Source of the DNA: Antedon mediterranea
Lineage: Eukaryota > Animalia > Echinodermata
NCBI RefSeq assembly: GCF_964355755.1
Contig: NC_092680.1
Span: 21,275,045-21,339,044, forward strand
DNA length: 64,000 nucleotides
Direction of reading: 5' to 3'
Shown: in pieces, positions 1-64,000 of the stretch
How the letters are laid out: each line of letters begins with the position of its first letter
How positions within the stretch are numbered: position 1 is the first letter of the stretch
Program-made: the position numbers and the translations under genes
The notes under the pieces: generated by a model
Seen by the model: the letters and a program-made list of their open reading frames with translations, nothing else
What the model was told of the DNA's origin: nothing
The model's database searches: none

Positions 1-408
1 TTGTGTGGTATTTAGTAAAAAGGTTCACCTAAATCTATTTTATTGTATGTGTGATATGATTGTTTGTTGCACGATAACAATTCTCAAGTCCTGAATTGCC
101 TTTTTTAAAAACTTGTATAGGCCTAGATGTTATTTTATTAGCTATATCGTATACAATGGACCATGCGTGTTGATTTTCAGGAAAATTATGTCTCAAACAT
201 TTATTAAAATCTCGAGTTATCTATCTTCAATATGGACCGAAATATTACAAAACAATTTCAAACCCAAATTGAACATAAAACATGTTAAATAACTTTCATT
301 TTTTCAAAAGGTAGACCTACTCCAGATACTGTCTATCTTCAAATTGAAGAAATTGACTATGTTCATCAATCCAGTGTCTTGATCTTTCGTTTCCGTTTTA
401 TCTTGCAG

Positions 409-3400
409 TCATTCCACATGCCCTTCTCAGCACTCACTTTATTTATCACAGAGGACCAGGCAGAGAGGGATTCTGCTACCGCTTACAGTAAGTTACCTTT
501 TAGGCCTAATTCAATTAAAATTAAATTAATGGCTGCATAAATTGTGAACATTTGCATAGTACAATATCATTATTTCGATTCTATCACTCAAATAACGCTC
601 GTATTCAATTATGTTTCCAAAATGACACCTGTTTTGTGCAATTGTTTGAATCGAAGATATACTACACAATTTGCATTTGTATGTTATCTTTGCGCAGAGG
701 CGATATCGTAGCCAATGAGGTTTATCCGAGGCGTGATTATTGCTAGTTGAAAACTTATCCCAATACCCCGCACAAGAGACGTGAAATATCGTAACTTGAT
801 GCAATGTTTGAACGTTCTAACGAACGAATTATGAAATAAAAACAGAATTTTCAATTGTCAAATGTGTTTGGTACACTTTATCAATTGTTTACAAATACGC
901 CAAGATGTTGTTTAACTTCTTCTATTAACTTATTTAGGATTTTAATAACTGAATATTCTATCAAAAGTACAACCAGGGAAGAGTGACATTGTAATTTCCT
1001 TCTTCCCTGGTACAACACACGTTGATACGAAAAAAATATATGTTGATAAAGCTTACGTTCTGCCGATAGTACAATAGAAATCTTAACTTTCGAAAGACAT
1101 TTGTAAAACTAAATTTGAGTTGCTCTCGTACCTTTGTTGACAGTATCTTTTTTCTGCTGTATTTTGATATGAAATTAGATACAATTGTATCAACTATAGG
1201 GAAACCGATAAAGTTTATTTATTAACTTTAAACATGACATCATTCATGATGATACCATATTCAAGTTCACACAATGACACCTATATTGTGCAATTGTTTA
1301 AATAGAACATACTACACGATTAGTATTTGTACGTTATCTTTGCGCAGAGGCGATATCATAGCCAATGAGGTTTATCCGAGGCGTGATTATTGCTAGTTGA
1401 AAACTTATCCCAATACCCCGCACAAGAGACGTGAAATATCGTAACTTGATGCAATTTGTAAACGTTCTAGCGAACGAATAACGAAATAAAATCAGAAACT
1501 ATTCATGAAAAACTTGTCTTTTTAGGAATGGCAAGCGAGGTAGCAGGAACCTTACTTGGAAACATAATAATGGGCCAAACCGTGTTTATATACGTTAAGA
1601 ACTCGGGAGAATCAAGAGATTGTTCGGGAAATGCTACAGAAGTTCCACAGGAAATTATTGATGCTGAGGTAGAATAGAGATATCAAAAATAATCACTAAA
1701 TGTCTTTTTTTTGTATAAATTCTAAATAAAATGGTTCGTCAATCCCATAAAGGTTAAGACAATATGTACTAAGGTCAATGCGTACAAAGTCGATCTAATT
1801 TAAAACTAATTCAAGCTATCTCTCTCTGATACAATGTGAGGTGATTTTTTCAATTAATATAAGTGAAAACATTAAAATTATGCATAATAAAATGTAAAAC
1901 TTCCCTAAAAAATTATCAATATGTACTGTGGAATGAAGAAGCTTCAAATATACAGTGCTAATTGGTTTAAGCTACGTCGCAGAACTGCATGTCTTCTTTA
2001 CTATCAATTGAAATAAACGAAACTCGGTTACTTTGTAGATTAATGTTACATGCACTTGTTTCATTTCTTTCAGATAAAAGGGTATATGACTGGAGCTGGT
2101 ATAATATCCGGGTTGTTTTTAATTTGTGCAGTTATTGTTCTTGCTGGAACAACAGAAAGAAAACGTAAGTTAGTACTGTACTATTTGTTTTACTTCAGAG
2201 GCAAAATATCATTTTAATACAGTATGATGTAATGAAGTGTACATTTGTCAATGATAAATTCCACTAAAACCTTGTTTTTCATTACAGCAAACGAAAAGAT
2301 AACACAGAGAGAAGAACCTCTCCGTAAAGCTGTGGGGAAAGTCTTAACATTTGGACCGTACATTAAGCTCACTATGGCTTTCCTATTTTTCTCCTTATGC
2401 ATTCAGGTATGATCAATAGGCCTATCATCTGAAACAACTTAATAGTTTGTATTTATAATGTTTTGTGTGTTGGTTGTTTGGTAATAACATAATAGTGAAC
2501 TATTTTATATGGTAGTAACATAGAGAAATAAGTTATGATTTCAATATTGAGAGACTACACGGGATTAAAACGGGATTAACGGGATTAAAACGTAAATATA
2601 AATAATAAACATCAATATATAGACACTATAAACAGAGGTTATTTAAATATCAGATTTTAAAGGCCACTTGAAGACAATATTAACACTGTAGATCAAGTAT
2701 TAGACTGTAAAAGTGTATTTATTTGATACCAGATTGTCAAAGATTTTGTAAATCTGAGTTTAGTTGAAGTTTAATTCTAAAAATCTATTTGGATTTCCCG
2801 TATTGGGGAGGTGAGGAGAGGAAGAAAACAGTGGGAAGTGGTGTGTGTGTACATTATTACAAAGCAGGAAACAAGACAAACTATACTTGATTAATATTTG
2901 ATAATACTCAAAAAAAAAGGTATGTTCTATTGTTTTCCATTGTATTCTTTTTTTACAGTCAATACAAGGAAACCTTGCATTGTTCCTGAAATACTCACTG
3001 GGCGTGGACGACTACCAGTACGTCATTATAGCTATTCTCGTAAGTATTGTCAAAGTCACTAAAACGTGGTTAAGTTTAAAAAAAATAAAACAAATATAAT
3101 AATGACCCATTGTTAATAATTAGTTTAAATTATGGATATTTGAAATGAATGAAATATTAAGGCGTGCAATCATTTTAAATTCGTGTTGCATGTTTTAATC
3201 TTTATTTCTAAAAACGACACTTATATTTTGCGATTATCTCTATAGAACATATACTACACAATTTGTGTTTGTAAAGTATCTTTGCGCAGAGGCGATATCA
3301 TAGCCAATGAGGTTTATCCGAGGCGTGATTATTGCTAGTTGAAAACTTATCCCAATACCCCGCACAAGAGACGTGAAATATCGTAACTTGATGCAATTTG

Positions 3401-6234
3401 TGAACGTTCTGACGAACGAATAATGAAATAAAAACAGAATTTTCAATTTAAAAATGTGATTGATACATATTACCGATATGTTTACGCAAATACTAAGATA
3501 TTGTTATACATTTGGAAATTCAACTGCGGTGAAAATGATCATTTTTTAATGATCTAGTTTGAAGTGTAATCTTAATTTAGCTCTGCTCGGCAGCCCGCCC
3601 TGCGTCATTTTTGCATGCTCTTTTTTCGTGTAAATGTTTGCAGAAATGGCGTCTCATGGTAGGAATTTCTTATTACAAAAAAGGACATGAAATATCGTAA
3701 CTTGATGCAATTTGTAAAAGTTGTAACGAACAAAAAAATCATTATTTTGTTCGAAATACATATTTATGCGAAAAAGTATGTTGAGTTACGTTTTACAGTA
3801 ACAGAAAAGATTCAACCGTACAAACAGAAACTATTTTTTTTTTCTAAATTCTTTATTCTTAATAGCTGGATATCCAATAATTATTTAAATAACAATGAAC
3901 TTAACCATTACATACATTCATGATGATAGATCAATGTGTTCAAGTTCATAAAATGACACTTATATTGTGCTATTGTTTGAATCGAACATATACTACACAA
4001 TTTGCATTTGTAAGGTATCTTTGCGCAGAGGCGATATCATAGCCAATGAGGTTTATCCGAGGCGTGATTATTGCTAGTTGAAAACTTATCCCAATACCCC
4101 GCACAAGAGACGTGAAATATCGTCTCTTGATGCAATTTGTGAACGTTTTGACGAACGAATTATGAAATAAAAACAGAACCTGTTCTATAATAACTTCTAT
4201 TTGCATATTTGCAGGTGTCTGCGTTTCTTTCAATGCCCATATGGCAACATGTGCTTTTAAGATATGGAAAGAAGAAAGCATTAGCGATTGGAATGACGGT
4301 AATGTTTTGAATATAATATATGTTCTTTGATAAAACCCTAAAAAATCTAAATAATGTTCTATACGTGAATCATCACCCAGGCTAATAACTATACAGTAGT
4401 ATATACCATTAACAAAATAAAAACGTACAGATGATAAAAAGTAAACTTTTTTAGATTATGAACGTTGATTTTATATTTTCTTCTTGCGTCGTGTTTGTTG
4501 ATTTGTATTATATTTCGTACAATGTATCTTTTGTCTGAATATATAATTATAAATCTCTATGTATTATTATTATTATTATTATTCTAGGGTACATTTCCAG
4601 TGCTGATCACATGGGCGTTTCTGCCAGAAGGCACTCTTTGGGCAGTGTATGTTTTATCTATTGTGGCGGGAAACTGTATATCTGTAGCACAACTTCTTCC
4701 ATGGTAAGACAACTTGCTATGCATGGTCTCAACGTGGTTGCTATGCATGGTCTCAACGTGGTTGCTATGCATGGTCTCAACGTGGTTGCTATGCATGGTC
4801 TCAACGTGGTTGCTATGCATGGTCTCAACGTGCTTGCTTTTATCATGCTTTCTTTGTATAATATATTGTTTCATTTTTTGTATCCAATGTTTTTTTACCG
4901 TTTGTTTACTGGGATATATCGGCAGTGAGCGCAGAATCGTTAAACGGGACCTTATCATAATTATGACTCCTGGTTATTTGTTCATTGGTGACCAATATTA
5001 TCAAATGTTATCATTATTTAATTGTTTCAATCGAAGAACGAATCGTCGCCACTAAAATACTACCGTATGCTTAGGATAAAAACATAAAAACCGAAAACAT
5101 TACCTATTTATTGGTGATTCTCAGTTACTAATATTGTGCTAAACTATTTTACCTTTGTCTTTAGGTCCATGATTCCAGATGTAATTGATGACTTTGTATT
5201 GAAAACTGGTGAAAGCTATGAAACTATATTTTACTCATTTTACGTAATGTTTACAAAGTTTGCCGCTGGATTATCATTGAGTCTATCAACACTTTTGTTG
5301 GGGTAACTATAATAATAATAATAACTATAATAATAATAACTATAATAATAATAATAACTATAATAATAATAATAACTATAATTAAAACTATTCCTTCACA
5401 TACAGGGAGTCACAGACAGGTGGTTTGGTTCACGACAAAAGAAAGTGTTTTACGTATAATGGGAATTTAAAATGTCGAAAATAAAAACCGACTAGGCCTA
5501 TCTATAGTTGAGTTTTTATAGTATAGGCGTTAATAGAGATATTAAAATCGTGAACCTGATATATATTTTCTAGTACACAAAAACCAGTAATATTAATATA
5601 TTATGTTTAGGCCTACCATAATTTTGTTTTGCTAGAGTTGCAGGGTATAAAACTGGATCATGCGACCAGCCAGAGTCAGTTAGTAAAACTCTTCGGTTGC
5701 TGGTAACGGCATTACCTGCTGGTTGTGTGTTAATAGGATTTGTATTTCTATGGTCGTATCCGATAACGGAAGAAGTACGGTTAAAGAACAAGACAATTAT
5801 GGAAATTTGGAGGTATGTATGTTGCTGTTACTCTAGCATTGTACTGGCTTGAATCCTTTACGTTGTACCTTGTTGTATGAATAACGATACTATCGTATCG
5901 TATATTTTAGGATCCTTCAAATATTTTTGAGAAAGTTGGAATAAAGTTTGGTTCTCTCAATTCTGGACGCAACGCACACATTGACCAATCAAAGTTGATG
6001 GATTGACTAAGGTTGCGTACTAGTGGAAACTAAAATATGAAATCCTTTCTTTGATGAATAAAAAAGTTCAAAAATATTTGTGTTTTAACTCAAAAGATAC
6101 ATTTCTTTCATATATGTTTTTGTTTATACTGCAGGGATGGTCGAGATGATAAGAGGCGAGTTACAGTAAGAAAGGCAACCATGTCGCGGTCTAGGACTCG
6201 GTCATACCGCACTCCATCCACAACACTCATGTAA
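409..6234 (+). CDS. MFSD2A: MFSD2A/B-like sodium-dependent lysophospholipid symporter (MFS, MelB-like), 5'-partial; 10 coding exons
   Basis: Exons 409-487, 1526-1668, 2074-2164, 2288-2406, 2959-3039, 4215-4298, 4588-4703, 5165-5302, 5636-5812, 6135-6234 (TAA). All have GT-AG boundaries with consistent phases (375 aa + stop). Peptides SFHMPFSALTLFITEDQAERDSATAYRM, GPYIKL, LLPWSMIPDVIDDF, ETIFYSFYVMFTKFAAG and YPITEE match recalled MFSD2 motifs. N-terminal exons lie upstream of the window; A vs B paralogue not resolvable. Confidence 0.93.
686..826 (+). ncRNA. U4: U4 spliceosomal snRNA, copy 1 (intronic; Sm site variant AATGTTTG)
   Basis: ATCTTTGCGCAGAGGC (U6 stem II), k-turn 5' stem-loop GCCAATGAGGTTTATCCGAGGC, stem I TGCTAGTT, GAAAACTTATCCCAATACCCCGC, central stem-loop, terminal hairpin CGTTC-TAAC-GAACG; 141 nt. 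Confidence 0.93.
1274..1296 (+). promoter_or_regulatory. Putative snRNA proximal sequence element (PSE); homologous blocks start at 622, 1274, 3214, 3953
   Basis: Block A(T/C)GACAC(C/T)T..(A/T/-)TTGTGC-like conserved at -62 to -64 of all four U4 copies, the position where Pol II snRNA PSEs sit; function inferred from position and conservation. Confidence 0.6.
1336..1476 (+). ncRNA. U4: U4 spliceosomal snRNA, copy 2 (intronic; Sm site AATTTGTAA)
   Basis: Same U4 landmarks as copy 1; terminal hairpin CGTTC-TAGC-GAACG; ends 49 nt before MFSD2 exon 1526. Confidence 0.93.
3278..3418 (+). ncRNA. U4: U4 spliceosomal snRNA, copy 3 (intronic; Sm site AATTTGTG)
   Basis: Same U4 landmarks; terminal hairpin CGTTC-TGAC-GAACG. 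Confidence 0.94.
3683..3731 (+). pseudogene. U4 snRNA 3' fragment
   Basis: GACATGAAATATCGTAACTTGATGCAATTTGTAAAAGTTGTAACGAAC matches the last ~48 nt of the neighbouring U4 copies; the 5' two-thirds are missing and the terminal hairpin is degraded. Confidence 0.8.
4017..4157 (+). ncRNA. U4: U4 spliceosomal snRNA, copy 4 (intronic; perfect central stem, Sm site AATTTGTG)
   Basis: Same U4 landmarks; central stem CAAGAGACG/CGTCTCTTG perfectly paired; ends 57 nt before MFSD2 exon 4215. Confidence 0.95.
4714..4838. repeat. 24-bp minisatellite, ~5 copies
   Basis: Unit TTGCTATGCATGGTCTCAACGTGG, starting 10 nt into an MFSD2 intron. Confidence 0.95.
5304..5382. repeat. Interrupted (AAT)n microsatellite
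   Basis: ACTATAATAATAATAATA-type units directly after the donor at 5303. Confidence 0.9.
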
Positions 6235-7063
6235 AAACCAACTCACTCCTACTCTAGGGTTAGGGTTAAAGAAATAAATAATAGATAAACAAGTTACATT
6301 ATAATATATCGAGTTGTATTTCTTCTGTTTGGTTTGTCTAGGCCTACACATCGACAGCCAGTAACATGAGCCTCTAGGCCTACAGATCTTGTATTATCAA
6401 ATCATGTATATATATCGAAATGTTGTAAAAAGCGAAATGTATAAGAATAAAAAAATCCAATACTCGTCTCTGGCGCTGTCATAAAGAAATCAGTGAGTTT
6501 TTAGAATTGACTTGAAACTTTGATGATGATTAAAACAGTGCAAGGTATCCGATGTCGACATTTCAACTTTATTTTAAAGATTTGATTTTTAACTTAATAT
6601 TTTACACTTTCTAGATGTCACTTTTATCATTATAAGAATTGCTATAGAATTACATGTTGATTTTGTATTATTAAAATTGTTAAAAAGAGTATAGAATATT
6701 CATAAATGTTATTATTTTAAAGATTAAAAAATACATAAATCCATCTAGTTCGATACGTCTCTACATATATTATTTGATTTCGATATTTTTATCATTTGCT
6801 AAAATTGGTACTGTACAATTTCACAAAGAGTTTAGGCCAAATGAATGTTGAGATTCATTTTTAACAAACCAATTGCAATACAAATTTATACACATTTTGT
6901 TTTACACGGAAATTACTATATTATCTGTAAATTAAACAGACTGACCTCTTGGGTGAAAAAAAACCAGGTGAACATTTACACGAGTTGAATAATACAATTA
7001 ACATTAAAGAGTAGCTAGCTCTGAATTTAACATTTCTATTGTTTATGACAAACTAAACCTTTG

Positions 7064-7304
7064 CAGCAACAACCCCACTTAGTATACCTATACGCGTCGT
7101 CAGCGCAACAACGCCACTTAGTATACCTATACGCGTCGTCAGCGCAACAACCCCACTTAGTATACCTATACGCGTCGTCAGCGCAACAACGCCACTTAGT
7201 ATACTTATTATACGCGTCGTCAGCGCAACAACCCCACTTAGTATACTTATACGCGTCGTCAGCGCAACAACCCCACTTAGTATACTTATACGCGTCGTCA
7301 GCGC
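7064..7304. repeat. 39-bp minisatellite, ~6 copies
   Basis: Unit CAACAACCCCACTTAGTATACCTATACGCGTCGTCAGCG with small variants; lies downstream of the LITAF stop codon. Confidence 0.95.
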
Positions 7305-7497
7305 GGTAAAGCATTAATAAACGTTGTGAAATTTTCTTTAAAACGTGGTGCGCGCACATGAATTTTTTGTAACATTTATAATAAACATTAGGAATGTTAT
7401 GCCCGGAGCTGCCCTTTAAGAAAAGGAAACGCTACATTATAACTACTTCATTGCATTCTTGAGCTCCGTGTTAAAGTAATAGGTTGTTGTTGGCTAT

Positions 7498-9818
7498 TCA
7501 CATTTTGTTATGTCGGCCCAAGAGTGTCTTGCAGTTTGGACATCTGTGTGATACGTCTTTAAGACCATCGATAAACAATGGAACGAGGCAGCAGCAGAAG
7601 ATCCATAATCTGGAATTAAAATGATCACAATTGGGTGAAATTAAATACGTATACCGTACGAGAGTGATGTGATACTTTGTTATTGTTTTTTTCTGTTCTT
7701 GTATATCTCAGAGAAAACATAATTTCTATGTTTTTTTATGTATACAACAACATTTATTCAATATTCAATATTTTACAAAGTTTATGGGTTAAGATACACA
7801 GAAGCCAAAGTGGCTTGTCTTTGTAGTCCTAAGCATAAACATAAAACATATTATACGGACGCATTACATTAACAAAAAATGACATTTTGAGACAGAAAAA
7901 AAAAAAAAAACACAAACACAACAAAGTGATATTAAGCTAAATGTTTACAACCCCAATTTTGCAGTAGCAATAGTAGCTAGCAATATGTTTCAAATATCAT
8001 CTTTTTAATATTGTACTTCAGCATAGGGAGTGAGGTCATGTGATTTTGGAATGTATATATGTATATTGTATATGCAAATGAAAATAAATGGAAGTAAGTT
8101 CCATTGATGAATGAATGAATGAATGAATGAATGAACCGTAAAAGTCTATGGCTTCCTAAATAATAATGGATGCTTTTACATTTGATTGCCATGTAACTTA
8201 ACCAGTGTAATGGATAACCATGTTATGTAAAGGCATGTGTGCAGGTTCAGCATGTGTTTCCACAAAGAAAAGTATAAAGAAAAGTTGAGTGTGTCTGCAC
8301 GTTTCGGTTGATGCTACAATTTATTTTAATGATACTCCACCAAGAAAACTAGTCCACAAGAAGACTGTTTGTAGCATAACAGTAGGCCTACAGTCTGGAA
8401 AAATCTGAATAATTTTTGCAAAAATAGGACGAAAATTTATATAAGTCAATCCTAGGTCATATCGAAAGATTCTGTGTAAATAACGAAAGTAATACTTTAC
8501 CCCATTAATATCAGAATGATAACACAGAGGTAAACAAGACCACCATTACTATACTCGACCTCTGTCAAGATGTTGCTCTGACAGTGTGGACATTTCATCT
8601 GCATAGGATAATCACAAAACGCTCCAACTACATATTGCTGAGCTGAAGAACAAAGAAAGAGGAAAAAGGAAAAGTCAGGGCGAAATGGCAAGAAGCTTCC
8701 TACTTTCTAGGAGTGTTATTTATCAGATAGTCTGTATAATTTTGACAACTCTTGTAACATTACACCAGTGCTAATTTTGCCATTTTCCCCCTAAGAGGAT
8801 TGGATATGAAGATTACGTCATCACACATCAATAATAATTATTATATAAAAGTTAAAATCACAGCTTTAATCTATTGATTCAGTAAGGGGATTGTTTGTAT
8901 TTTTTTTTAATTCTGGAAAATAAATAATTGAATTGAGGGGCAACCAATCTAAGGCGATAAATGGCTTAAATCTTCCAAATACCCACTCTTCGACTAGCTT
9001 TTTTCATTTATTATGACCAAAAATAGTCTTATACACCCTTCATTGGCAGCGGATATTATGAAAAAGGAGATATATATCACTATTGAAAGTGAGCCCCTAT
9101 TCGAGGGATATTCCTACTCTAATGCTTGGTTCCCACTGCAGAGGCAACATAACGTAATGTAAGCAATTTGACCAATCTTGTGTCGTGCGCACGTCCTTGC
9201 GTTGCGTCCTAGTGAGGGAACCAAGCTTTTGGTTTGGATGATCCTACTGATTATGCGCTCAATAACAATGCTCTGGATCTTACTTGGTGGTGCTGTGTTT
9301 CTTATGTTATAAGTAGACTCTTCATAGGTTGGTGGTGGAGGTGGCATAACAAAGTTCGTTTGTTTATTATAATCCACGGTATTAGCCCCTGGGCCAGTAG
9401 CTCCGTAACCGGTGTATTGTGGGGCTGTATAACTAGGTGGAAGTTGACTCTGAGTTGGAGCAGACGGCACATTGGTTGTTGGTGGTGGGCAGGTTGGAGG
9501 TGGGCCAGGAGTTTGGGTAAATGACACTGAACCAGATGGATCAATCGGATACGGAAGGTTTGTAGTTGTTGATTGTCCAGTAATGTCGGTGTCCATTTGT
9601 CCATCAGTCGGATAAGGAAGTTGAGACTGAGTTAAAGACATTTCAGGCGGCTGGTCAAGAACTACATTGGGTACTCCTTCTGGAGGCAGTGATGGTACAA
9701 CACTGGGAGGTGCTAGAAGAGGGGACGTCTCGGGGAGTGAACTAGGAGTCTGATGGGCAGTGACTGGTACTGGGACTGTATTCAAAACGTCCGATGAGTT
9801 AGCGCTTTCATCGGCCAT
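7498..9818 (-). CDS. LITAF: LITAF/CDIP1-family zinc-ribbon membrane protein (262 aa); 3 coding exons
   Basis: Exons 9818-9284, 8642-8501, 7609-7498 (TGA), phases 1 and 2 consistent. Pro-rich N-terminus with PSAP, PPSY, PPTY; LITAF domain CPHC...hydrophobic stretch...CCCLVPLFIDGLKDVSHRCPNC. Confidence 0.93.
9121..9228. mobile_element. MITE family A (TIR ~AAGCTTGGTTCCCACTAG..ACGCAACGCAAGGACGT)
   Basis: Inverted termini GCTTGGTTCCCACT / AGTGAGGGAACCAAGC. Related full or partial copies near 5943-6033, 10816-10862, 22275-22503, 32953-33164, 36196-36330, 46753-46900, 48234-48315. Confidence 0.75.
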
Positions 9819-12120
9819 CTTGAAAACTAGGAGTATCTAGTACACGCTGAATTCTAAAGAAGAAATGTTAGATTTAATTACGTGAGACAAACTGAATTGA
9901 CTATAAAAACTATACTTTTTCTTCATGCTATATAATAGTAAATTTGGCAGAATACTAAAAAATGTGCTTTTTTGCCAAAACCATACTCTATTACATGTTC
10001 ATACATAACAAATTACATAACATATCTAGCCAAAAAAGGAACCACGCAGCCCAAAATAATTTGTTACGTCACGTTAATGGTGGAGACAAAACATGAGATA
10101 ATAAACAGTATAAAACATGTACACAATAACAAATGCCATTTAATTGGATGAATGACTTCGTCACTTTTTATAATCTTTAAATACAGGGACGTAATGTTGA
10201 ATCGTAACAACCAGGACCAGCCAATGTTAGTTCTATCAATGCTAATATTTACGAACCTTAAATAACAAATAAAACCACTGAATTACATAACTCTATTGAA
10301 ACATTATTACCGTCTTTGAAAATATATTAAACTTATCAAAGTGTAACATTATGGTTAGATCACAGTATACCTATCTTTATTCCCATAAATTATTACAGGA
10401 AAAATTATTATACCAGATACTTACATTGTTTTGTTAACGAAATCCTAAAATTTAAGTACGTGATGTTGGATATTGTTTGCAATATGGACTAAGTACAAAG
10501 TGCATCATCTCGTGTAAACACAGAGATATGGATAACAAAATATGTAATTAATAAGACAAAATGAGGGAGTTTTTCATTGTTTGTTTGAGTGTCATCATAC
10601 AGGACACGAGTTAATGACACGTATTATATCTTGGTTCCAACTTAAACGCAAACACAACGATGTGAAAATACGACGCGCGCGTTGATCATTCGAACTGTCA
10701 CTTGTGATTTTGATTAATTGTAATTTTCTTCTATGGATGATGTAATTGTGAATGTTTCTGTCGAGGAAAACAATTTTTCCATGTACACATTTTATATATG
10801 GAACAAATAAATATTTGATTGGTCAACTCACTTCGCGTTGCGTCAACGTCATTGCTGCGTCAAATGAAAAAGAACTACTCACACAATAAAACCCCAATAA
10901 CTAGAAATTGTTGATATAAATAATTTTATTATAAAAAATATAAAACGTTTAGTTCGAATGTACCGTAACATAATCCACAATTAAACCCGTACATGCGTCT
11001 TTTATTTTTGCAGTACTGTACTTTAAAAAATCTAAACCGTTAAAATGCTTATGACATCATCAGATCAAAATCCCCACTATTATTTTTTTCAGTGGTTTTT
11101 TCTTTGGATACATATTATTCCACTACGTTGGCAAGACTTATAATTTCATTATAATCGGAGAGTGAAAAAATACAATTTATTAAGTATACATTACAAAACT
11201 ATGGACTATTAAAGTTGCAGGCGCAAAAATATGAAACAGTTTACCAATTAATATTAAATCGGCACCAACAATTACGTCTTTTAAGGCTAGATACAAATCT
11301 CATTTCTTTTCATAAACACTGTATCATATTTAATCAAGTTTCTCTTTTGTATATTTTTGATTAAGACAGGACCACAATGTAAAACAGATACACTGTTATC
11401 TGATTGTTTTATCCTGTATAAATATATTATTTATTATTATTATTATATGCATTAATTATATTTTAATTATGCTTTACAAAACAGGTATATATTCTTAAAC
11501 TAGTGTATTAGAATACACTTTATATCAAAAGCACATTTTAAATGACTTTAAATAGTCACAATATACAGTACACTGCGATGATATATGAAATGTTTTAAAT
11601 AGTCAAATAATTACCCTGTCGAAAGTTAACTACAGTATAAAAATAACATGTGGCGTGGAAATGTACCTGTAAAATATTTTAAATGAGGTAGCAAATAAAG
11701 TTACTGTAATATTTTTAATGCACTTTAAAAGTGTAAAACTTGATGGTCAACATCAAATGATGATATAAAAATAGCATAGCATGTTTATTTAAAAGGAGAA
11801 GTTTTGGGAAATTGTAATATCTACATGTTATTTTTTTTAATTTGTTAAGTTATGAAAAAATACTGTCACTTTAAATTTATAATCATAAAGTATTTCTAAA
11901 AACCTGGTTATCACATGTTTATCATTCAAAATGTAACATACAATGAGGAATAAAACTGAAAGAAATAAATAAATAATTGTCAAGTTTTAGAAAGTCAAGG
12001 CGATTAAAGATTACTTATTAGAACTATATAAATATTACATTTGTCTTGTTACATCATCATGCATAAATGTACAATGTATCTTGATGAATGTAGGCCTATT
12101 TAATTTATAACTGTTTAAAC

Positions 12121-12263
12121 ATGATAGGAATGTACCCTGCTAACACCCACCCCATTCCGTACTTATATGATAGGAATGTACCCTGCTAACACCCACCCCA
12201 TTCAGTACTTATATGATAGGAATGTACCCTGCTAACACCCACCCCATTCCGTACTTATATGAT
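12121..12263. repeat. 46-bp tandem repeat, 3 copies
   Basis: Unit ATGATAGGAATGTACCCTGCTAACACCCACCCCATTCCGTACTTAT. Confidence 0.95.
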
Positions 12264-12502
12264 TCTTATAACTAAACATAGTATATTGCTACTTTTGAAA
12301 TTACTAATCTTTTTAAATTATTGCCTTTTTTATTATGGAGTTTCAATTGTATATACCTTTATATATTTCTATATTCTATCATCCTTTTTTTGTTTGACTT
12401 ATTGTATTGCTGAGGGCCCCCATAAGCTCTGGCTATAGACCTGCGTCTTGAAATATGGGAAAAAATAAATTGAAAACATTCATTATTAAATTTATAAAAA
12501 TG

Positions 12503-13611
12503 TCAAAAAATGTTGTTTACATAGCCTCCTGGAAAACCACGTACATTTCCAGTATAATGTTTATAAGGAAGGTTTGACCTTTCAATGACCTCTTGGACTT
12601 GCATGTCCGTGCCGGTTACTAAATCTATATCTGTTGTTTGCACATATCTTAATGTATCTAAAAAGAAATTAATAAACAAAATCACATCATTGATAAATAA
12701 CAAATTTGAAAGATAGGTGATTTTTTTATACATATGTTATGTTTATTACTGGCATTAAGATAGGTGTGGTATTTTATTTGTTTTGTGAGTTGTATGGCAG
12801 GGCCTCATGGAGAACAGCTCTGTCTACACTATCAAACTAGTTTGACAACAAAATGTGATGTACCCAAATATGGTAGTGTAATCCCAAAACATGGCCATAT
12901 ATGGGTACTTCGCAATTTTTTTTCTAACATAAAGTTTGATAGTGTAGACAGAGCTTAAGTAAGAAAAAACAAATACTAAGTTGAGCTACGATTTATGTGT
13001 GTTGATAAACACATTATAACTTGAAGTGAGTAATTGTTTAAATATTTCTACCTACTCTGTTCCCTTATTTCTGTCTGCATCTCATCTACACAATAGCTTG
13101 TTGGATCATCCATTGAACCTCGTTTATAAAAAATGATAACAGCTCCAACAATCAATAACAACCCCAGCACTGAATATAAAATACAACAACAACCAGTTCT
13201 CAATTACATATTTGTTTAATATTTGACTTAATAATAAGTAATTGTATCGGTCATCTGACTAATTTTTGGGAGAATCAGTTAAGAATGTTTCTTTTTTTGT
13301 ATTTATTGTATGTAAATCAAAATGTAAACCAACCAACCAAATTTTATTTGGACCTTGAAAATGACAATAAAATAATATTGTATCGTAATCTGTAAACAAC
13401 CGTTATGATTAGTTAGATTCAATGAAAACTTACCTAAACCCAAAACACCTTCCCATCTGAGCACAGAAAAATTTGATTGCAAGGAGTTGATAAAGCTAAG
13501 TACAAGAAGAACAACACCAGAGACAAGTACTAAGCTACCACTTATCAGCAGAAACACAGCACACCGGTGTAAAGACTGCGGGGTTTTAAGTATACTGACC
13601 ATTTTGTACAT
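12503..13611 (-). CDS. Uncharacterised small protein with two predicted TM helices (~148 aa); 3 coding exons
   Basis: Exons 13611-13434 (donor GTAAGT), 13169-13056 (donor GTAGGT), 12657-12503 splice in frame: MYKMVSILK...AVFLLISGSLVLVSGVVLLVLSFI...GVLGLVLGLLLIVGAVIIFYKRG...GFPGGYVNNIF*. No family recognised. An alternative donor at 13052 would give a shorter tail in another frame. Confidence 0.7.
12816..12955. mobile_element. MITE family B (23-bp TIR AGCTCTGTCTACACTATCAAACT)
   Basis: Perfect TIRs at both ends; further copies at 59820-59981 and ~60265-60523. Confidence 0.85.
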
Positions 13612-15705
13612 ACACTCAACTTGTCTTCGTCATACTAACCAATCAAATAATAGCTCTGAAAGAAGGAAATGTTGTGATGGATTCAATAACACTACTTCCT
13701 TACTGTAACTACGTATTCTAGCCGCACCTTCTAGCCTACAATACAAATTACAACTTATATTGGATGTGGGTATTAAATGACTAACTAATACCATAGTCTA
13801 TAGACAACAAAAATAAATACATGTTACAACCAATAATGAATATATTAATATAGTGAATGACAAAAAATATGAGTGGAAAAGGGAGGCCACACACAGCAAG
13901 CAAGCTTTAAATTGTGTTCCTGTCAAAATTAACATCATGGGCGAAACGACTTCTTTTATATACGACTGCACTGTGACATAACTTTTTTTACAAGACACGT
14001 CTCTACTAAAGCTAAACTAGGACTAGCCCTGGGCTTAGCTTTGAACCGTGACATTGCTACAACGTGACAAGACGCACTAGGTCTAGGCTAGGTTAGATAA
14101 GTATTAATACAACGTACGGATTGATCATAAACATGTACAAACCATTTAAAATTGTTCAAACTGCTGAAAAAAGAAGGTTATTTTTTAACGAATTCAATTT
14201 TATTTTTCATGGTTGAGTGCTCCCGAATCCATCCCACAACGCGTATCTTATGTCAAATTTTCCGTTTTAAACGCGTATGTCACAATATTCCAACAAGATT
14301 ACATGTAATTCTATCGTACTCTTTTAGAGATAAACGAGTTTTAGGTAATTCAGACGAGAGGCTTATGGGGAGAGAAAATCCATCATCTTTATAATTTGCG
14401 CCCTCTATTTAATTGACGACATTTTCCACCCACAATCGATAAAAACAGTGTATGTAGGCCTAAGTATGATATTATTCTTGTATTTATGTATTATATTACA
14501 ATTTCTTCATTATTCGTTTTGTGCGTTTTAGAAATTTCTATATTCTAATTTCTTTACTGTACAGTAACAGTGTGTATAAGCCAATATATTGGCTTGAAAT
14601 TGGTTCATGAACATATCATTTCCGGATATGTTTTACACAGCTAGGCTAACGATTGACATGCTGATGTTTGTTATGAAAGGTCACACAGTGGGCGTACCGT
14701 GATTTGAAAATGGCCAGTCTGTTACGTGGGCCTAGGTGTTTTTACCTTTTTCAAATTTCCAGTTGATACTAAACTAATTAACCAAATGCAGTATACCCAC
14801 TAACAGGCTAGGCCTAGCTAGGCCAATGTTGTAGATTCATCAAATTTAAACTAATTTAATTAATGAACACAAACAAAAACTGATCAGATATAGGCCCTAA
14901 CTAATACATATATAATAACGTCACATGATGATTAAATATATGATGATTCATCATCATTTTAACATAGTAAGCCTACAGTTTTTACAAGGTAGCCTTATTT
15001 TTCTTAAATTATATCCACTAAACTAATAAACTTCTAAATGAATATGTGTGATGATATTTATAATTTGATGATTCATTTTTTTTGTCTTATGTAGGATTGA
15101 CCCACTTTTATTTCTTCATCAATAAAATGTTCGTTTACAATGCATTGCACTTGAGTAATGTAATGATACAATACAATATAACTGACATTAAATAACTGTC
15201 AGTACATCTGATATCTCACTCCTACCATTTTTTGCATTTTATATATAATAGTAAGGAAAGAAGAAAGAAACTAATATTTTCCTCTATGTTATACACTCTT
15301 ACACGTTTTTCAATCCTTAACAATGTACGTATAATTTAACAGAATTCTTTATTTTATAACTCTTTTTATCTCTTTCAGGCAATCAAAAAATAGTTATATT
15401 TTACTTTACCTAAATATCAATTTTATAAACGTTAATTTTATACCTTGCTAAATTGTTACGGTCCATATCTGACCACATTTTTTTTGCCTTTTCTTTATTT
15501 ATTAAAAACTCACAATTGATTATACCTTCTAACTCAGCAGTAAACATTAACCATGGAGATTTTTTAACAAGTCCAAGTCTATGTCTGACTTGATGATTCA
15601 TTGATTATGTTTGATCTACTTTAAAAAATCTTAGATACAGTAATTATCTTTAGCATTTGAGGGTCAATATATATTTACATACTGGATTCAACAAAGTATT
15701 CCAAA

Positions 15706-18700
15706 ATGGCATCTTATGGCAAGGGGGACTTTGGATCAGAGGCCTATGACGCTTCCTACAGTAACTCTGGTATGTGTTGTATTTCATATCGATTTTTATA
15801 AAACTTGTGATTTTGAATTGTCACATGTCATGTAATGAGTATATTACGCCCTAGCTGATTTGAATATCTGATTTATGTAGTATTCTGCCTCACAGTTTAT
15901 TCAATATGACATACTGTTTTGGTTTTCATGTACAGTTTTTTTCTTTAATACAGTACAAAAAGTTATGTAGCTTTACTCATCCAGTATACAGTAAACTATT
16001 ACACACTATTTTTTATACAATTTTATTGAAAAATGCTTAACAATTGGAATTAGTTCATTATGATATCACTAAATCTTTACTAAAAAGTATGCTAATATTT
16101 TTAATTATCTTATAAATGACAGGAAGAAGTAATACATCTGATTTCAACAGACTATCACAGGTTATTGGTAGTAATATTCAGAAAATTAATACAAATGGTA
16201 AGTTTTTATATCATAAAGGATTCAAATTGTTCTCTGTCTGATGGGTTAGTCACTAAGGTACCAAGCTTGATTAGCTTCAGCTATATCTTGGCTACCTTTT
16301 GTATTAAATTGTTTTTGTTTGATACAATAAAGAAGAAGAAGAATGTAATGGTTGAAAACCAAGAATTTTGTAGTAACTTACTCCTGGTAAATATGTCTAA
16401 ACAGAGTAACTGCTCTTAAATGGTCTTTCGCACTTGTTCTGGTTGGTGCCGACAAATCAAATTGAGCGTTGATGTTTTTTCTTAACGACACTCCATGCGG
16501 CTATGCGCCAATCGATAAGCACGTAGCCATGTTAAAACAAAACATTGACATTTGATTTGCCGGAGCAGAACCGTGCCGAACTGGTGTGAAAGACCCTTTA
16601 CTCTGTCATATTGTTTTAGTCCAGCCTACCTAGTGAACCTGTAATTTCTATTCTATGAATTAAAAAACATTTGTACCATTATGTTACAGTTGGTGAAGTA
16701 CAGCGAATGGTTGAAAAACTGGGAACACACGATGATAATCACAACTTACGAACAAAACTGTAAGAAATCACATTTAATATTATACATACTTAATTCATTA
16801 AGTTTACCTCTGTATTCCCACACTCTTTCTCTTTTGATTTAAGGCAGAAACAAACAAGGGGAACATGTGCCAATTGCATCTATATTCTTGAGGCACCAAT
16901 AAACTGAATAAAATGGATGTTTGTAAAGTTAAAAGCTGTGTAATTTCATACTGTATGTGTCTTTAATTTTGTAATTTAGGGATGAGGTTCAACATTTCAC
17001 CAACCAACTGGCAAAAGATACTAACAAATACTTGAAAGAAATGGCTTCACTGTCACTATCAGGACAAGATACGGTATGTCATCATTATTTATAATAATAA
17101 TAATTTTATTTAAAAACGGATGGAACACTTGAATCACCAGACTGGTGTTTTTCACAAGGCTGTTACTTACTATAAAGCTATTTACACAAGTTATCATTTA
17201 CAGTACATAAAACAAAAAGTACAAAAACTATAAACAAAAAAAAAGCAAAGAGAGATCTGATACAATTTTTTTGTTTAAATTTCATGAAAAACACGGAGGT
17301 TCAGGTATATCTTATATATATAGTGAAGTGAAACACTCACTCAACACACTGATGCCTATTTAACAGTGTTGGCCTGACATATACTTTTTCAGATAATTTT
17401 GTAATAGGGGTATGCTCTTTAAATCATTAATATACAGTATGAATGCAATTTATTGAATTTATTTATTCTGTCTTTATACTGAATGACACTTTTAGTGCTA
17501 AAGCATTGATTTCCAAAATGGTTCTTTCAGTACAGAACATTAACAATAATATAATAAAAATAATTCAATGACAACTAACAAAGTAATCACATTGCAATGC
17601 AAAGACATTATTACAATTGCTTTTGTAATGAAATTCTGATGTATTCTTAAACTGCTATACCTCTTCAGCATCTTATGACCTCTGACCTATACACCATGTT
17701 TTATTTTGCCTTTAGTACTACTTTAGCTAATTCTTTTTAAATCTTTACTATGCTAGAGGCAAGCAAGGATGCAGAAAGAGAGATTGACAAACGACTTCTC
17801 TACATCATTGAACCAATTCCAACGTGTACAGCGAGAAGCCGCCCAAAAACAGCGTGATTGCGTGAATAGAGTGAGGGCGAATTCTGGATTAGGAGGATCA
17901 TCAACGGTATGTAATAACCAACATGGTTCAGATTTGTTTAAACAGTGCTTATTTTCAGCATAGAGATTACGATTGGTTAAAACTAATTTATATTAAACAG
18001 TACGTCAATATTGCATCAATTCATAAAATAGGTGTTCAGAAATTAGATGCTTTACTGTCTATAATAATACAGGTCACAATATAGTTTTCATGGAAATTCC
18101 ACATTTCTTGTGATCCTAAAGGATAATAATTTGTTTTCCAGAATCCTTATGATGACTCCACACACAGTGATGATTTGCTCAATCTTGGGTAAGACATAAT
18201 TTACAATACAGTTATTTCTATCATAAAAGTGTATCCTTACCATAGTGGCTTTAATATCACAGTCAGTCTATTATTAAACATGTTAATGAATGTTTTGTAT
18301 TTGAAAATATTCCATTTGTTGGAATCCTGACTGTCCTTATGTTAAACTTGTCTCCACGCGTCATAGACAGAAGTTGAGTTGACAGATCGCAGTTCCTCAG
18401 ATGAGTTGAGTTACATAGCATAACAACAACAACAAAATAGAGGTCTAGTGGGATGCAGGAGTGATATTGTTATAAGCATCAACATGCAGTGTCTATAAGC
18501 GCTAACTGTATACAGTCAATAGCCACCATATGTGATCTAGTATCACGGTTACTAGGACCAGTACCTCATTGAATAGAACAATACAATATACTTGTTACTA
18601 AGTAGACTTCTAGTTAGTTGGTAGATCATGCAATGTCAATTTGTGTTGTTTTTCTACAGTGGTTCCTCAGGGACTAACACATCACAAGTGATGTTACAAG

Positions 18701-20687
18701 AAGATGATCTGGATGCCTTACAAGAAAGAGAAGCACAGCTTAAAAAGTTAGAGGTATGTGTACAATCACTTAAATAATAATAACTACATCAGTTAAACAC
18801 CCTCACCACCATCATCATTGCATTTTTAAGTTTCTCTCTCTTGTGGCAGCAGGTACAGTACATTTGCCCTTCAAATATTTTATAGTTAAAGTAGAATAAA
18901 GTTACTAAGATTGTCATTTTATTGTGTTTATTTACAGTCAGATATTTTGGATGTAAATCACATTTTTAAGGATCTTGCGCATATTGTCCATGAACAAGGG
19001 GAAATGGTCGGTAAGTAGTAAAAACTGTGTCTCCTTCACCTGCCATTCCAAAAGGTCTATCAATGACTGCTGTGACTACCTGGTATCCCAACTCACCTGC
19101 CATTCCAAAAGGTCTATCAATGACTGCTGTGACTACCTGGTATCCCAACTCACCTGCCATTCCAAAAGGTCTATCAATGACTGCTGTGACTACCTGGTAT
19201 CCCAACTCACCTGCCATTCCAAAAGGTCTATCAATGACTGCTGTGACTACCTGGTATCCCAACTCACCTGCCATTCCAAAAGGTCTATCAATGACTGCTG
19301 TGACTACCTGGTATCCCAACTCACCTGCCATTCCAAAAGGTCTATCAATGACTGCTGTGACTACCTGGTATCCCAACTCACCTGCCATTCCAAAAGGTCT
19401 ATCAATGACTGCTGTGACTACCTGGTATCCCAACTCTGTTTAAGCTATACACAGGCTAACCCATCCAGCCTGACAAAGTAATGCCAGTTGATATTCAGAT
19501 GTCCTCTTAAATTGCCAGTTGATATTCATAGATTTTTGAAATTTCAATACAATACATAATAAAGAACAAAAGAAGACTTCAAATAAGTCTTGGTAAGCAA
19601 TCGGTTAAATATTAATTTTTTGGTTCGTTTTGTAGATAGTATAGAAGCAAATGTAGAGTCATCAGAAATGCATGTTGAACAAGCTAATGTACAGCTACAC
19701 AAAGCCAGAGATTATCAGGTACTCTAGCACTATCTATTATTGTTATTCTCTGTTATATAAATGTTTATATCGACTTGAATTTGGCCAAGACGGTTTGGGG
19801 CCGACTTGACCTGCACCCAATATAAATATCAACAATATAGAGTATCACGGTGTGACATCACAACAATAAAGGGCGCTAGCCAACCAAAAAATGTGTTCAA
19901 CTCTACTATGTTGATAAACAGTAAAGATCTGTATTTCTATCAAATTGTGTATTTTTTTTTTTTTTTAAACTGTAGTTGGAAAATAAATTGATTATATATA
20001 TTATTAATAGAACAAATGTTTAGTGATCTTTTGAAATTTTAGTTTGTTTTTATTGAAAACTATTAAGTTTTAAAATGACTACTTCAATAAGCCTATTCCA
20101 AACCATTGGTGACCTTGGAGTCACTCAGGCAGGATGAACGCAGCGCCACCTACCGTTGTGACGTCAGCACCGTGATATTCTATAGTTGCCCCTAACTAAG
20201 AATTTAAATAGTCTGTTTAATATGCAGTTTCTAAATTGTTACCACATTTTAAAACTTAAGTTTGTGCAATATAGTGTGTATACTCTATATATGTTTTATA
20301 TTTTCTATTATTATCTGTTTTTTATCGTACTAATATTTACCAATCCAAGATAAATTTCTATTGTTATTTTATTATGATTATGGACAAACATTTCATTATT
20401 CATAAGACAACTTTGGCGGTTATGATATGTGTACACATTATTAACTTGTACACTATTCACGCAAGTATTGAACATTCAACAATAAAACAAAGAATTATCA
20501 GTGGTGGCAGTGACTTTAACTCATAAACCAAGAAATAAGTAGCTCTTTTATTTCCAGTTTTTTCACTAAATATATTTTGTTTTATTTACAGAAAAAATCA
20601 AGAAAGAAAATGTGCTGTATATTTGTTTTTTGTATTGTTCTGTTAGCTATCATTGCGCTTGTTCTGTATTTAACACTCAAACCATGA
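15706..20687 (+). CDS. STX7: Syntaxin-7/12 family Qa-SNARE (281 aa); 10 coding exons
   Basis: Exons 15706-15769, 16123-16197, 16690-16759, 16980-17073, 17757-17906, 18142-18188, 18660-18753, 18938-19010, 19636-19718, 20592-20687 (TGA), 846 nt in frame. Habc peptides IGSNIQKI, TNQLAKDT, QKERLTNDF; SNARE motif [34 protein letters not shown]; C-terminal KKSRKKMCCI + TM anchor. Confidence 0.95.
16418..16599. mobile_element. Degenerate MITE-like foldback element
   Basis: Imperfect inverted termini GGTCTTTCGCACTTGTTC / GAACTGGTGTGAAAGACC plus internal CAAATCAAA / TTTGATTTG. Confidence 0.55.
19036..19436. repeat. 57-bp minisatellite, 7 identical copies
   Basis: Unit TCACCTGCCATTCCAAAAGGTCTATCAATGACTGCTGTGACTACCTGGTATCCCAAC in a syntaxin intron. 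Confidence 0.97.
19836..20184. mobile_element. MITE-like element with ~40-bp imperfect TIRs
   Basis: TATAGAGTATCACGGTGTGACATCACAAC.. versus ..GTTGTGACGTCAGCACCGTGATATTCTATA. Confidence 0.65.
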
Positions 20688-23261
20688 TAGATCATCTGAT
20701 AGATCACATGACATATCACATGATATATGTAAGATACATATCAAAGCGCTAAGTGTACAAACAGATAAATATATTATTATTATTATTGGGTGGGGCTATA
20801 TGCACAGTGACTATATGTACAAATGACAAGAAATTATACTATACGCACAGCAACTAGGTGTGTGTCTACACATAATAGTATTTATATACGCCCGGTAGCA
20901 TGTTGTATCTTAAACTGAAAATGTTGTTCTATAGTATCAACCACCACCTTTACACAAACCTCATCTTTTTGCTACAGCTAACTATCATAACCATAACTGT
21001 AATCTTTATCATATGTATGTATAATATAATATACCATTACCTTCAATGCACAACCGCTGTGCGTACATCCATTCCCATTCTGGTTAAACTTTTTTTACTA
21101 GGCAGAATATATTATGTATATATATTGGGATTTTTTATTTTAGAATTTTAACCGTTTACACAAATTAGTAATAAATACTTCAGTATATTACAAAACAATC
21201 ATCACACATGCTCATTTGATTTCACTAATGAAAAACAGTAATCGTAAAGTCTACATAAGCAACCCACAAATGTGAATCTCTGCATTAAATTAAGTCCCAG
21301 AAGGACCACTAATTAACTTGCTATCAAATAAGAAAGTTCTTACTCTAAATATTTCAATCTATTTAAAGCTGCGTTCACACTGAGAAGACTACAGTACAGG
21401 CTAAATTAACTTTGCTTTCACACACATACGTTTTGTACAGAAACCAAAATGATTAGTGTGAATATTATCACTAATAAACGTTACACTAATTTTTCATGTG
21501 CTGTAGCTGAGGTCAGTTACATTTTTTTCATCCAACTTTTTAATCCAATTATTATGTGCCATTAAAATGGAATATTAAATTTTTGTATACAGTACTTCTT
21601 TAAGAAAGTATAGTAAACAATTATTAGTTTCAACTACCGTAAAACAAGACAGGTTTGATAAATGCTTTACCAGTAATTTAGTCCTTTCAGACAGACTCTA
21701 AAAATGAAACTGTACATTGGCATGATACTCACATGGCTCATCAATAATGTTATTAAATTACAGATTACAGTATATAATGTAATATTTCAAATGTAACAAT
21801 GTTTTAGAATAATGTGAATTTACCCTGTAGTAATACTTTAAATAAACTTTAAAAACAATATTACCAAAATAATGTGGAATGGTTCAAGAATATTAAATGA
21901 AATTAGCTACGGTATATTAAATAGAAGGCACTTGGCACAACATATAGGCCTACATTATAATTCAACACAATTCTTCAACATTTAGATTGAACACTTACAT
22001 TGTAGGTACAGGTTGAAAGTAAACACAGTAAGAAAATAATATATTGACAGTTTTGTAATTATTTGTACATATGTTTAATCAGCATTATAATGTTGTCTAA
22101 AATGTCTGTCCAGTACTCCGTATAATGTTCCTATATAACATTCAGTGGATATCGAACAATCCCACTGTATTAATAGGAAAACGACGGGATAAAACACACT
22201 GATTTTATTTCAACAAACTAATACTAAACTAAGTATTGTGACTATAATTAAAATGTTAACGTATTAAGAATTCAGCTTGGAAGGACATACACTCAAGTTT
22301 GACCAATGAAAAGCGACAGTTCCGAGTAATCGTGCGGCGCGTACGTCTTTGCGTTGCATCCTGAAGCGTGGTTACCACTAAGATGCAACGCAATGGACTT
22401 AGACCCATAACGCGCAAGAAGCGAGTTGACCAATGACATAAATAATCCATCGCTTGTGATTGATTGGTCAATTCACTTGCGCTTACGTCCTAATGGGAAC
22501 CAAATATTACAACCCATCCCTTTTCTAGATATAGAAAACATTCCTATTTCTGATATTCTATTATTTATAGTTTTCTGTATCACTGTGGTTATTCTTATCA
22601 ATTATTGTAAATAGGAGACTGATCTAAACCCAGTAGTTATACTGTTGAAATTGCATTATCGATTCTCTATGTAATTATACATTCATAGTAATACTATATA
22701 TAGATATAGGAGGTGAACAATTTAAGGAAATATACTGCTTTATACAAGGGATAAAATGTATTTACTATACTGTTTAAGACATTGTCACCAAATATGAGTT
22801 TAATGATTGTATAACGTGTGCGTTTGATTCAAATAATAAATTTAGGAGCGGCACAAGTTATGGCATTATGATAATACGATTGTCGGCGTAATCTTTTACA
22901 TTTTCCTTTTCTGTCACTTTTATTTTCGATGAAATGTCTGCGTTATCGATTATCGTGAACCGAATATCGCGCTTAGATGAGGTTTATAAAAGTGAATGTG
23001 TATAGATAATAAGAATGAATTATGTAATGGAATCGTATTACCATTTAGAAAATGTAACTTTCAGAGTTGAATAAATTGTGTTCCAGATTATTAGAAAGGG
23101 CCTTGTGGGAGGATTTGTAACCCAGTGTGTATAATTGGTCTTGAATATTTTATGTGTATAAAAAAATGTGAATAAAAATCGTGATTTTCATTACTCGAGC
23201 TACGTCATATTTTTATGAAGGAACAATACATGAAAACCAAATAACACTTTTACTTTGAATC

Positions 23262-23356
23262 ATGGTCAATAGGTGAAGAAGACCAACTTGTATGGTCAAT
23301 AGGTGAAGAAGACCAACTTGTATGGTCAATAGGTGAAGAAGACAAACTTGTATGGT
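23262..23356. repeat. 30-bp tandem repeat, 3 copies
   Basis: Unit ATGGTCAATAGGTGAAGAAGACCAACTTGT. Confidence 0.93.
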
Positions 23357-24574
23357 TTCTGATCGCCAATTGTTGGGTTTGTGAAAATTATTTAGCCCTC
23401 TGTGGTTTGTTTTCGGTGAATATTCGAAAAGTACCAGTCTTATTTTCTTTTTTATTTTAGTCCACCAACTTTTTCGTTTTTTTGTCTCGAAAACCTCAAA
23501 TACATATGAAACGTTAAAGGCCTATGTGCCAAAATATTTATCTTTTTTCTAATATTAACCTAGAACCTAGCGATAGCACATGAGAATACCGGGTGTAATA
23601 ATATAACGACCAGTATACGATATCAATATCATCATCTCCACTAAAACTAAATTAAAACAAAAACATAAGCTTTAATTTTTCAATTTTTCTTTTCGTTTTA
23701 TTATATAAAACATCAAATAACAAATATACATTTATATACTGCACCACATTATTCAAAGAAACCTCAACAAACAAAATGGTAGTATTATTATTGGTGGTAA
23801 ATATCAGAGAAAATGGAGACAAAATAAAAGCTATCCAACCTTTTATTGTTTTTGCGCGTAATTATATTGATAGGATCCAGTCCAATCAGTACAAAATAAA
23901 ATGACTTTACCAATATTAACATATTAATCAGCACAATGTTAACAGAACATTTTATTGGCTACATAATGACTCTTTAAGAGCTCACAATATAGGCCTATAA
24001 TGCATCGTGATGATGTACAGACCTTTATACATTATTTTAAATAGACACCCTTTTAAGCAAGTAATGTGTAAGGAAGATCATAGACAAACGAAGATAATGG
24101 AATAATTATTGAAAAAATTAAGAGCACGAGTAAAAGAATAAGTAATCTTCAAAATATAAAAATAAATCCAACATAGTTACAGATGTTCACACTTTAAATT
24201 TATAATTATGATTATTCGATAAAATGTATTTCTGTCCAAAATAATACTGATAATTATCATCCGCTTCTTCGACCACAGCAGATAGCCACCCGCGTTGATG
24301 TGTGCTATTTATGGTATCTGTACCATGTTAGCGTTTTGACGTTACCACGGATTCAAAACAGAAAACAATATTCTGCAAACACTGCATCTTCGATTAAATT
24401 CCGTTCTACGTAGAGAAACGCAGGTGGTTTTATTGCGCTTTTAAAGGAAGTCCGTTTGCTCGACTCTCAAACAACAGCATTTATCGTCAACGCGTGACGT
24501 GGCGTGACGCGGCTTCACGCAAGTGACGTCATATTGCATAATTATTGATATTCCTAAATCGTTCTCAAACTTCA

Positions 24575-27500
24575 TCAGACCTCAGATGTCATTTCTGATT
24601 CGTGTTTTCCTTCTTTCATTCGTTCAATTTTTGCCTGTCGTACCTTCTCAGCGTGTCGTTGTTTCTGTTTTAATTTCTCCTTTAATGCTTCCATTCTTGC
24701 TTTCCTATTTTCTGCCGCCTTGTCTTGGGTAACATCTATTTTTACTTCCAATTGTTTCTTTTGAGAACGTTCTGATTCGTCTAATGCTGTTTGGACTTGA
24801 ATTTCTTTTCTCGCTGTGTTCAGTCTTTCTATCATTTCTGCTTCTTTCTTCTGTAAGATAATTAAACAAATAAAATTGTTACAAATTAACAGTTTAAAAA
24901 ATAAAACCTAATGCAATATTGTACCAAAACAAAAGGTGATCAACTTGACAACCAACAATTATTGGTTTATTTATTTTTTATTTATTTATTTATTCTTTTT
25001 ACGGTATCTTAATTAATGTAACTAGTCTTTAGTGGGCCTCCTATCACAAGCCCCTTGGGGTTTCTTGGAGGTCCCTTTCATCGTTAAAATATGTTTTACT
25101 CCTTGCTTGCTTTTGTTTGTTTATGAGATGAATAAAGCGATTTATGTTATGTTATGTTAATTATTGATAAGTAACATTTGCATACCTTTCTTCTTTCCTC
25201 TGCAGCTTGTATTTTAGCGTCAATTTCCTCTTTAGTCTTCTTCGATTTCTTCTTTTTCTTCTTTAACTTAGCTAGTCTCGGTGGTGGTCTTATTTGCTTG
25301 TTTTCTTCACTTGAGTCTAAATTAACTTCGAATGCTAGCCCTCCACCAAATCTTGAAGCTGGTCTGGTTACAATCCCCTGACTTTGGAGTTCAGCAAGGA
25401 TGTCAGCGCTTTCTTTGTTTCGTCGTTTTCCACCACTTCGTTTTCTTGCTTCTATTTGAGTGCCACTCACCATAAATTCTACAACAAAATGATAACATTC
25501 TGATTAATTTTACATTTATCATAAGCTTTTTTTCCCCTAGGATAAAATTTAGGAACGTACGCGATAGGCAAGCAATAAGATTCAAGATTCCTTCTTTTTT
25601 TTTTTCAATTTTGAAATGGAAAAAAAATATTTCAATTACATCTAAAAATAATGATTCTAAATCCTTCAAGAAAACGATTTATTACAGAACTTCTTTTTTC
25701 TTTGTTATACGAAATTTAAATTAAAAGAAGAGACAATAGGTGATAATAAAGACTTAAATCAGGCCCAACTTTTAGAAACATGCATGTTTTAAGAAACGAA
25801 ATCTTTTTATTTTATACATACCATTTTAAATTACATTGTACAATAAGCTAAAAATGTTTTTCGCGTTGAAAGAACTTTCTTCTTAAAGTGCTTTATTAGT
25901 TGTGAAAAACACTATTTTTATGTTATATTGACAGATAGTTAAGTTGACTTTAATTGACACTGAACATTGAAGTGACGTCATTAATAAGTAGAACTGTTTC
26001 TGACACTTGTAATAATCAGTGCATATATTGATTGTTTAGTGTACGTGTACACATACAGGTGTATTTAATAACCCAACACTTTGTAGGAGGTTATCTATAA
26101 TTAGTAATTATTTTATCAAGGTTATTATCATTTTAATACAGATTGTTTCTAAGGCGACATAACATTAACTGGCTAAAGTAGTTTTATCCTTGTCAATAGT
26201 GACGTTTTCGAATATTTAACTGCATAGATATTTCATAAAACATACGTACGACCCGTACATTACAAAGATTGATTTAAAGATGTATTGTCCCCCAAAAACA
26301 GAAATGAAGATTAATTAAATTAGACTTTGAATACGTTATTTTCTAGTTTTAATAAAGTTAATCACTTCCGTAAAAAAAACGGGGAAAATAATGTTTTCAC
26401 TTATAAAATGACAAAATGTATGGTTAAATTCAACCAAAAACCCATTGGCTGGCAGCCAATTTGACCATGTTTGCTTTAAATTACAGTTTTTTCAGGTAAA
26501 TACATTTTGTTATCATCCAATTTTTGATCAAAGTGGATAACTATTATGATACATTAAAATGGCATATTCAACAAAAAATTGTTAAGAATTATTTTTTTCA
26601 GGGGGACAATACATTTTTAAAGGTATCAACGTTATAAAAATATACTTAAGTGTTTTGTTTGGATGCCCATGCTTTATGACCACTCTACAGAAGTTATAAA
26701 ACCACCAAATACCAAGCAATGTAACGCTGTATTTTAATATAACCAACAAAAATGCTGAGCCATGATAATGTAAATATTTGACATTTTCGTAATATATACA
26801 TTTTGGTGTGATTAATTAATGAAGGATCCCAGAGGTAGCTAACATTGTGTACATTGTACCGTTAGGATGATTGATCTGTGCCAATCTTTTGTATTATCTG
26901 TTTGCCTTTATTGTGTCTTAACACTGGGCCTTAGTGACGTAAACATTGTTGTTATTATCTATTGACAACCAGTGAAGTACGAAGGAATAGTATATTGGAT
27001 TATAGTACAATAATCCCGCAGGTGTTTTTTGGGGATTTTTTATAACAATTATTGCAAATTCTGAAAAACTTATAAATAATAATTTACGTCATTAAAAAGT
27101 TAAAGAGCTAAAAATAGGTTGATAAAGAGAAAACAAAACGGGTTTGGAAACTGTTATCGTGTCTTTTCTCTTCTCGATTTTAAATTAATTAATCTAAAGT
27201 AAATTGTGAGTTTAGGTCGATGAGAAGGATTTGTTGGTCCCTTATACAATTAGGCTTTAAACTAAATTGTGTGTTGCTTACCTGGTGTGGGAGGTCGATT
27301 CTCTTCTTCCACGGTTTTAATCAAATTCGGATCACATGATTCCGTAATAACATGAGCATAGTCTGCTTCTAACCCACTATCAAATGTATGAGTTGAAGTT
27401 TTACTTGTTGCAGACGAAATACCTCTATTTACCGGTGTTCCATCAACTACAAAGTCATTTTGATTACTGTCTTTCTGCACGATAATTTCAGTTTGAGGTG

Positions 27501-27657
27501 GCTGCTCCTTAGTGACGTCAGCATCTGACTTGTTCTTGGGTTTAACACGAACTAAATTTGAGTTTGGACGACCTTTCTTGGAAGTGGGCTTATTAGAGGA
27601 CCAAGCGTCGCTACTAGATCGTGGTTGTATATCAACTTTCGAACTATTACATCCCAT
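24575..27657 (-). CDS. STMND1: Stathmin domain-containing protein 1-like (~314 aa); 3 coding exons
   Basis: Exons 27657-27282, 25478-25186, 24850-24575 with consistent phases. N-terminal MGCNSSK acylation motif; ESADILAELQSQGIV, GLAFEV, RPPPRLAKLK, EIDAKIQAAEERRK and AAENRKARMEALKEKLK resemble recalled STMND1/stathmin motifs. Confidence 0.85.
26274..26620. mobile_element. TTAA-flanked MITE (Kolobok/piggyBac-like), copy 1
   Basis: TIR TTAAAGATGTATTGTCCCC / GGGGACAATACATTTTTAA; inverted homologous copy at 37768-38083. Confidence 0.75.
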
Positions 27658-27964
27658 GTTACCGGTAAACTATCTTCTTTTCTTCAAAACCTGTATAAAA
27701 CCAGTTAATCCTCACAGATTTATTACTTTCGCAATATTAAGTTTCGTACTTAAGTACAATTTACGAAGTGTATTCCGTGTGAGCACCAAGTCCTATAACA
27801 ATATGTTAAAACGCACGAATTCGATTTCTATACTGAGATATATCCGTTGTTTGGTTGAATTCAGTTTGTGAAGTGACCTACCATCTGATTATCTGACCCA
27901 TTTTAATCGGTCTTGTTCCGCTGATTCCATTGTAACTACGTAAATAATCCCTGCATGGCATTCG

Positions 27965-27978
27965 GTTGCCATGGCGAG
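27965..27978. promoter_or_regulatory. RFX X-box-like motif upstream of STMND1
   Basis: GTTGCCATGGCGAG, 12/14 match to GTTGCCATGGCAAC, ~310 bp upstream of the ATG; second weaker match GATTCCATTGTAAC at 27923-27936. Confidence 0.5.
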
Positions 27979-28723
27979 GTTGCTAATCAATAATTATAAA
28001 GACTGCCCTCTAGTAAAATCCTCATAACACAATGTAGTTTGTTGACATTGTTGATAATGTTCTTTTGACGTCATTGTTTACACGACACTATTTGTTTTGA
28101 CGATATTCGGTCAATTTAAACCATATGCGCTAAAGAATTTTTTTTAAACACCACATTTTCAGAAAATTACAGTCCACACATTGGAGTAACACTTATATAA
28201 AAGCTGTAGGCCTACTCCAAGCTCTTAAGTGTACTGACATAGTTATTGTTTTCAAATCATTACACTCTTAGGCCTACAGTATAAATAGCTAGATACCAGA
28301 TAGAAAATATAATTTTGTCAAGTATAGTACAAGAGGCAAGAGTCATCATTTTTTATTTGTAATTTTAAAACATAATTTGATTTAATGTATATGTACAGGT
28401 TGCTAGTAGTTTTAATAAAAAAAAACATTTCTTTTCAAATTCAACCACTTGTTTGTATATATAAAATAAAATAATATCAATAATTTAAAAAAAAGTAAAT
28501 AAAATATTTAAAAAAAATAATGATGAAAAAAAAAAACTCAGCAGAAATCGAAGCATTACAGCATTCAACATCGAAATAAAGCATGATGTAGATTATGTTT
28601 ACGGAACTCACAGGAGCGGATTAAGCTTTCCCCAATCTATTCCCTATTTCAAAATCCTGGACCTGCCACTGGAAGCGTTTAAAAAATAGTTGTATGAAAC
28701 TCTCCCTTTCCTTTCGTGTTGCG

Positions 28724-30073
28724 AGTGAGTTAGGCAGAAAAACAAAACAAAAATTATGACTTAGACACTTTTGTTATGAGGCTGTCAATATCATCTATAT
28801 ACAAAAAATGCTACCTTTAAGTAACAAAATTTATAGCATCAGCTCTTCAGATTAAAATTAACACTGATGAATTTAGAAAAGGAAAGTAGCAATAAAAGAG
28901 AAAGAATTTGTAACAAATGGGTTAAAAAATATACTATAAAAATGTATTTCTTATTTTATTAAAAAAATCATGAGTCTCCTCTCCTTAATTGCCTAAGTCA
29001 CACAGCTGACTTAGGCAGAAACACAAAAAACGATCTGAGCATGTGCAAATGTATATAAAAGCACTCAGATAATGTACAGAGGGCAGTATAATGATATAAG
29101 CAGTGAGTTAGGCAGATCATAAGTCAGCTCTCCTTAATTGCCTAAGTCACAATGCTGACTTGGGCAGAAACACAAAAAATATAGTATATTGATATAAGCA
29201 GTGAGTTAGGCAGATCATAAGTCAGCTCTCCTTAATTGCCTAAGTCACACAGCTGACTTAGGCAGAAACACACAAAATATAGTATATTGATATAAGCAGT
29301 GAGTTAGGCAGATCATAAGTCAGCTCTCCTTAATTGCCTAAGTCACACAGCTGACTTGGGCAGAAACACAAAAAATATAGTATATTGATATAAGCAGTGA
29401 GTTAGGCAGAAAAACAAAACAAAAATTATGTCTTAGACACTTTTGTTATGAGGCTGTCGATATCATCTTTATACAAATAATGCTACCTTTAAGTAACAAA
29501 ATTTAATAGCATCAGCTCTTCAGATTAAAATTAACACTGATGAATTTAGAAAAGAAAAGTAGCAATAAAAGAGAAAGAATTTGTAACAAATGGGTTAAAA
29601 AATATACTATAAAAATGTATTTCTTATTTTATTTAAAAAATCATGAGTCTCCTCTCTTTAATTGTCTAAGTCACACAGCTGACTTAGGCAGAAACACAAA
29701 AAACGATCTGAGCATGTGCAAATGTATATAAAAGCACTCAGATAATGTACAGAGGACAGTATAATGATATAAGCAGTGAGTTAGGCAGATCATAAGTCAG
29801 CTCTCCTTAATTGCCTAAGTCACACAGCTGACTTAGGCAGAAACACAAAAAATATAGTATATTGATATAAGCAGTGAGTTAGGCAGATCATAAGTCAGCT
29901 CTCCTTAATTGCCCAAGTCACACAGCTGACTTAGGCAGAAACACAAAAAATATAGTATATTGATATAAGCAGTGAGTTAGGCAGATCATAAGTCAGCTCT
30001 CCTTAATTGCCCAAGTCACACAGCTGACTTAGGCAGAAACACAAAAAATACAGTATATTTATATAAGCAGTGA
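28724..30073. repeat. ~672-bp tandem duplication containing nested 98-bp hairpin-bearing subrepeats
   Basis: Large units start at 28724 and 29396; subunits start at 29093, 29191, 29289; each carries TGCCTAAGTCA-CACAGC-TGACTTAGGCA. Confidence 0.93.
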
Positions 30074-30323
30074 CGTCCCAATCATATAGTAGTCATGGAG
30101 AATTCCTCAATAGTTTTTTTTATCAAGAATCCATTTCCATTTATTATGCATATTTATAGTCTACAAACAGGCCAAAAGAAATAATTTCTCACATGTGATT
30201 TATGCAAATTATGCATTCCACCAGGCGTGCCATGGCGCTTCTAATGATCATCTCTGTGGGTTGAGGTCTTTGCAGTAGGACTAAGTAAAGTCGACAGCAA
30301 TTAACCTGTTTTATAAACAAGAC

Positions 30324-30577
30324 GGCCGGTTAGCTCAGTCGACTGAGCGTCGTGTTAACAACACGAATGTCATGGGTTTGAACCCCACGATGTTGGAATA
30401 GAGTTAAAGCTATGCGAGCAACTGTGTTTGGGGTTCACAGATTATACGTCCCTCTTCACCACACATCATGAGGCAATAACATCAATGCATCTGGTGATGT
30501 GCTGGAAACGACCCCGCAAGGCTCTGGCAGGGCCTTAGTGCTGAGGCAGGGAGAGCACATTTAACATCTTTTTTTTT
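30324..30577 (+). mobile_element. tRNA-derived SINE (head resembles tRNA-Ile(AAT)) or tRNA pseudogene
   Basis: GGCCGGTTAGCTCAGT A-box, anticodon arm TCGTG-TTAACAA-CACGA, B-box-like GGTTTGAACCC; acceptor stem unpaired; ~180-nt GC-richer body ending in a T-run. Confidence 0.65.
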
Positions 30578-32952
30578 ATCTCCACCTCCTTCGATCTCGT
30601 AAATGTTATGTTTAGCGCCCTCAATTTTAAGAACACCTGCGTCAGAAAATTACGAATAATATTATAGAACATTAACATTAATTTGTAAAGATGTCTAAAC
30701 CAACTTCGAAGTTAGACTAATCTGTCGTCGAGCTAGGCTAAGCATAATAAAGCCGAATTTTTTAAGTAGAGAAGAAGTCGCACCTAGATACTAAAAGTAA
30801 TAATTAGACTTTTTTGTGGCTCGCGTGCTGTTTGTATTTTATAAGTTTGTTTAATTGCCGTCATGGGCGCGTGAATTGCGTATTTGTGTATCTGTATTCC
30901 TCGCTGGCCCGCACTCACCATGACTGGTCCTGCTGCTTATTGATTTCGTTTCATATTTCAAAGTAGATACGGACGGTTCTTATATATTTTGTTTCCATAT
31001 TTCAAATTTTAGGTGTTATTTCCGGGGACCTAGTAGCTTTTATATTTCACAATTTTCGCCATTCCAGACAGCAACAATTAATTCCCCTGAATCCATGTTT
31101 ATACCTTTTTCTTGTACTAGCCCTCTGAAAGTGTAGGCGGAAATTCTATTTGATGTCAAGGTGATGGAAATGTACACAACGGGAAATAGGCCCGATTGAT
31201 TAAACGTAAACCCCTTTTTTATCACAAGATTTTAAACAATACTTTTTGTGTGTAAAGTGTAAGAATGTAAATATGCTTTCTCGGGCCCACCATTAGTTTA
31301 TGTTACTCAGCATGATCCATCAAGAAATAATTTTGCCGGTACATTTTTAAAACAAGAATTTATAGGCTATACAACATATGTGAAGGCTCAACTGAAAACA
31401 ATCAAGAAAGCAAACAACTTAAGCACCAGTAGAATAGTACGACGTTTATTGATGAAATGAGTTTCGTTATTACGCGCGCATAACTGTATAATTTATCATA
31501 GTTTTATTCTGAATATCGATAAAAGTAATAATGCAAAGAGTGTTAATATTAGGCTAGCTCATCAGGCAATATTTACAATTCAGCAATTGTTGTTGTACCG
31601 TATGTATACTCTTTTTATCCCGGTGTGCTGATCTGGTAGGAGCTGCACTGCTGGCTGTCGTGGGTCCGTGAATCTGAATTTCAATTAAGCTTGAAAAAAA
31701 AACGACCGTGGGCTGTACACGTACATTAATCTAACTTCTATTTAACTGAAGTTTAAATGATGCGTCCATTCGATTCCTTTTTAATTTCAAATAATTCAAC
31801 ATGTAATATCATATTTAATAGAAATGAGATTTTTTACAAGTAAATCCACTTGTTAACTTAGTTTTTCTTTTTTTCTTATTGGTGGTATTTTAACATTTTA
31901 ATGGACATCAAAATACTCTTCAATGCAAACATTATTAGGTTTTCCACAAGATTTTGTAATTAATTTCATTATTTCGATAGGAATACTATATGTAGGCTAT
32001 AGGTGTAAATTAAGATACATAGCATAGTCACTAAAATATTTCCTAGTCGAACTAAACTATTTTAAAAATATGGAATGGCCCATTACACAAAAAAATGTTA
32101 GGAGTAAAGAGTCATCACACCTTTTGAGATCATAGCTCTCACATTCAAAGTTTTCAGAAGTTCTCATTTTGATCATCTTTATTCTTCTTTCTTCCTCAAA
32201 TATAAAAAATCATAAAAGAAGAAAAAAAGAGCTTTCGTTTATCGAGTTTGAATTTCTGAGAATAGAGAAAACTGAAAAAAAAAGTAAATTAATTATACAT
32301 GAAATGAAATAAATCATTATTAATATGAAATAAATAAAATTGAATCATTACGGTGTATTATGTGGTGGTTTCTGGTGAAATACGAAATTACCGAACTAAA
32401 ATGTATTTTTATAAATTAAAACAGGCTATTAAAAATTATAATTAGCGGTTAAATTGAAGAACGGACTATTATATTCCACAATAATAATAATAATATTTGT
32501 TGAAGTGACAGAGTACTTTGTTGATTACTGTATATAAATTAGTATATTGTTATTAACACTTGCTCCTTAATCGGCTAATAACATAAAGACGGCACTGCCA
32601 TTTCATGTAGATGCCTATAATTGACGTTAGATTTAAATTGTAAACATTTTAAATGTGAATTTAATCTTAATCATTAACTTATGTTATTTCACGGCGAGAA
32701 GATTATAAATTAGATTTCTGCAGAATGTCAATGTGTTTATACAGCCATGCTTGATAAGTAGATTGATTAGTATACATTAGGAAGCATCGCAATCGAGCTA
32801 TTATTGATGTATTTGTGAGAGGAAAATGATAGTGTTCCTCTTTAATCAACCATACCATAGTAGAACTAATGGGACACCCGGGGGAGGAGGTTCACCCATA
32901 TTCTGGAGGGGAAACTCTTCTGTTCGTATATGTTTCAACACTACTGTCATCT

Positions 32953-33164
32953 AAAGCGTGGTTCCCACTAGATACGCAACGCAAGGACGTAACGTACGCG
33001 CAAGCAAGTTGACCAATGACAAGCTACTGTTCGAATAATCCATCGCTTGTAATTTGTCAAATCATTTACGTTTGCAATACTTCCTTGCGTTGCGTCGCTA
33101 GTGGGAACCAAGCATTACGTTTGCAATACTTCCTTGCGTTGCGTCGCTAGTGGGAACCAAGCTT
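32953..33164. mobile_element. MITE family A copy with duplicated right end
   Basis: AAGCGTGGTTCCCACTAGATACGCAACGCAAGGA ... TCCTTGCGTTGCGTCGCTAGTGGGAACCAAGC; the right ~50 bp occurs twice in tandem. Confidence 0.85.
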
Positions 33165-33504
33165 AATGGACACTATTATTTATTGTGTCCCAAAGGTAAA
33201 ACCGTAATAAAGGTTCTCTCTAACATTGTACAAAATATGACGAATGAAATGAACTTCATTTTTTATTCACAGAATGTACTGACATTTACCGAATGTGTAT
33301 AAAGGAAATACGTCTGGAAATAGGCTGGACTGATTGACATTGTAATAGTGCTAAAAGCCGGCGATGCACCTAACACACAGCCAGAGAGAATAGTGCACTG
33401 TTGTACCGATCTGATCATCGGAAAGTCAAAGTAGGTGGTTTCAGAATTGTTACAACATTGACATCGGACAGTAATGTACCACCACTAACATATCGGCACC
33501 AAGG

Positions 33505-33660
33505 TAGGCCTAAATCAGGTTATACAGTGGCAAGAAGAACACATAACTTAGGCCTAAATCAGGTTATACAGTGGCAACTGAAGAACACATAACTTAGGCC
33601 TAAATCAGGTTATACAGTGGCAAGGCGTTTAAGAACACATAACTTTGGCCTAATTCAGGT
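33505..33660. repeat. ~43-50-bp tandem repeat, ~3.5 copies
   Basis: Unit TAGGCCTAAATCAGGTTATACAGTGGCAA..AAGAACACATAACT. Confidence 0.88.
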
Positions 33661-33681
33661 GCGTTTGCGAATTGTTTACAA

Positions 33682-34011
33682 CCGGAAATTATGACGTCAT
33701 CATATGGCCACGTGAATGTAACAAAATAGAATCACCATTTTTTCGAATAAACCAGTGACGTCACTGAACCTTAACGTACGGATAGAAATATACGCCATCA
33801 ACGAATGATAACTTTATTAATGACTGTAATTAACATTTAATCTAGTCACAATCGATGAGCGCGTCTTCGTAAATGACAAACATATTTATTACAAAGCGTT
33901 TGATTTTAATGAGGTGTGTGGTACGTTAGCCAATACCATTGTTAGCAATATAAACGATATCTATGGTTATAGCCCTCGATGAGGTATTGGCGTAGTAGAT
34001 ACTTCAGATAG
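33682..34011 (+). promoter_or_regulatory. Putative distal TRPA1 promoter and non-coding first exon
   Basis: ETS-like CCGGAAA (33682), CRE TGACGTCA (33692, 33756), E-box CACGTG (33709); consensus donor AG|GTAAGT after 34011; acceptor before 36816, 5 nt upstream of the exon-A ATG. Confidence 0.45.
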
Positions 34012-34168
34012 GTAAGTCATTAAGTTGCTTGTGTTGTTCAATTTAAGACTAGCTGTATTTTGGTGGTTTTTAAGACGGGAGTTCATGAATGGAAGTTGTC
34101 AACGAAGAGTTATCAAATGGTAAATATCATTTTATGTAGATTATACAAATATCTTATAATTATACTTA

Positions 34169-36087
34169 CTAGATGGTACGCTCGCTTCGCTCGCGTACCA
34201 TCTAGGTCGTGCCCACAGATGGTTCTCGAATACACAGTAATTTCAGCGTAACAAAACTGGCGATTTCAAATGTACGTACCGCAGGACTATAATACATTGT
34301 CGTTTACAGAAACGAATAATTAGACACGATGATTTATGTAGTCAACTAAAATTAGCACCCTGGGAATTACTTCCGAAGGCGAAACTTATCACAAAATGAG
34401 TCCAAATTTTTGATTTGGACTCATTTAAAGAAACCCAATTTGTGTTTTGTATGTAACATTAGGGTTGAGGGATGGGAAAGCGGATAGGTACAAAGAGGAA
34501 TAATTTTTAAATATATTCTTTATCCACTTAGTAACGAAATATTTTTTTCATGTTTTATAGGCCTATAAATAATATACCTCTAAATAAAGTAAAACATTTG
34601 CGATTTAATACTTTGTTAAAACTGTCACTGTCATAATCGATTGAAATATCAAAGTACATGTCACGATACACCACTACGACGTTTATATTATTGGTAATTA
34701 TTAATTAATACAAACGTTGAGAAGGAACTGTCAGTATAAAGTTTATTTTTATATAATAATGTGTTTATATAATCAGTAGAGCCTAACCACAATCTCAGTA
34801 ATAAAGTTTATTTGTATATATTTTTATATTACATCTAACAGTATGAACATTCACAGTAAGAAATGTTCGATTCAAATGACGACCAAAAATAGTTAATAGG
34901 TATTTACAGTATTGTCAAAGTATTGCAAGTTTATTCTCAAAGGGCCCATATATTTACCTACCGTATGTGTTAAACCAAGGGCTCATAAATTTACCTACTT
35001 GTGTTAAACCAAATTCTGGGATGTTCCATTCATCGCAAATCAATACATTTGTATAATCGTATATTAAATCTATCAAAATAGTATTTTTTTTTAAAGAAAA
35101 TCGGCCTGTATTCAACATTATGATGCTGTACTTTAGCTGTTCAACCAGTTTTCAGCTATTAAAAACAATTATCGTAGGAGGAGATAGGAAAATGCGAAGC
35201 CTCCTCGCATTTTTGTGGCGGGTATTTTTCAAGATGAACATCCATTAGACAGTGTATACCACGATCGGAAAACACCCCTATTTGGGGCAAATCGTTGAAC
35301 CTAAATTCGTTTTAATCGTCAATAACTAATTACCTAACTCAATTTAATTAGTAAACAGGGTTATGTCAGATGGTTAAAATCAGTACCGAAAGTATGAACC
35401 AACTTTATATACCATCGAGTAAAAATTCTATAAATTAACCGAGATTTATCGAATTTTGCCCTTACGTAAATTTATATATAGACGCTGATTAAGTCCGATT
35501 ACACCTGATTGCTCTGGTTTGACCTGATTCATTGTTATTGCACACAATTTTTGTTCGTCGTCGTTCAATCTGCTTTCACCTCGGGGTGTATTGATTATAA
35601 ACCCTCATCGATTCTGTACCGGCAATCATTAATGGTGAGAACAATACATTCGATTTCTATTCTTGATTATCATTATTATTGTTGAATCTACGGTAACGCT
35701 TTGTTGTTACTGGGCTACACTGATATTATGACTAAAAACTATTCTTTTGAATGTAATAGTGAATGGATTTTATTTGTTTGCGTCTTAACAATCCTTGTAA
35801 TTAACTATGTTAAGTGAGCGTTCAATATATCATTAAACAAATTTATGCTGGAAAAAGTCACTCCATTCAAAGCTATTCGCCTAAAATCCATCAAATCACG
35901 AATAGGTTGTACGGACATTATTTATTCGCGCACACGTACAAAAGGAACTTTTATACGCACGTGCGCGTCGTCACGGCCGTGTTTCCCTTTTTTTCTTTTC
36001 GCGATGTCATTGCCAAAATCACTCTCTCGAAATGCAGTTTTAAAGAATTATTCTGTGCACTGAAGTCACAATTATATATATATAAGC
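34169..36087 (-). mobile_element. Helitron-like non-autonomous element (boundaries inferred)
   Basis: Minus strand ends in a 13-bp-stem hairpin terminating CTAG|T (plus strand ACTAGATGGTACGCTCGCTTCGCTCGCGTACCATCTAG, 34168-34205); putative 5' end CTTATATATATATAA near 36086; no Rep/Hel ORF. Confidence 0.45.
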
Positions 36088-36820
36088 ATTAAACAGTAAC
36101 AATATTCTGTTAACAATAACAACGTTTTTAATTATTACTTTGCAGTGGACCTAATCAGCCTTAATTAGTTGTAGGAATTGACAGAAAAAAATATTGCAAG
36201 ATGCAACGCAAGGACGTAACCGCGCCGCAAGTAATTGGACCAATCACGACGCGATGGGTCAACTGAACTGTCGCTTGTGATTGGTCAACTCACTTGCGTT
36301 CCTGCGTCACGTTGCGTTCAAGTGGGAAAACTTTATATCATTAATTATTAACATTCAATAAAAAAAAAATCCTTACATATTAATAAAATAATAAAGTTAT
36401 ATATTAAAATATCAACAGATTTCTGTCTAAACATTCATAATGTATCAGTATGTTCAGACAGAGCTACTTTAATTAAAATGTTCTTTTGAGGTCAATCATG
36501 ATAACTATGAGAGTATTTTCTTTAAATGATATTACCTGCTCTTGGATCTCACTCTCTGGTTATTAATATTAGCTAAAAGATTGCTTGTCAATGTTGGTAT
36601 CTCAATGCGTTTCTATCTACGCCGACACAAGATCAGGAATATTAATATAAATATACCAAGATATCCCGGATTTAGCTTGTGATTAGTACGCGATAAGAAT
36701 TACACAACCTTGAATGAATAGTATTTACGAATCATTCTCCAGTTATACAACAGCATCGTTTGTGATTCATTGTAAAAAAAAGGAATGATGATAAATGTTT
36801 TCTGGTAACTACTAGGTGGT

Positions 36821-39800
36821 ATGAGCATTAGCCTGCGGACGTTTATACGCCGACGGACGCACTCAGGATTGGAAATGCTCAACCGTTTAAAGAGTTTTGG
36901 GGGAGTTAGTATGAGGCGACGTGGTACTACAACCTCGTCGTCAATGATGCATATGGTACCAAACGAGGAGGACACGTTGGATGATATTGTCATGACGTCG
37001 GAAGTGTGTAGTATTTTTGATAGTCCATATCGCCTTATAAAGGTAAGAACTGTGTATTGTGATATTTTGTATATTTTGTAAGATCATTTTAATCTAGACC
37101 TTTTTATTTGAATTGCCCCGTGTGGGATGATTAAAGAATTTTGAATTTAATTGAATTGAACAAAATACTAGACAATAATATTTTATTATTTATTAGAAAA
37201 AAAGGAGGTAATATGGAATACAAAGTGAATATACAAGATTTAAAAATGATATTGATGAAGTTGATCAAATTGTAATGACATTAGAAGTTAACAAAAATGT
37301 GATAAATAATATGATTTTATGTCAATAAAAGTGGTGTTTATGCCACAAAAAAGGAACAAAATAATAATATGTTATTTAAAACAAGATAATATTAATTATA
37401 ATTAAATGCAAAAACGTAGAGAAGTTGTATTTATTTGAGTAGCCAAACTTATTTCAACAAACAAATTTTAGTATACAAGATAGCTATTTATACACAGCTT
37501 TTGGAGTTGAGTTTTGTTTACATTAACAAAGAATAATAATAATATTTTATAGAAGTAGTCTTCATTGTCAATCCGTTGTCGTAAATGTACACATTAATGG
37601 TCTAATATTTAGAATAATATTGTTGACATAGCAATATTTACAAGATCATTTCATAATTAAATACATTTCTTTAATACATTTATTCGCTCAATATTGAATA
37701 TTTTCAGATGAGCAATGATTTAACTACAGTATAGGCCTATGACTAATTAATTAACTACAGTACAAATTCAAAGATGTATTGTCCCCCTAAAAAAACAATT
37801 CTGTAAAAAAAAAATTGTTGAGTAGGCCTATGCTATTTTAATTTCACGTAGTTATTTATGTTGACCAAAAATTGGATCGAAATTGGCTGCCAGTGGGTGG
37901 GTTTTTGATTGAATGGGGATTGAATCTAACCATTTATTTTGTCATTTTATAAGTGGAAACATTATTGTGCTAATTTTTTTCTGCGGAAGTGATTAGCTGT
38001 ATTAAAACTGCAGAATAACCTATTCCAAGTCCGATTTAATTAATCTTCATTTTAAATGTTTTTGGAGGAAAATACATATTTAACTAATGTTGAGTTACTA
38101 AACAATTAAACTATTCAGAAAAAGGGTTTTTTGTCGACTGCTGATATGATTTACATACAATATGGTGACAATATAAATGACTGGCTTAATTGACCCATAT
38201 GCTAAAAGGGACGCTGATCTAAAATTCCACGTTACAAATAAATTACAATGAGAATAATTTTATCATTTTTATTGTTATTTTATCAAATACAATGTTTGTT
38301 TTAAAAGAGGACTACTGTATTTTTATTAATTTTTTTTCTTAGTTGTTATACTTTAAAAGATGTTTTTTCTTGTTTTGTTCGTTTTATTGTAATTCTCTCT
38401 AACAAATAAATAAAAATTTAAAAAAATTAATTTATGGAGGCATTTAAAAAAAAATTTAAATAATCATCGTCACTGGACAATGTAAAGAACTGAATTTATT
38501 TTTAATAATGTGAATACTATAATGACTGAGCAATGGCATTTTTATTGGTCACTTTATTTCAGAATAAAAATTCCATACAACAAACAATAAAAACGGAAAT
38601 CACACAAAAGTAGAATTTTCTCTCATTTTGTGAAGAGATTTGAAGATCGTAACAGCAGGGAAGAGTGGAATTATACTCTTCCTTGGTAACAGATAGTTGC
38701 GGATTACACCTAACAAGATCATTTCACTATTGAAACTCTTAGCCTATTCTAAAACGACAGACGTTTTAACTGTTACAACATACAATACGAAATATGCCTG
38801 CAAATTACATGTGATAGGATAGGACACAGTAATTTTACATTTACACATTGTCAAAAATTATTACTTCAAAATTCCCTAATTATTACAATTGTCCGTCAAT
38901 GTTTAGAATCTTCACCATTCATCGTCAGACATTAGCAGATGTATCAAACATCATAATAATGTTTTTGTTATACGTTTTTTTAAATATTTGTATGACACCG
39001 ATTGTGCCTGTCATGCGTTTCACAAGGCTTAAATAAATTTGCATCTGATTCTCCTGCATAATGGTCATCATTTTCCTCATTACGTCATCATCTAGAGGAT
39101 ATCAAATGTTCCTTAATTACAACTTAATCAATGACTGACCAACGGTAATGCGTGATCTTCGATTTATTCCAGCAAGAACAATGTCCCCTCGATCCAATAC
39201 CCTATTTGTTCCGTCTACTTTTCAAAGTAAATGTTTGTTTATAACTGAAGTTATTTTTGAAAAATATATTTTCGATCTAAACCATTTCGTCGTCACCTAG
39301 TAACCAAAGAAACATAGAATAAAACAGTTGACATGTCGCTGAGAACAAACAGCAGCAATTTAATCGAAACATTTCATAAAGGAAAACACCAATTAGTGAG
39401 ATGATCGAAATATTTGAAATTGGTATAGTAGTTTTACAGTTACATAAACAACCGTTTGAGGTATCGTTCAGTTTATTCAAACACAACAACAACCAACGCT
39501 GTAAGAAAACAGATTAGGCTGATGACAAATAAACCACTCCTTACGTCGGCAAAACTATAACGACGCGTCGTACTTATGTTATCAATTATTATATATTATT
39601 ATCAATACTTATTATTAATCCACGAGCTCATGTTATAATAGCTATATATGACGTCATGTGGTATCACGTGCGCTTACAAATATATCTTAATATTATTTCT
39701 CCTGCATCTTTTAGTAATAACGTTTGGAAAATGTTATGTAAAATGTACATAATTATTATAAACCATTTCTCATTGTTTTCATGTCATAATCTTCCATCCT

Positions 39801-42800
39801 TCATTTTTGTTTACATGCTTCCTGTCTTCTGCCTCTTGCCTCTCACTGATGACCAATTATTTTTTTAAAGTTTTTTATTTGATTCCCTTTTTAAGATTTC
39901 TATTATGATTATATAAATTCTATTTTTTACTTGTTGTCAACTATTATGTTATTGTCTTGCCAAATAGTATCGTTCTGAGGGTCCGTCGATCGGCTTCGTA
40001 ATAAAATTAAATACAAACATCGTTGAGAGTGCGCATGCGTAGACGTACTGTTGATAATATTTCTTAACCGTTTACGTCCTTCTTTTTTTAGTAGATATTA
40101 GCCTATTGAACAATTTATATGTAGAAAATAAGTATATAATATCATCTCATTTTCAGTACTAATTTAACTTTGAAATAATAAATTAAGCTTGGTATGTTGG
40201 CGACTGAGGAGTATTGATAACATCTGACGATATGGACAGCCTAATCAAATCTATCAATTTAGTTGACAATCAGGCGATAACATTATTTGTCAATCAGTAC
40301 TTAGGTAATGAAGATAATGATCTTTCAATGGTATTTTGCAATAAGGTACGCCCTTATCATATTTCTCAGAGTGTAATAACCCTTATATAAAATGACTGAA
40401 ATAATCCATTAGGTTTAACCCTTATGTTTGTCATCATGGCATGAATTTTGTGAATAATTATCTCAGTTTTCCCATTCATGGCATTAAAGGAGGACATCAG
40501 ATAGTTTGTTAGATCTATAACCATCAAAGTAAAATAACTTGTAGCTGATTCAGTCAGTCTTTGGCCACACTCCCATTCTAGGCTCAATGAAAAAATATAT
40601 AAGAAGCAAGTATCAGAAACAAAAATGTTTTTATGGCTTACATATGCAATTACTCTATCATACAATGAAAAATGAAATTGAAGAAAACTCAAAACAAAAT
40701 AGAAAAGAAGCAAGTAGAATTCAGAAACAAAATTACAAATGGTTTCATGGCTTACATATGCAATTACTCTATCATACAATGAAAAATAAAATTGAAGAAA
40801 AAAAATCAGATTGAAATAAAAACTTATAAAATAAAATAGAAAAAAAGCAAGTAGAATTCAGAAACAGTTAAGAATGGTTTCATGGCTTACAATTCAATAA
40901 CTCTATTATACTATAGGATATAACCTATTTTATTTATTTATTTTCAATCTTTCTACATAGCAAAAAAACAAACATATAAGTATAACAGGAGAGTAGCGGA
41001 AAAGCAAAAGTATAAAACTGTCATCTTGTGATGTGCTTGACCAGCCCCTGTCAACTTGAACGATACAATAAAACCGACATTTAACAAATTTAGAAAAATA
41101 CATAGAAAAATAAGGTATAATAAAATGTTAACAAAAGTGTTATAAAAATGCAATTGCTATCTGAACAATCTGATTGTGTAAAAGTTAAAAATTCTGATTG
41201 TATAAAAGTTAAAAATTAAACCTATATAAGTAGTTTACGTTTATATCACTGTACTAGCCTACAATAATATATATGGCATGTGAAGTCATGAAATATGTGC
41301 TAATTGGCATTTCTTTGGCTAATAGTTTTTTTTTTAAATTAAAGTGTGCTAAGTTATACAAGGTGACTGACTTAAGTTATAATCATTGTAGTCAACAAGT
41401 GTGCAGCAGCTAAAATGTCATAATCATATTTTAGTCGTCAATTATTTTTTTTCTCATGTAGTGATTCTCTATGGTTGAATGACGTATTTTTTCATATCAT
41501 TTATCCTAATTATATTGCCCTACATTTTCACTATTGATGATCTATTTTTTTGTCAATAAAAGTTGAATGAATAATCTATTGATCAGCTCACATGATTTTG
41601 TTATTTCTTTAACTCTGCAATCGATCTCATGACGATATTATAAAAGCCATTATATTTGTTAAAGAGATCGTTTATCATAAGCGGAATCAGTGCTTTTGAC
41701 TCCACTTTATCCATCTACTATTAGTAACCGCATTTAGAATAATTATTTATACATCATCTCAGTTTATAGTCTATAATGTTAATGTGAATGTGATATGATC
41801 AGAGAGAATGTTAGCGAGTACATGAACATCTCTCTTGTTAAAGCATTACTGTGAAAAAATTATTCCAAAGATAAACAATTTCTACTTTTTCTAAACATGG
41901 AAAAACGCCCTGTAAACTGTTACCTTACACATTAGTTTATATTGTAACAATAACTGTTTGATAAATGAACATCTTTTGTTTAACATTGTTGGGTCGGCAA
42001 GGTACAGGGGAAACTGTATCTACATAATGCATAATTCTAATTTTTGATGAGAAATTAAGAATTTCTACTTTTTCATGGAAAAATATACTGTTGTTGTAGA
42101 CAATTTAGTTTAGTTTGTATGTATAAATATTGGTTAATTAACAATATTTGACAATATAAAAATGAAGATTTATTTTTATTCTTATTATCTCATCTTAAAG
42201 CTTATTTCTTTCCGACAAAATAGTATAGTGTTTAGTAGACTTGCTCCAAGTCTGTATTGTTTTTTTTAATAATTTATTTGTTTTTATTTCGACCCCGATT
42301 TTTGTCTGAAAATACAGACTTGTGAAACACGTATAGAAATCGATTTGCAGACCGCAAACAACTGATAAGAATGACGTAGGTTATCATACCGTATTTGGCT
42401 ATATGGGGCGGGCGGTATTTAAATATGGATTTCAAATCAACCAATGATCATTTTGTTTCAAAATGAAAAAGATCGAGTACGTACAGTCATGCTGAATGTA
42501 CGATCGAGACTGTTGAAATAATGAAATCGTGTTGCCAAGTTGTTTTGTTTATTAATTGTTTAGTCCTTAGCCTAGGCCTCGCACGTATGATCTGCCAAAT
42601 AAAACGCCAATAAGAGGTAGGCCTACATACCACCACCGGCACACAACAGGATTCACACACAACAGACAGGGCTACGACACCACTACACAGAACAGGACAG
42701 GGTCTAGGTGGGATTTAAATCAAATTATCTCCGCGTAATATTAAATGATTCATTCAATGTTTGATTTGCGCAGAAGCAAGACGAGTTTTCATGTTCTTGG

Positions 42801-45800
42801 GGAAAATCCCATCAAATGTTTACCAGACTACTACTAGGCATATAAAATCATTTCTAGCCTTCAGAAACTTTCATCAATGTCCCGATCAATGTACCCAAGT
42901 ACATTGTCTAAACGTAACATAGCGCATGCGTACCACAATTAGTTGTTGAGTCTTTGAAATTCTGAAATATGAATATTAAAACAGTGTACGAGTGAGTAGC
43001 CAATCGCATGCAGCTGAAACTAGTCAACCGGATAATCTATGCACCAAGAATTCTTGGTGTTAAACCACGTGACTTTTGCGTGTTTCCCCAGACGGAGTAT
43101 CCAAACTCAAGTAATACACGTATGAAACGCCATATGTGCAAAAATGTTTATATTTTTACTAATATTAAGAAAAAAACTCCGTCTGGAGCCCAGACTAAGT
43201 GTTTAGCTACACCCACGTCATATATTGTCTGATTCCTCTCGATGAAGGATTTATCCTGCTAGCTTCTAGGGTCTTATCGTAGACTGACATCAATCGGTTC
43301 AATCTCCTATTATCACTTTTGACAATTGTATTTGTTTCACTGTTACTAAAGCAAGACATCATAGGATTCATTCTTTAAAACATTCTGTCTCGTAAATAAA
43401 TGTTTGTTATGTTCTATTAATAATCATAAAGCTTGCTTGTGAAATGACAAGTTTTGCAAACCTTAAGTGTGATGCTTACATTAAAGTGATGCTTTCCTCA
43501 AGTGAAATAAGGAGGCAAAAAGTATTATTCGTATAGGCTGCCTCCTCTCTCATCTCATAGTTGTTATATGTGAGCTGCTTATGCTTAATGTTAGCACCTG
43601 TGTATGCTTAGTGTCTATTCGTTAATGTCCTAATTGAGATTTTTTGTCTTTTAAAACGAATTTAAATTATTCTGTTTTCATTTAAAAAAATACATTCTAA
43701 ACAAAGACAGAGAACATTAATCGTGTTTTCCAACATGCCAATATATTAGCATAAGTCTAACATTTCTTGATTGGTTGTGAATTTGTTTCATATCCCAATA
43801 AGTAAATTGAAATGTCAGTACTAATGCGCATTATATTCCATCTACTTTCGATTCGCAAGAATAAATTTAATGAAAAACATATAAATAATATATTTTACTT
43901 GATTAGGTTTGTTTTGTCATGATTTTGTTAACCGTAAAAGTAATTGTAATGCTCAAATATGTTTGACCTTCTGACACTTAGTACAATAATATGCCTCGTG
44001 TAAAATAATCAAATTGTAGTTTAACGTTAATTAAAAGATATTAAAAGATTTCAAGAAAGGCCTGCAGAAAGTTAATATTGACAGTTGCTGCAGTAAGTGA
44101 GGATAATTATTTTTAATTACCTTAAATATTGATTATTTTCAAATAAATGAATGTCTTAAACGGGTTTTAGAGAGGTTAGATAATAGAAACATTAATGTAC
44201 CGGAATGTGCAAATCTGCTCTTTTCTGGATCAATTCAAGTATAAAGAAAAAAAGAGTAAATCTATATTTTAATATAATAATATTTAAAACATACTTACCA
44301 CATCTCTCTGTGTCAAACGTATTCTTGTACATTTTTTTTTCAACAATGCTCCTCCATACCTCCGTGGCTCTTTTATAGCTAGTTCACATTATTCATGAGA
44401 AACAATGCTTTTCTTAGCTAGTTTCTATCCCGTCACTGTGAACTTTGCTATTGTTTTAGCTTTCAAACAATGCTTTTCTTAGCTAGTTTCTATCCCGTCA
44501 ATGTGAACTTTGCTATTGTTTTAGCTTTCAAGCCAGTCCTTCCCAGTTTCATTTACTGTATTTCCCACTTTCCTGGGATTTCTGCATTCTCACTCATGAG
44601 AGGACGAAGTATTGTGGTGTACCCGCAAACTTTATATATATCAACACACTATTATTTTCGCAAACCTTTCAAACAATATATACTTGCTTTGTTAAGTGTT
44701 TATATAAACGGTCAGTGAATGAGAATTTAATATTGACATAGTGGAAGCGTGTTGCTCTTCGTAAATCAAAACTATATCCATACCTGCACAAAAATCTAGG
44801 CAGAGGTTCTTAAATGGTGGATTATAGACACCGCGTAATATCAATTTCAAATACAATCCGATGTAGGCTGAACAGTAAAGCACATGGCTTTTGCAAACTT
44901 GTTCACGGTAGGTTAACAGATCTTTCTTAACATGTATAGCCTACTTTACTAGCCTAGGCCTTATCAATGATCATTTGTTCACGGTAGGTTAACAGATCTT
45001 TCTTAGCATTTAGACTTTACTAGCCTAGGCCTTAATCAATGATCATTTGTTCACGGTAGGTTAACAGATCTTTCTTAGCATGTAGACTTTACTAGCCTAG
45101 GCCTTAATCAATGATCATTTCTTAAACTACCTTATTTAGCAGGCTTCCTATTTGTGTAAACATTCCATTGTTTATTGTATTTATCTCTGAGCCGTGGTGT
45201 GATTTTTGGAGATTGAGCTGCGAGTTGTTACGGCATTATTCCTACGTCATGCCTTCCTTGGTGATTTACAACAGGTATTATACTTACGAGAGGTGGAAAG
45301 ACCCCGGGAAAGACTGATAGCTAAGATCGATGAATGAGACTGATAGCTAAGATCGATGAATGAGACTGATAGCTAAGATCGATGAATGAGACTGATAGCT
45401 AAGATCGATGAATGAGACTGATAGCTAAGATCGATGAATGAGACTGATAGCTAAGATCGATGAATGAGACTGATAGCTAAGATCGATGAATGAGACTGAT
45501 AGCTAAGATCAATGAATGAGACACTCCCATCACCAAAATAGACTATTGGTCAATTAGTAGAAGTTTTGTTCTATTTACTATATTGACTTGATTTGTGTAT
45601 TATTAAGAAGAAGAAGTACATACACAAATCAAGTCAATATAGTAAATAGAACAGAACTTCTTTTGTTGTTGTATGTAAATAAATAAATTATTACATATTA
45701 CATTGGAAACTATTTAAATTAAAATAAGTTTAATGTGTGCTATTATGGTATACGGTAGGCCTACCCTTACATAAAATAGTTTGGTTACTTTGATCATGGA

Positions 45801-48800
45801 GGTATAAAATAACCTCCATGCTTTGATTTTATTATGAACGTGAGTTCCATTTACATCTTTTAATCTTTACGACTAAAGCTCATACAATGTCGCTAGAATT
45901 TTGTGACAATTACTATTCACACAATACTTTAAAATATGGATATGGTACCAATGAATACACGGATTGTTTATAGCGATCAATACACTTACTGTTACTTGTG
46001 GCGAAACTTATTGAAATCATATTGGTCCTATTAAGGAGGTAATGCAAAGTGTAATTGGTGAACAAATAAAAGAGGAAAAAAAAGAAACAAGATGAAATGG
46101 TGGAACGATACGGTAATCATCAGTGGTAAAGGATAAAGGGGACGATTATGTTTAACGTTACTTTTGCTGAACTGATATTGTTTTAAACGATACAAACTTT
46201 ATTTATTCTGTCGCAATATCATTATCAAAGAGAAAAAATCAAAAAGAAACGTAATTTCCTGGTGGAACCTGTCTTAAATTTTATTTGAGTTTCACCAGAT
46301 ACAAGGCATTAACTATTTGATTCATATTTTGTTAACATATATTGAATTTTTCTTTGTTTAAATAAATGAATGAAAGAATGAAAGGGAAACGTAATGAGCG
46401 TAAGTGCGTACCATACTTCTTTGACTGCCGCAAGAGGGCGCGAATCCGGAAGTGACTCTCAAAGCGAATTCATTAATGAGTTGGCCAAATTGAAACTTCG
46501 ATTTAAGCTTAAATGACCGGTAACATCAATACAATCAAATTGAATCACATTCAATTATATAAACATAGCGACCACGTCGTACGTACGACGATTAGATATG
46601 ATTTATTAATAGCTTCGGCTGCCGCTAGAGGCGTGATTCCGGAAGTACTGGCAAAGTGCCTACAGCGGCGAATCCGAGCTTAATCGCGCTCTCTGTGCGA
46701 ACGAAGTTGAAATATTCCAATTCCAATCAAACACCTTCAGTTTGTCTCGCTGAAGCATTGGTTTCCACTGGAGACGCAATACAATGACGTAGGTGCACCG
46801 CAAGCGAGTTGAGAAATGAAAAGCGATGGATTATTCGAACTGCCACTTCATTGGTCAACTCGCTTGCGTTATGTCAACGTCATTGCGTTGCCTCTCTGTG
46901 AGAGAGAAAACATGATCAACAACGCATAGTTTGTGGAATATCTGAGACAGCTATTTCCATAAAAGTGTTTCCATTGTCTCCTCCTATAGAATTTAATTAT
47001 TGACATATTGAAGTAGACAAATCAGAAGGGTCACATACCTGGAAAACAGCAGGCAATTAGGGTAGAATTAGTAAATTTAGAAACATACATTATTTATTAA
47101 CAATTTAATATATTTAATTATCGAAAGATTACAATCAATTTATTTAGAATTTACAAAATATAAAATCCAACTTGAGTTAATTAAATTAGGAATATCTAAT
47201 CAGTTTGTAATGGAACTAACACCAGAATATTAAAAATAGGATCAAAATTTATTTTAATGTTTATACATGATGGTCGGTTTCGTAACAACCAATAATACAT
47301 TGACTATACAATGGAAATCATTTTCACAATAACGGTTTTAGGTCTTTGATCTATAAGCCATCATGATTGTGCTGATGAACTATCGAACTTCGGAGCAGAC
47401 GCATATGAAGTCGGAGAAGTTAAAGAAGTATTTTCGCATTTTGGTCTATCAGATTTCTTCTTTCTTTCTCGTCAAATCGTCACTCGAACGGCGAACGCGT
47501 CTGTCCATCATCTACGATTTCTTCTCTTTCGAACTCATTCAACGTATCTGTTTAAAGTGCAAATAACTTTTGATCAAAGTGTTTAAATTATTTAAAATTT
47601 TGTATTTAATAATAATTATTATGGAATCATCATTCAAAATTTCACATCATTACGATAATTTGTTGCTGAAATGCAAACACTCATTCCAATTCAACTTTTC
47701 TCAAAAAGTAAAATGTTGTAGTTACGTTGTTTTGCCTTTGAACGGCCGTCTTTGAAACGTTTCTTTATTACAATTCACCGCGATTGGCCAGATCATCACG
47801 TGTTTTCCGTGTCATGTTTACGCATAGAACTCGTTCATTAAGGATATTAGTGTGTCAACTATTGACGTTTTGACTTCGCTGATGATAATTAAAACAAAAT
47901 GTTACCTGCACGTGATACATTAGTTTTCAAACTGATTGTTATTGAACGATTATATTGTGTTACAAAATAGATTAACATCCCTCCATTGCATTCATGATTG
48001 TAATTTCAATACTTCTTAAACGTTAAAAAAAATATCCTTATTTACAGATATAAAGCCAATATACAGAGATACAATTTTGAATCCATAAATGTATTATATA
48101 TTATCATATCGATATTGCCTTCGTGCAACCAATCGTATAATACAGTTTACATAACTGTCTGATCTCGGTGCTTAATATACCTATTCTAATATTCTGATAC
48201 AGTACATTCCAACGGCATATACGTAACAATAATTTGACCAATCACAAGCAACGAATGAACCGTCACTTGTGATTGGTCAACTTTCCTTCCGCGCACGTAG
48301 TGTGTTGCCAAGGAACAACAACACAATATCCATCACGATTGAAAACATTGCATCTACGGTACGGTACTACTTTTGTATTTGATTGTAATGTTTTCTTATG
48401 TATATTAGTTAAGAGCTTTGTATCTATATATATGTACATAACGAATAAAGAATAAATTAATGAAAAAAAATTACATAAGTATGGCTACACGACATGAAAT
48501 ATAACAATAACAGTTATATAATGAGGAATGTTACTATACCTTACGTATAATACTGTACGTGAGTGTATTGCTTCCTGGATATTGTATAGCTTTTTTTTTT
48601 TTTTTCTCTTTTGTGGCGCAAACACCACTTTTATTCACATTCATATTATCTCATATTACATAAAATCGTATTATTTAACTTGTAAATGTCGTTACAGTTC
48701 ATAAGTAACATTTTTACATATATGAATCCTGTATTACTCCTTTTTTCATTAATTTTCGTATATTTTGTTATACACTTGACAGGATCATCATTGTCATCTA

Positions 48801-51800
48801 TCCCGTTTTAAAATAGTTCACACATTTTCATTTGTTTGTTTTCATTTTACAACCCGGATTATACAATATATTTATATACATGATAAAAAAAACAATAATA
48901 ACTCAGTACCACCAGTAACCCGTATCACTGTAATTCTTTTTCGGTTAATCGTATCAAATTAGAAATTATATTATCATAATCTTATTTCTTAAAGCTACCC
49001 ATTTTTCTATACTTGTTTCTTTATTGTTATATGTTTCACATTCAATGTTATATAACATATTGCTTTTAAATGAATTCCATAAAGATTTACCCACTGGCTT
49101 ATTTAGTGCAGATAACATTTTTATTCTATAAATAGTAAATGCTGCAAAAGTGTAAATATAATCTATTAGCTTATCTCCCGTTCCTAGTATTAATTGTTTA
49201 AATGATATATTATTGTGATTTAAACTTACAAAGATACTAAGCATTTTCCTCCAATATTTCTGAATAAATCTACAACTAAAAAACAAATGATTTTCATTTT
49301 CAATTTCTCCACATTTGTCACACGTTTGTGTACTTGTACTGTACGTGAGTGTATTGCTTCCTGGATATTGTATAGCTATTGTTTTTTTACCATAACATCA
49401 TGAATATTCATGAGCTTTGAAAACAACAAAGATGGTGTATGGTAGCTATTCTGTCGGTCTAGACTGTAAGGTGACATATTTTAGATATATTATTCTTTAA
49501 TCGTAACGTCGAATATTAACGTTCAGATGGAATGGCTCATAAACAACAAATCAACTACTAATGACAGTATCATATATCCAATTGTGTAAAGTGGTTAGAG
49601 AAGAAACATTCCATTTCATTGGCTTCATTTGCTGTTTTCAATGTAAATTGCTTGCTTTTTTAAAGTGAACAATTCCCTTTGTTTTCTCGGTATTTGTAGG
49701 GAAGAGTGAATTTCACTGTCTGGTTATACGCACTTGCACTACTTTCTGTAGGATTAGGCTACGATAGACATTTCTATACCTCCATGATATTACACCGTGT
49801 GACTATCTCTATTGAGGCTGTCACAATGTTTAGTTTTTCTACATTTTTTGGAAGATTCATCCAATATAGGCGATAACATCTGCCAGGTATAACTGTGATG
49901 CTTCATTATACATTCATAATGACAACAATATCAATTAGAATAGGGGATGTGTCGAATAATTGCTATGTGAAATAATGTACATAGTTCAGACGGGTAAGCA
50001 GACTTGAAAGCTAAATGGATTGAATTCTGCTGACAAGTGGTTTGTTACGTCACAGGTTTTAGATTATGTACATTGTAGTGCTTGGATTTGTCGTGTGAAT
50101 GAACTGTATTGTCTACTGTTAGTAGGCCAAGCCTTCCGATTTCGCCACCATCTTTCATATATTATTATAATACCACATAATCAAATATATAATGGATGTT
50201 TTATTTCTGTAATATTCAAGATTGGTGATAATAGGTATCGGCAATCATTGATTAGTAAACATGATGATTAAGGAGTTTGTTTTCGAATTCTGGTTAATTC
50301 TGGTTGAATATTAATAATCCCGGTTCTTTGAGAGTGGTTTACACGCAGTAGTTCACGCGTTCCTCCGGGCGTTCTCTTGATCAATCGTCTGCTTTAATAC
50401 AATTTTAATGTAAAAAGATTCGTTTAATTCTGAGATTAATTTGTTTTCTTTTTTGACATTGATTCATGTCAAGTGAATAAATGAAAAATCGTTGACAAAT
50501 TTGCATATCTGTTAAGTCATTTGAGGTTTAGCCAATAGTGGGGTTGATTTAATGCACACGCGCAACTCTAAAATTAGGATGATGGGAAAATTATACAAAC
50601 AAGATTTGTTTCAAGAATATTCTGTACAGATCTGATTTGAAATGTATGCATGCGATGTCCGGCTTGGGATCTCTATTTATCGAGCATCCATCAGTGTTGA
50701 AAGAAACTGAACTGATTGTATACAGCAGTATACCAATACCTGAACATCGATTATAATTTGGACACTTGCTCTTCTAGACATTGTTACATTTGTAGTTTTA
50801 AAAAAATATCCAGACATTATTAATAAAACTTAAGGTGTCATCCTGCGATAGCTATCTCGGTGTAGAAGAACTGCATCAAAAGTTAAACGCAGTAATACAC
50901 ACCTTGAACTTCCTGTGGCAACACACGTTGAAGGATGAGCGGCTTACGAAGGCTGAGTGAAATCGTGGATATAGCCAGAAGAGCTTATATTGGAGGGTTT
51001 CAAACAAGAATCGAAGCTGAAGAGGCTATGCAATTGCATTCATCCGCTCGACAATCCAACGCTACTACTAATTCTGATATCGAGATGGTTGACGGATGGG
51101 ATGATGTTTTAAATGATGCCTATATTTTAAAAGTAATGTATGGTGATTTTATTTTTATGTTTAATGATCAGGTAATGGTCAGTGAATGTTATTGACTGGT
51201 TTGCTTAGAGTATTAAGGTATATTTGAGTTCCGTATTTCATTTGCATGCCAACTTACCGGTAACGTGTGTAAAGTTCTATGACCTATTCAATTCAAAATG
51301 TAAAAATGTATGTTAAGTCAAATTGAGACTGCTGGCATTCAACAAAGAATGTGACGTAACTGTGCGTAGTAAAGGCCCGCATGAATGCAAAACGTTGACA
51401 AAATTGTGGTTTATTTGTGTATTTCAATTGTCTGTTATCACTAATTTTAAGGCATCGGTTTGGTTCGAATCTTATGTTATCATTTAGGACATTCTAACGG
51501 TATTGCTTGTGAAGTGACTCGATGATCAAACTGGTTGTAAATTACACGACACTATTTGTTCAGCTTGAGCTATTAAAACTAGCTAGATAGTTTACACAGG
51601 TACTATTAACCTATTAACAAAGTGTGGTAAAACCATGTTTATATATCGTAAAATGAATCCGAACGTTTGGTCACAATATATCGACCGCGTCTTGTCTATA
51701 GAAACAAAGAGTTAAGAGGGCAAAGAATGTATTTCAGCAACTGTACCTTACCGGAAGAATTATTCCTCCATGGATGTACCCTCGTCGACGGAGCAAAACT

Positions 51801-54800
51801 TCAAAGTAATTATTTAAACTATATAAAGTGCAGTTGGAAAATTGTTTACACATGGAACAGTAAATGAGGCCTATTGCATACACTACACTTGTCAAGATGT
51901 TTAGACATATGATGATTTGTAATAATTTATAGAAAACAACTAGCCACTGCAACTGTGTTGTTTATTGTCGTAATGTAAGAGTGGATTAGACTAATTCAGT
52001 TAAGCTTTTGATGATAAACTTAATCTTCCTTTTGAGTAAATACGTAGTCTTTCGTGGTATTATAATTACAATACTAACATATTCAATTCCGTTTATCTTA
52101 TATTGATGTACGTGATCGGAGGCCTAACGTTTCATCATCATCATCTTACAATTGATGTGACACCTAAACTGGTGAATATCATTTCAATATGTGCGATAAT
52201 TGCCATCAATATTTTTTTTTATCGTTATGATGATTTGAAAAGTCTCGCTTAATACAAACATTGTTCCAACGAGATACAAAGTTGAAATAATGACCACATT
52301 TTTGCTTATTGTAAGCAAAAGGCTGATTTTCTAATAAACGTATAAAATATACATTAGGACTTGGTGTTTGGAAGTAGTATGGTGGGTGTCACACAATAGC
52401 ATTTGTTCCAGCATGTAAATGTAGTGTCTTCTCAAACCTATCTAATTTGTATAACTGTATAAAGAGGTATAACATGTTTTTCTGTTTCTACAATCATTTT
52501 TTTTAATGACGTCATGTTAAAAAAAACTTCTCAGTGATTATACTGATAATTAATTGTGATTTTTAAAGACTAAAATAATTAATTAATAAATATCTTTGTC
52601 TCAGATCGTGTTGGTTGGTTAGTTTGCTGGTTTTTAATGACTTATCTGTTTATTTTTCAATTCCTAAATGGCCTAGGCGATAAAACTCACAAACACCCTA
52701 ATTAGTACTACTACCATTTTAACACACTCTACAAACCTCGTAATCATTGTTTCTAGTTTTATTATATTACAAGTCTAATGAATGACGTCATCAATTCTGT
52801 AATTAACGTACTTATCTGTAGAGCATTGCAGGTGCATTTAATTGGAGTAATTAGTATTAATATTCATAATTAATAATGAATGTATCATCAGACTAATCGT
52901 TGAAACACAACTAGCCACAAACAAAATTGCTTTAGTATTCATTTTTTATTATGCTTTTTATTATTCTAATAATTATAACTCTCTTATTATAGTTTGACGA
53001 CATTCCATACTAAAAGAAAGTTTTCACATGAGTCACAAAACTAGATAGACTCGAGTAATGTTAAATACAAGTAATGCTGATAACAACATTATATCAAGGC
53101 AATATAATAATTGCCTCATTGAAAGAAACCACATACCGTACTTTTTTACTGCTTTTTACTGTTTGTTTGTTAATGCAGATATTTTATGGGTTTTTTTTGT
53201 TGCAAATATGTAATATTCCTTGTAAATGCAGGCCCTTTATAACGTAATTAAGAAAAACGAATTCGTCTGTATAATTTATTGACTTGAAATGACATAGTTT
53301 TATTCAATCGATATCCTTCATCATCGTCCAATTTTTTTATTTATTTTTAGATAGCAGAGAAGGGAAATTATGATGAATTTATTGAGCTGTATCGGAGTAA
53401 ACCGGACCGAGTCAATTTTAAAGATAAGCGTGGTGCCGGTGTTCTACACCATTCGGTCAAAGGCAACAACATACAAATCATGGAGTTCCTCATATCTGAG
53501 GGCATTGGTAATATTCTATTTTACTCTTTTGTTTATGTTTGAAAGAAGTTTTACAATATGGAGTTTGTGAAATTCTAATTAATAAGTCTAGTCTTGAAAA
53601 TGTACCAAAATGCGAAAGTTTTCTTGAGGTTTTTTTTTACTTCTGCATGAGTTTGTCAACTCCGTCTACACGCAAACTTTTCTTGCCAAATGCTTGAGTT
53701 TGCTTGTGTTTTAAAACCAAAGTTTAGCTTAAATGATTAAATGATTTGAATTGTTGTTGTTTATCGTTTTATGTATTGCAATACATTCTGATGGGTTTCC
53801 CGCTGTCAAATTTAAATGAAAATAAAAAAAAAACACATCATCATTAGGTTATATTATCAACGGGAATCTTTTTTACACATATCTCCAACTTCTTATTGTT
53901 GTAATATTATCCTAACCAACCTACTTAAATTATTATCAACATTTGGTTTAAACAAAAAATGTTTAGTTTGATTTTTCTCAGAAACTCTATTATGTCATTT
54001 AGGCGTATATGAAAAACAACATGATCATGTAGTTTAGGTCTATCTCATGTTAGGGTTTATCTCAGAGATTTTATTTAATTTGAAAGAAATAAATATATAA
54101 TAAATATATATAAAATAAATTAATTGCAAAAAAAGAAAATATTATCCATTATCGTTGAAAGTCATGATTACTTCCATGTTTTAATCTTCCTCCTGATCTA
54201 TCATGTAAATAACGAGGCTTCAGTACAATGTGATAAATTACACGATTAACATTCATATAATAACTATATATTGCAACGGTACAGTCGCAAATCAGTACGA
54301 TGTTTTGCAATCTCAATTTCATTAATCAAGTTAACCTTCTTTGGTTTGCATAATGTTGTTAGTTCCGGAACATACACATTTACAATTCCACGGTAATTAA
54401 TTTCAACTTTATTTTGTACATTTCAACATTTCGCTTCGTGGATTCCATTTTGAAATTAGATTCTTCTTCTATCCTCTTTCGCGTCATATCATTACTACAA
54501 AGCTTTAAATTCATTCTGACAGCTTCATTTATTAAATCGCATGAAATGTAGACTCCTTTTGTCTACAAATTTAAACCGATCGATCAGTAAACATTAATAC
54601 GTCATAGCATCTTATAACTGTATCAAACTATTTCTAATGTATGTCAAGTGTGCTTATTTACTTTATGTAATATGTTGCTGTATTGACAACAGTAGTGCAA
54701 TGTATTTTGAGAATCTAATGTAATTTAGACCGAAAAGGAAAACTAAGAATAAAAAACAAATTTGCAGTTTCTTTTCATTTGAAATGAATAATGTATTAGA

Positions 54801-57800
54801 AAAATATGAATAATGTCAATAAAGGCTAAAATGAAATGGAAAATTAATAAGTTTTTGAAATAAAGAGATTTTATTTTAATAATATTCAAATGCTTTCGTT
54901 TATTTTCTATCCAAGGATGACAACCATGCTTGTTTTACATTCATGTTTTTGTTAAATGTGTTTAAAAAAAAGTATTTAAAATTCCCTGGCTGACTTTTGT
55001 GACTTTTACTGTATAAATGCCAAAGATGGCTTTTATCTATTCTAATCTTGTGTAGTTTGTTCAAAGGTTTTTTTTTAATTGTTGTGATTTATTTTTAATG
55101 TTTTATGGCCCTTTTTGAAAATTAACACGTGGAGAAATCTTTCCAAAATAAATATCTTTGAACGGAGATAAATGAGCCAGATAAAAAATGATATAATCAT
55201 ATATTATACAAATTAAAATTACACTTTTTCAATTATGTTCAGATGTCAATTTACAGGACTCCTCTCAAAACACACCTCTTCACTGGGCAGCTTTGTACGA
55301 CAAACCCGATGCTTGTCGATTGTTATTGTCAGAGTTTGGAGCCAATCCGAATATACTAAACGACTGCCATCAAGCCCCACTCCACATTGGATGTGATAAA
55401 AACTATACAAGCATTGTTGAGGTAAGTAAGAACATGTAATTTTTATTGGCAGTGAACATTACTAGAATAAAAAACTTCCATTTTATTCAATTTTTTTTCT
55501 AAAATTGATTTACCTCCCTCAGGAGAAAACAGAAAATAAAACAGTAAATTGTACAATATAAAAACACCGTTGATTTAAAATTCACATGGTTTATAGCATG
55601 TAAAAGAAAAATCAAAATGATTTTTAGAAATTCAATGTGCAAAATATGTAGGCCTCTCTTACAGACTACTACTTTACTATTTTAGTCTAGTTAAGCCTCT
55701 ATCTACTGTCATATAAATAAATAAATAAACTGCTAGATAGGCCTATTCTTGCTTTGTAGGCTTTAACCATTTTGTTTTTCTTGTCAATTGGATATAGAAA
55801 CCCCTAACAATCGAGAAAACACAATGTTTATATTATTTTATCTATTTTATTCAGATGGTACACAATTATATATCTTAGAGCATATATTATACAATATACA
55901 ATTCTTTTTTACTCTAAGATATATAACTAACTAAGTAAAAACCTCTATTTGACAATTTAAGCAATGCTTTTGCACATGCTTTCTCCATATGTGCAAAGAA
56001 GAACTATTTTGAAAGTGTTAATAGTTTAAATAATAACAGAAAAGTCTCCCAAGCCCATTATAATTTAATCAAACTCATTTGATTAATATGTTTCTTCAGA
56101 TTTTATGTAGTGAGAGCAAGACTGATATCAATTTAGCAGGGGATGCAGGACAAACCCCACTTCACTACTGTGCTGTTAAAGATAGTGTCGAAACCGCAAA
56201 CATACTGGTGAGTAGAACATCCATATCAATGTGAAGGAATTTCAGCCTAACTGTGCTGTATTACTAGCTCGCATATGTGAACGACAAAAAACTACTTTCA
56301 TCTCATTGCCGAAAAGCCCTCTTCCGATGCACTGTGTTCTTTAAAGTATAGGCCTATACGAGCCAGATGTGTAACCTGGACCTAAAATCCTTATCCGAGA
56401 AGAATTGTTCTACCACCAGAACAATGGTTGACGAGAGGCGTGAACCTGTGCTGATTTTATGGCTATGGTTTACGGTGAACCCTACCACTCGGCCACCTAA
56501 AGTAAAGTTTCTTTAAACCGTTTCTAAACTCAAGATTGTTATATCCATTCAGTCTTAGTCAGTGTCATCATAGCTACAAACTACCTTAATATATTATGAT
56601 CAGATCAGAAATAGCATGTAATAAAGATCCATTGTAATTAACGTTGTTGTTCTCAGATTCGAAAAGAAGCTAAAATGACGATACCAGATTCGAACGGAAT
56701 GTATGTGTTACATTCTGCTGCAACCCATGCCTCGTCTAGAGTGCTTGATCTGTTGTTTACAGAAGGTGAGAATGAAATATCATTTAATACATTTTCATTT
56801 CTTTCGTTATAGTTCATCGTGATTATTCAATAGAGCGCATCTCGCGTCTCAGCTCCGTGCACGATTTTCAAACTTTTGATTTGTTATTACGGAGAAAATT
56901 CTCACGCAACCATTTCTCATCATGGATGTGTTGGTTAAACTGTAGGTGGGTTACGTGCATCACGTAGGCCTCTACTTTGGGTAATAAGGAATATACATCC
57001 AATTTCCGCACATATATTCTAACATACGTCTTCATTTTATTTGCGACATAAATTATCACCGAGTCCAAATAAAATATTACTTTGATAGATTGTGTAGCCT
57101 ACTACTGTAATTGTTATTTCTGTTAATAAAAAACGATTCTTGTTTTCTATGTAAAATTAATCCTCGTTTACCTCAACATTACGTTACGTGTTGTTTGCAA
57201 ATTAAATCTGAGACTTGAAAATAAGTATGTTTGAGGCGTCGTTGCAAGCATGTATATATTGTATAAGCCTACAATATAAGTATTGTTCTGATTATGTTTA
57301 TCCAATAAGTAGAACTTCATTAAACAATTGTAAGAATGTTGAATCGTTGTCTTGATTTATAAAGAAAGTTGGAATTATTATAATATAATATAACTATGTG
57401 ACTGGATTGTGTCTCACAGGTGAGAAGTTTGGATGTACCAGAAAAAGCATGTTATCTCTGTTGGACCGAGAGCAGAATTCAGCATTACACTGCGCAGTGA
57501 ACGGTGGGGACATCAATGCAGTCAAACTCTGCTTAGATTTTGGGGTGGCATTGGACGTAAAACAGGTAAGGTTGTAAGGGCCTTTGTAGGCAGTATGTAT
57601 TCTATAAAATAGGTATTTTATAATACGTAGACAAGCTTATAGTATTTTGATCACTCTGCTACTTGTAAAATAGCCGATAATTTCCAAAATGTGTTCGGGC
57701 ATTTCTAAAACAATTCGGAATTAAAAAAGACTTAAATAGAGTAAATGGCATGATTATCGGGTCTGTATTGTGTTACAGCATAATATAGAAGCTATTAGTA

Positions 57801-60800
57801 GATAGACAGACTAGTTAATTTGCTACAATGGTGTTTTTTTATATTTTATAATTATACTATTATTTTTCATAGCCAGAAATCAGTTAGGTGATTTTTAAGA
57901 ACAACATGTTTTTCAATATCGCATTGAAAAACAACATAATTAAGTTTGAACAGCAAGTTTACTTTGATTATAATATTAACAGTTAAGAATACAAGGCTGG
58001 TGAAGATGGCCACTTAAGCTTCATTACCATGTCACATTTGTTTAATTATGTGCCTGTTTAATTAGCTTTTGAACTCGTGATGTCGACATGTAAACACTTT
58101 ACTAGTTGTTTTTATACATAGTGCTTTAGGCTACACGAACAACACTTAAAGAAACACGTTAGAAAGTTTAAAATCTAGTTCTCAGGTTTTTTTTCTCTGT
58201 TATTTAGAATTATTGAATTTCATACATACATTGGTTAAAGAGTGCCGCACGATATCTTGTTTTTGCTTTTAAGTTGGTCATCCTAGCTAGAGGATATAAT
58301 TTAAGTTGGTCATCCTAGAAGATATAATTCCATTATGTTTTCATTGTCAATAACCACCAATGTAAATAAGGACTCCGCAGGCTAGAGTGTAATAAATAAG
58401 ATAAAACGTCATATTGAGCTTATACAGAAAACAAAATACAATATATGCGTGACAATGTTTTAACAAAATTATTACCGATAAATAATGTAAATGTAAATAG
58501 TGATCGTTGTTAAACTAAGTACAGTATTGAATTAAGTTTCAATGTAATCATTTGTGTTGTTAATAGGCCTATGTCGTTATTTAACCGTCAGATGATCATT
58601 TGTGTTGTTAATAGGCCTATGTCGTTATATTTAACCGTCAGATGATCATTTGTGTTGTTAATAGGCCTATGTCGTTATTTAACCGTCAGATGATCATTTG
58701 TGTTGTTAATAGGCCTATGTCGTTATTTAACCGTCAGATGATAAATATCTTCCTGGTGTTTACTCATCTATTGAAGTTTAAATGAAATTAGCGGCGCAAT
58801 TATTTATCTGCTGTCTCTTAATCTCATACAGCGTCAGATGTATTATTAGATAATGATGATCATACATTTCTTAATATCAAGTTATTCATTGCAATGTAAA
58901 CACACAATATATATTTTATTACACCTTCGAGATGAACGCGAGTCAAAGTACTTGTAGAATATCACGAGTTGTTAGTAGTTGCTGTGATGTAGACCGCTAA
59001 ACTCGTGTTTACACGGTAACAGGTAGCTTGTGTTTTCTAATTGTTTGAAACGAAGTCTTGATTAATGACTATGAAAGCAAGTGTACTTTTATGATAAAGC
59101 TAATAGGAATTGGCACTGATTGAGAGCTTGTAATGAAGCACTTTCACGAAGTCAATTAAAGAATAAATGTCAGCCAATTTAATTAAAAGCATGACTCGCG
59201 AAAGCAGATATTGACTGTTACTATACATTGTTTTATGACTAGATGTATAATTAATACTATCATAAACGATTTTACGACATGGCTTGTTTTGAAAATCTTG
59301 TTAGTTGCTGAAATGTTGGATTCAAAGGAGCGTTAAACCACTGCACTTCCATTATGTGATTGTAATTAATAAATGGGTGTCAAATCTTTTATAATCAAAA
59401 CAGCTCAAAATATAGCTTGTTGATAATAATGAGTAAGCTATTTTGAGATGAATCAGCAATATTGTATCTTCACGTACGTCGTTACGAACGCGTCTCAGGT
59501 TGCATTGCGTCAGATGGTGTAATTCTTCACGTACGTCGTTAGGAACGCGTCTCAGGTTGCATTGCGTCAGATGGTGTAATCTTCACGTACGTCGTTAGGA
59601 ACGCGTTTCAGGTTGCATTGCGTCAGATGGTGTAATTCTCACTCGCATAGCAAACTATAATTGTAAATAAAACACAAAGCTTGATTTCAGTTAAAATTAA
59701 CCAGAGTAATCTTTAACACAAACTAATAATCATGAAGTACATTTTCATACATTATTTGGCAATTTTTAGAACAAAAACTCTAACTAGCTAGCAGCTGAAC
59801 ATATTCGAAACAAAATAAGGCTCTGTTTACACTATCAAACTTTATGTGACAACAAAAATGTGATGTGCCCATATATGGACATTATGATGTCAAATCCCTA
59901 TCATGTTGTGCATATCACTACCATATTTAGGCACATCAAACTTTTTTGTCATAAAAAGTTTGATAGTGTATAGACAGAGCTTTATTAAAACCTGCCCCTT
60001 CCGTCTTCCTGATTCCGATCATGATCAATGTTTGGTAAAGAACGAATCGCTCTGTGATGAAACTTGTTTTATTTTAGGATGATGGTTCAACGGCCATTCA
60101 TCTTGCGTGTTCTTTAGGCTGCTTGAAGATTATCAAACTGATGATTGAACGAGAACCAGGAAAGCATCTACTCGAGATTAAAGACAACCAAAACCAAACG
60201 CCACTACACAAGTAAATGCAACCATTTATTTGTAGCTTTAATGAACTGAATTCAACCATTGCTTAAGCTCTCAAGTCTACACTATCAAACCCCGTGATGT
60301 GCCCATATCAACCATTGCTTAAGCTCTCAAGTCTACACTATCAAACCCCGTGATGTGCCCATATCAACCATTGCTTAAGCTCTCAAGTCTACACTATCAA
60401 ACCCCGTGATGTGCCCATATATGGACATGATTATGTCATATCACTACCATATTTAAGCATATCACTACCATATGGGCATATTATTATTACACTTTTTTGA
60501 CAAACTAGTTTGATAGTAGACAGATTGGTTAAAAGTAAATTGGAAATAGTTGAATTCGCATAAACCATTAACCAAATTTGTTTATTGGGAAACAGGCTTA
60601 ATTTAATGTTTACTTTGCTTTTTTATTTTTGTTTATTGTCTTTCATTAGTTTGTCATGTACTGTTGAATGTATTGGGTCATAGTGAGACGAGAGCTGCTT
60701 ACTTTTATACATAATTGCAACGAACTCTTCGTTTCCAATACTGTTTGTTATTATAAATAAATAAATATACAAAGTTATAGAATCAACAATTAATCATTGA

Positions 60801-63427
60801 GCAATCCAACTAAATCATCTCCATTTATTATTCCAGAGCCGCCATGTTTGATCACGAAGAGCTTGTTAAACTTTTAATAAATGAGGTAACTTATTCACGT
60901 CAATAGGAAACGTACTACTTGGTATCTATAGTATAACATTATTTACCGGCAACAATAATCTGTATACGATATACCGTAAAGTAGTCGAAATTTCTTGATG
61001 AAACTGGTTTTTCTTTCTTTTATTTATTTTTTCTTTCCTTTTTTCACAGTACTGCAATATTTTTTAAACTGAGATAAACTTTCTGTCCACGTATGGTATC
61101 ATTGAGCCACCATTGTCATTAAATAAAGTAATTCTGTATTGTTGTTATTATTATAGGGTGCAAGTGTTGACCCGGTAGATACGCACAATCGTACTCCGTT
61201 ACTATTAGCAACAGCACGTGGAGGGTGGCGTACAGTACGTTTGTTGTTGTCACGTGGTGCAGACTACAACTGCGTCGACGGTCAAGACAGGAATATACTC
61301 CATCTTACAGCAATTAATGGCGCTGGACCATTTTTCTTTGGAAAAGAACTATTTAAGGTAAAGATTTTATTTAACTTTTGTTACGAATTAAAAATGAAAA
61401 TTTTCAAATTTAATCACGAATTTATGCGCATGTCCGAAACATATACAGCACATTTATGAAAGTTGATAACTACAACCGTAAAATGAAATAAGTCTTGGTT
61501 AACATTTCAATATGAAATTGTTCTTAAACGTTACCGTCATTTGTGTCATTAAATAATTCGAATCAAATAGTAATAAATATTAAATAACATGCCGCCAAGA
61601 ATCTTAATGTGCAGTTTTTATAGGCCCAAAGTAATAAGTTTAAGTTTTTACAGCTAAAACGTGAGAGTAGGCCTAGTTTGAATGAAGAAAATAGCTTGAA
61701 TACATTAATGTGCTTTAAGGAGAAACTAATTGTTTACTGAACATTGATATCAAATGTAATTGTTAAAAGGAAAATACCCGAAGACTAATAACATTACATT
61801 TATCTTTCTCAATTTCTACAGAAAATTAAGAAACGAAATTAATTAGTTACGAGGTTACAAATGTTAGGCTAATCTCTGATTGGCTGATCAGACGTTTAAT
61901 TTGACTGAATGGTTGTTTAAGAACAAAAACTAATTACATTCTCAATCACGATCCTTCTCCTTTTAATAATTGTATTAAGATTATAAATGAATCATAATGC
62001 ACGTGATGATTGTCCAGTCGGTCGTTCACTCGGATTGTCCTGTTGCTGTCACGTAACACCTGCGCAATCGGATCTAAAAAATGATATAACATAATAATAT
62101 GAACCAGTTTCTTATGATAATACACATTCCACTTAACGTCTGTGTATTAGTTTCTTTAAATCAATATTTGTTACTTTACAATTGTAAATAATATCCATTT
62201 CATGCATACGAACCTCATTATAGATAAAATAGCACAGTGAGCTTGGTGGTAACATACTTGCTTACCAATTTCCTAAGCTGGGTTCAACTCATGGTTCTAT
62301 CGCAGTACCATGGGTTTAATAGTAGTACACACTACTTCATTGACGAGCCTAGAATGCTTGGATTTCATTGGGACGTAATTGTCATATTTGCAATATAATA
62401 AACTAATAACGATATTTGTCGTTACTATTTGCATAATATAATAACAATAACGATATTTGTTGTAAGCAAATCACATTGTAATAGTAAACACACTACCTCA
62501 TTGACGAGCCTAGAATGCTTGGATTGAATTTTATTGGGATGTAATTGCAATATTTTGTTATAAACAAATCTCATTATTTGTTGTAAATAAATAAATCTTA
62601 TTGTAATTTTAGAATAGAACAGCGAGAGAACTGATAAACATGAAAGACTCTCATGGATGTACACCAATGCACTATGCCACAAAAGAAGGAAACATGAAAT
62701 CTGTTATGGGCTTAATCGAACTTGGAGCAACCGTCAACTCTAAAGATAAACACAAACAATCACCTTTACATTTTGCAGCCAAGTGAGTATAGAAATTGGT
62801 ATCATTACCTATGTAACGCCAATTATGGTAAAACTGCTTTAAAAAAGTCACGTTCGAAAAGTAAACCGCCAAACGAAATGGGCAAACGTTGAGTGTTTAA
62901 ATATACCTGTGTTTTTGTTTTACTTTTCAGTTTATTACAGCTGATATGACACGTAATTGTTATACATAACGAACCGACTTTCTTATTTATCCTTTTTTGT
63001 ATTCTCTTCTGCTACTGGTTGACGTGACGTCACTAACAGTCTACCCAATTTACCCTAGTTCAGTTGAACCATCCTTTTGTTTTTGATAATTTGATGGCAG
63101 ACACAAATACACCCAATGACACGCACACACAAAGTTTGTCATGTTAATGTATGGATACAAACATTATTGTTCGTGGTTTATCTTCCTACAGTAGTAATTT
63201 GTTAAAAGGTATCCGTCATGATTTCATTAAACGCGTCAACTTTAATTGATGTTCTTTGATAGATATGGGAGATTCAACTCATGTCGACGAATGTTAGACA
63301 GTCCTCATGGACAAATGATCATTAACGAAGCAGACGGTGAAGGCAAGACTGCTCTTCACATTGCCGCCATGAATGGACAAGCTAAAGTGGTCCAACTTCT
63401 ACTGCATAGAGGCGCCCTTCTTCATAA
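36821..63427 (+). CDS. TRPA1: TRPA1 channel, ankyrin-repeat N-terminal half, isoform with distal first coding exon A; 3'-partial
   Basis: Exon A 36821-37042 plus common exons 53351-53507, 55243-55421, 56100-56207, 56657-56765, 57420-57565, 60078-60211, 60837-60885, 61157-61357, 62613-62782, 63263-63427; all phases consistent. Serial TPLH ankyrin repeats; GCTPMHYA and QSPLHFAAKYGRFNSCRRMLDSPHGQMIINEADGEGKTALHIAAMNGQAKVVQLLLHRGALLH closely match recalled TRPA1 sequences. The channel domain lies beyond the window. Confidence 0.9.
37768..38083. mobile_element. TTAA-type MITE, copy 2 (inverted relative to 26274-26620)
   Basis: AAAGATGTATTGTCCCCC start; interior is the reverse complement of copy 1 (TTTTGTCATTTTATAAGTG, CGGAAGTGATTA, ATTTAATTAATCTTCATT). 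Confidence 0.75.
40600..40910. repeat. Degenerate ~120-135-bp tandem repeat, ~2.5 copies
   Basis: Recurring AAGCAAGTA..TCAGAAACA and ATGGCTTACATATGCAATTACTCTATCATACAATGAAAAAT. Confidence 0.8.
44401..44530. repeat. ~66-bp tandem duplication
   Basis: AACAATGCTTTTCTTAGCTAGTTTCTATCCCGTCA..GTGAACTTTGCTATTGTTTTAGCTTTCA twice. Confidence 0.9.
44899..45120. repeat. ~72-bp tandem repeat, 3 copies
   Basis: Unit TTGTTCACGGTAGGTTAACAGATCTTTCTTAGCATGTAGACTTTACTAGCCTAGGCCTTAATCAATGATCAT. Confidence 0.92.
45311..45522. repeat. 26-bp minisatellite, 8 copies
   Basis: Unit AGACTGATAGCTAAGATCGATGAATG. Confidence 0.96.
45559..45661. repeat. Near-perfect inverted repeat (~42-bp arms, 19-nt spacer)
   Basis: AGAAGTTTTGTTCTATTTACTATATTGACTTGATTTGTGTAT / ATACACAAATCAAGTCAATATAGTAAATAGAACAGAACTTCT, one T:G mismatch. 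Confidence 0.92.
48591..49336 (-). mobile_element. 5'-truncated L1/Tx1-clade non-LTR retrotransposon (ORF2 C-terminus, 3' UTR, poly-A)
   Basis: Minus strand reads CDKCGEIENENHLFFSCRFIQKYW (zf-RVT-type CCHC knuckle), open to the stop at 48966; T15 run at 48591-48605 is the poly-A tail; flanked by an exact 40-bp direct repeat (48551-48590, 49337-49376). Confidence 0.9.
50935..51132 (+). CDS. TRPA1: Alternative proximal first coding exon B of TRPA1 (66 aa)
   Basis: MSGLRRLSEIVDIARRAYIGG...WDDVLNDAYILK; ATG preceded by in-frame TGA (50929-50931); phase-0 donor AAA|GTAATG compatible with common exon 53351; GC-richer than flanks. Confidence 0.62.
56230..56500 (-). mobile_element. tRNA-derived SINE, degenerate
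   Basis: Minus strand begins GGTGGCCGAGTGGTA (A-box), then B-box-like GGTTCACGCC and a body containing CTCGGATAAGGA..AGGTCC..TAAAGAAC; 3' boundary approximate. Confidence 0.55.
58547..58742. repeat. ~48-bp minisatellite, 4 copies
   Basis: Unit ATCATTTGTGTTGTTAATAGGCCTATGTCGTTATTTAACCGTCAGATG. Confidence 0.94.
59467..59638. repeat. ~56-bp tandem repeat, 3 copies
   Basis: Unit TCTTCACGTACGTCGTTAGGAACGCGTCTCAGGTTGCATTGCGTCAGATGGTGTAA. Confidence 0.94.
59820..59981. mobile_element. MITE family B copy
   Basis: GCTCTGTTTACACTATCAAACTTT ... AAAGTTTGATAGTGTATAGACAGAGC. Confidence 0.85.
60252..60523. mobile_element. MITE family B copy with triplicated left end (56-bp unit)
   Basis: TCAACCATTGCTTAAGCTCTCAAGTCTACACTATCAAACCCCGTGATGTGCCCATA x3, then the MITE-B interior and right TIR AGTTTGATAGTAGACAGA. 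Confidence 0.8.
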
Positions 63428-63539
63428 GTAAGAATTAACACGTTGTTTCTGACGCGTCACACTAACATTTTAGCAACATTCTTACTAATTTGATATTTCT
63501 AATAATTGAAAATCTAAAGCACTATTGGTTAATTTCAAT

Positions 63540-63737
63540 GAACGCGTTTTTTTGCTTGGTATTAACGCGTTTTTTTGCTTGGTATTAACGCGTTTTTGTT
63601 GCTTGGTATTAACGCGTTTTTGTTTGCTTGGTGTACACGCATTTTGTTTGCTCAAGGTTGGTTGCTTCGTATCAACGCGTTTTTGTTTGCTTGATATTAA
63701 CGCGTTTTTGTTTGCTTGGTATATATCAACGCGTTTA
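63540..63737. repeat. Degenerate ~23-27-bp minisatellite
   Basis: Recurring GCTTGGTATTAACGCGTTTTT units. Confidence 0.85.
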
Positions 63738-64000
63738 CTGTTACAAATACAAATATTAAGAATTGGAATTGAAGCTTGCACCACCTCTAAATCTCAACGA
63801 TAAATGTCTAATGTCTTTTGCTTGAGTATCATTTTGCACAAACTACTACAAAGCTTACGTCCTTCTCTGCTTATTCCACGCACACTCAGCTAGATCATTA
63901 TACTCTATATCTTAACACTCTTCAATATCACTCTATCCGTTTTCTGCAAAATCTCTTAAACGCTTTCATTTCATGCTAACTGCATTTATACGTACTAGAC

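What the first reader, a model, noticed from the sequence alone, without database searches (positions are those of the whole stretch)
686..4157. Cluster of four U4 snRNA genes nested sense-strand in introns of an MFSD2 transporter gene
Seen: four 141-nt near-identical blocks (686, 1336, 3278, 4017) and a 3' fragment (3683). They carry the U4 landmarks: U6-pairing stems I/II, the 15.5K/Snu13 k-turn loop, an Sm-like site and a terminal hairpin. The RNA bodies differ at only a few positions while flanks are clearly diverged, and homology extends ~64 nt upstream and 20+ nt downstream. Established: spliceosomal snRNAs are normally independent Pol II units using a PSE and 3' box, and retrocopies lack the flanks. 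Inference: these are maintained genes rather than retropseudogenes, hosted co-directionally in a protein-coding gene. They could be independently transcribed, or less likely released from host introns.
Basis: partly seen in the sequence, partly recalled or inferred. Interest (0 to 1): 0.85.

Follow-up and report, generated by a model that had tools for sequence, protein, structure and literature searches.

The report
Four U4 genes inside transporter introns
Four copies of the gene for U4, a small RNA of the splicing machinery, lie in two introns of a lipid-transporter gene of a feather star, each with its own likely promoter and end signal, so they are most likely ordinary self-contained genes nested in another gene, an arrangement already known for other small nuclear RNA genes.

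Summary
Real, but a known kind of arrangement. Four full U4 genes (Rfam 108-117 bits, cut-off 46) lie at 686, 1336, 3278 and 4017, with a 51-nt 3' fragment at 3684. They sit two per intron (488-1525, 3040-4214), on the same strand as an MFSD2-like gene. The ten exons match an Antedon mediterranea protein exactly, and one low-depth, probably RNA contig splices out the second intron. Every copy has a conserved 67-nt upstream block and a 3'-box-like word 12 nt downstream, with no poly(A) tail. This fits independent Pol II snRNA genes, not retrocopies or intron-released RNAs. Flank similarity shows that a two-gene unit was duplicated between the introns. A close relative appears to have the same layout at two positions. 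Copies 686 and 1336 carry Sm-site changes and may be weak variants. Expression was not shown. Intronic snRNA genes with their own promoters are described in humans and C. elegans, and this scan earlier noted a sense-nested U6 in another genome. The compact four-copy layout is the only unusual part; it may be the species' main U4 locus (weak hint only).

The parts
619..685 (+). Conserved upstream block of copy 1 (likely PSE-type promoter)
   Evidence: function inferred from position
686..826 (+). U4 copy 1; variant Sm site (G at n.121, U at n.123); 2x2 internal loop in the 3' stem
827..848 (+). Conserved downstream block with 3'-box-like word at +12
1269..1335 (+). Conserved upstream block of copy 2 (2-nt deletion)
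1336..1476 (+). U4 copy 2; A for the Sm-site G at n.125; ends 49 nt before the intron's last base
1477..1498 (+). 3'-box-like block of copy 2
3211..3277 (+). Conserved upstream block of copy 3; also present in organism B
3278..3418 (+). U4 copy 3; Sm site AAUUUGUGA
3419..3440 (+). 3'-box-like block of copy 3
3684..3734 (+). U4 3' fragment (nt 93-143) with no upstream block; closest to copy 2 (46 of 51); pseudogene relic
3950..4016 (+). Conserved upstream block of copy 4
4017..4157 (+). U4 copy 4; best score, fully paired 3' stem, Sm site AAUUUGUGA; ends 57 nt before the intron's last base
4158..4179 (+). 3'-box-like block of copy 4
488..1525 (+). Host intron holding copies 1 and 2 (GT..AG, phase 1)
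   Evidence: gene-model match; joint not seen in reads
3040..4214 (+). Host intron holding copies 3, 4 and the fragment (GT..AG, phase 0)
   Evidence: spliced joint in one X5 contig
409..6236 (+). MFSD2-like host gene, last 10 exons (409-487, 1526-1668, 2074-2164, 2288-2406, 2959-3039, 4215-4298, 4588-4703, 5165-5302, 5636-5812, 6135-6236) = residues 147-521 of P0001; the 5' part lies before the window

Best explanation
Four U4 snRNA genes lie in pairs in two introns of an MFSD2-like gene on the same strand, and they likely work as self-contained RNA polymerase II genes that use their own upstream block as promoter and their own 3'-box-like signal for 3'-end cutting, independent of host splicing. 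Shown: the U4 identity, the positions, the host exon chain, the conserved flanking blocks, and removal of intron 3040-4214 in one contig. Inferred from established snRNA biology: SNAPc binds the upstream block, the transcript is capped at +1, Integrator cuts near the 3' box, and Sm assembly and pairing with U6 follow; the U4-like stretches in the host pre-mRNA would be discarded with the intron. Inferred history: tandem duplication gave a two-gene unit, which was copied into the second intron before the split from organism B. Since then the RNA bodies have been held by selection, probably with some gene conversion. Copies 3278 and 4017 are the likeliest main producers; 686 and 1336 may be weak variants; 3684 is a relic.
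For: Full-length U4 at 108-117 bits in 4 of 4 copies. The upstream block is conserved in 4 of 4 and stops at about -67; a profile of it finds only these four places in the window (E<=2e-18; next best E 0.47). The 3'-box-like word lies at +12 in 4 of 4; chance is 1.1% per 35-nt window (motif recalled). No TATA-like word at -40..-20 and no A-run of 8 or more after any copy. Positions -4..-2 vary between copies while nt 1-107 are nearly invariant, a sharp edge at the RNA's start. 4 of the 9 variable body positions keep the fold (G-U/A-U at n.23, C-G/U-G at n.132, loop n.134-135). In organism B (runs X6, X8, one study) a contig joins exon 2959-3089 to the upstream block from 3201, a contig on that block runs on into U4 5' letters, and in X8 U4 3' letters lie before 1486. 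In C. elegans, intronic ncRNA loci with the PSE-containing motif are expressed independently of their hosts (PMC1474057, passages).
Against: No read evidence for any U4 transcript. The upstream block is assigned as promoter by position and conservation only; no echinoderm PSE sequence could be read for comparison (not held). 5 of the 9 variable positions are not clearly neutral: n.108-109 open two pairs of the 3' stem in 3 of 4 copies, and n.121, 123 and 125 are in the Sm site. Gene conversion can also keep dead copies alike. The splice joint rests on one contig of depth 4 with 28-30 letters on the short side, below the tool's 31-letter bridging mark, from a run whose RNA nature is a guess. 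The genome could not be searched for other U4 loci.
Confidence: 0.82

Rival explanations
1. The copies are silent or nearly silent duplicates (promoter-bearing pseudogenes), and the working U4 genes lie elsewhere in the genome.
For: Sm-site changes in 2 of 4 copies, an opened 3' stem in 3 of 4, and a true relic at 3684. One of three Drosophila U4 genes is barely expressed (PMC4291461, passages). No expression shown here.
Against: nt 1-107 almost invariant while flanks drift. The same layout appears in organism B, whose pieces are about 83-94% alike. In run X1 the depth over 3220-3275 is fully explained by 3 contigs (85.7 expected and observed), whose flanks match window copies 3278, 4017 and 686 by eye.
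Confidence: 0.08
2. The U4 genes have their own promoters but are functionally coupled to the host: four snRNA promoters and 3' boxes in the path of host polymerase attenuate MFSD2 transcription, or the copies close to the acceptors affect use of exons 1526 and 4215.
For: Copies 2 and 4 end only 49 and 57 nt before 3' splice sites. Integrator also attenuates protein-coding transcription (PMC7614299, passages). Interference between intronic motif loci and hosts was proposed in C. elegans. The Anneissia model lacks exactly exon 4215-4298.
Against: No data on host levels. The host frame is intact and the intron is spliced in X5. A sea-cucumber model also lacks most of that exon (2 of 14 models), which points to annotation gaps or a general skip. 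The like spacing to the acceptors needs no separate cause if the unit was copied whole.
Confidence: 0.06
3. U4 is released from the excised host introns by trimming, as intronic snoRNAs are.
For: Same strand as the host; two copies end near the 3' splice site; U4 has a k-turn.
Against: Two copies per intron; copies 1 and 3 end 699 and 796 nt from the acceptor. The conserved block upstream of +1 would have no role. Intron-released RNAs are uncapped, whereas snRNAs are capped (PMC6619189, passages). [quoted passage not shown]
Confidence: 0.03
4. Assembly artefact or retrotransposed copies.
For: Near-identical repeats can be mis-assembled; retrocopies of U4 are common in human (PMC8457000, passages).
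Against: Each copy has distinct flanks. Contigs of X1 and of organism B carry different copies' flanks (X1 may be the window's own source). Upstream blocks are kept; there is no A-tail and no flush target-site repeat (longest shared word 4-8 nt).
Confidence: 0.01

Closest known systems
U4 spliceosomal snRNA, Rfam RF00015
   Same: Full model matched in 4 of 4 copies: U6-pairing regions, k-turn stem-loop, 3' stems, Sm site at n.118-126, the same numbering as human RNU4-2 (PMC13484765 Table 2).
   Different: Sm site has a G among the Us where the Rfam consensus has an unbroken U run; two copies deviate further.
[quoted passage not shown] RNU4ATAC in CLASP1 intron 2 (PMC13484765, passages)
   Same: Functional spliceosomal snRNA gene nested in a host intron; the paper says that many snRNA genes are.
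   Different: Here it is the major-spliceosome U4, with four copies in two 1-kb introns of one host. The strand of RNU4ATAC relative to CLASP1 was not stated in the passages seen.
C. elegans intronic ncRNA loci with upstream motif UM1, which holds the PSE (PMC1474057, passages and reference list); Drosophila U7 (its ref. 27, not held)
   Same: Intronic snRNA loci with their own conserved upstream motif, expressed independently of the host and far above it.
   Different: Expression was measured there, not here; no four-copy U4 cluster in one host appears in the passages seen.
Small multigene U4 families with a dominant and a near-silent copy (Drosophila U4:39B, 38AB, 25F; PMC4291461, passages)
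   Same: Few copies, sequence variants, probable unequal use.
   Different: The fly copies are dispersed (by their map names); here all lie in 3.5 kb of one gene.
Intron-encoded snoRNAs (PMC6619189, PMC3089462, passages)
   Same: Sense orientation in host introns.
   Different: These have no promoter of their own and no cap, and usually occur one per intron; here there is a conserved upstream block and two per intron.

Membership tests
U4 snRNA (RF00015) | Covariance score above the gathering threshold over the whole model | tested here: met
   107.9-116.5 bits vs 46, model 1-138, 4 of 4
U4 snRNA (RF00015) | U6-pairing stem I and II segments and k-turn 5' stem-loop | tested here: met
   Match to the Rfam consensus in the alignments; pairing with this species' U6 not tested, as no U6 is in the window
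U4 snRNA (RF00015) | Sm site between two 3' stem-loops | tested here: inconclusive
   AAUUUGUGA in 3278 and 4017; altered at n.121/123 in 686 and n.125 in 1336; Sm binding not testable
Independent Pol II snRNA gene | Conserved proximal element about -65 to -45 without a TATA box | tested here: met
   67-nt block in 4 of 4, no TATA-like word at -40..-20; positional evidence only
Independent Pol II snRNA gene | 3' box shortly after the RNA end | tested here: inconclusive
   The AAARNNAGA half (recalled motif) lies at +12 in 4 of 4, chance 1.1%; the U-rich 5' half of the vertebrate box (recalled) is not present, and the copies are not independent
Independent Pol II snRNA gene | Capped transcript starting at +1, made independently of the host | not testable with these tools
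   No listed holder on record as RNA; no raw reads
Intron-nested gene | Lies between exons that are spliced together, same strand | tested here: met
   Exon chain equals XP_071964218.1 residues 147-521; joint 3039-4215 in one X5 contig; joint 487-1526 by gene model only
Intron-released RNA (snoRNA-like) | No promoter of its own, usually one per intron | tested here: not met
   Conserved upstream block at every copy; two per intron
Retropseudogene | No promoter flank, A-tail, target-site duplication | tested here: not met
   for the four full copies; origin of the 3684 fragment not resolved
MFSD2 / MFS_2 (host) | PF13347 over full length, best solved relatives MFSD2A | tested here: met
   328.7 bits vs 27; four MFSD2A structures at E 1e-127 to 1e-134, melibiose permease at 1e-10; transport activity not tested

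The most novel reading that the evidence does not exclude
Feather stars keep their whole working set of U4 genes in two introns of MFSD2, and the two systems are coupled: snRNA promoters and Integrator sites attenuate or re-splice the host, or host passage selects which U4 variant (differing in Sm site and 3' stem) is made at a given stage. Host-dependent release of U4 from the intron is the extreme form.
Probability: 0.07. Interest if true: 0.7.

Novelty: new member of a known kind. Interest (0 to 1): 0.3.

Why it matters
As it stands, it is a useful annotation: probably the main U4 locus of a crinoid, a first estimate of a crinoid snRNA promoter and 3' box, and a compact case of birth-and-death evolution with copy-diagnostic bases. 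It is also a natural test bed for how a host polymerase passes four sense snRNA promoters and end signals without being stopped. It would matter much more if host and U4 output proved to be coupled, or if U4 were released from introns, for which the paper read (PMC1474057, 2006) knew no mechanism.

Tried and rejected
No whole genome is held, so no genome-wide U4 count was possible. Sequencing-run search: no RNA holder listed on record. Is the 3684 fragment a decayed full gene? Rejected: the stretch before it does not resemble U4's 5' part or promoter (679 and 871 of 1000 shuffles score as well). A matching relic in intron 488-1525 near 1027-1088 is borderline (51 of 1000 shuffles, 64 of 1000 background) and not claimed. 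Spacer-to-spacer homology between the two introns was not significant (175 and 965 of 1000), nor was the upstream flank of copies 1/3 (326 of 1000); the downstream flank of 2/4 was marginal (30 of 1000). So whole-intron duplication is not shown, only shared flanks next to the genes. Weak Rfam hits (CRISPR-DR2, SNORD78, a reverse-strand U6 piece, CrcZ; E 1.3-4.4) were taken as chance. No tRNA in the window. The metagenome scan gave 11 MFS loci, 2 with intron-like breaks (L001, L011), none a close orthologue; 0 of 11 has an Rfam hit, which is uninformative on age. Branch-point scan: inconclusive, no YTNAY before 2 of 9 acceptors, including 4214. Ten paper searches listed no paper on U4 genes in MFSD2 introns or in crinoids. 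The main surveys were not held (Marz 2008, Mount 2007, Deng 2006, Dominski 2003, Li 1996, Wendelburg 1992), so absence from print is not established. No supplements were read; locus tables there may list comparable clusters.

Full report
Observation. Rfam finds exactly four matches in the window, all full-length U4 on +: 686, 1336, 3278 and 4017, at 107.9-116.5 bits against a cut-off of 46. The terminal hairpin closes at nt 141. All 6 pairs are 134-138 of 141 identical; there are 9 variable positions, and only one lies in nt 1-107. A 51-nt piece at 3684-3734 matches U4 nt 93-143 (nhmmer E 4e-9) and has no 5' part or upstream block. It is closest to copy 1336 (46 of 51) and shares that copy's Sm-site change.

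Host. Ten exons from 409 to 6236 join through 9 of 9 GT..AG introns into an open frame. The 375-aa product is an exact substring (residues 147-521) of P0001, labelled sodium-dependent lysophosphatidylcholine symporter 1-like of Antedon mediterranea, XP_071964218.1. P0001 scores 328.7 bits on MFS_2, and its best solved relatives are MFSD2A. The window is therefore most likely feather-star DNA. Copies 686 and 1336 lie in intron 488-1525; 3278, the fragment and 4017 lie in intron 3040-4214. One contig of run X5 (RNA is the tool's guess; depth 4) covers 2849-3041 and continues with 28 letters that equal 4217-4244 by eye, a stretch unique in the window. That is the predicted joint 3039-4215, so this intron is removed. 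The evidence is a single contig, just under the tool's 31-letter bridging mark. The joint across 488-1525 rests on the gene model only.

Gene anatomy. All four copies share 67 nt upstream (50-60 of 67-69 identical; background 46%, maximum 63% in 300 random pairs) and 22 nt downstream (18-21 of 22); 121-200 nt upstream and 101-200 nt downstream, identity is about background. A profile of the upstream block finds only these four places in the window (the four match by construction, and the point is that there is no fifth). The A-rich half of the 3' box (motif recalled) lies at +12 in 4 of 4, against 1.1% of random windows. There is no TATA-like word at -40..-20, no A-run and no flush target-site repeat. 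Pol II snRNA genes use distal and proximal elements and give capped RNAs, while intron-released RNAs are uncapped (PMC6619189, passages). Insect PSEs are about 21-24 bp, differ between species, and often have a second block nearer the start (PMC1761439, passages), which fits a conserved block of lineage-specific sequence here. The sea-urchin promoter papers were not held, so the promoter assignment is positional.

History. Copies 686 and 3278 share downstream flank, and 1336 and 4017 share upstream flank (0 of 1000 shuffles and 0 of 1000 background windows each). First copies pair with first and second with second, so a two-gene unit was most likely duplicated; the middle spacers no longer align significantly. 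In organism B (runs X6 and X8, one study; pieces about 83-94% alike by the mismatch counts of table 8), one contig joins 2949-3089 to the upstream block from 3201, and a contig on that block continues into U4 5' letters. In X8, U4 3' letters precede position 1486, and the depth from there into exon 1526 is continuous by my arithmetic on table 2. That these pieces form one path is inferred, because the table was cut (17 pieces not shown). The layout thus appears older than the split of the two species, at two of four positions. That X8 loose end keeps the Sm-site G at n.125, so the A in copy 1336 is probably a recent change.

Copy quality. Four variable positions keep the fold (n.23, 132, 134, 135). 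n.108-109 open two pairs of the 3' stem in all but 4017 (-14.2 vs -20.2 kcal/mol for the 3' 60 nt; part of the gain in 4017 comes from a predicted pairing over the Sm site, a kind of fold reported for pre-snRNAs in PMC10584915, passages). The Sm site n.118-126 reads AAUUUGUGA in 3278 and 4017, and is altered in 686 and 1336. Human recessive RNU4-2 variants cluster at n.118-126 (PMC13484765, passages), and Sm-site changes go with poor Sm binding and faster turnover (PMC8457000, passages). So 3278 and 4017 are the likeliest main genes. Unequal use of U4 paralogues is known in Drosophila (PMC4291461, passages).

Is it the main U4 locus? This cannot be tested without the genome. One weak hint: in X1, which may be the window's own source, depth over 3220-3275 is fully explained by 3 contigs (85.7 expected and observed), and their flanks match window copies by eye. 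In organism B that bin is 2.6-3.5 times single-locus depth. Only contigs at least 80% alike are laid, copy 1336's block was itself missed, and the tool warns that depth is no copy number.

Comparison with what is known. [quoted passage not shown] PMC1474057 shows intronic C. elegans loci with the PSE-containing motif, mostly snRNAs or similar, expressed about 55-fold above their hosts and uncorrelated with them, and cites Drosophila U7 as an intronic snRNA with its own promoter. Ten searches listed nothing on this locus, but the main surveys were not held and no supplements were read.

Verdict. What is unusual is the density: four sense U4 genes in two 1-kb introns, two of them ending 49 and 57 nt before a splice acceptor, kept in a related species. 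Coupling to the host is not excluded (about 7%). Interest 0.3.

Noticed in passing
window 4215-4298: The Anneissia japonica model P0002 lacks exactly this 28-aa in-frame exon, directly behind U4 copy 4017; an Apostichopus model (P0010) lacks most of it; 12 of 14 models aligned have it. Assembly gap, annotation error or real skip is unresolved.
   Followed up: partly
window 2849-2958: The X5 contig that splices out intron 3040-4214 still holds 110 nt of the preceding intron: partly spliced pre-mRNA or a retained intron.
   Followed up: no
window 1528-1530: An in-frame ATG (Met174 of P0001) lies 2 nt into the exon behind copy 1336; read-through from that copy would enter the exon, but other ATGs lie upstream in the U4 and the spacer.
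   Followed up: no
window 1027-1088: Borderline likeness to the U4 3' end in the first intron (51 of 1000 shuffles), at a place analogous to the 3684 fragment.
   Followed up: yes
window 2140-2199: A short piece with depth about 740 in X1 against about 43 around it: a high-copy repeat word in the 123-nt intron.
   Followed up: no
window 4714-4838, 7066-7304, 19036-19436 and others: Many minisatellites (24 nt x5.2, 39 nt x6.1, 57 nt x7.0; 28 rows in all), and two near-identical 98-nt arrays at 29085-29410 and 29758-30073.
   Followed up: no
window 9114-9836 (-): 240-aa proline-rich open frame with a PPxY-like word (label recalled), probably a coding exon; no Pfam hit.
   Followed up: partly
window 27262-27669 (-): Open frame with MGCNSSK near its start, resembling an N-terminal acylation motif (recalled); no Pfam hit.
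   Followed up: partly
window 48966-49397 (-): Weak zf-RVT hit below cut-off (E 0.003): likely relic of a non-LTR retrotransposon.
   Followed up: partly

What the first reader, a model, noticed from the sequence alone, without database searches (positions are those of the whole stretch)
36821..53507. TRPA1 has two alternative N-terminal exons joined at the same site as insect TRPA1(A)/(B) isoforms
Seen: exon A (36821-37042, 74 aa, ends SEVCSIFDSPYRLIK) and exon B (50935-51132, 66 aa, ends DDVLNDAYILK) each start with an ATG preceded by an in-frame stop and end in a phase-0 GT donor compatible with exon 53351 (IAEKGNYDEF...). The upstream stop makes B unlikely to be an internal cassette. Established (recalled): Drosophila and Anopheles TrpA1 use alternative promoters giving N-termini that join at AAESGN; the (A) form ends ...EVCLLTDSPFRILR and has reduced heat sensitivity linked to these basic residues, while (B) is heat-sensitive. 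Exon A resembles that (A) end (EVC..DSP[YF]R..[KR]); exon B lacks the Arg. Inference: the chemo/thermo isoform switch may be far older than insects, or convergent.
Basis: partly seen in the sequence, partly recalled or inferred. Interest (0 to 1): 0.8.

Follow-up and report, generated by a model that had tools for sequence, protein, structure and literature searches.

The report
Ancient start-exon switch in TRPA1
A feather star's gene for the irritant- and heat-sensing channel TRPA1 has two alternative start exons in database gene models, one ending in the cysteine-arginine tail known to tune the fly channel; gene models of molluscs, an acorn worm and amphioxus show the same layout, so that tail is likely as old as the common ancestor of insects and starfish and likely tunes the channel's response to oxidants, light or heat, which is untested outside insects.

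Summary
Observation confirmed. The window is the crinoid Antedon mediterranea, a deuterostome. RefSeq already models both forms (X1 with exon A, X2 with exon B), identical over 1176 residues after the junction. The exon A tail is homologous to the insect TRPA1(A) tail. It keeps the positions of fly C105 and R113, with Lys at R116. The motif sits before the same junction in starfish, acorn worms, amphioxus, molluscs, an annelid, a nematode and non-insect arthropods, but in 0 of 45 vertebrate records. A-tail plus non-A start pairs, diverging at exactly this residue, occur in 9 of 15 non-insect clusters looked up. Exon B is not detectably homologous to insect B or any other non-A start. These share only two hydrophobic positions, which likely complete the first ankyrin helix. 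So the A module is ancient, while the switch is either ancestral or repeatedly rebuilt. A plain 'A = chemo, B = thermo' reading is doubtful: the starfish A-type channel is heat-gated and drives larval thermotaxis. No read shows the B junction and no function was tested. Not found in print or in earlier scan notes.

The parts
36821..37042 (+). First coding exon A (distal), 74 aa; RefSeq X1 starts at the later Met at 36875
   Evidence: 65% identity to the Anneissia orthologue over the whole exon
37001..37042 (+). A-tail motif EVCSIFDSPYRLIK: Cys codon 37007-37009, Arg 37031-37033, Lys 37040-37042, matching the spacing of fly C105, R113, R116
   Evidence: role of the fly residues from PMC5068967 passages
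50935..51132 (+). First coding exon B (proximal), 66 aa from the first ATG, or 16 aa from the Met at 51085 as in RefSeq X2
   Evidence: no relative found
51133..51171 (+). In-frame extension to a second possible phase-0 donor (CAG|GTAATG at 51171), not used by RefSeq X2
53351..53507 (+). First shared exon C; starts in the middle of the predicted first ankyrin helix
   Evidence: covered by a contig of run X1
55243..63428 (+). Nine further shared ankyrin-repeat exons; the gene runs on past the window end
   Evidence: tblastn map; three of the introns are skipped in a contig of run X1, with GT..AG ends

Best explanation
The crinoid TRPA1 gene has two candidate first coding exons, both in RefSeq models, that are likely used from separate promoters and are predicted to swap the cap of the first ankyrin repeat; exon A carries a tail homologous to the insect TRPA1(A) tail and likely acts as a Cys/Arg gating module, while exon B is likely a lineage-specific plain cap. 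Shown: exon anatomy, orthology to starfish TRPA1, homology of the A tail, and the same divergence point in gene models of five phyla. Predicted: the junction lies inside the first helix of the ankyrin stack; the A tail gives a Cys and Ser-Pro loop and a short helix start, the B tail a longer plain helix. Inferred from fly mutants: the A form would respond more to nucleophiles, H2O2 and UV-made radicals and would have a different heat response, so promoter choice would set what a cell's channel senses. My odds: A tail ancestral 0.97; exon B really used as a start exon 0.8; the two forms differ in gating 0.65; A more redox/UV-sensitive than B 0.45; strict fly-like chemo/thermo split 0.25.
For: Orthology: Antedon groups with Anneissia, starfish PpTRPA1, urchins and acorn worms, apart from a second echinoderm paralogue that lacks the motif (SH-aLRT 95-100). 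Motif: among 25 non-insect A-type tails Cys(-12) 25, Pro(-6) 25, Arg(-4) 22, Lys/Arg(-1) 25 (chosen by motif score, so partly circular). A Drosophila record has Cys, Arg, Arg at spacing 8 and 11, as C105/R113/R116. Pairs: 9 of 15 non-insect clusters of this clade hold an A and a non-A start (12 genomes: Antedon, Branchiostoma, Saccoglossus, 3 Haliotis, Patella, 2 Magallana/Crassostrea, Ostrea, Littorina, Biomphalaria). In 22 of 24 pairs compared the proteins are identical over the whole length after the junction, and 0-4 residues match before it. Non-A starts are conserved within oysters, abalones, amphioxus and several insect orders (z 5-47), so those are under selection. Unrelated non-A tails are hydrophobic at -3 (19 of 24) and -2 (17 of 24) against 28% background. 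AlphaFold puts a helix across the junction in both types (residues 77-84 of starfish P0031, junction 80|81; 5-20 of Antedon P0001, junction 16|17). Run X1 has spliced contigs of the core; one 315-nt contig covers exon C from 53349 and has 143 unlaid 5' letters, which fits exon A (ends AAG) and not exon B (ends AAA, and lay inside the stretch).
Against: Nearly all isoforms are predicted gene models; no read or contig here shows the B-C junction, and the A-C junction is inferred from a loose end only. Exon B has no relative in 1.84 billion representatives (one spurious repeat hit), none among 40 non-A starts, is not beyond chance as a frame, and its lack of allele differences is not significant (0 of 12 events, P 0.15). 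Six of 15 clusters show no pair: A only (Anneissia, Patiria), non-A only (Lineus, a second Branchiostoma cluster) or truncated models (two urchin clusters); clusters were picked for having several members. The Saccoglossus pair comes from two annotation versions (287 identical residues). The starfish A-type channel is heat-activated at 34.8 C, and a morpholino against its first Met abolishes thermotaxis. In Aedes aegypti the two N-terminal forms did not differ significantly in heat-evoked current, and all three mite forms are heat-activated. The structure models are of a starfish A form and a B form with only 16 exon-B residues; the Cys itself lies in a stretch with pLDDT under 50.
Confidence: 0.65

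Rival explanations
1. The A/non-A promoter switch itself is ancestral to protostomes and deuterostomes, and the B exons are homologous but have diverged beyond recognition.
For: Pairs at the same junction in insects, molluscs, echinoderm, hemichordate and amphioxus. A lies upstream of the non-A exon in Antedon, in Drosophila (bioRxiv 2025.05.09.653172 passages) and in fused oyster models P0292, P0293, P0194.
Against: No cross-phylum similarity among non-A starts beyond what 820 comparisons could give by chance (best z 6.2, brittle star against limpet). Amphioxus has three and oysters two mutually unrelated non-A starts, which shows frequent new birth. A new start exon in the first intron is downstream of A by default.
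Confidence: 0.35
2. The A tail is simply the ancestral structural cap of ankyrin repeat 1, and non-A exons are repeatedly recruited tissue-specific starts with little effect on gating; the fly function is an insect speciality.
For: Both tails are predicted to complete the same helix; starfish A is heat-gated; Aedes forms did not differ significantly; non-A exons turn over fast.
Against: The Cys at -12 lies outside the predicted helix yet is kept in 25 of 25 non-insect A tails, while non-A tails fold without it; fly C105A and R113A/R116A lose DTT, UV and most H2O2 response; abalone keeps three separate A-like exons.
Confidence: 0.3
3. Exon B is not a true long first exon: either a rare or spurious model, or a 48-nt phase-0 exon (51085-51132) spliced in from an upstream exon.
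For: RefSeq X2 starts exactly at 51085, right behind an AG with 65% pyrimidines; B-like frames arise in 21% of simulated introns; no relative found.
Against: That acceptor is GAG, whereas 7 of 7 acceptors of this gene checked are CAG or TAG; X2 holds no exon A residues; RefSeq also skipped the conserved first Met in X1; non-A start exons at this junction are the rule in related phyla.
Confidence: 0.2

Closest known systems
Drosophila and Anopheles TRPA1(A)/TRPA1(B) (Kang 2012, not held; seen through PMC5068967, PMC11471635, PMC4843866)
   Same: Two first coding exons with own start codons join the same residue of the first ankyrin repeat; A distal, B proximal; A tail keeps Cys(-12), Ser-Pro, Arg(-4) and a basic residue at -1.
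   Different: Deuterostome; R116 is Lys; exon B is unrelated in sequence to insect B; the crinoid A start is one exon, the fly A start spans exons 1 and 2; no expression or current data.
Mite TRPA1 N-terminal isoforms, Tropilaelaps TmTRPA1a/b/c and Varroa L/S (PMC4929936, abstract and sections 2.1, 3.1)
   Same: Alternative transcription starts give different N-termini on one channel core.
   Different: All three Tropilaelaps forms are heat-activated and differ in chemical range; their junction was not compared here.
Starfish PpTRPA1, BAX76612.1 (PMC5438368, passages)
   Same: Orthologue with an A-type tail, GVCSIADSPYRILR, 44.5 bits.
   Different: Only one form was cloned; the word 'isoform' does not occur in the main text; it is heat-activated and needed for thermotaxis; 'H2O2' does not occur in the main text.
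RefSeq models XP_071965134.1 and XP_071965136.1 of Antedon mediterranea
   Same: They are these two isoforms.
   Different: Automatic models with later start codons and no interpretation.

Membership tests
TRPA1 clade | Long ankyrin stack plus six-helix ion transport domain | tested here: met
   Pfam Ank_2, Ank, Ion_trans on P0026; best solved match Drosophila TRPA1 7YKR, E 1e-251
TRPA1 clade | Groups with characterised TRPA1 channels | tested here: met
   Clade with starfish PpTRPA1 in a 50-row tree, quick method, midpoint root, no TRPA-basal outgroup
Insect-type TRPA1(A)/(B) switch | Two N-termini join the same residue of a shared core | tested here: met
   X1 and X2 identical over 1176 of 1176 residues after the junction; exon anatomy
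Insect-type TRPA1(A)/(B) switch | A form carries the C105/R113/R116 tail | tested here: met
   Cys, Arg, Lys at the same spacing; 25.0 bits under an insect-only profile
Insect-type TRPA1(A)/(B) switch | B form homologous to insect B start | tested here: not met
   z 2.4 or less against all 40 non-A starts, insects included
Insect-type TRPA1(A)/(B) switch | Both forms are transcribed from separate promoters | tested here: inconclusive
   RefSeq models both; contigs of one probable RNA run fit A-C indirectly and cannot show starts
Insect-type TRPA1(A)/(B) switch | Forms are expressed in different sensory cells | not testable with these tools
   no tissue data
Insect-type TRPA1(A)/(B) switch | A has low Q10 and nucleophile response, B high Q10 | not testable with these tools
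   needs electrophysiology; starfish A is heat-gated

The most novel reading that the evidence does not exclude
The last common ancestor of protostomes and deuterostomes already switched a Cys/Arg nucleophile-, peroxide- and UV-sensing module on and off its TRPA1 by promoter choice. Marine invertebrates, eyeless crinoids among them, would use the A form as a skin sensor of light-made radicals, and vertebrates kept only a non-A start, which would explain why human TRPA1 behaves like the fly B form towards DTT, H2O2 and UV.
Probability: 0.3. Interest if true: 0.8.

Novelty: new member of a known kind. Interest (0 to 1): 0.6.

Why it matters
The N-terminal switch of TRPA1 is treated as an arthropod device; Du et al. 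[quoted passage not shown] The sequence module behind it is shown here in echinoderms, hemichordates, amphioxus, molluscs, an annelid and a nematode, usually beside a second start exon, and it is missing from the vertebrate records. This makes the question of what ancestral TRPA1 sensed directly testable with natural isoform pairs and an existing starfish clone. It also means that studies which cloned one TRPA1 form from a marine invertebrate may have missed others.

Tried and rejected
No whole genome is held for this window. Sequencing-run search: no RNA holder listed; one probable RNA run (X1) with a small share. X1 has no cover on exon B; with contigs of depth about 6 this says nothing. Exon B search of 1.84 billion representatives gave one low-complexity hit; full-length B forms would be hidden behind a cluster representative, so this blank is weak. 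An eye-catching likeness of the exon B start to the brittle-star start (MSG-LRRLS / MAGVLRRLS) is not significant (z 0.5, P 0.28). Hagfish has Cys at -12 and Lys at -1 but scores -10.9 bits, so it is not counted as A-type. My donor rule gave 3 candidates of 50 or more codons on the plus strand (A, and B with two donors) and 2 on the reverse-strand control, so it does not separate B from chance. Allele depletion in exon B is not significant. TATA- and Inr-like matches were seen upstream of A but prove nothing. 27 of 295 proteins of 900-1400 aa could not be anchored at the junction and were dropped before scoring (non-TRPA1 ankyrin proteins and truncated models). Kang 2012 and Zhong 2012 are not held; no supplements were read, and alignments there could already show non-insect A tails. 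No cnidarian or TRPA-basal sequence was sampled. Earlier scan notes held nothing on TRPA1.
Full report
Observation. The three exons are in the sequence as described. Exon A (36821-37042, 74 aa) and exon B (50935-51132, 66 aa) each follow an in-frame stop and end at a phase-0 GT; exon C starts at 53351 behind a TAG acceptor with 80% pyrimidines. A homologue search with a core exon gave a 100% match to TRPA1-like isoform X2 of Antedon mediterranea, a crinoid. Its cluster holds X1 as well. X1 uses exon A and X2 exon B; they are identical over 1176 of 1176 residues after the junction. Both RefSeq proteins start at a later Met. The true start of B (66 or 16 residues) is open.

Transcript evidence. 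One probable RNA run (X1) was found. Its contigs skip three core introns with GT..AG ends, which the two DNA-like runs do not. One 315-nt contig covers 53349-53520 and has 143 letters at its 5' side that lie on nothing in 46000-58200. The two extra bases AG fit the end of exon A (AAG) and not exon B (AAA); exon B was inside the stretch and would have shown as a joint. This is consistent with A-C splicing but does not prove it; the same contig also runs 13 bases into the next intron, which I cannot explain. The B-C junction rests on the RefSeq model alone; that such alternative models usually rest on RNA alignments is my recall. From sequence alone B is not beyond chance (21% of 200 simulated introns).

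The A tail is ancient. A profile built from 46 distinct insect A-type tails scores exon A's last 14 residues at 25.0 bits, the best of 49,142 14-mers in the window (next 2.5); exon B scores -33.6. Tails of 12-45 bits sit before the same junction in starfish, two acorn worms, amphioxus, abalones, limpets, oysters, Littorina, Biomphalaria, Owenia, the nematode Plectus, a scorpion, a mantis shrimp and an unnamed record that groups with a millipede. None of 45 vertebrate records has the pattern, nor does the second echinoderm paralogue. In 25 non-insect A tails Cys(-12) and Pro(-6) are invariant, Arg(-4) is kept in 22 and a basic residue at -1 in all 25 (the set was chosen by score). A Drosophila record has Cys, Arg, Arg at spacing 8 and 11, the spacing of C105, R113 and R116, so the mapping to those residues is inferred from spacing.

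The layout is widespread. I looked up 22 clusters, chosen mostly for having several members: 6 of the second echinoderm paralogue, 1 Drosophila, 15 non-insect members of this clade. Nine of the 15 hold an A start and at least one non-A start, in 12 genomes. In 22 of the 24 pairs compared (23 from these genomes, one the Lineus non-A pair) the proteins are identical over their whole length after the junction; the other two share 174 and 287 residues, and 0-4 residues match before it. The Branchiostoma lanceolatum cluster has four different starts and Haliotis rufescens five, three of them A-like. The six clusters without a pair are A only (2), non-A only (2) or truncated (2). The intron itself is shown only in Antedon; elsewhere it is inferred from the divergence point. 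One oyster non-A protein is also encoded whole on short Logan contigs (P0294), which looks like a transcript.

Exon B is not insect B. Among 820 pairwise comparisons of 41 non-A starts, strong matches fall within groups: abalones, three amphioxus types, oysters, moths with flies and louse, vertebrates. The best cross-phylum score is z 6.2 for one pair, and Antedon B reaches at most z 2.4. What unrelated non-A tails share is a hydrophobic residue at -3 (19 of 24) and -2 (17 of 24) against 28% background. So either an ancestral B diverged beyond recognition or new starts are recruited again and again; these data cannot separate the two. A lies upstream of the non-A exon in Antedon, Drosophila and fused oyster models, but new exons in the first intron would be downstream anyway.

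How it likely works. AlphaFold models place a helix across the junction. In starfish P0031 (A type) residues 1-70 are disordered and helix 77-84 spans 80|81. In Antedon P0001 (B type, 16 exon residues) helix 5-20 spans 16|17. The start exon therefore supplies the cap of the first ankyrin repeat, which explains the hydrophobic constraint. In the solved fly structure the isoform-specific N-terminus is not resolved (PMC10073219 passages). In flies, (A) and (B) have Q10 of about 9 and 116 (PMC4843866 passages); C105A and R113A/R116A remove DTT and UV responses and cut the H2O2 response while leaving electrophile sensing, and human TRPA1 behaves like (B) (PMC5068967 passages); (A) is still heat-gated near 42 C (PMC11471635, first of four parts). 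I infer that promoter choice in the crinoid swaps a redox-tuned cap for a plain one. This step is untested.

Against a simple transfer. The cloned starfish channel is 1,200 aa, and the first-Met morpholino matches the start of P0031, an A-type form. It is heat-activated at 34.8 C, and its knockdown abolishes larval thermotaxis (PMC5438368 passages). So an A form can serve thermosensation in an echinoderm. In mosquitoes the heat difference between N-terminal forms was significant in three species but not in Aedes aegypti (PMC6934445 passages), and the three mite forms are all heat-activated (PMC4929936).

Novelty. The isoforms are in RefSeq and the kind of switch is known from insects and mites. 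Nine literature searches showed no paper on the A tail or alternative first exons of TRPA1 in echinoderms, molluscs, hemichordates or amphioxus; 'Antedon' with 'TRPA1' gave 0 papers. Passages of a 2025 review (PMC11875151) and of an abalone TRP survey (PMC12980990; 'isoform' 0 times) do not mention it. Du 2016 places the origin within Diptera. The library lacks most subscription papers, Kang 2012 and Zhong 2012 were not held, and no supplements were read. Verdict: a new member of a known kind, with a much deeper origin of the A module than reported in what I could read; interest 0.6.

Noticed in passing
P0185, P0273, P0269 (Haliotis rufescens) and two other Haliotis genomes: Abalone TRPA1 has up to three different first exons that each end in an A-like motif, plus two non-A starts: the A exon itself seems to have been duplicated into an array.
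   Followed up: partly
P0177, P0179, P0183, P0184 with P0043, P0047, P0310: Amphioxus TRPA1 has four alternative starts; the three non-A ones are each conserved in another Branchiostoma genome.
   Followed up: partly
P0292, P0293, P0194 (oysters): Some gene models join the A exon and the non-A exon in series; likely annotation errors, but they give the exon order.
   Followed up: no
P0285, P0191, P0190, P0303 (oysters): Oyster A tails carry a second Cys at -2 (RICK/KICK).
   Followed up: no
P0050, P0033-P0035, P0037-P0040, P0042, P0052, P0064: Echinoderms have a second TRPA1 paralogue clade that lacks the A motif.
   Followed up: partly
P0119 (hagfish): Cys at -12, Leu at -10 and Lys at -1 may be a decayed A tail, but the score is -10.9 bits.
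   Followed up: partly
window 24578-27669, minus strand: A stathmin-family gene lies upstream of exon A, head to head with TRPA1 (Pfam PF00836 on two of three frames tested).
   Followed up: partly
window about 15660-20690 and 1470-5850, plus strand: Exons that look like a syntaxin 7/12 gene and an MFSD2-type transporter gene (names recalled from the translations, not tested).
   Followed up: no
window about 48440-49400 and 56175-56580: High-copy interspersed repeats in the introns, with depth far above the single-copy level in all three runs.
   Followed up: no
window 36785-36808: A short in-frame upstream frame (two Met codons, then a stop) lies just before the start of exon A and could be an upstream ORF if transcribed.
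   Followed up: no
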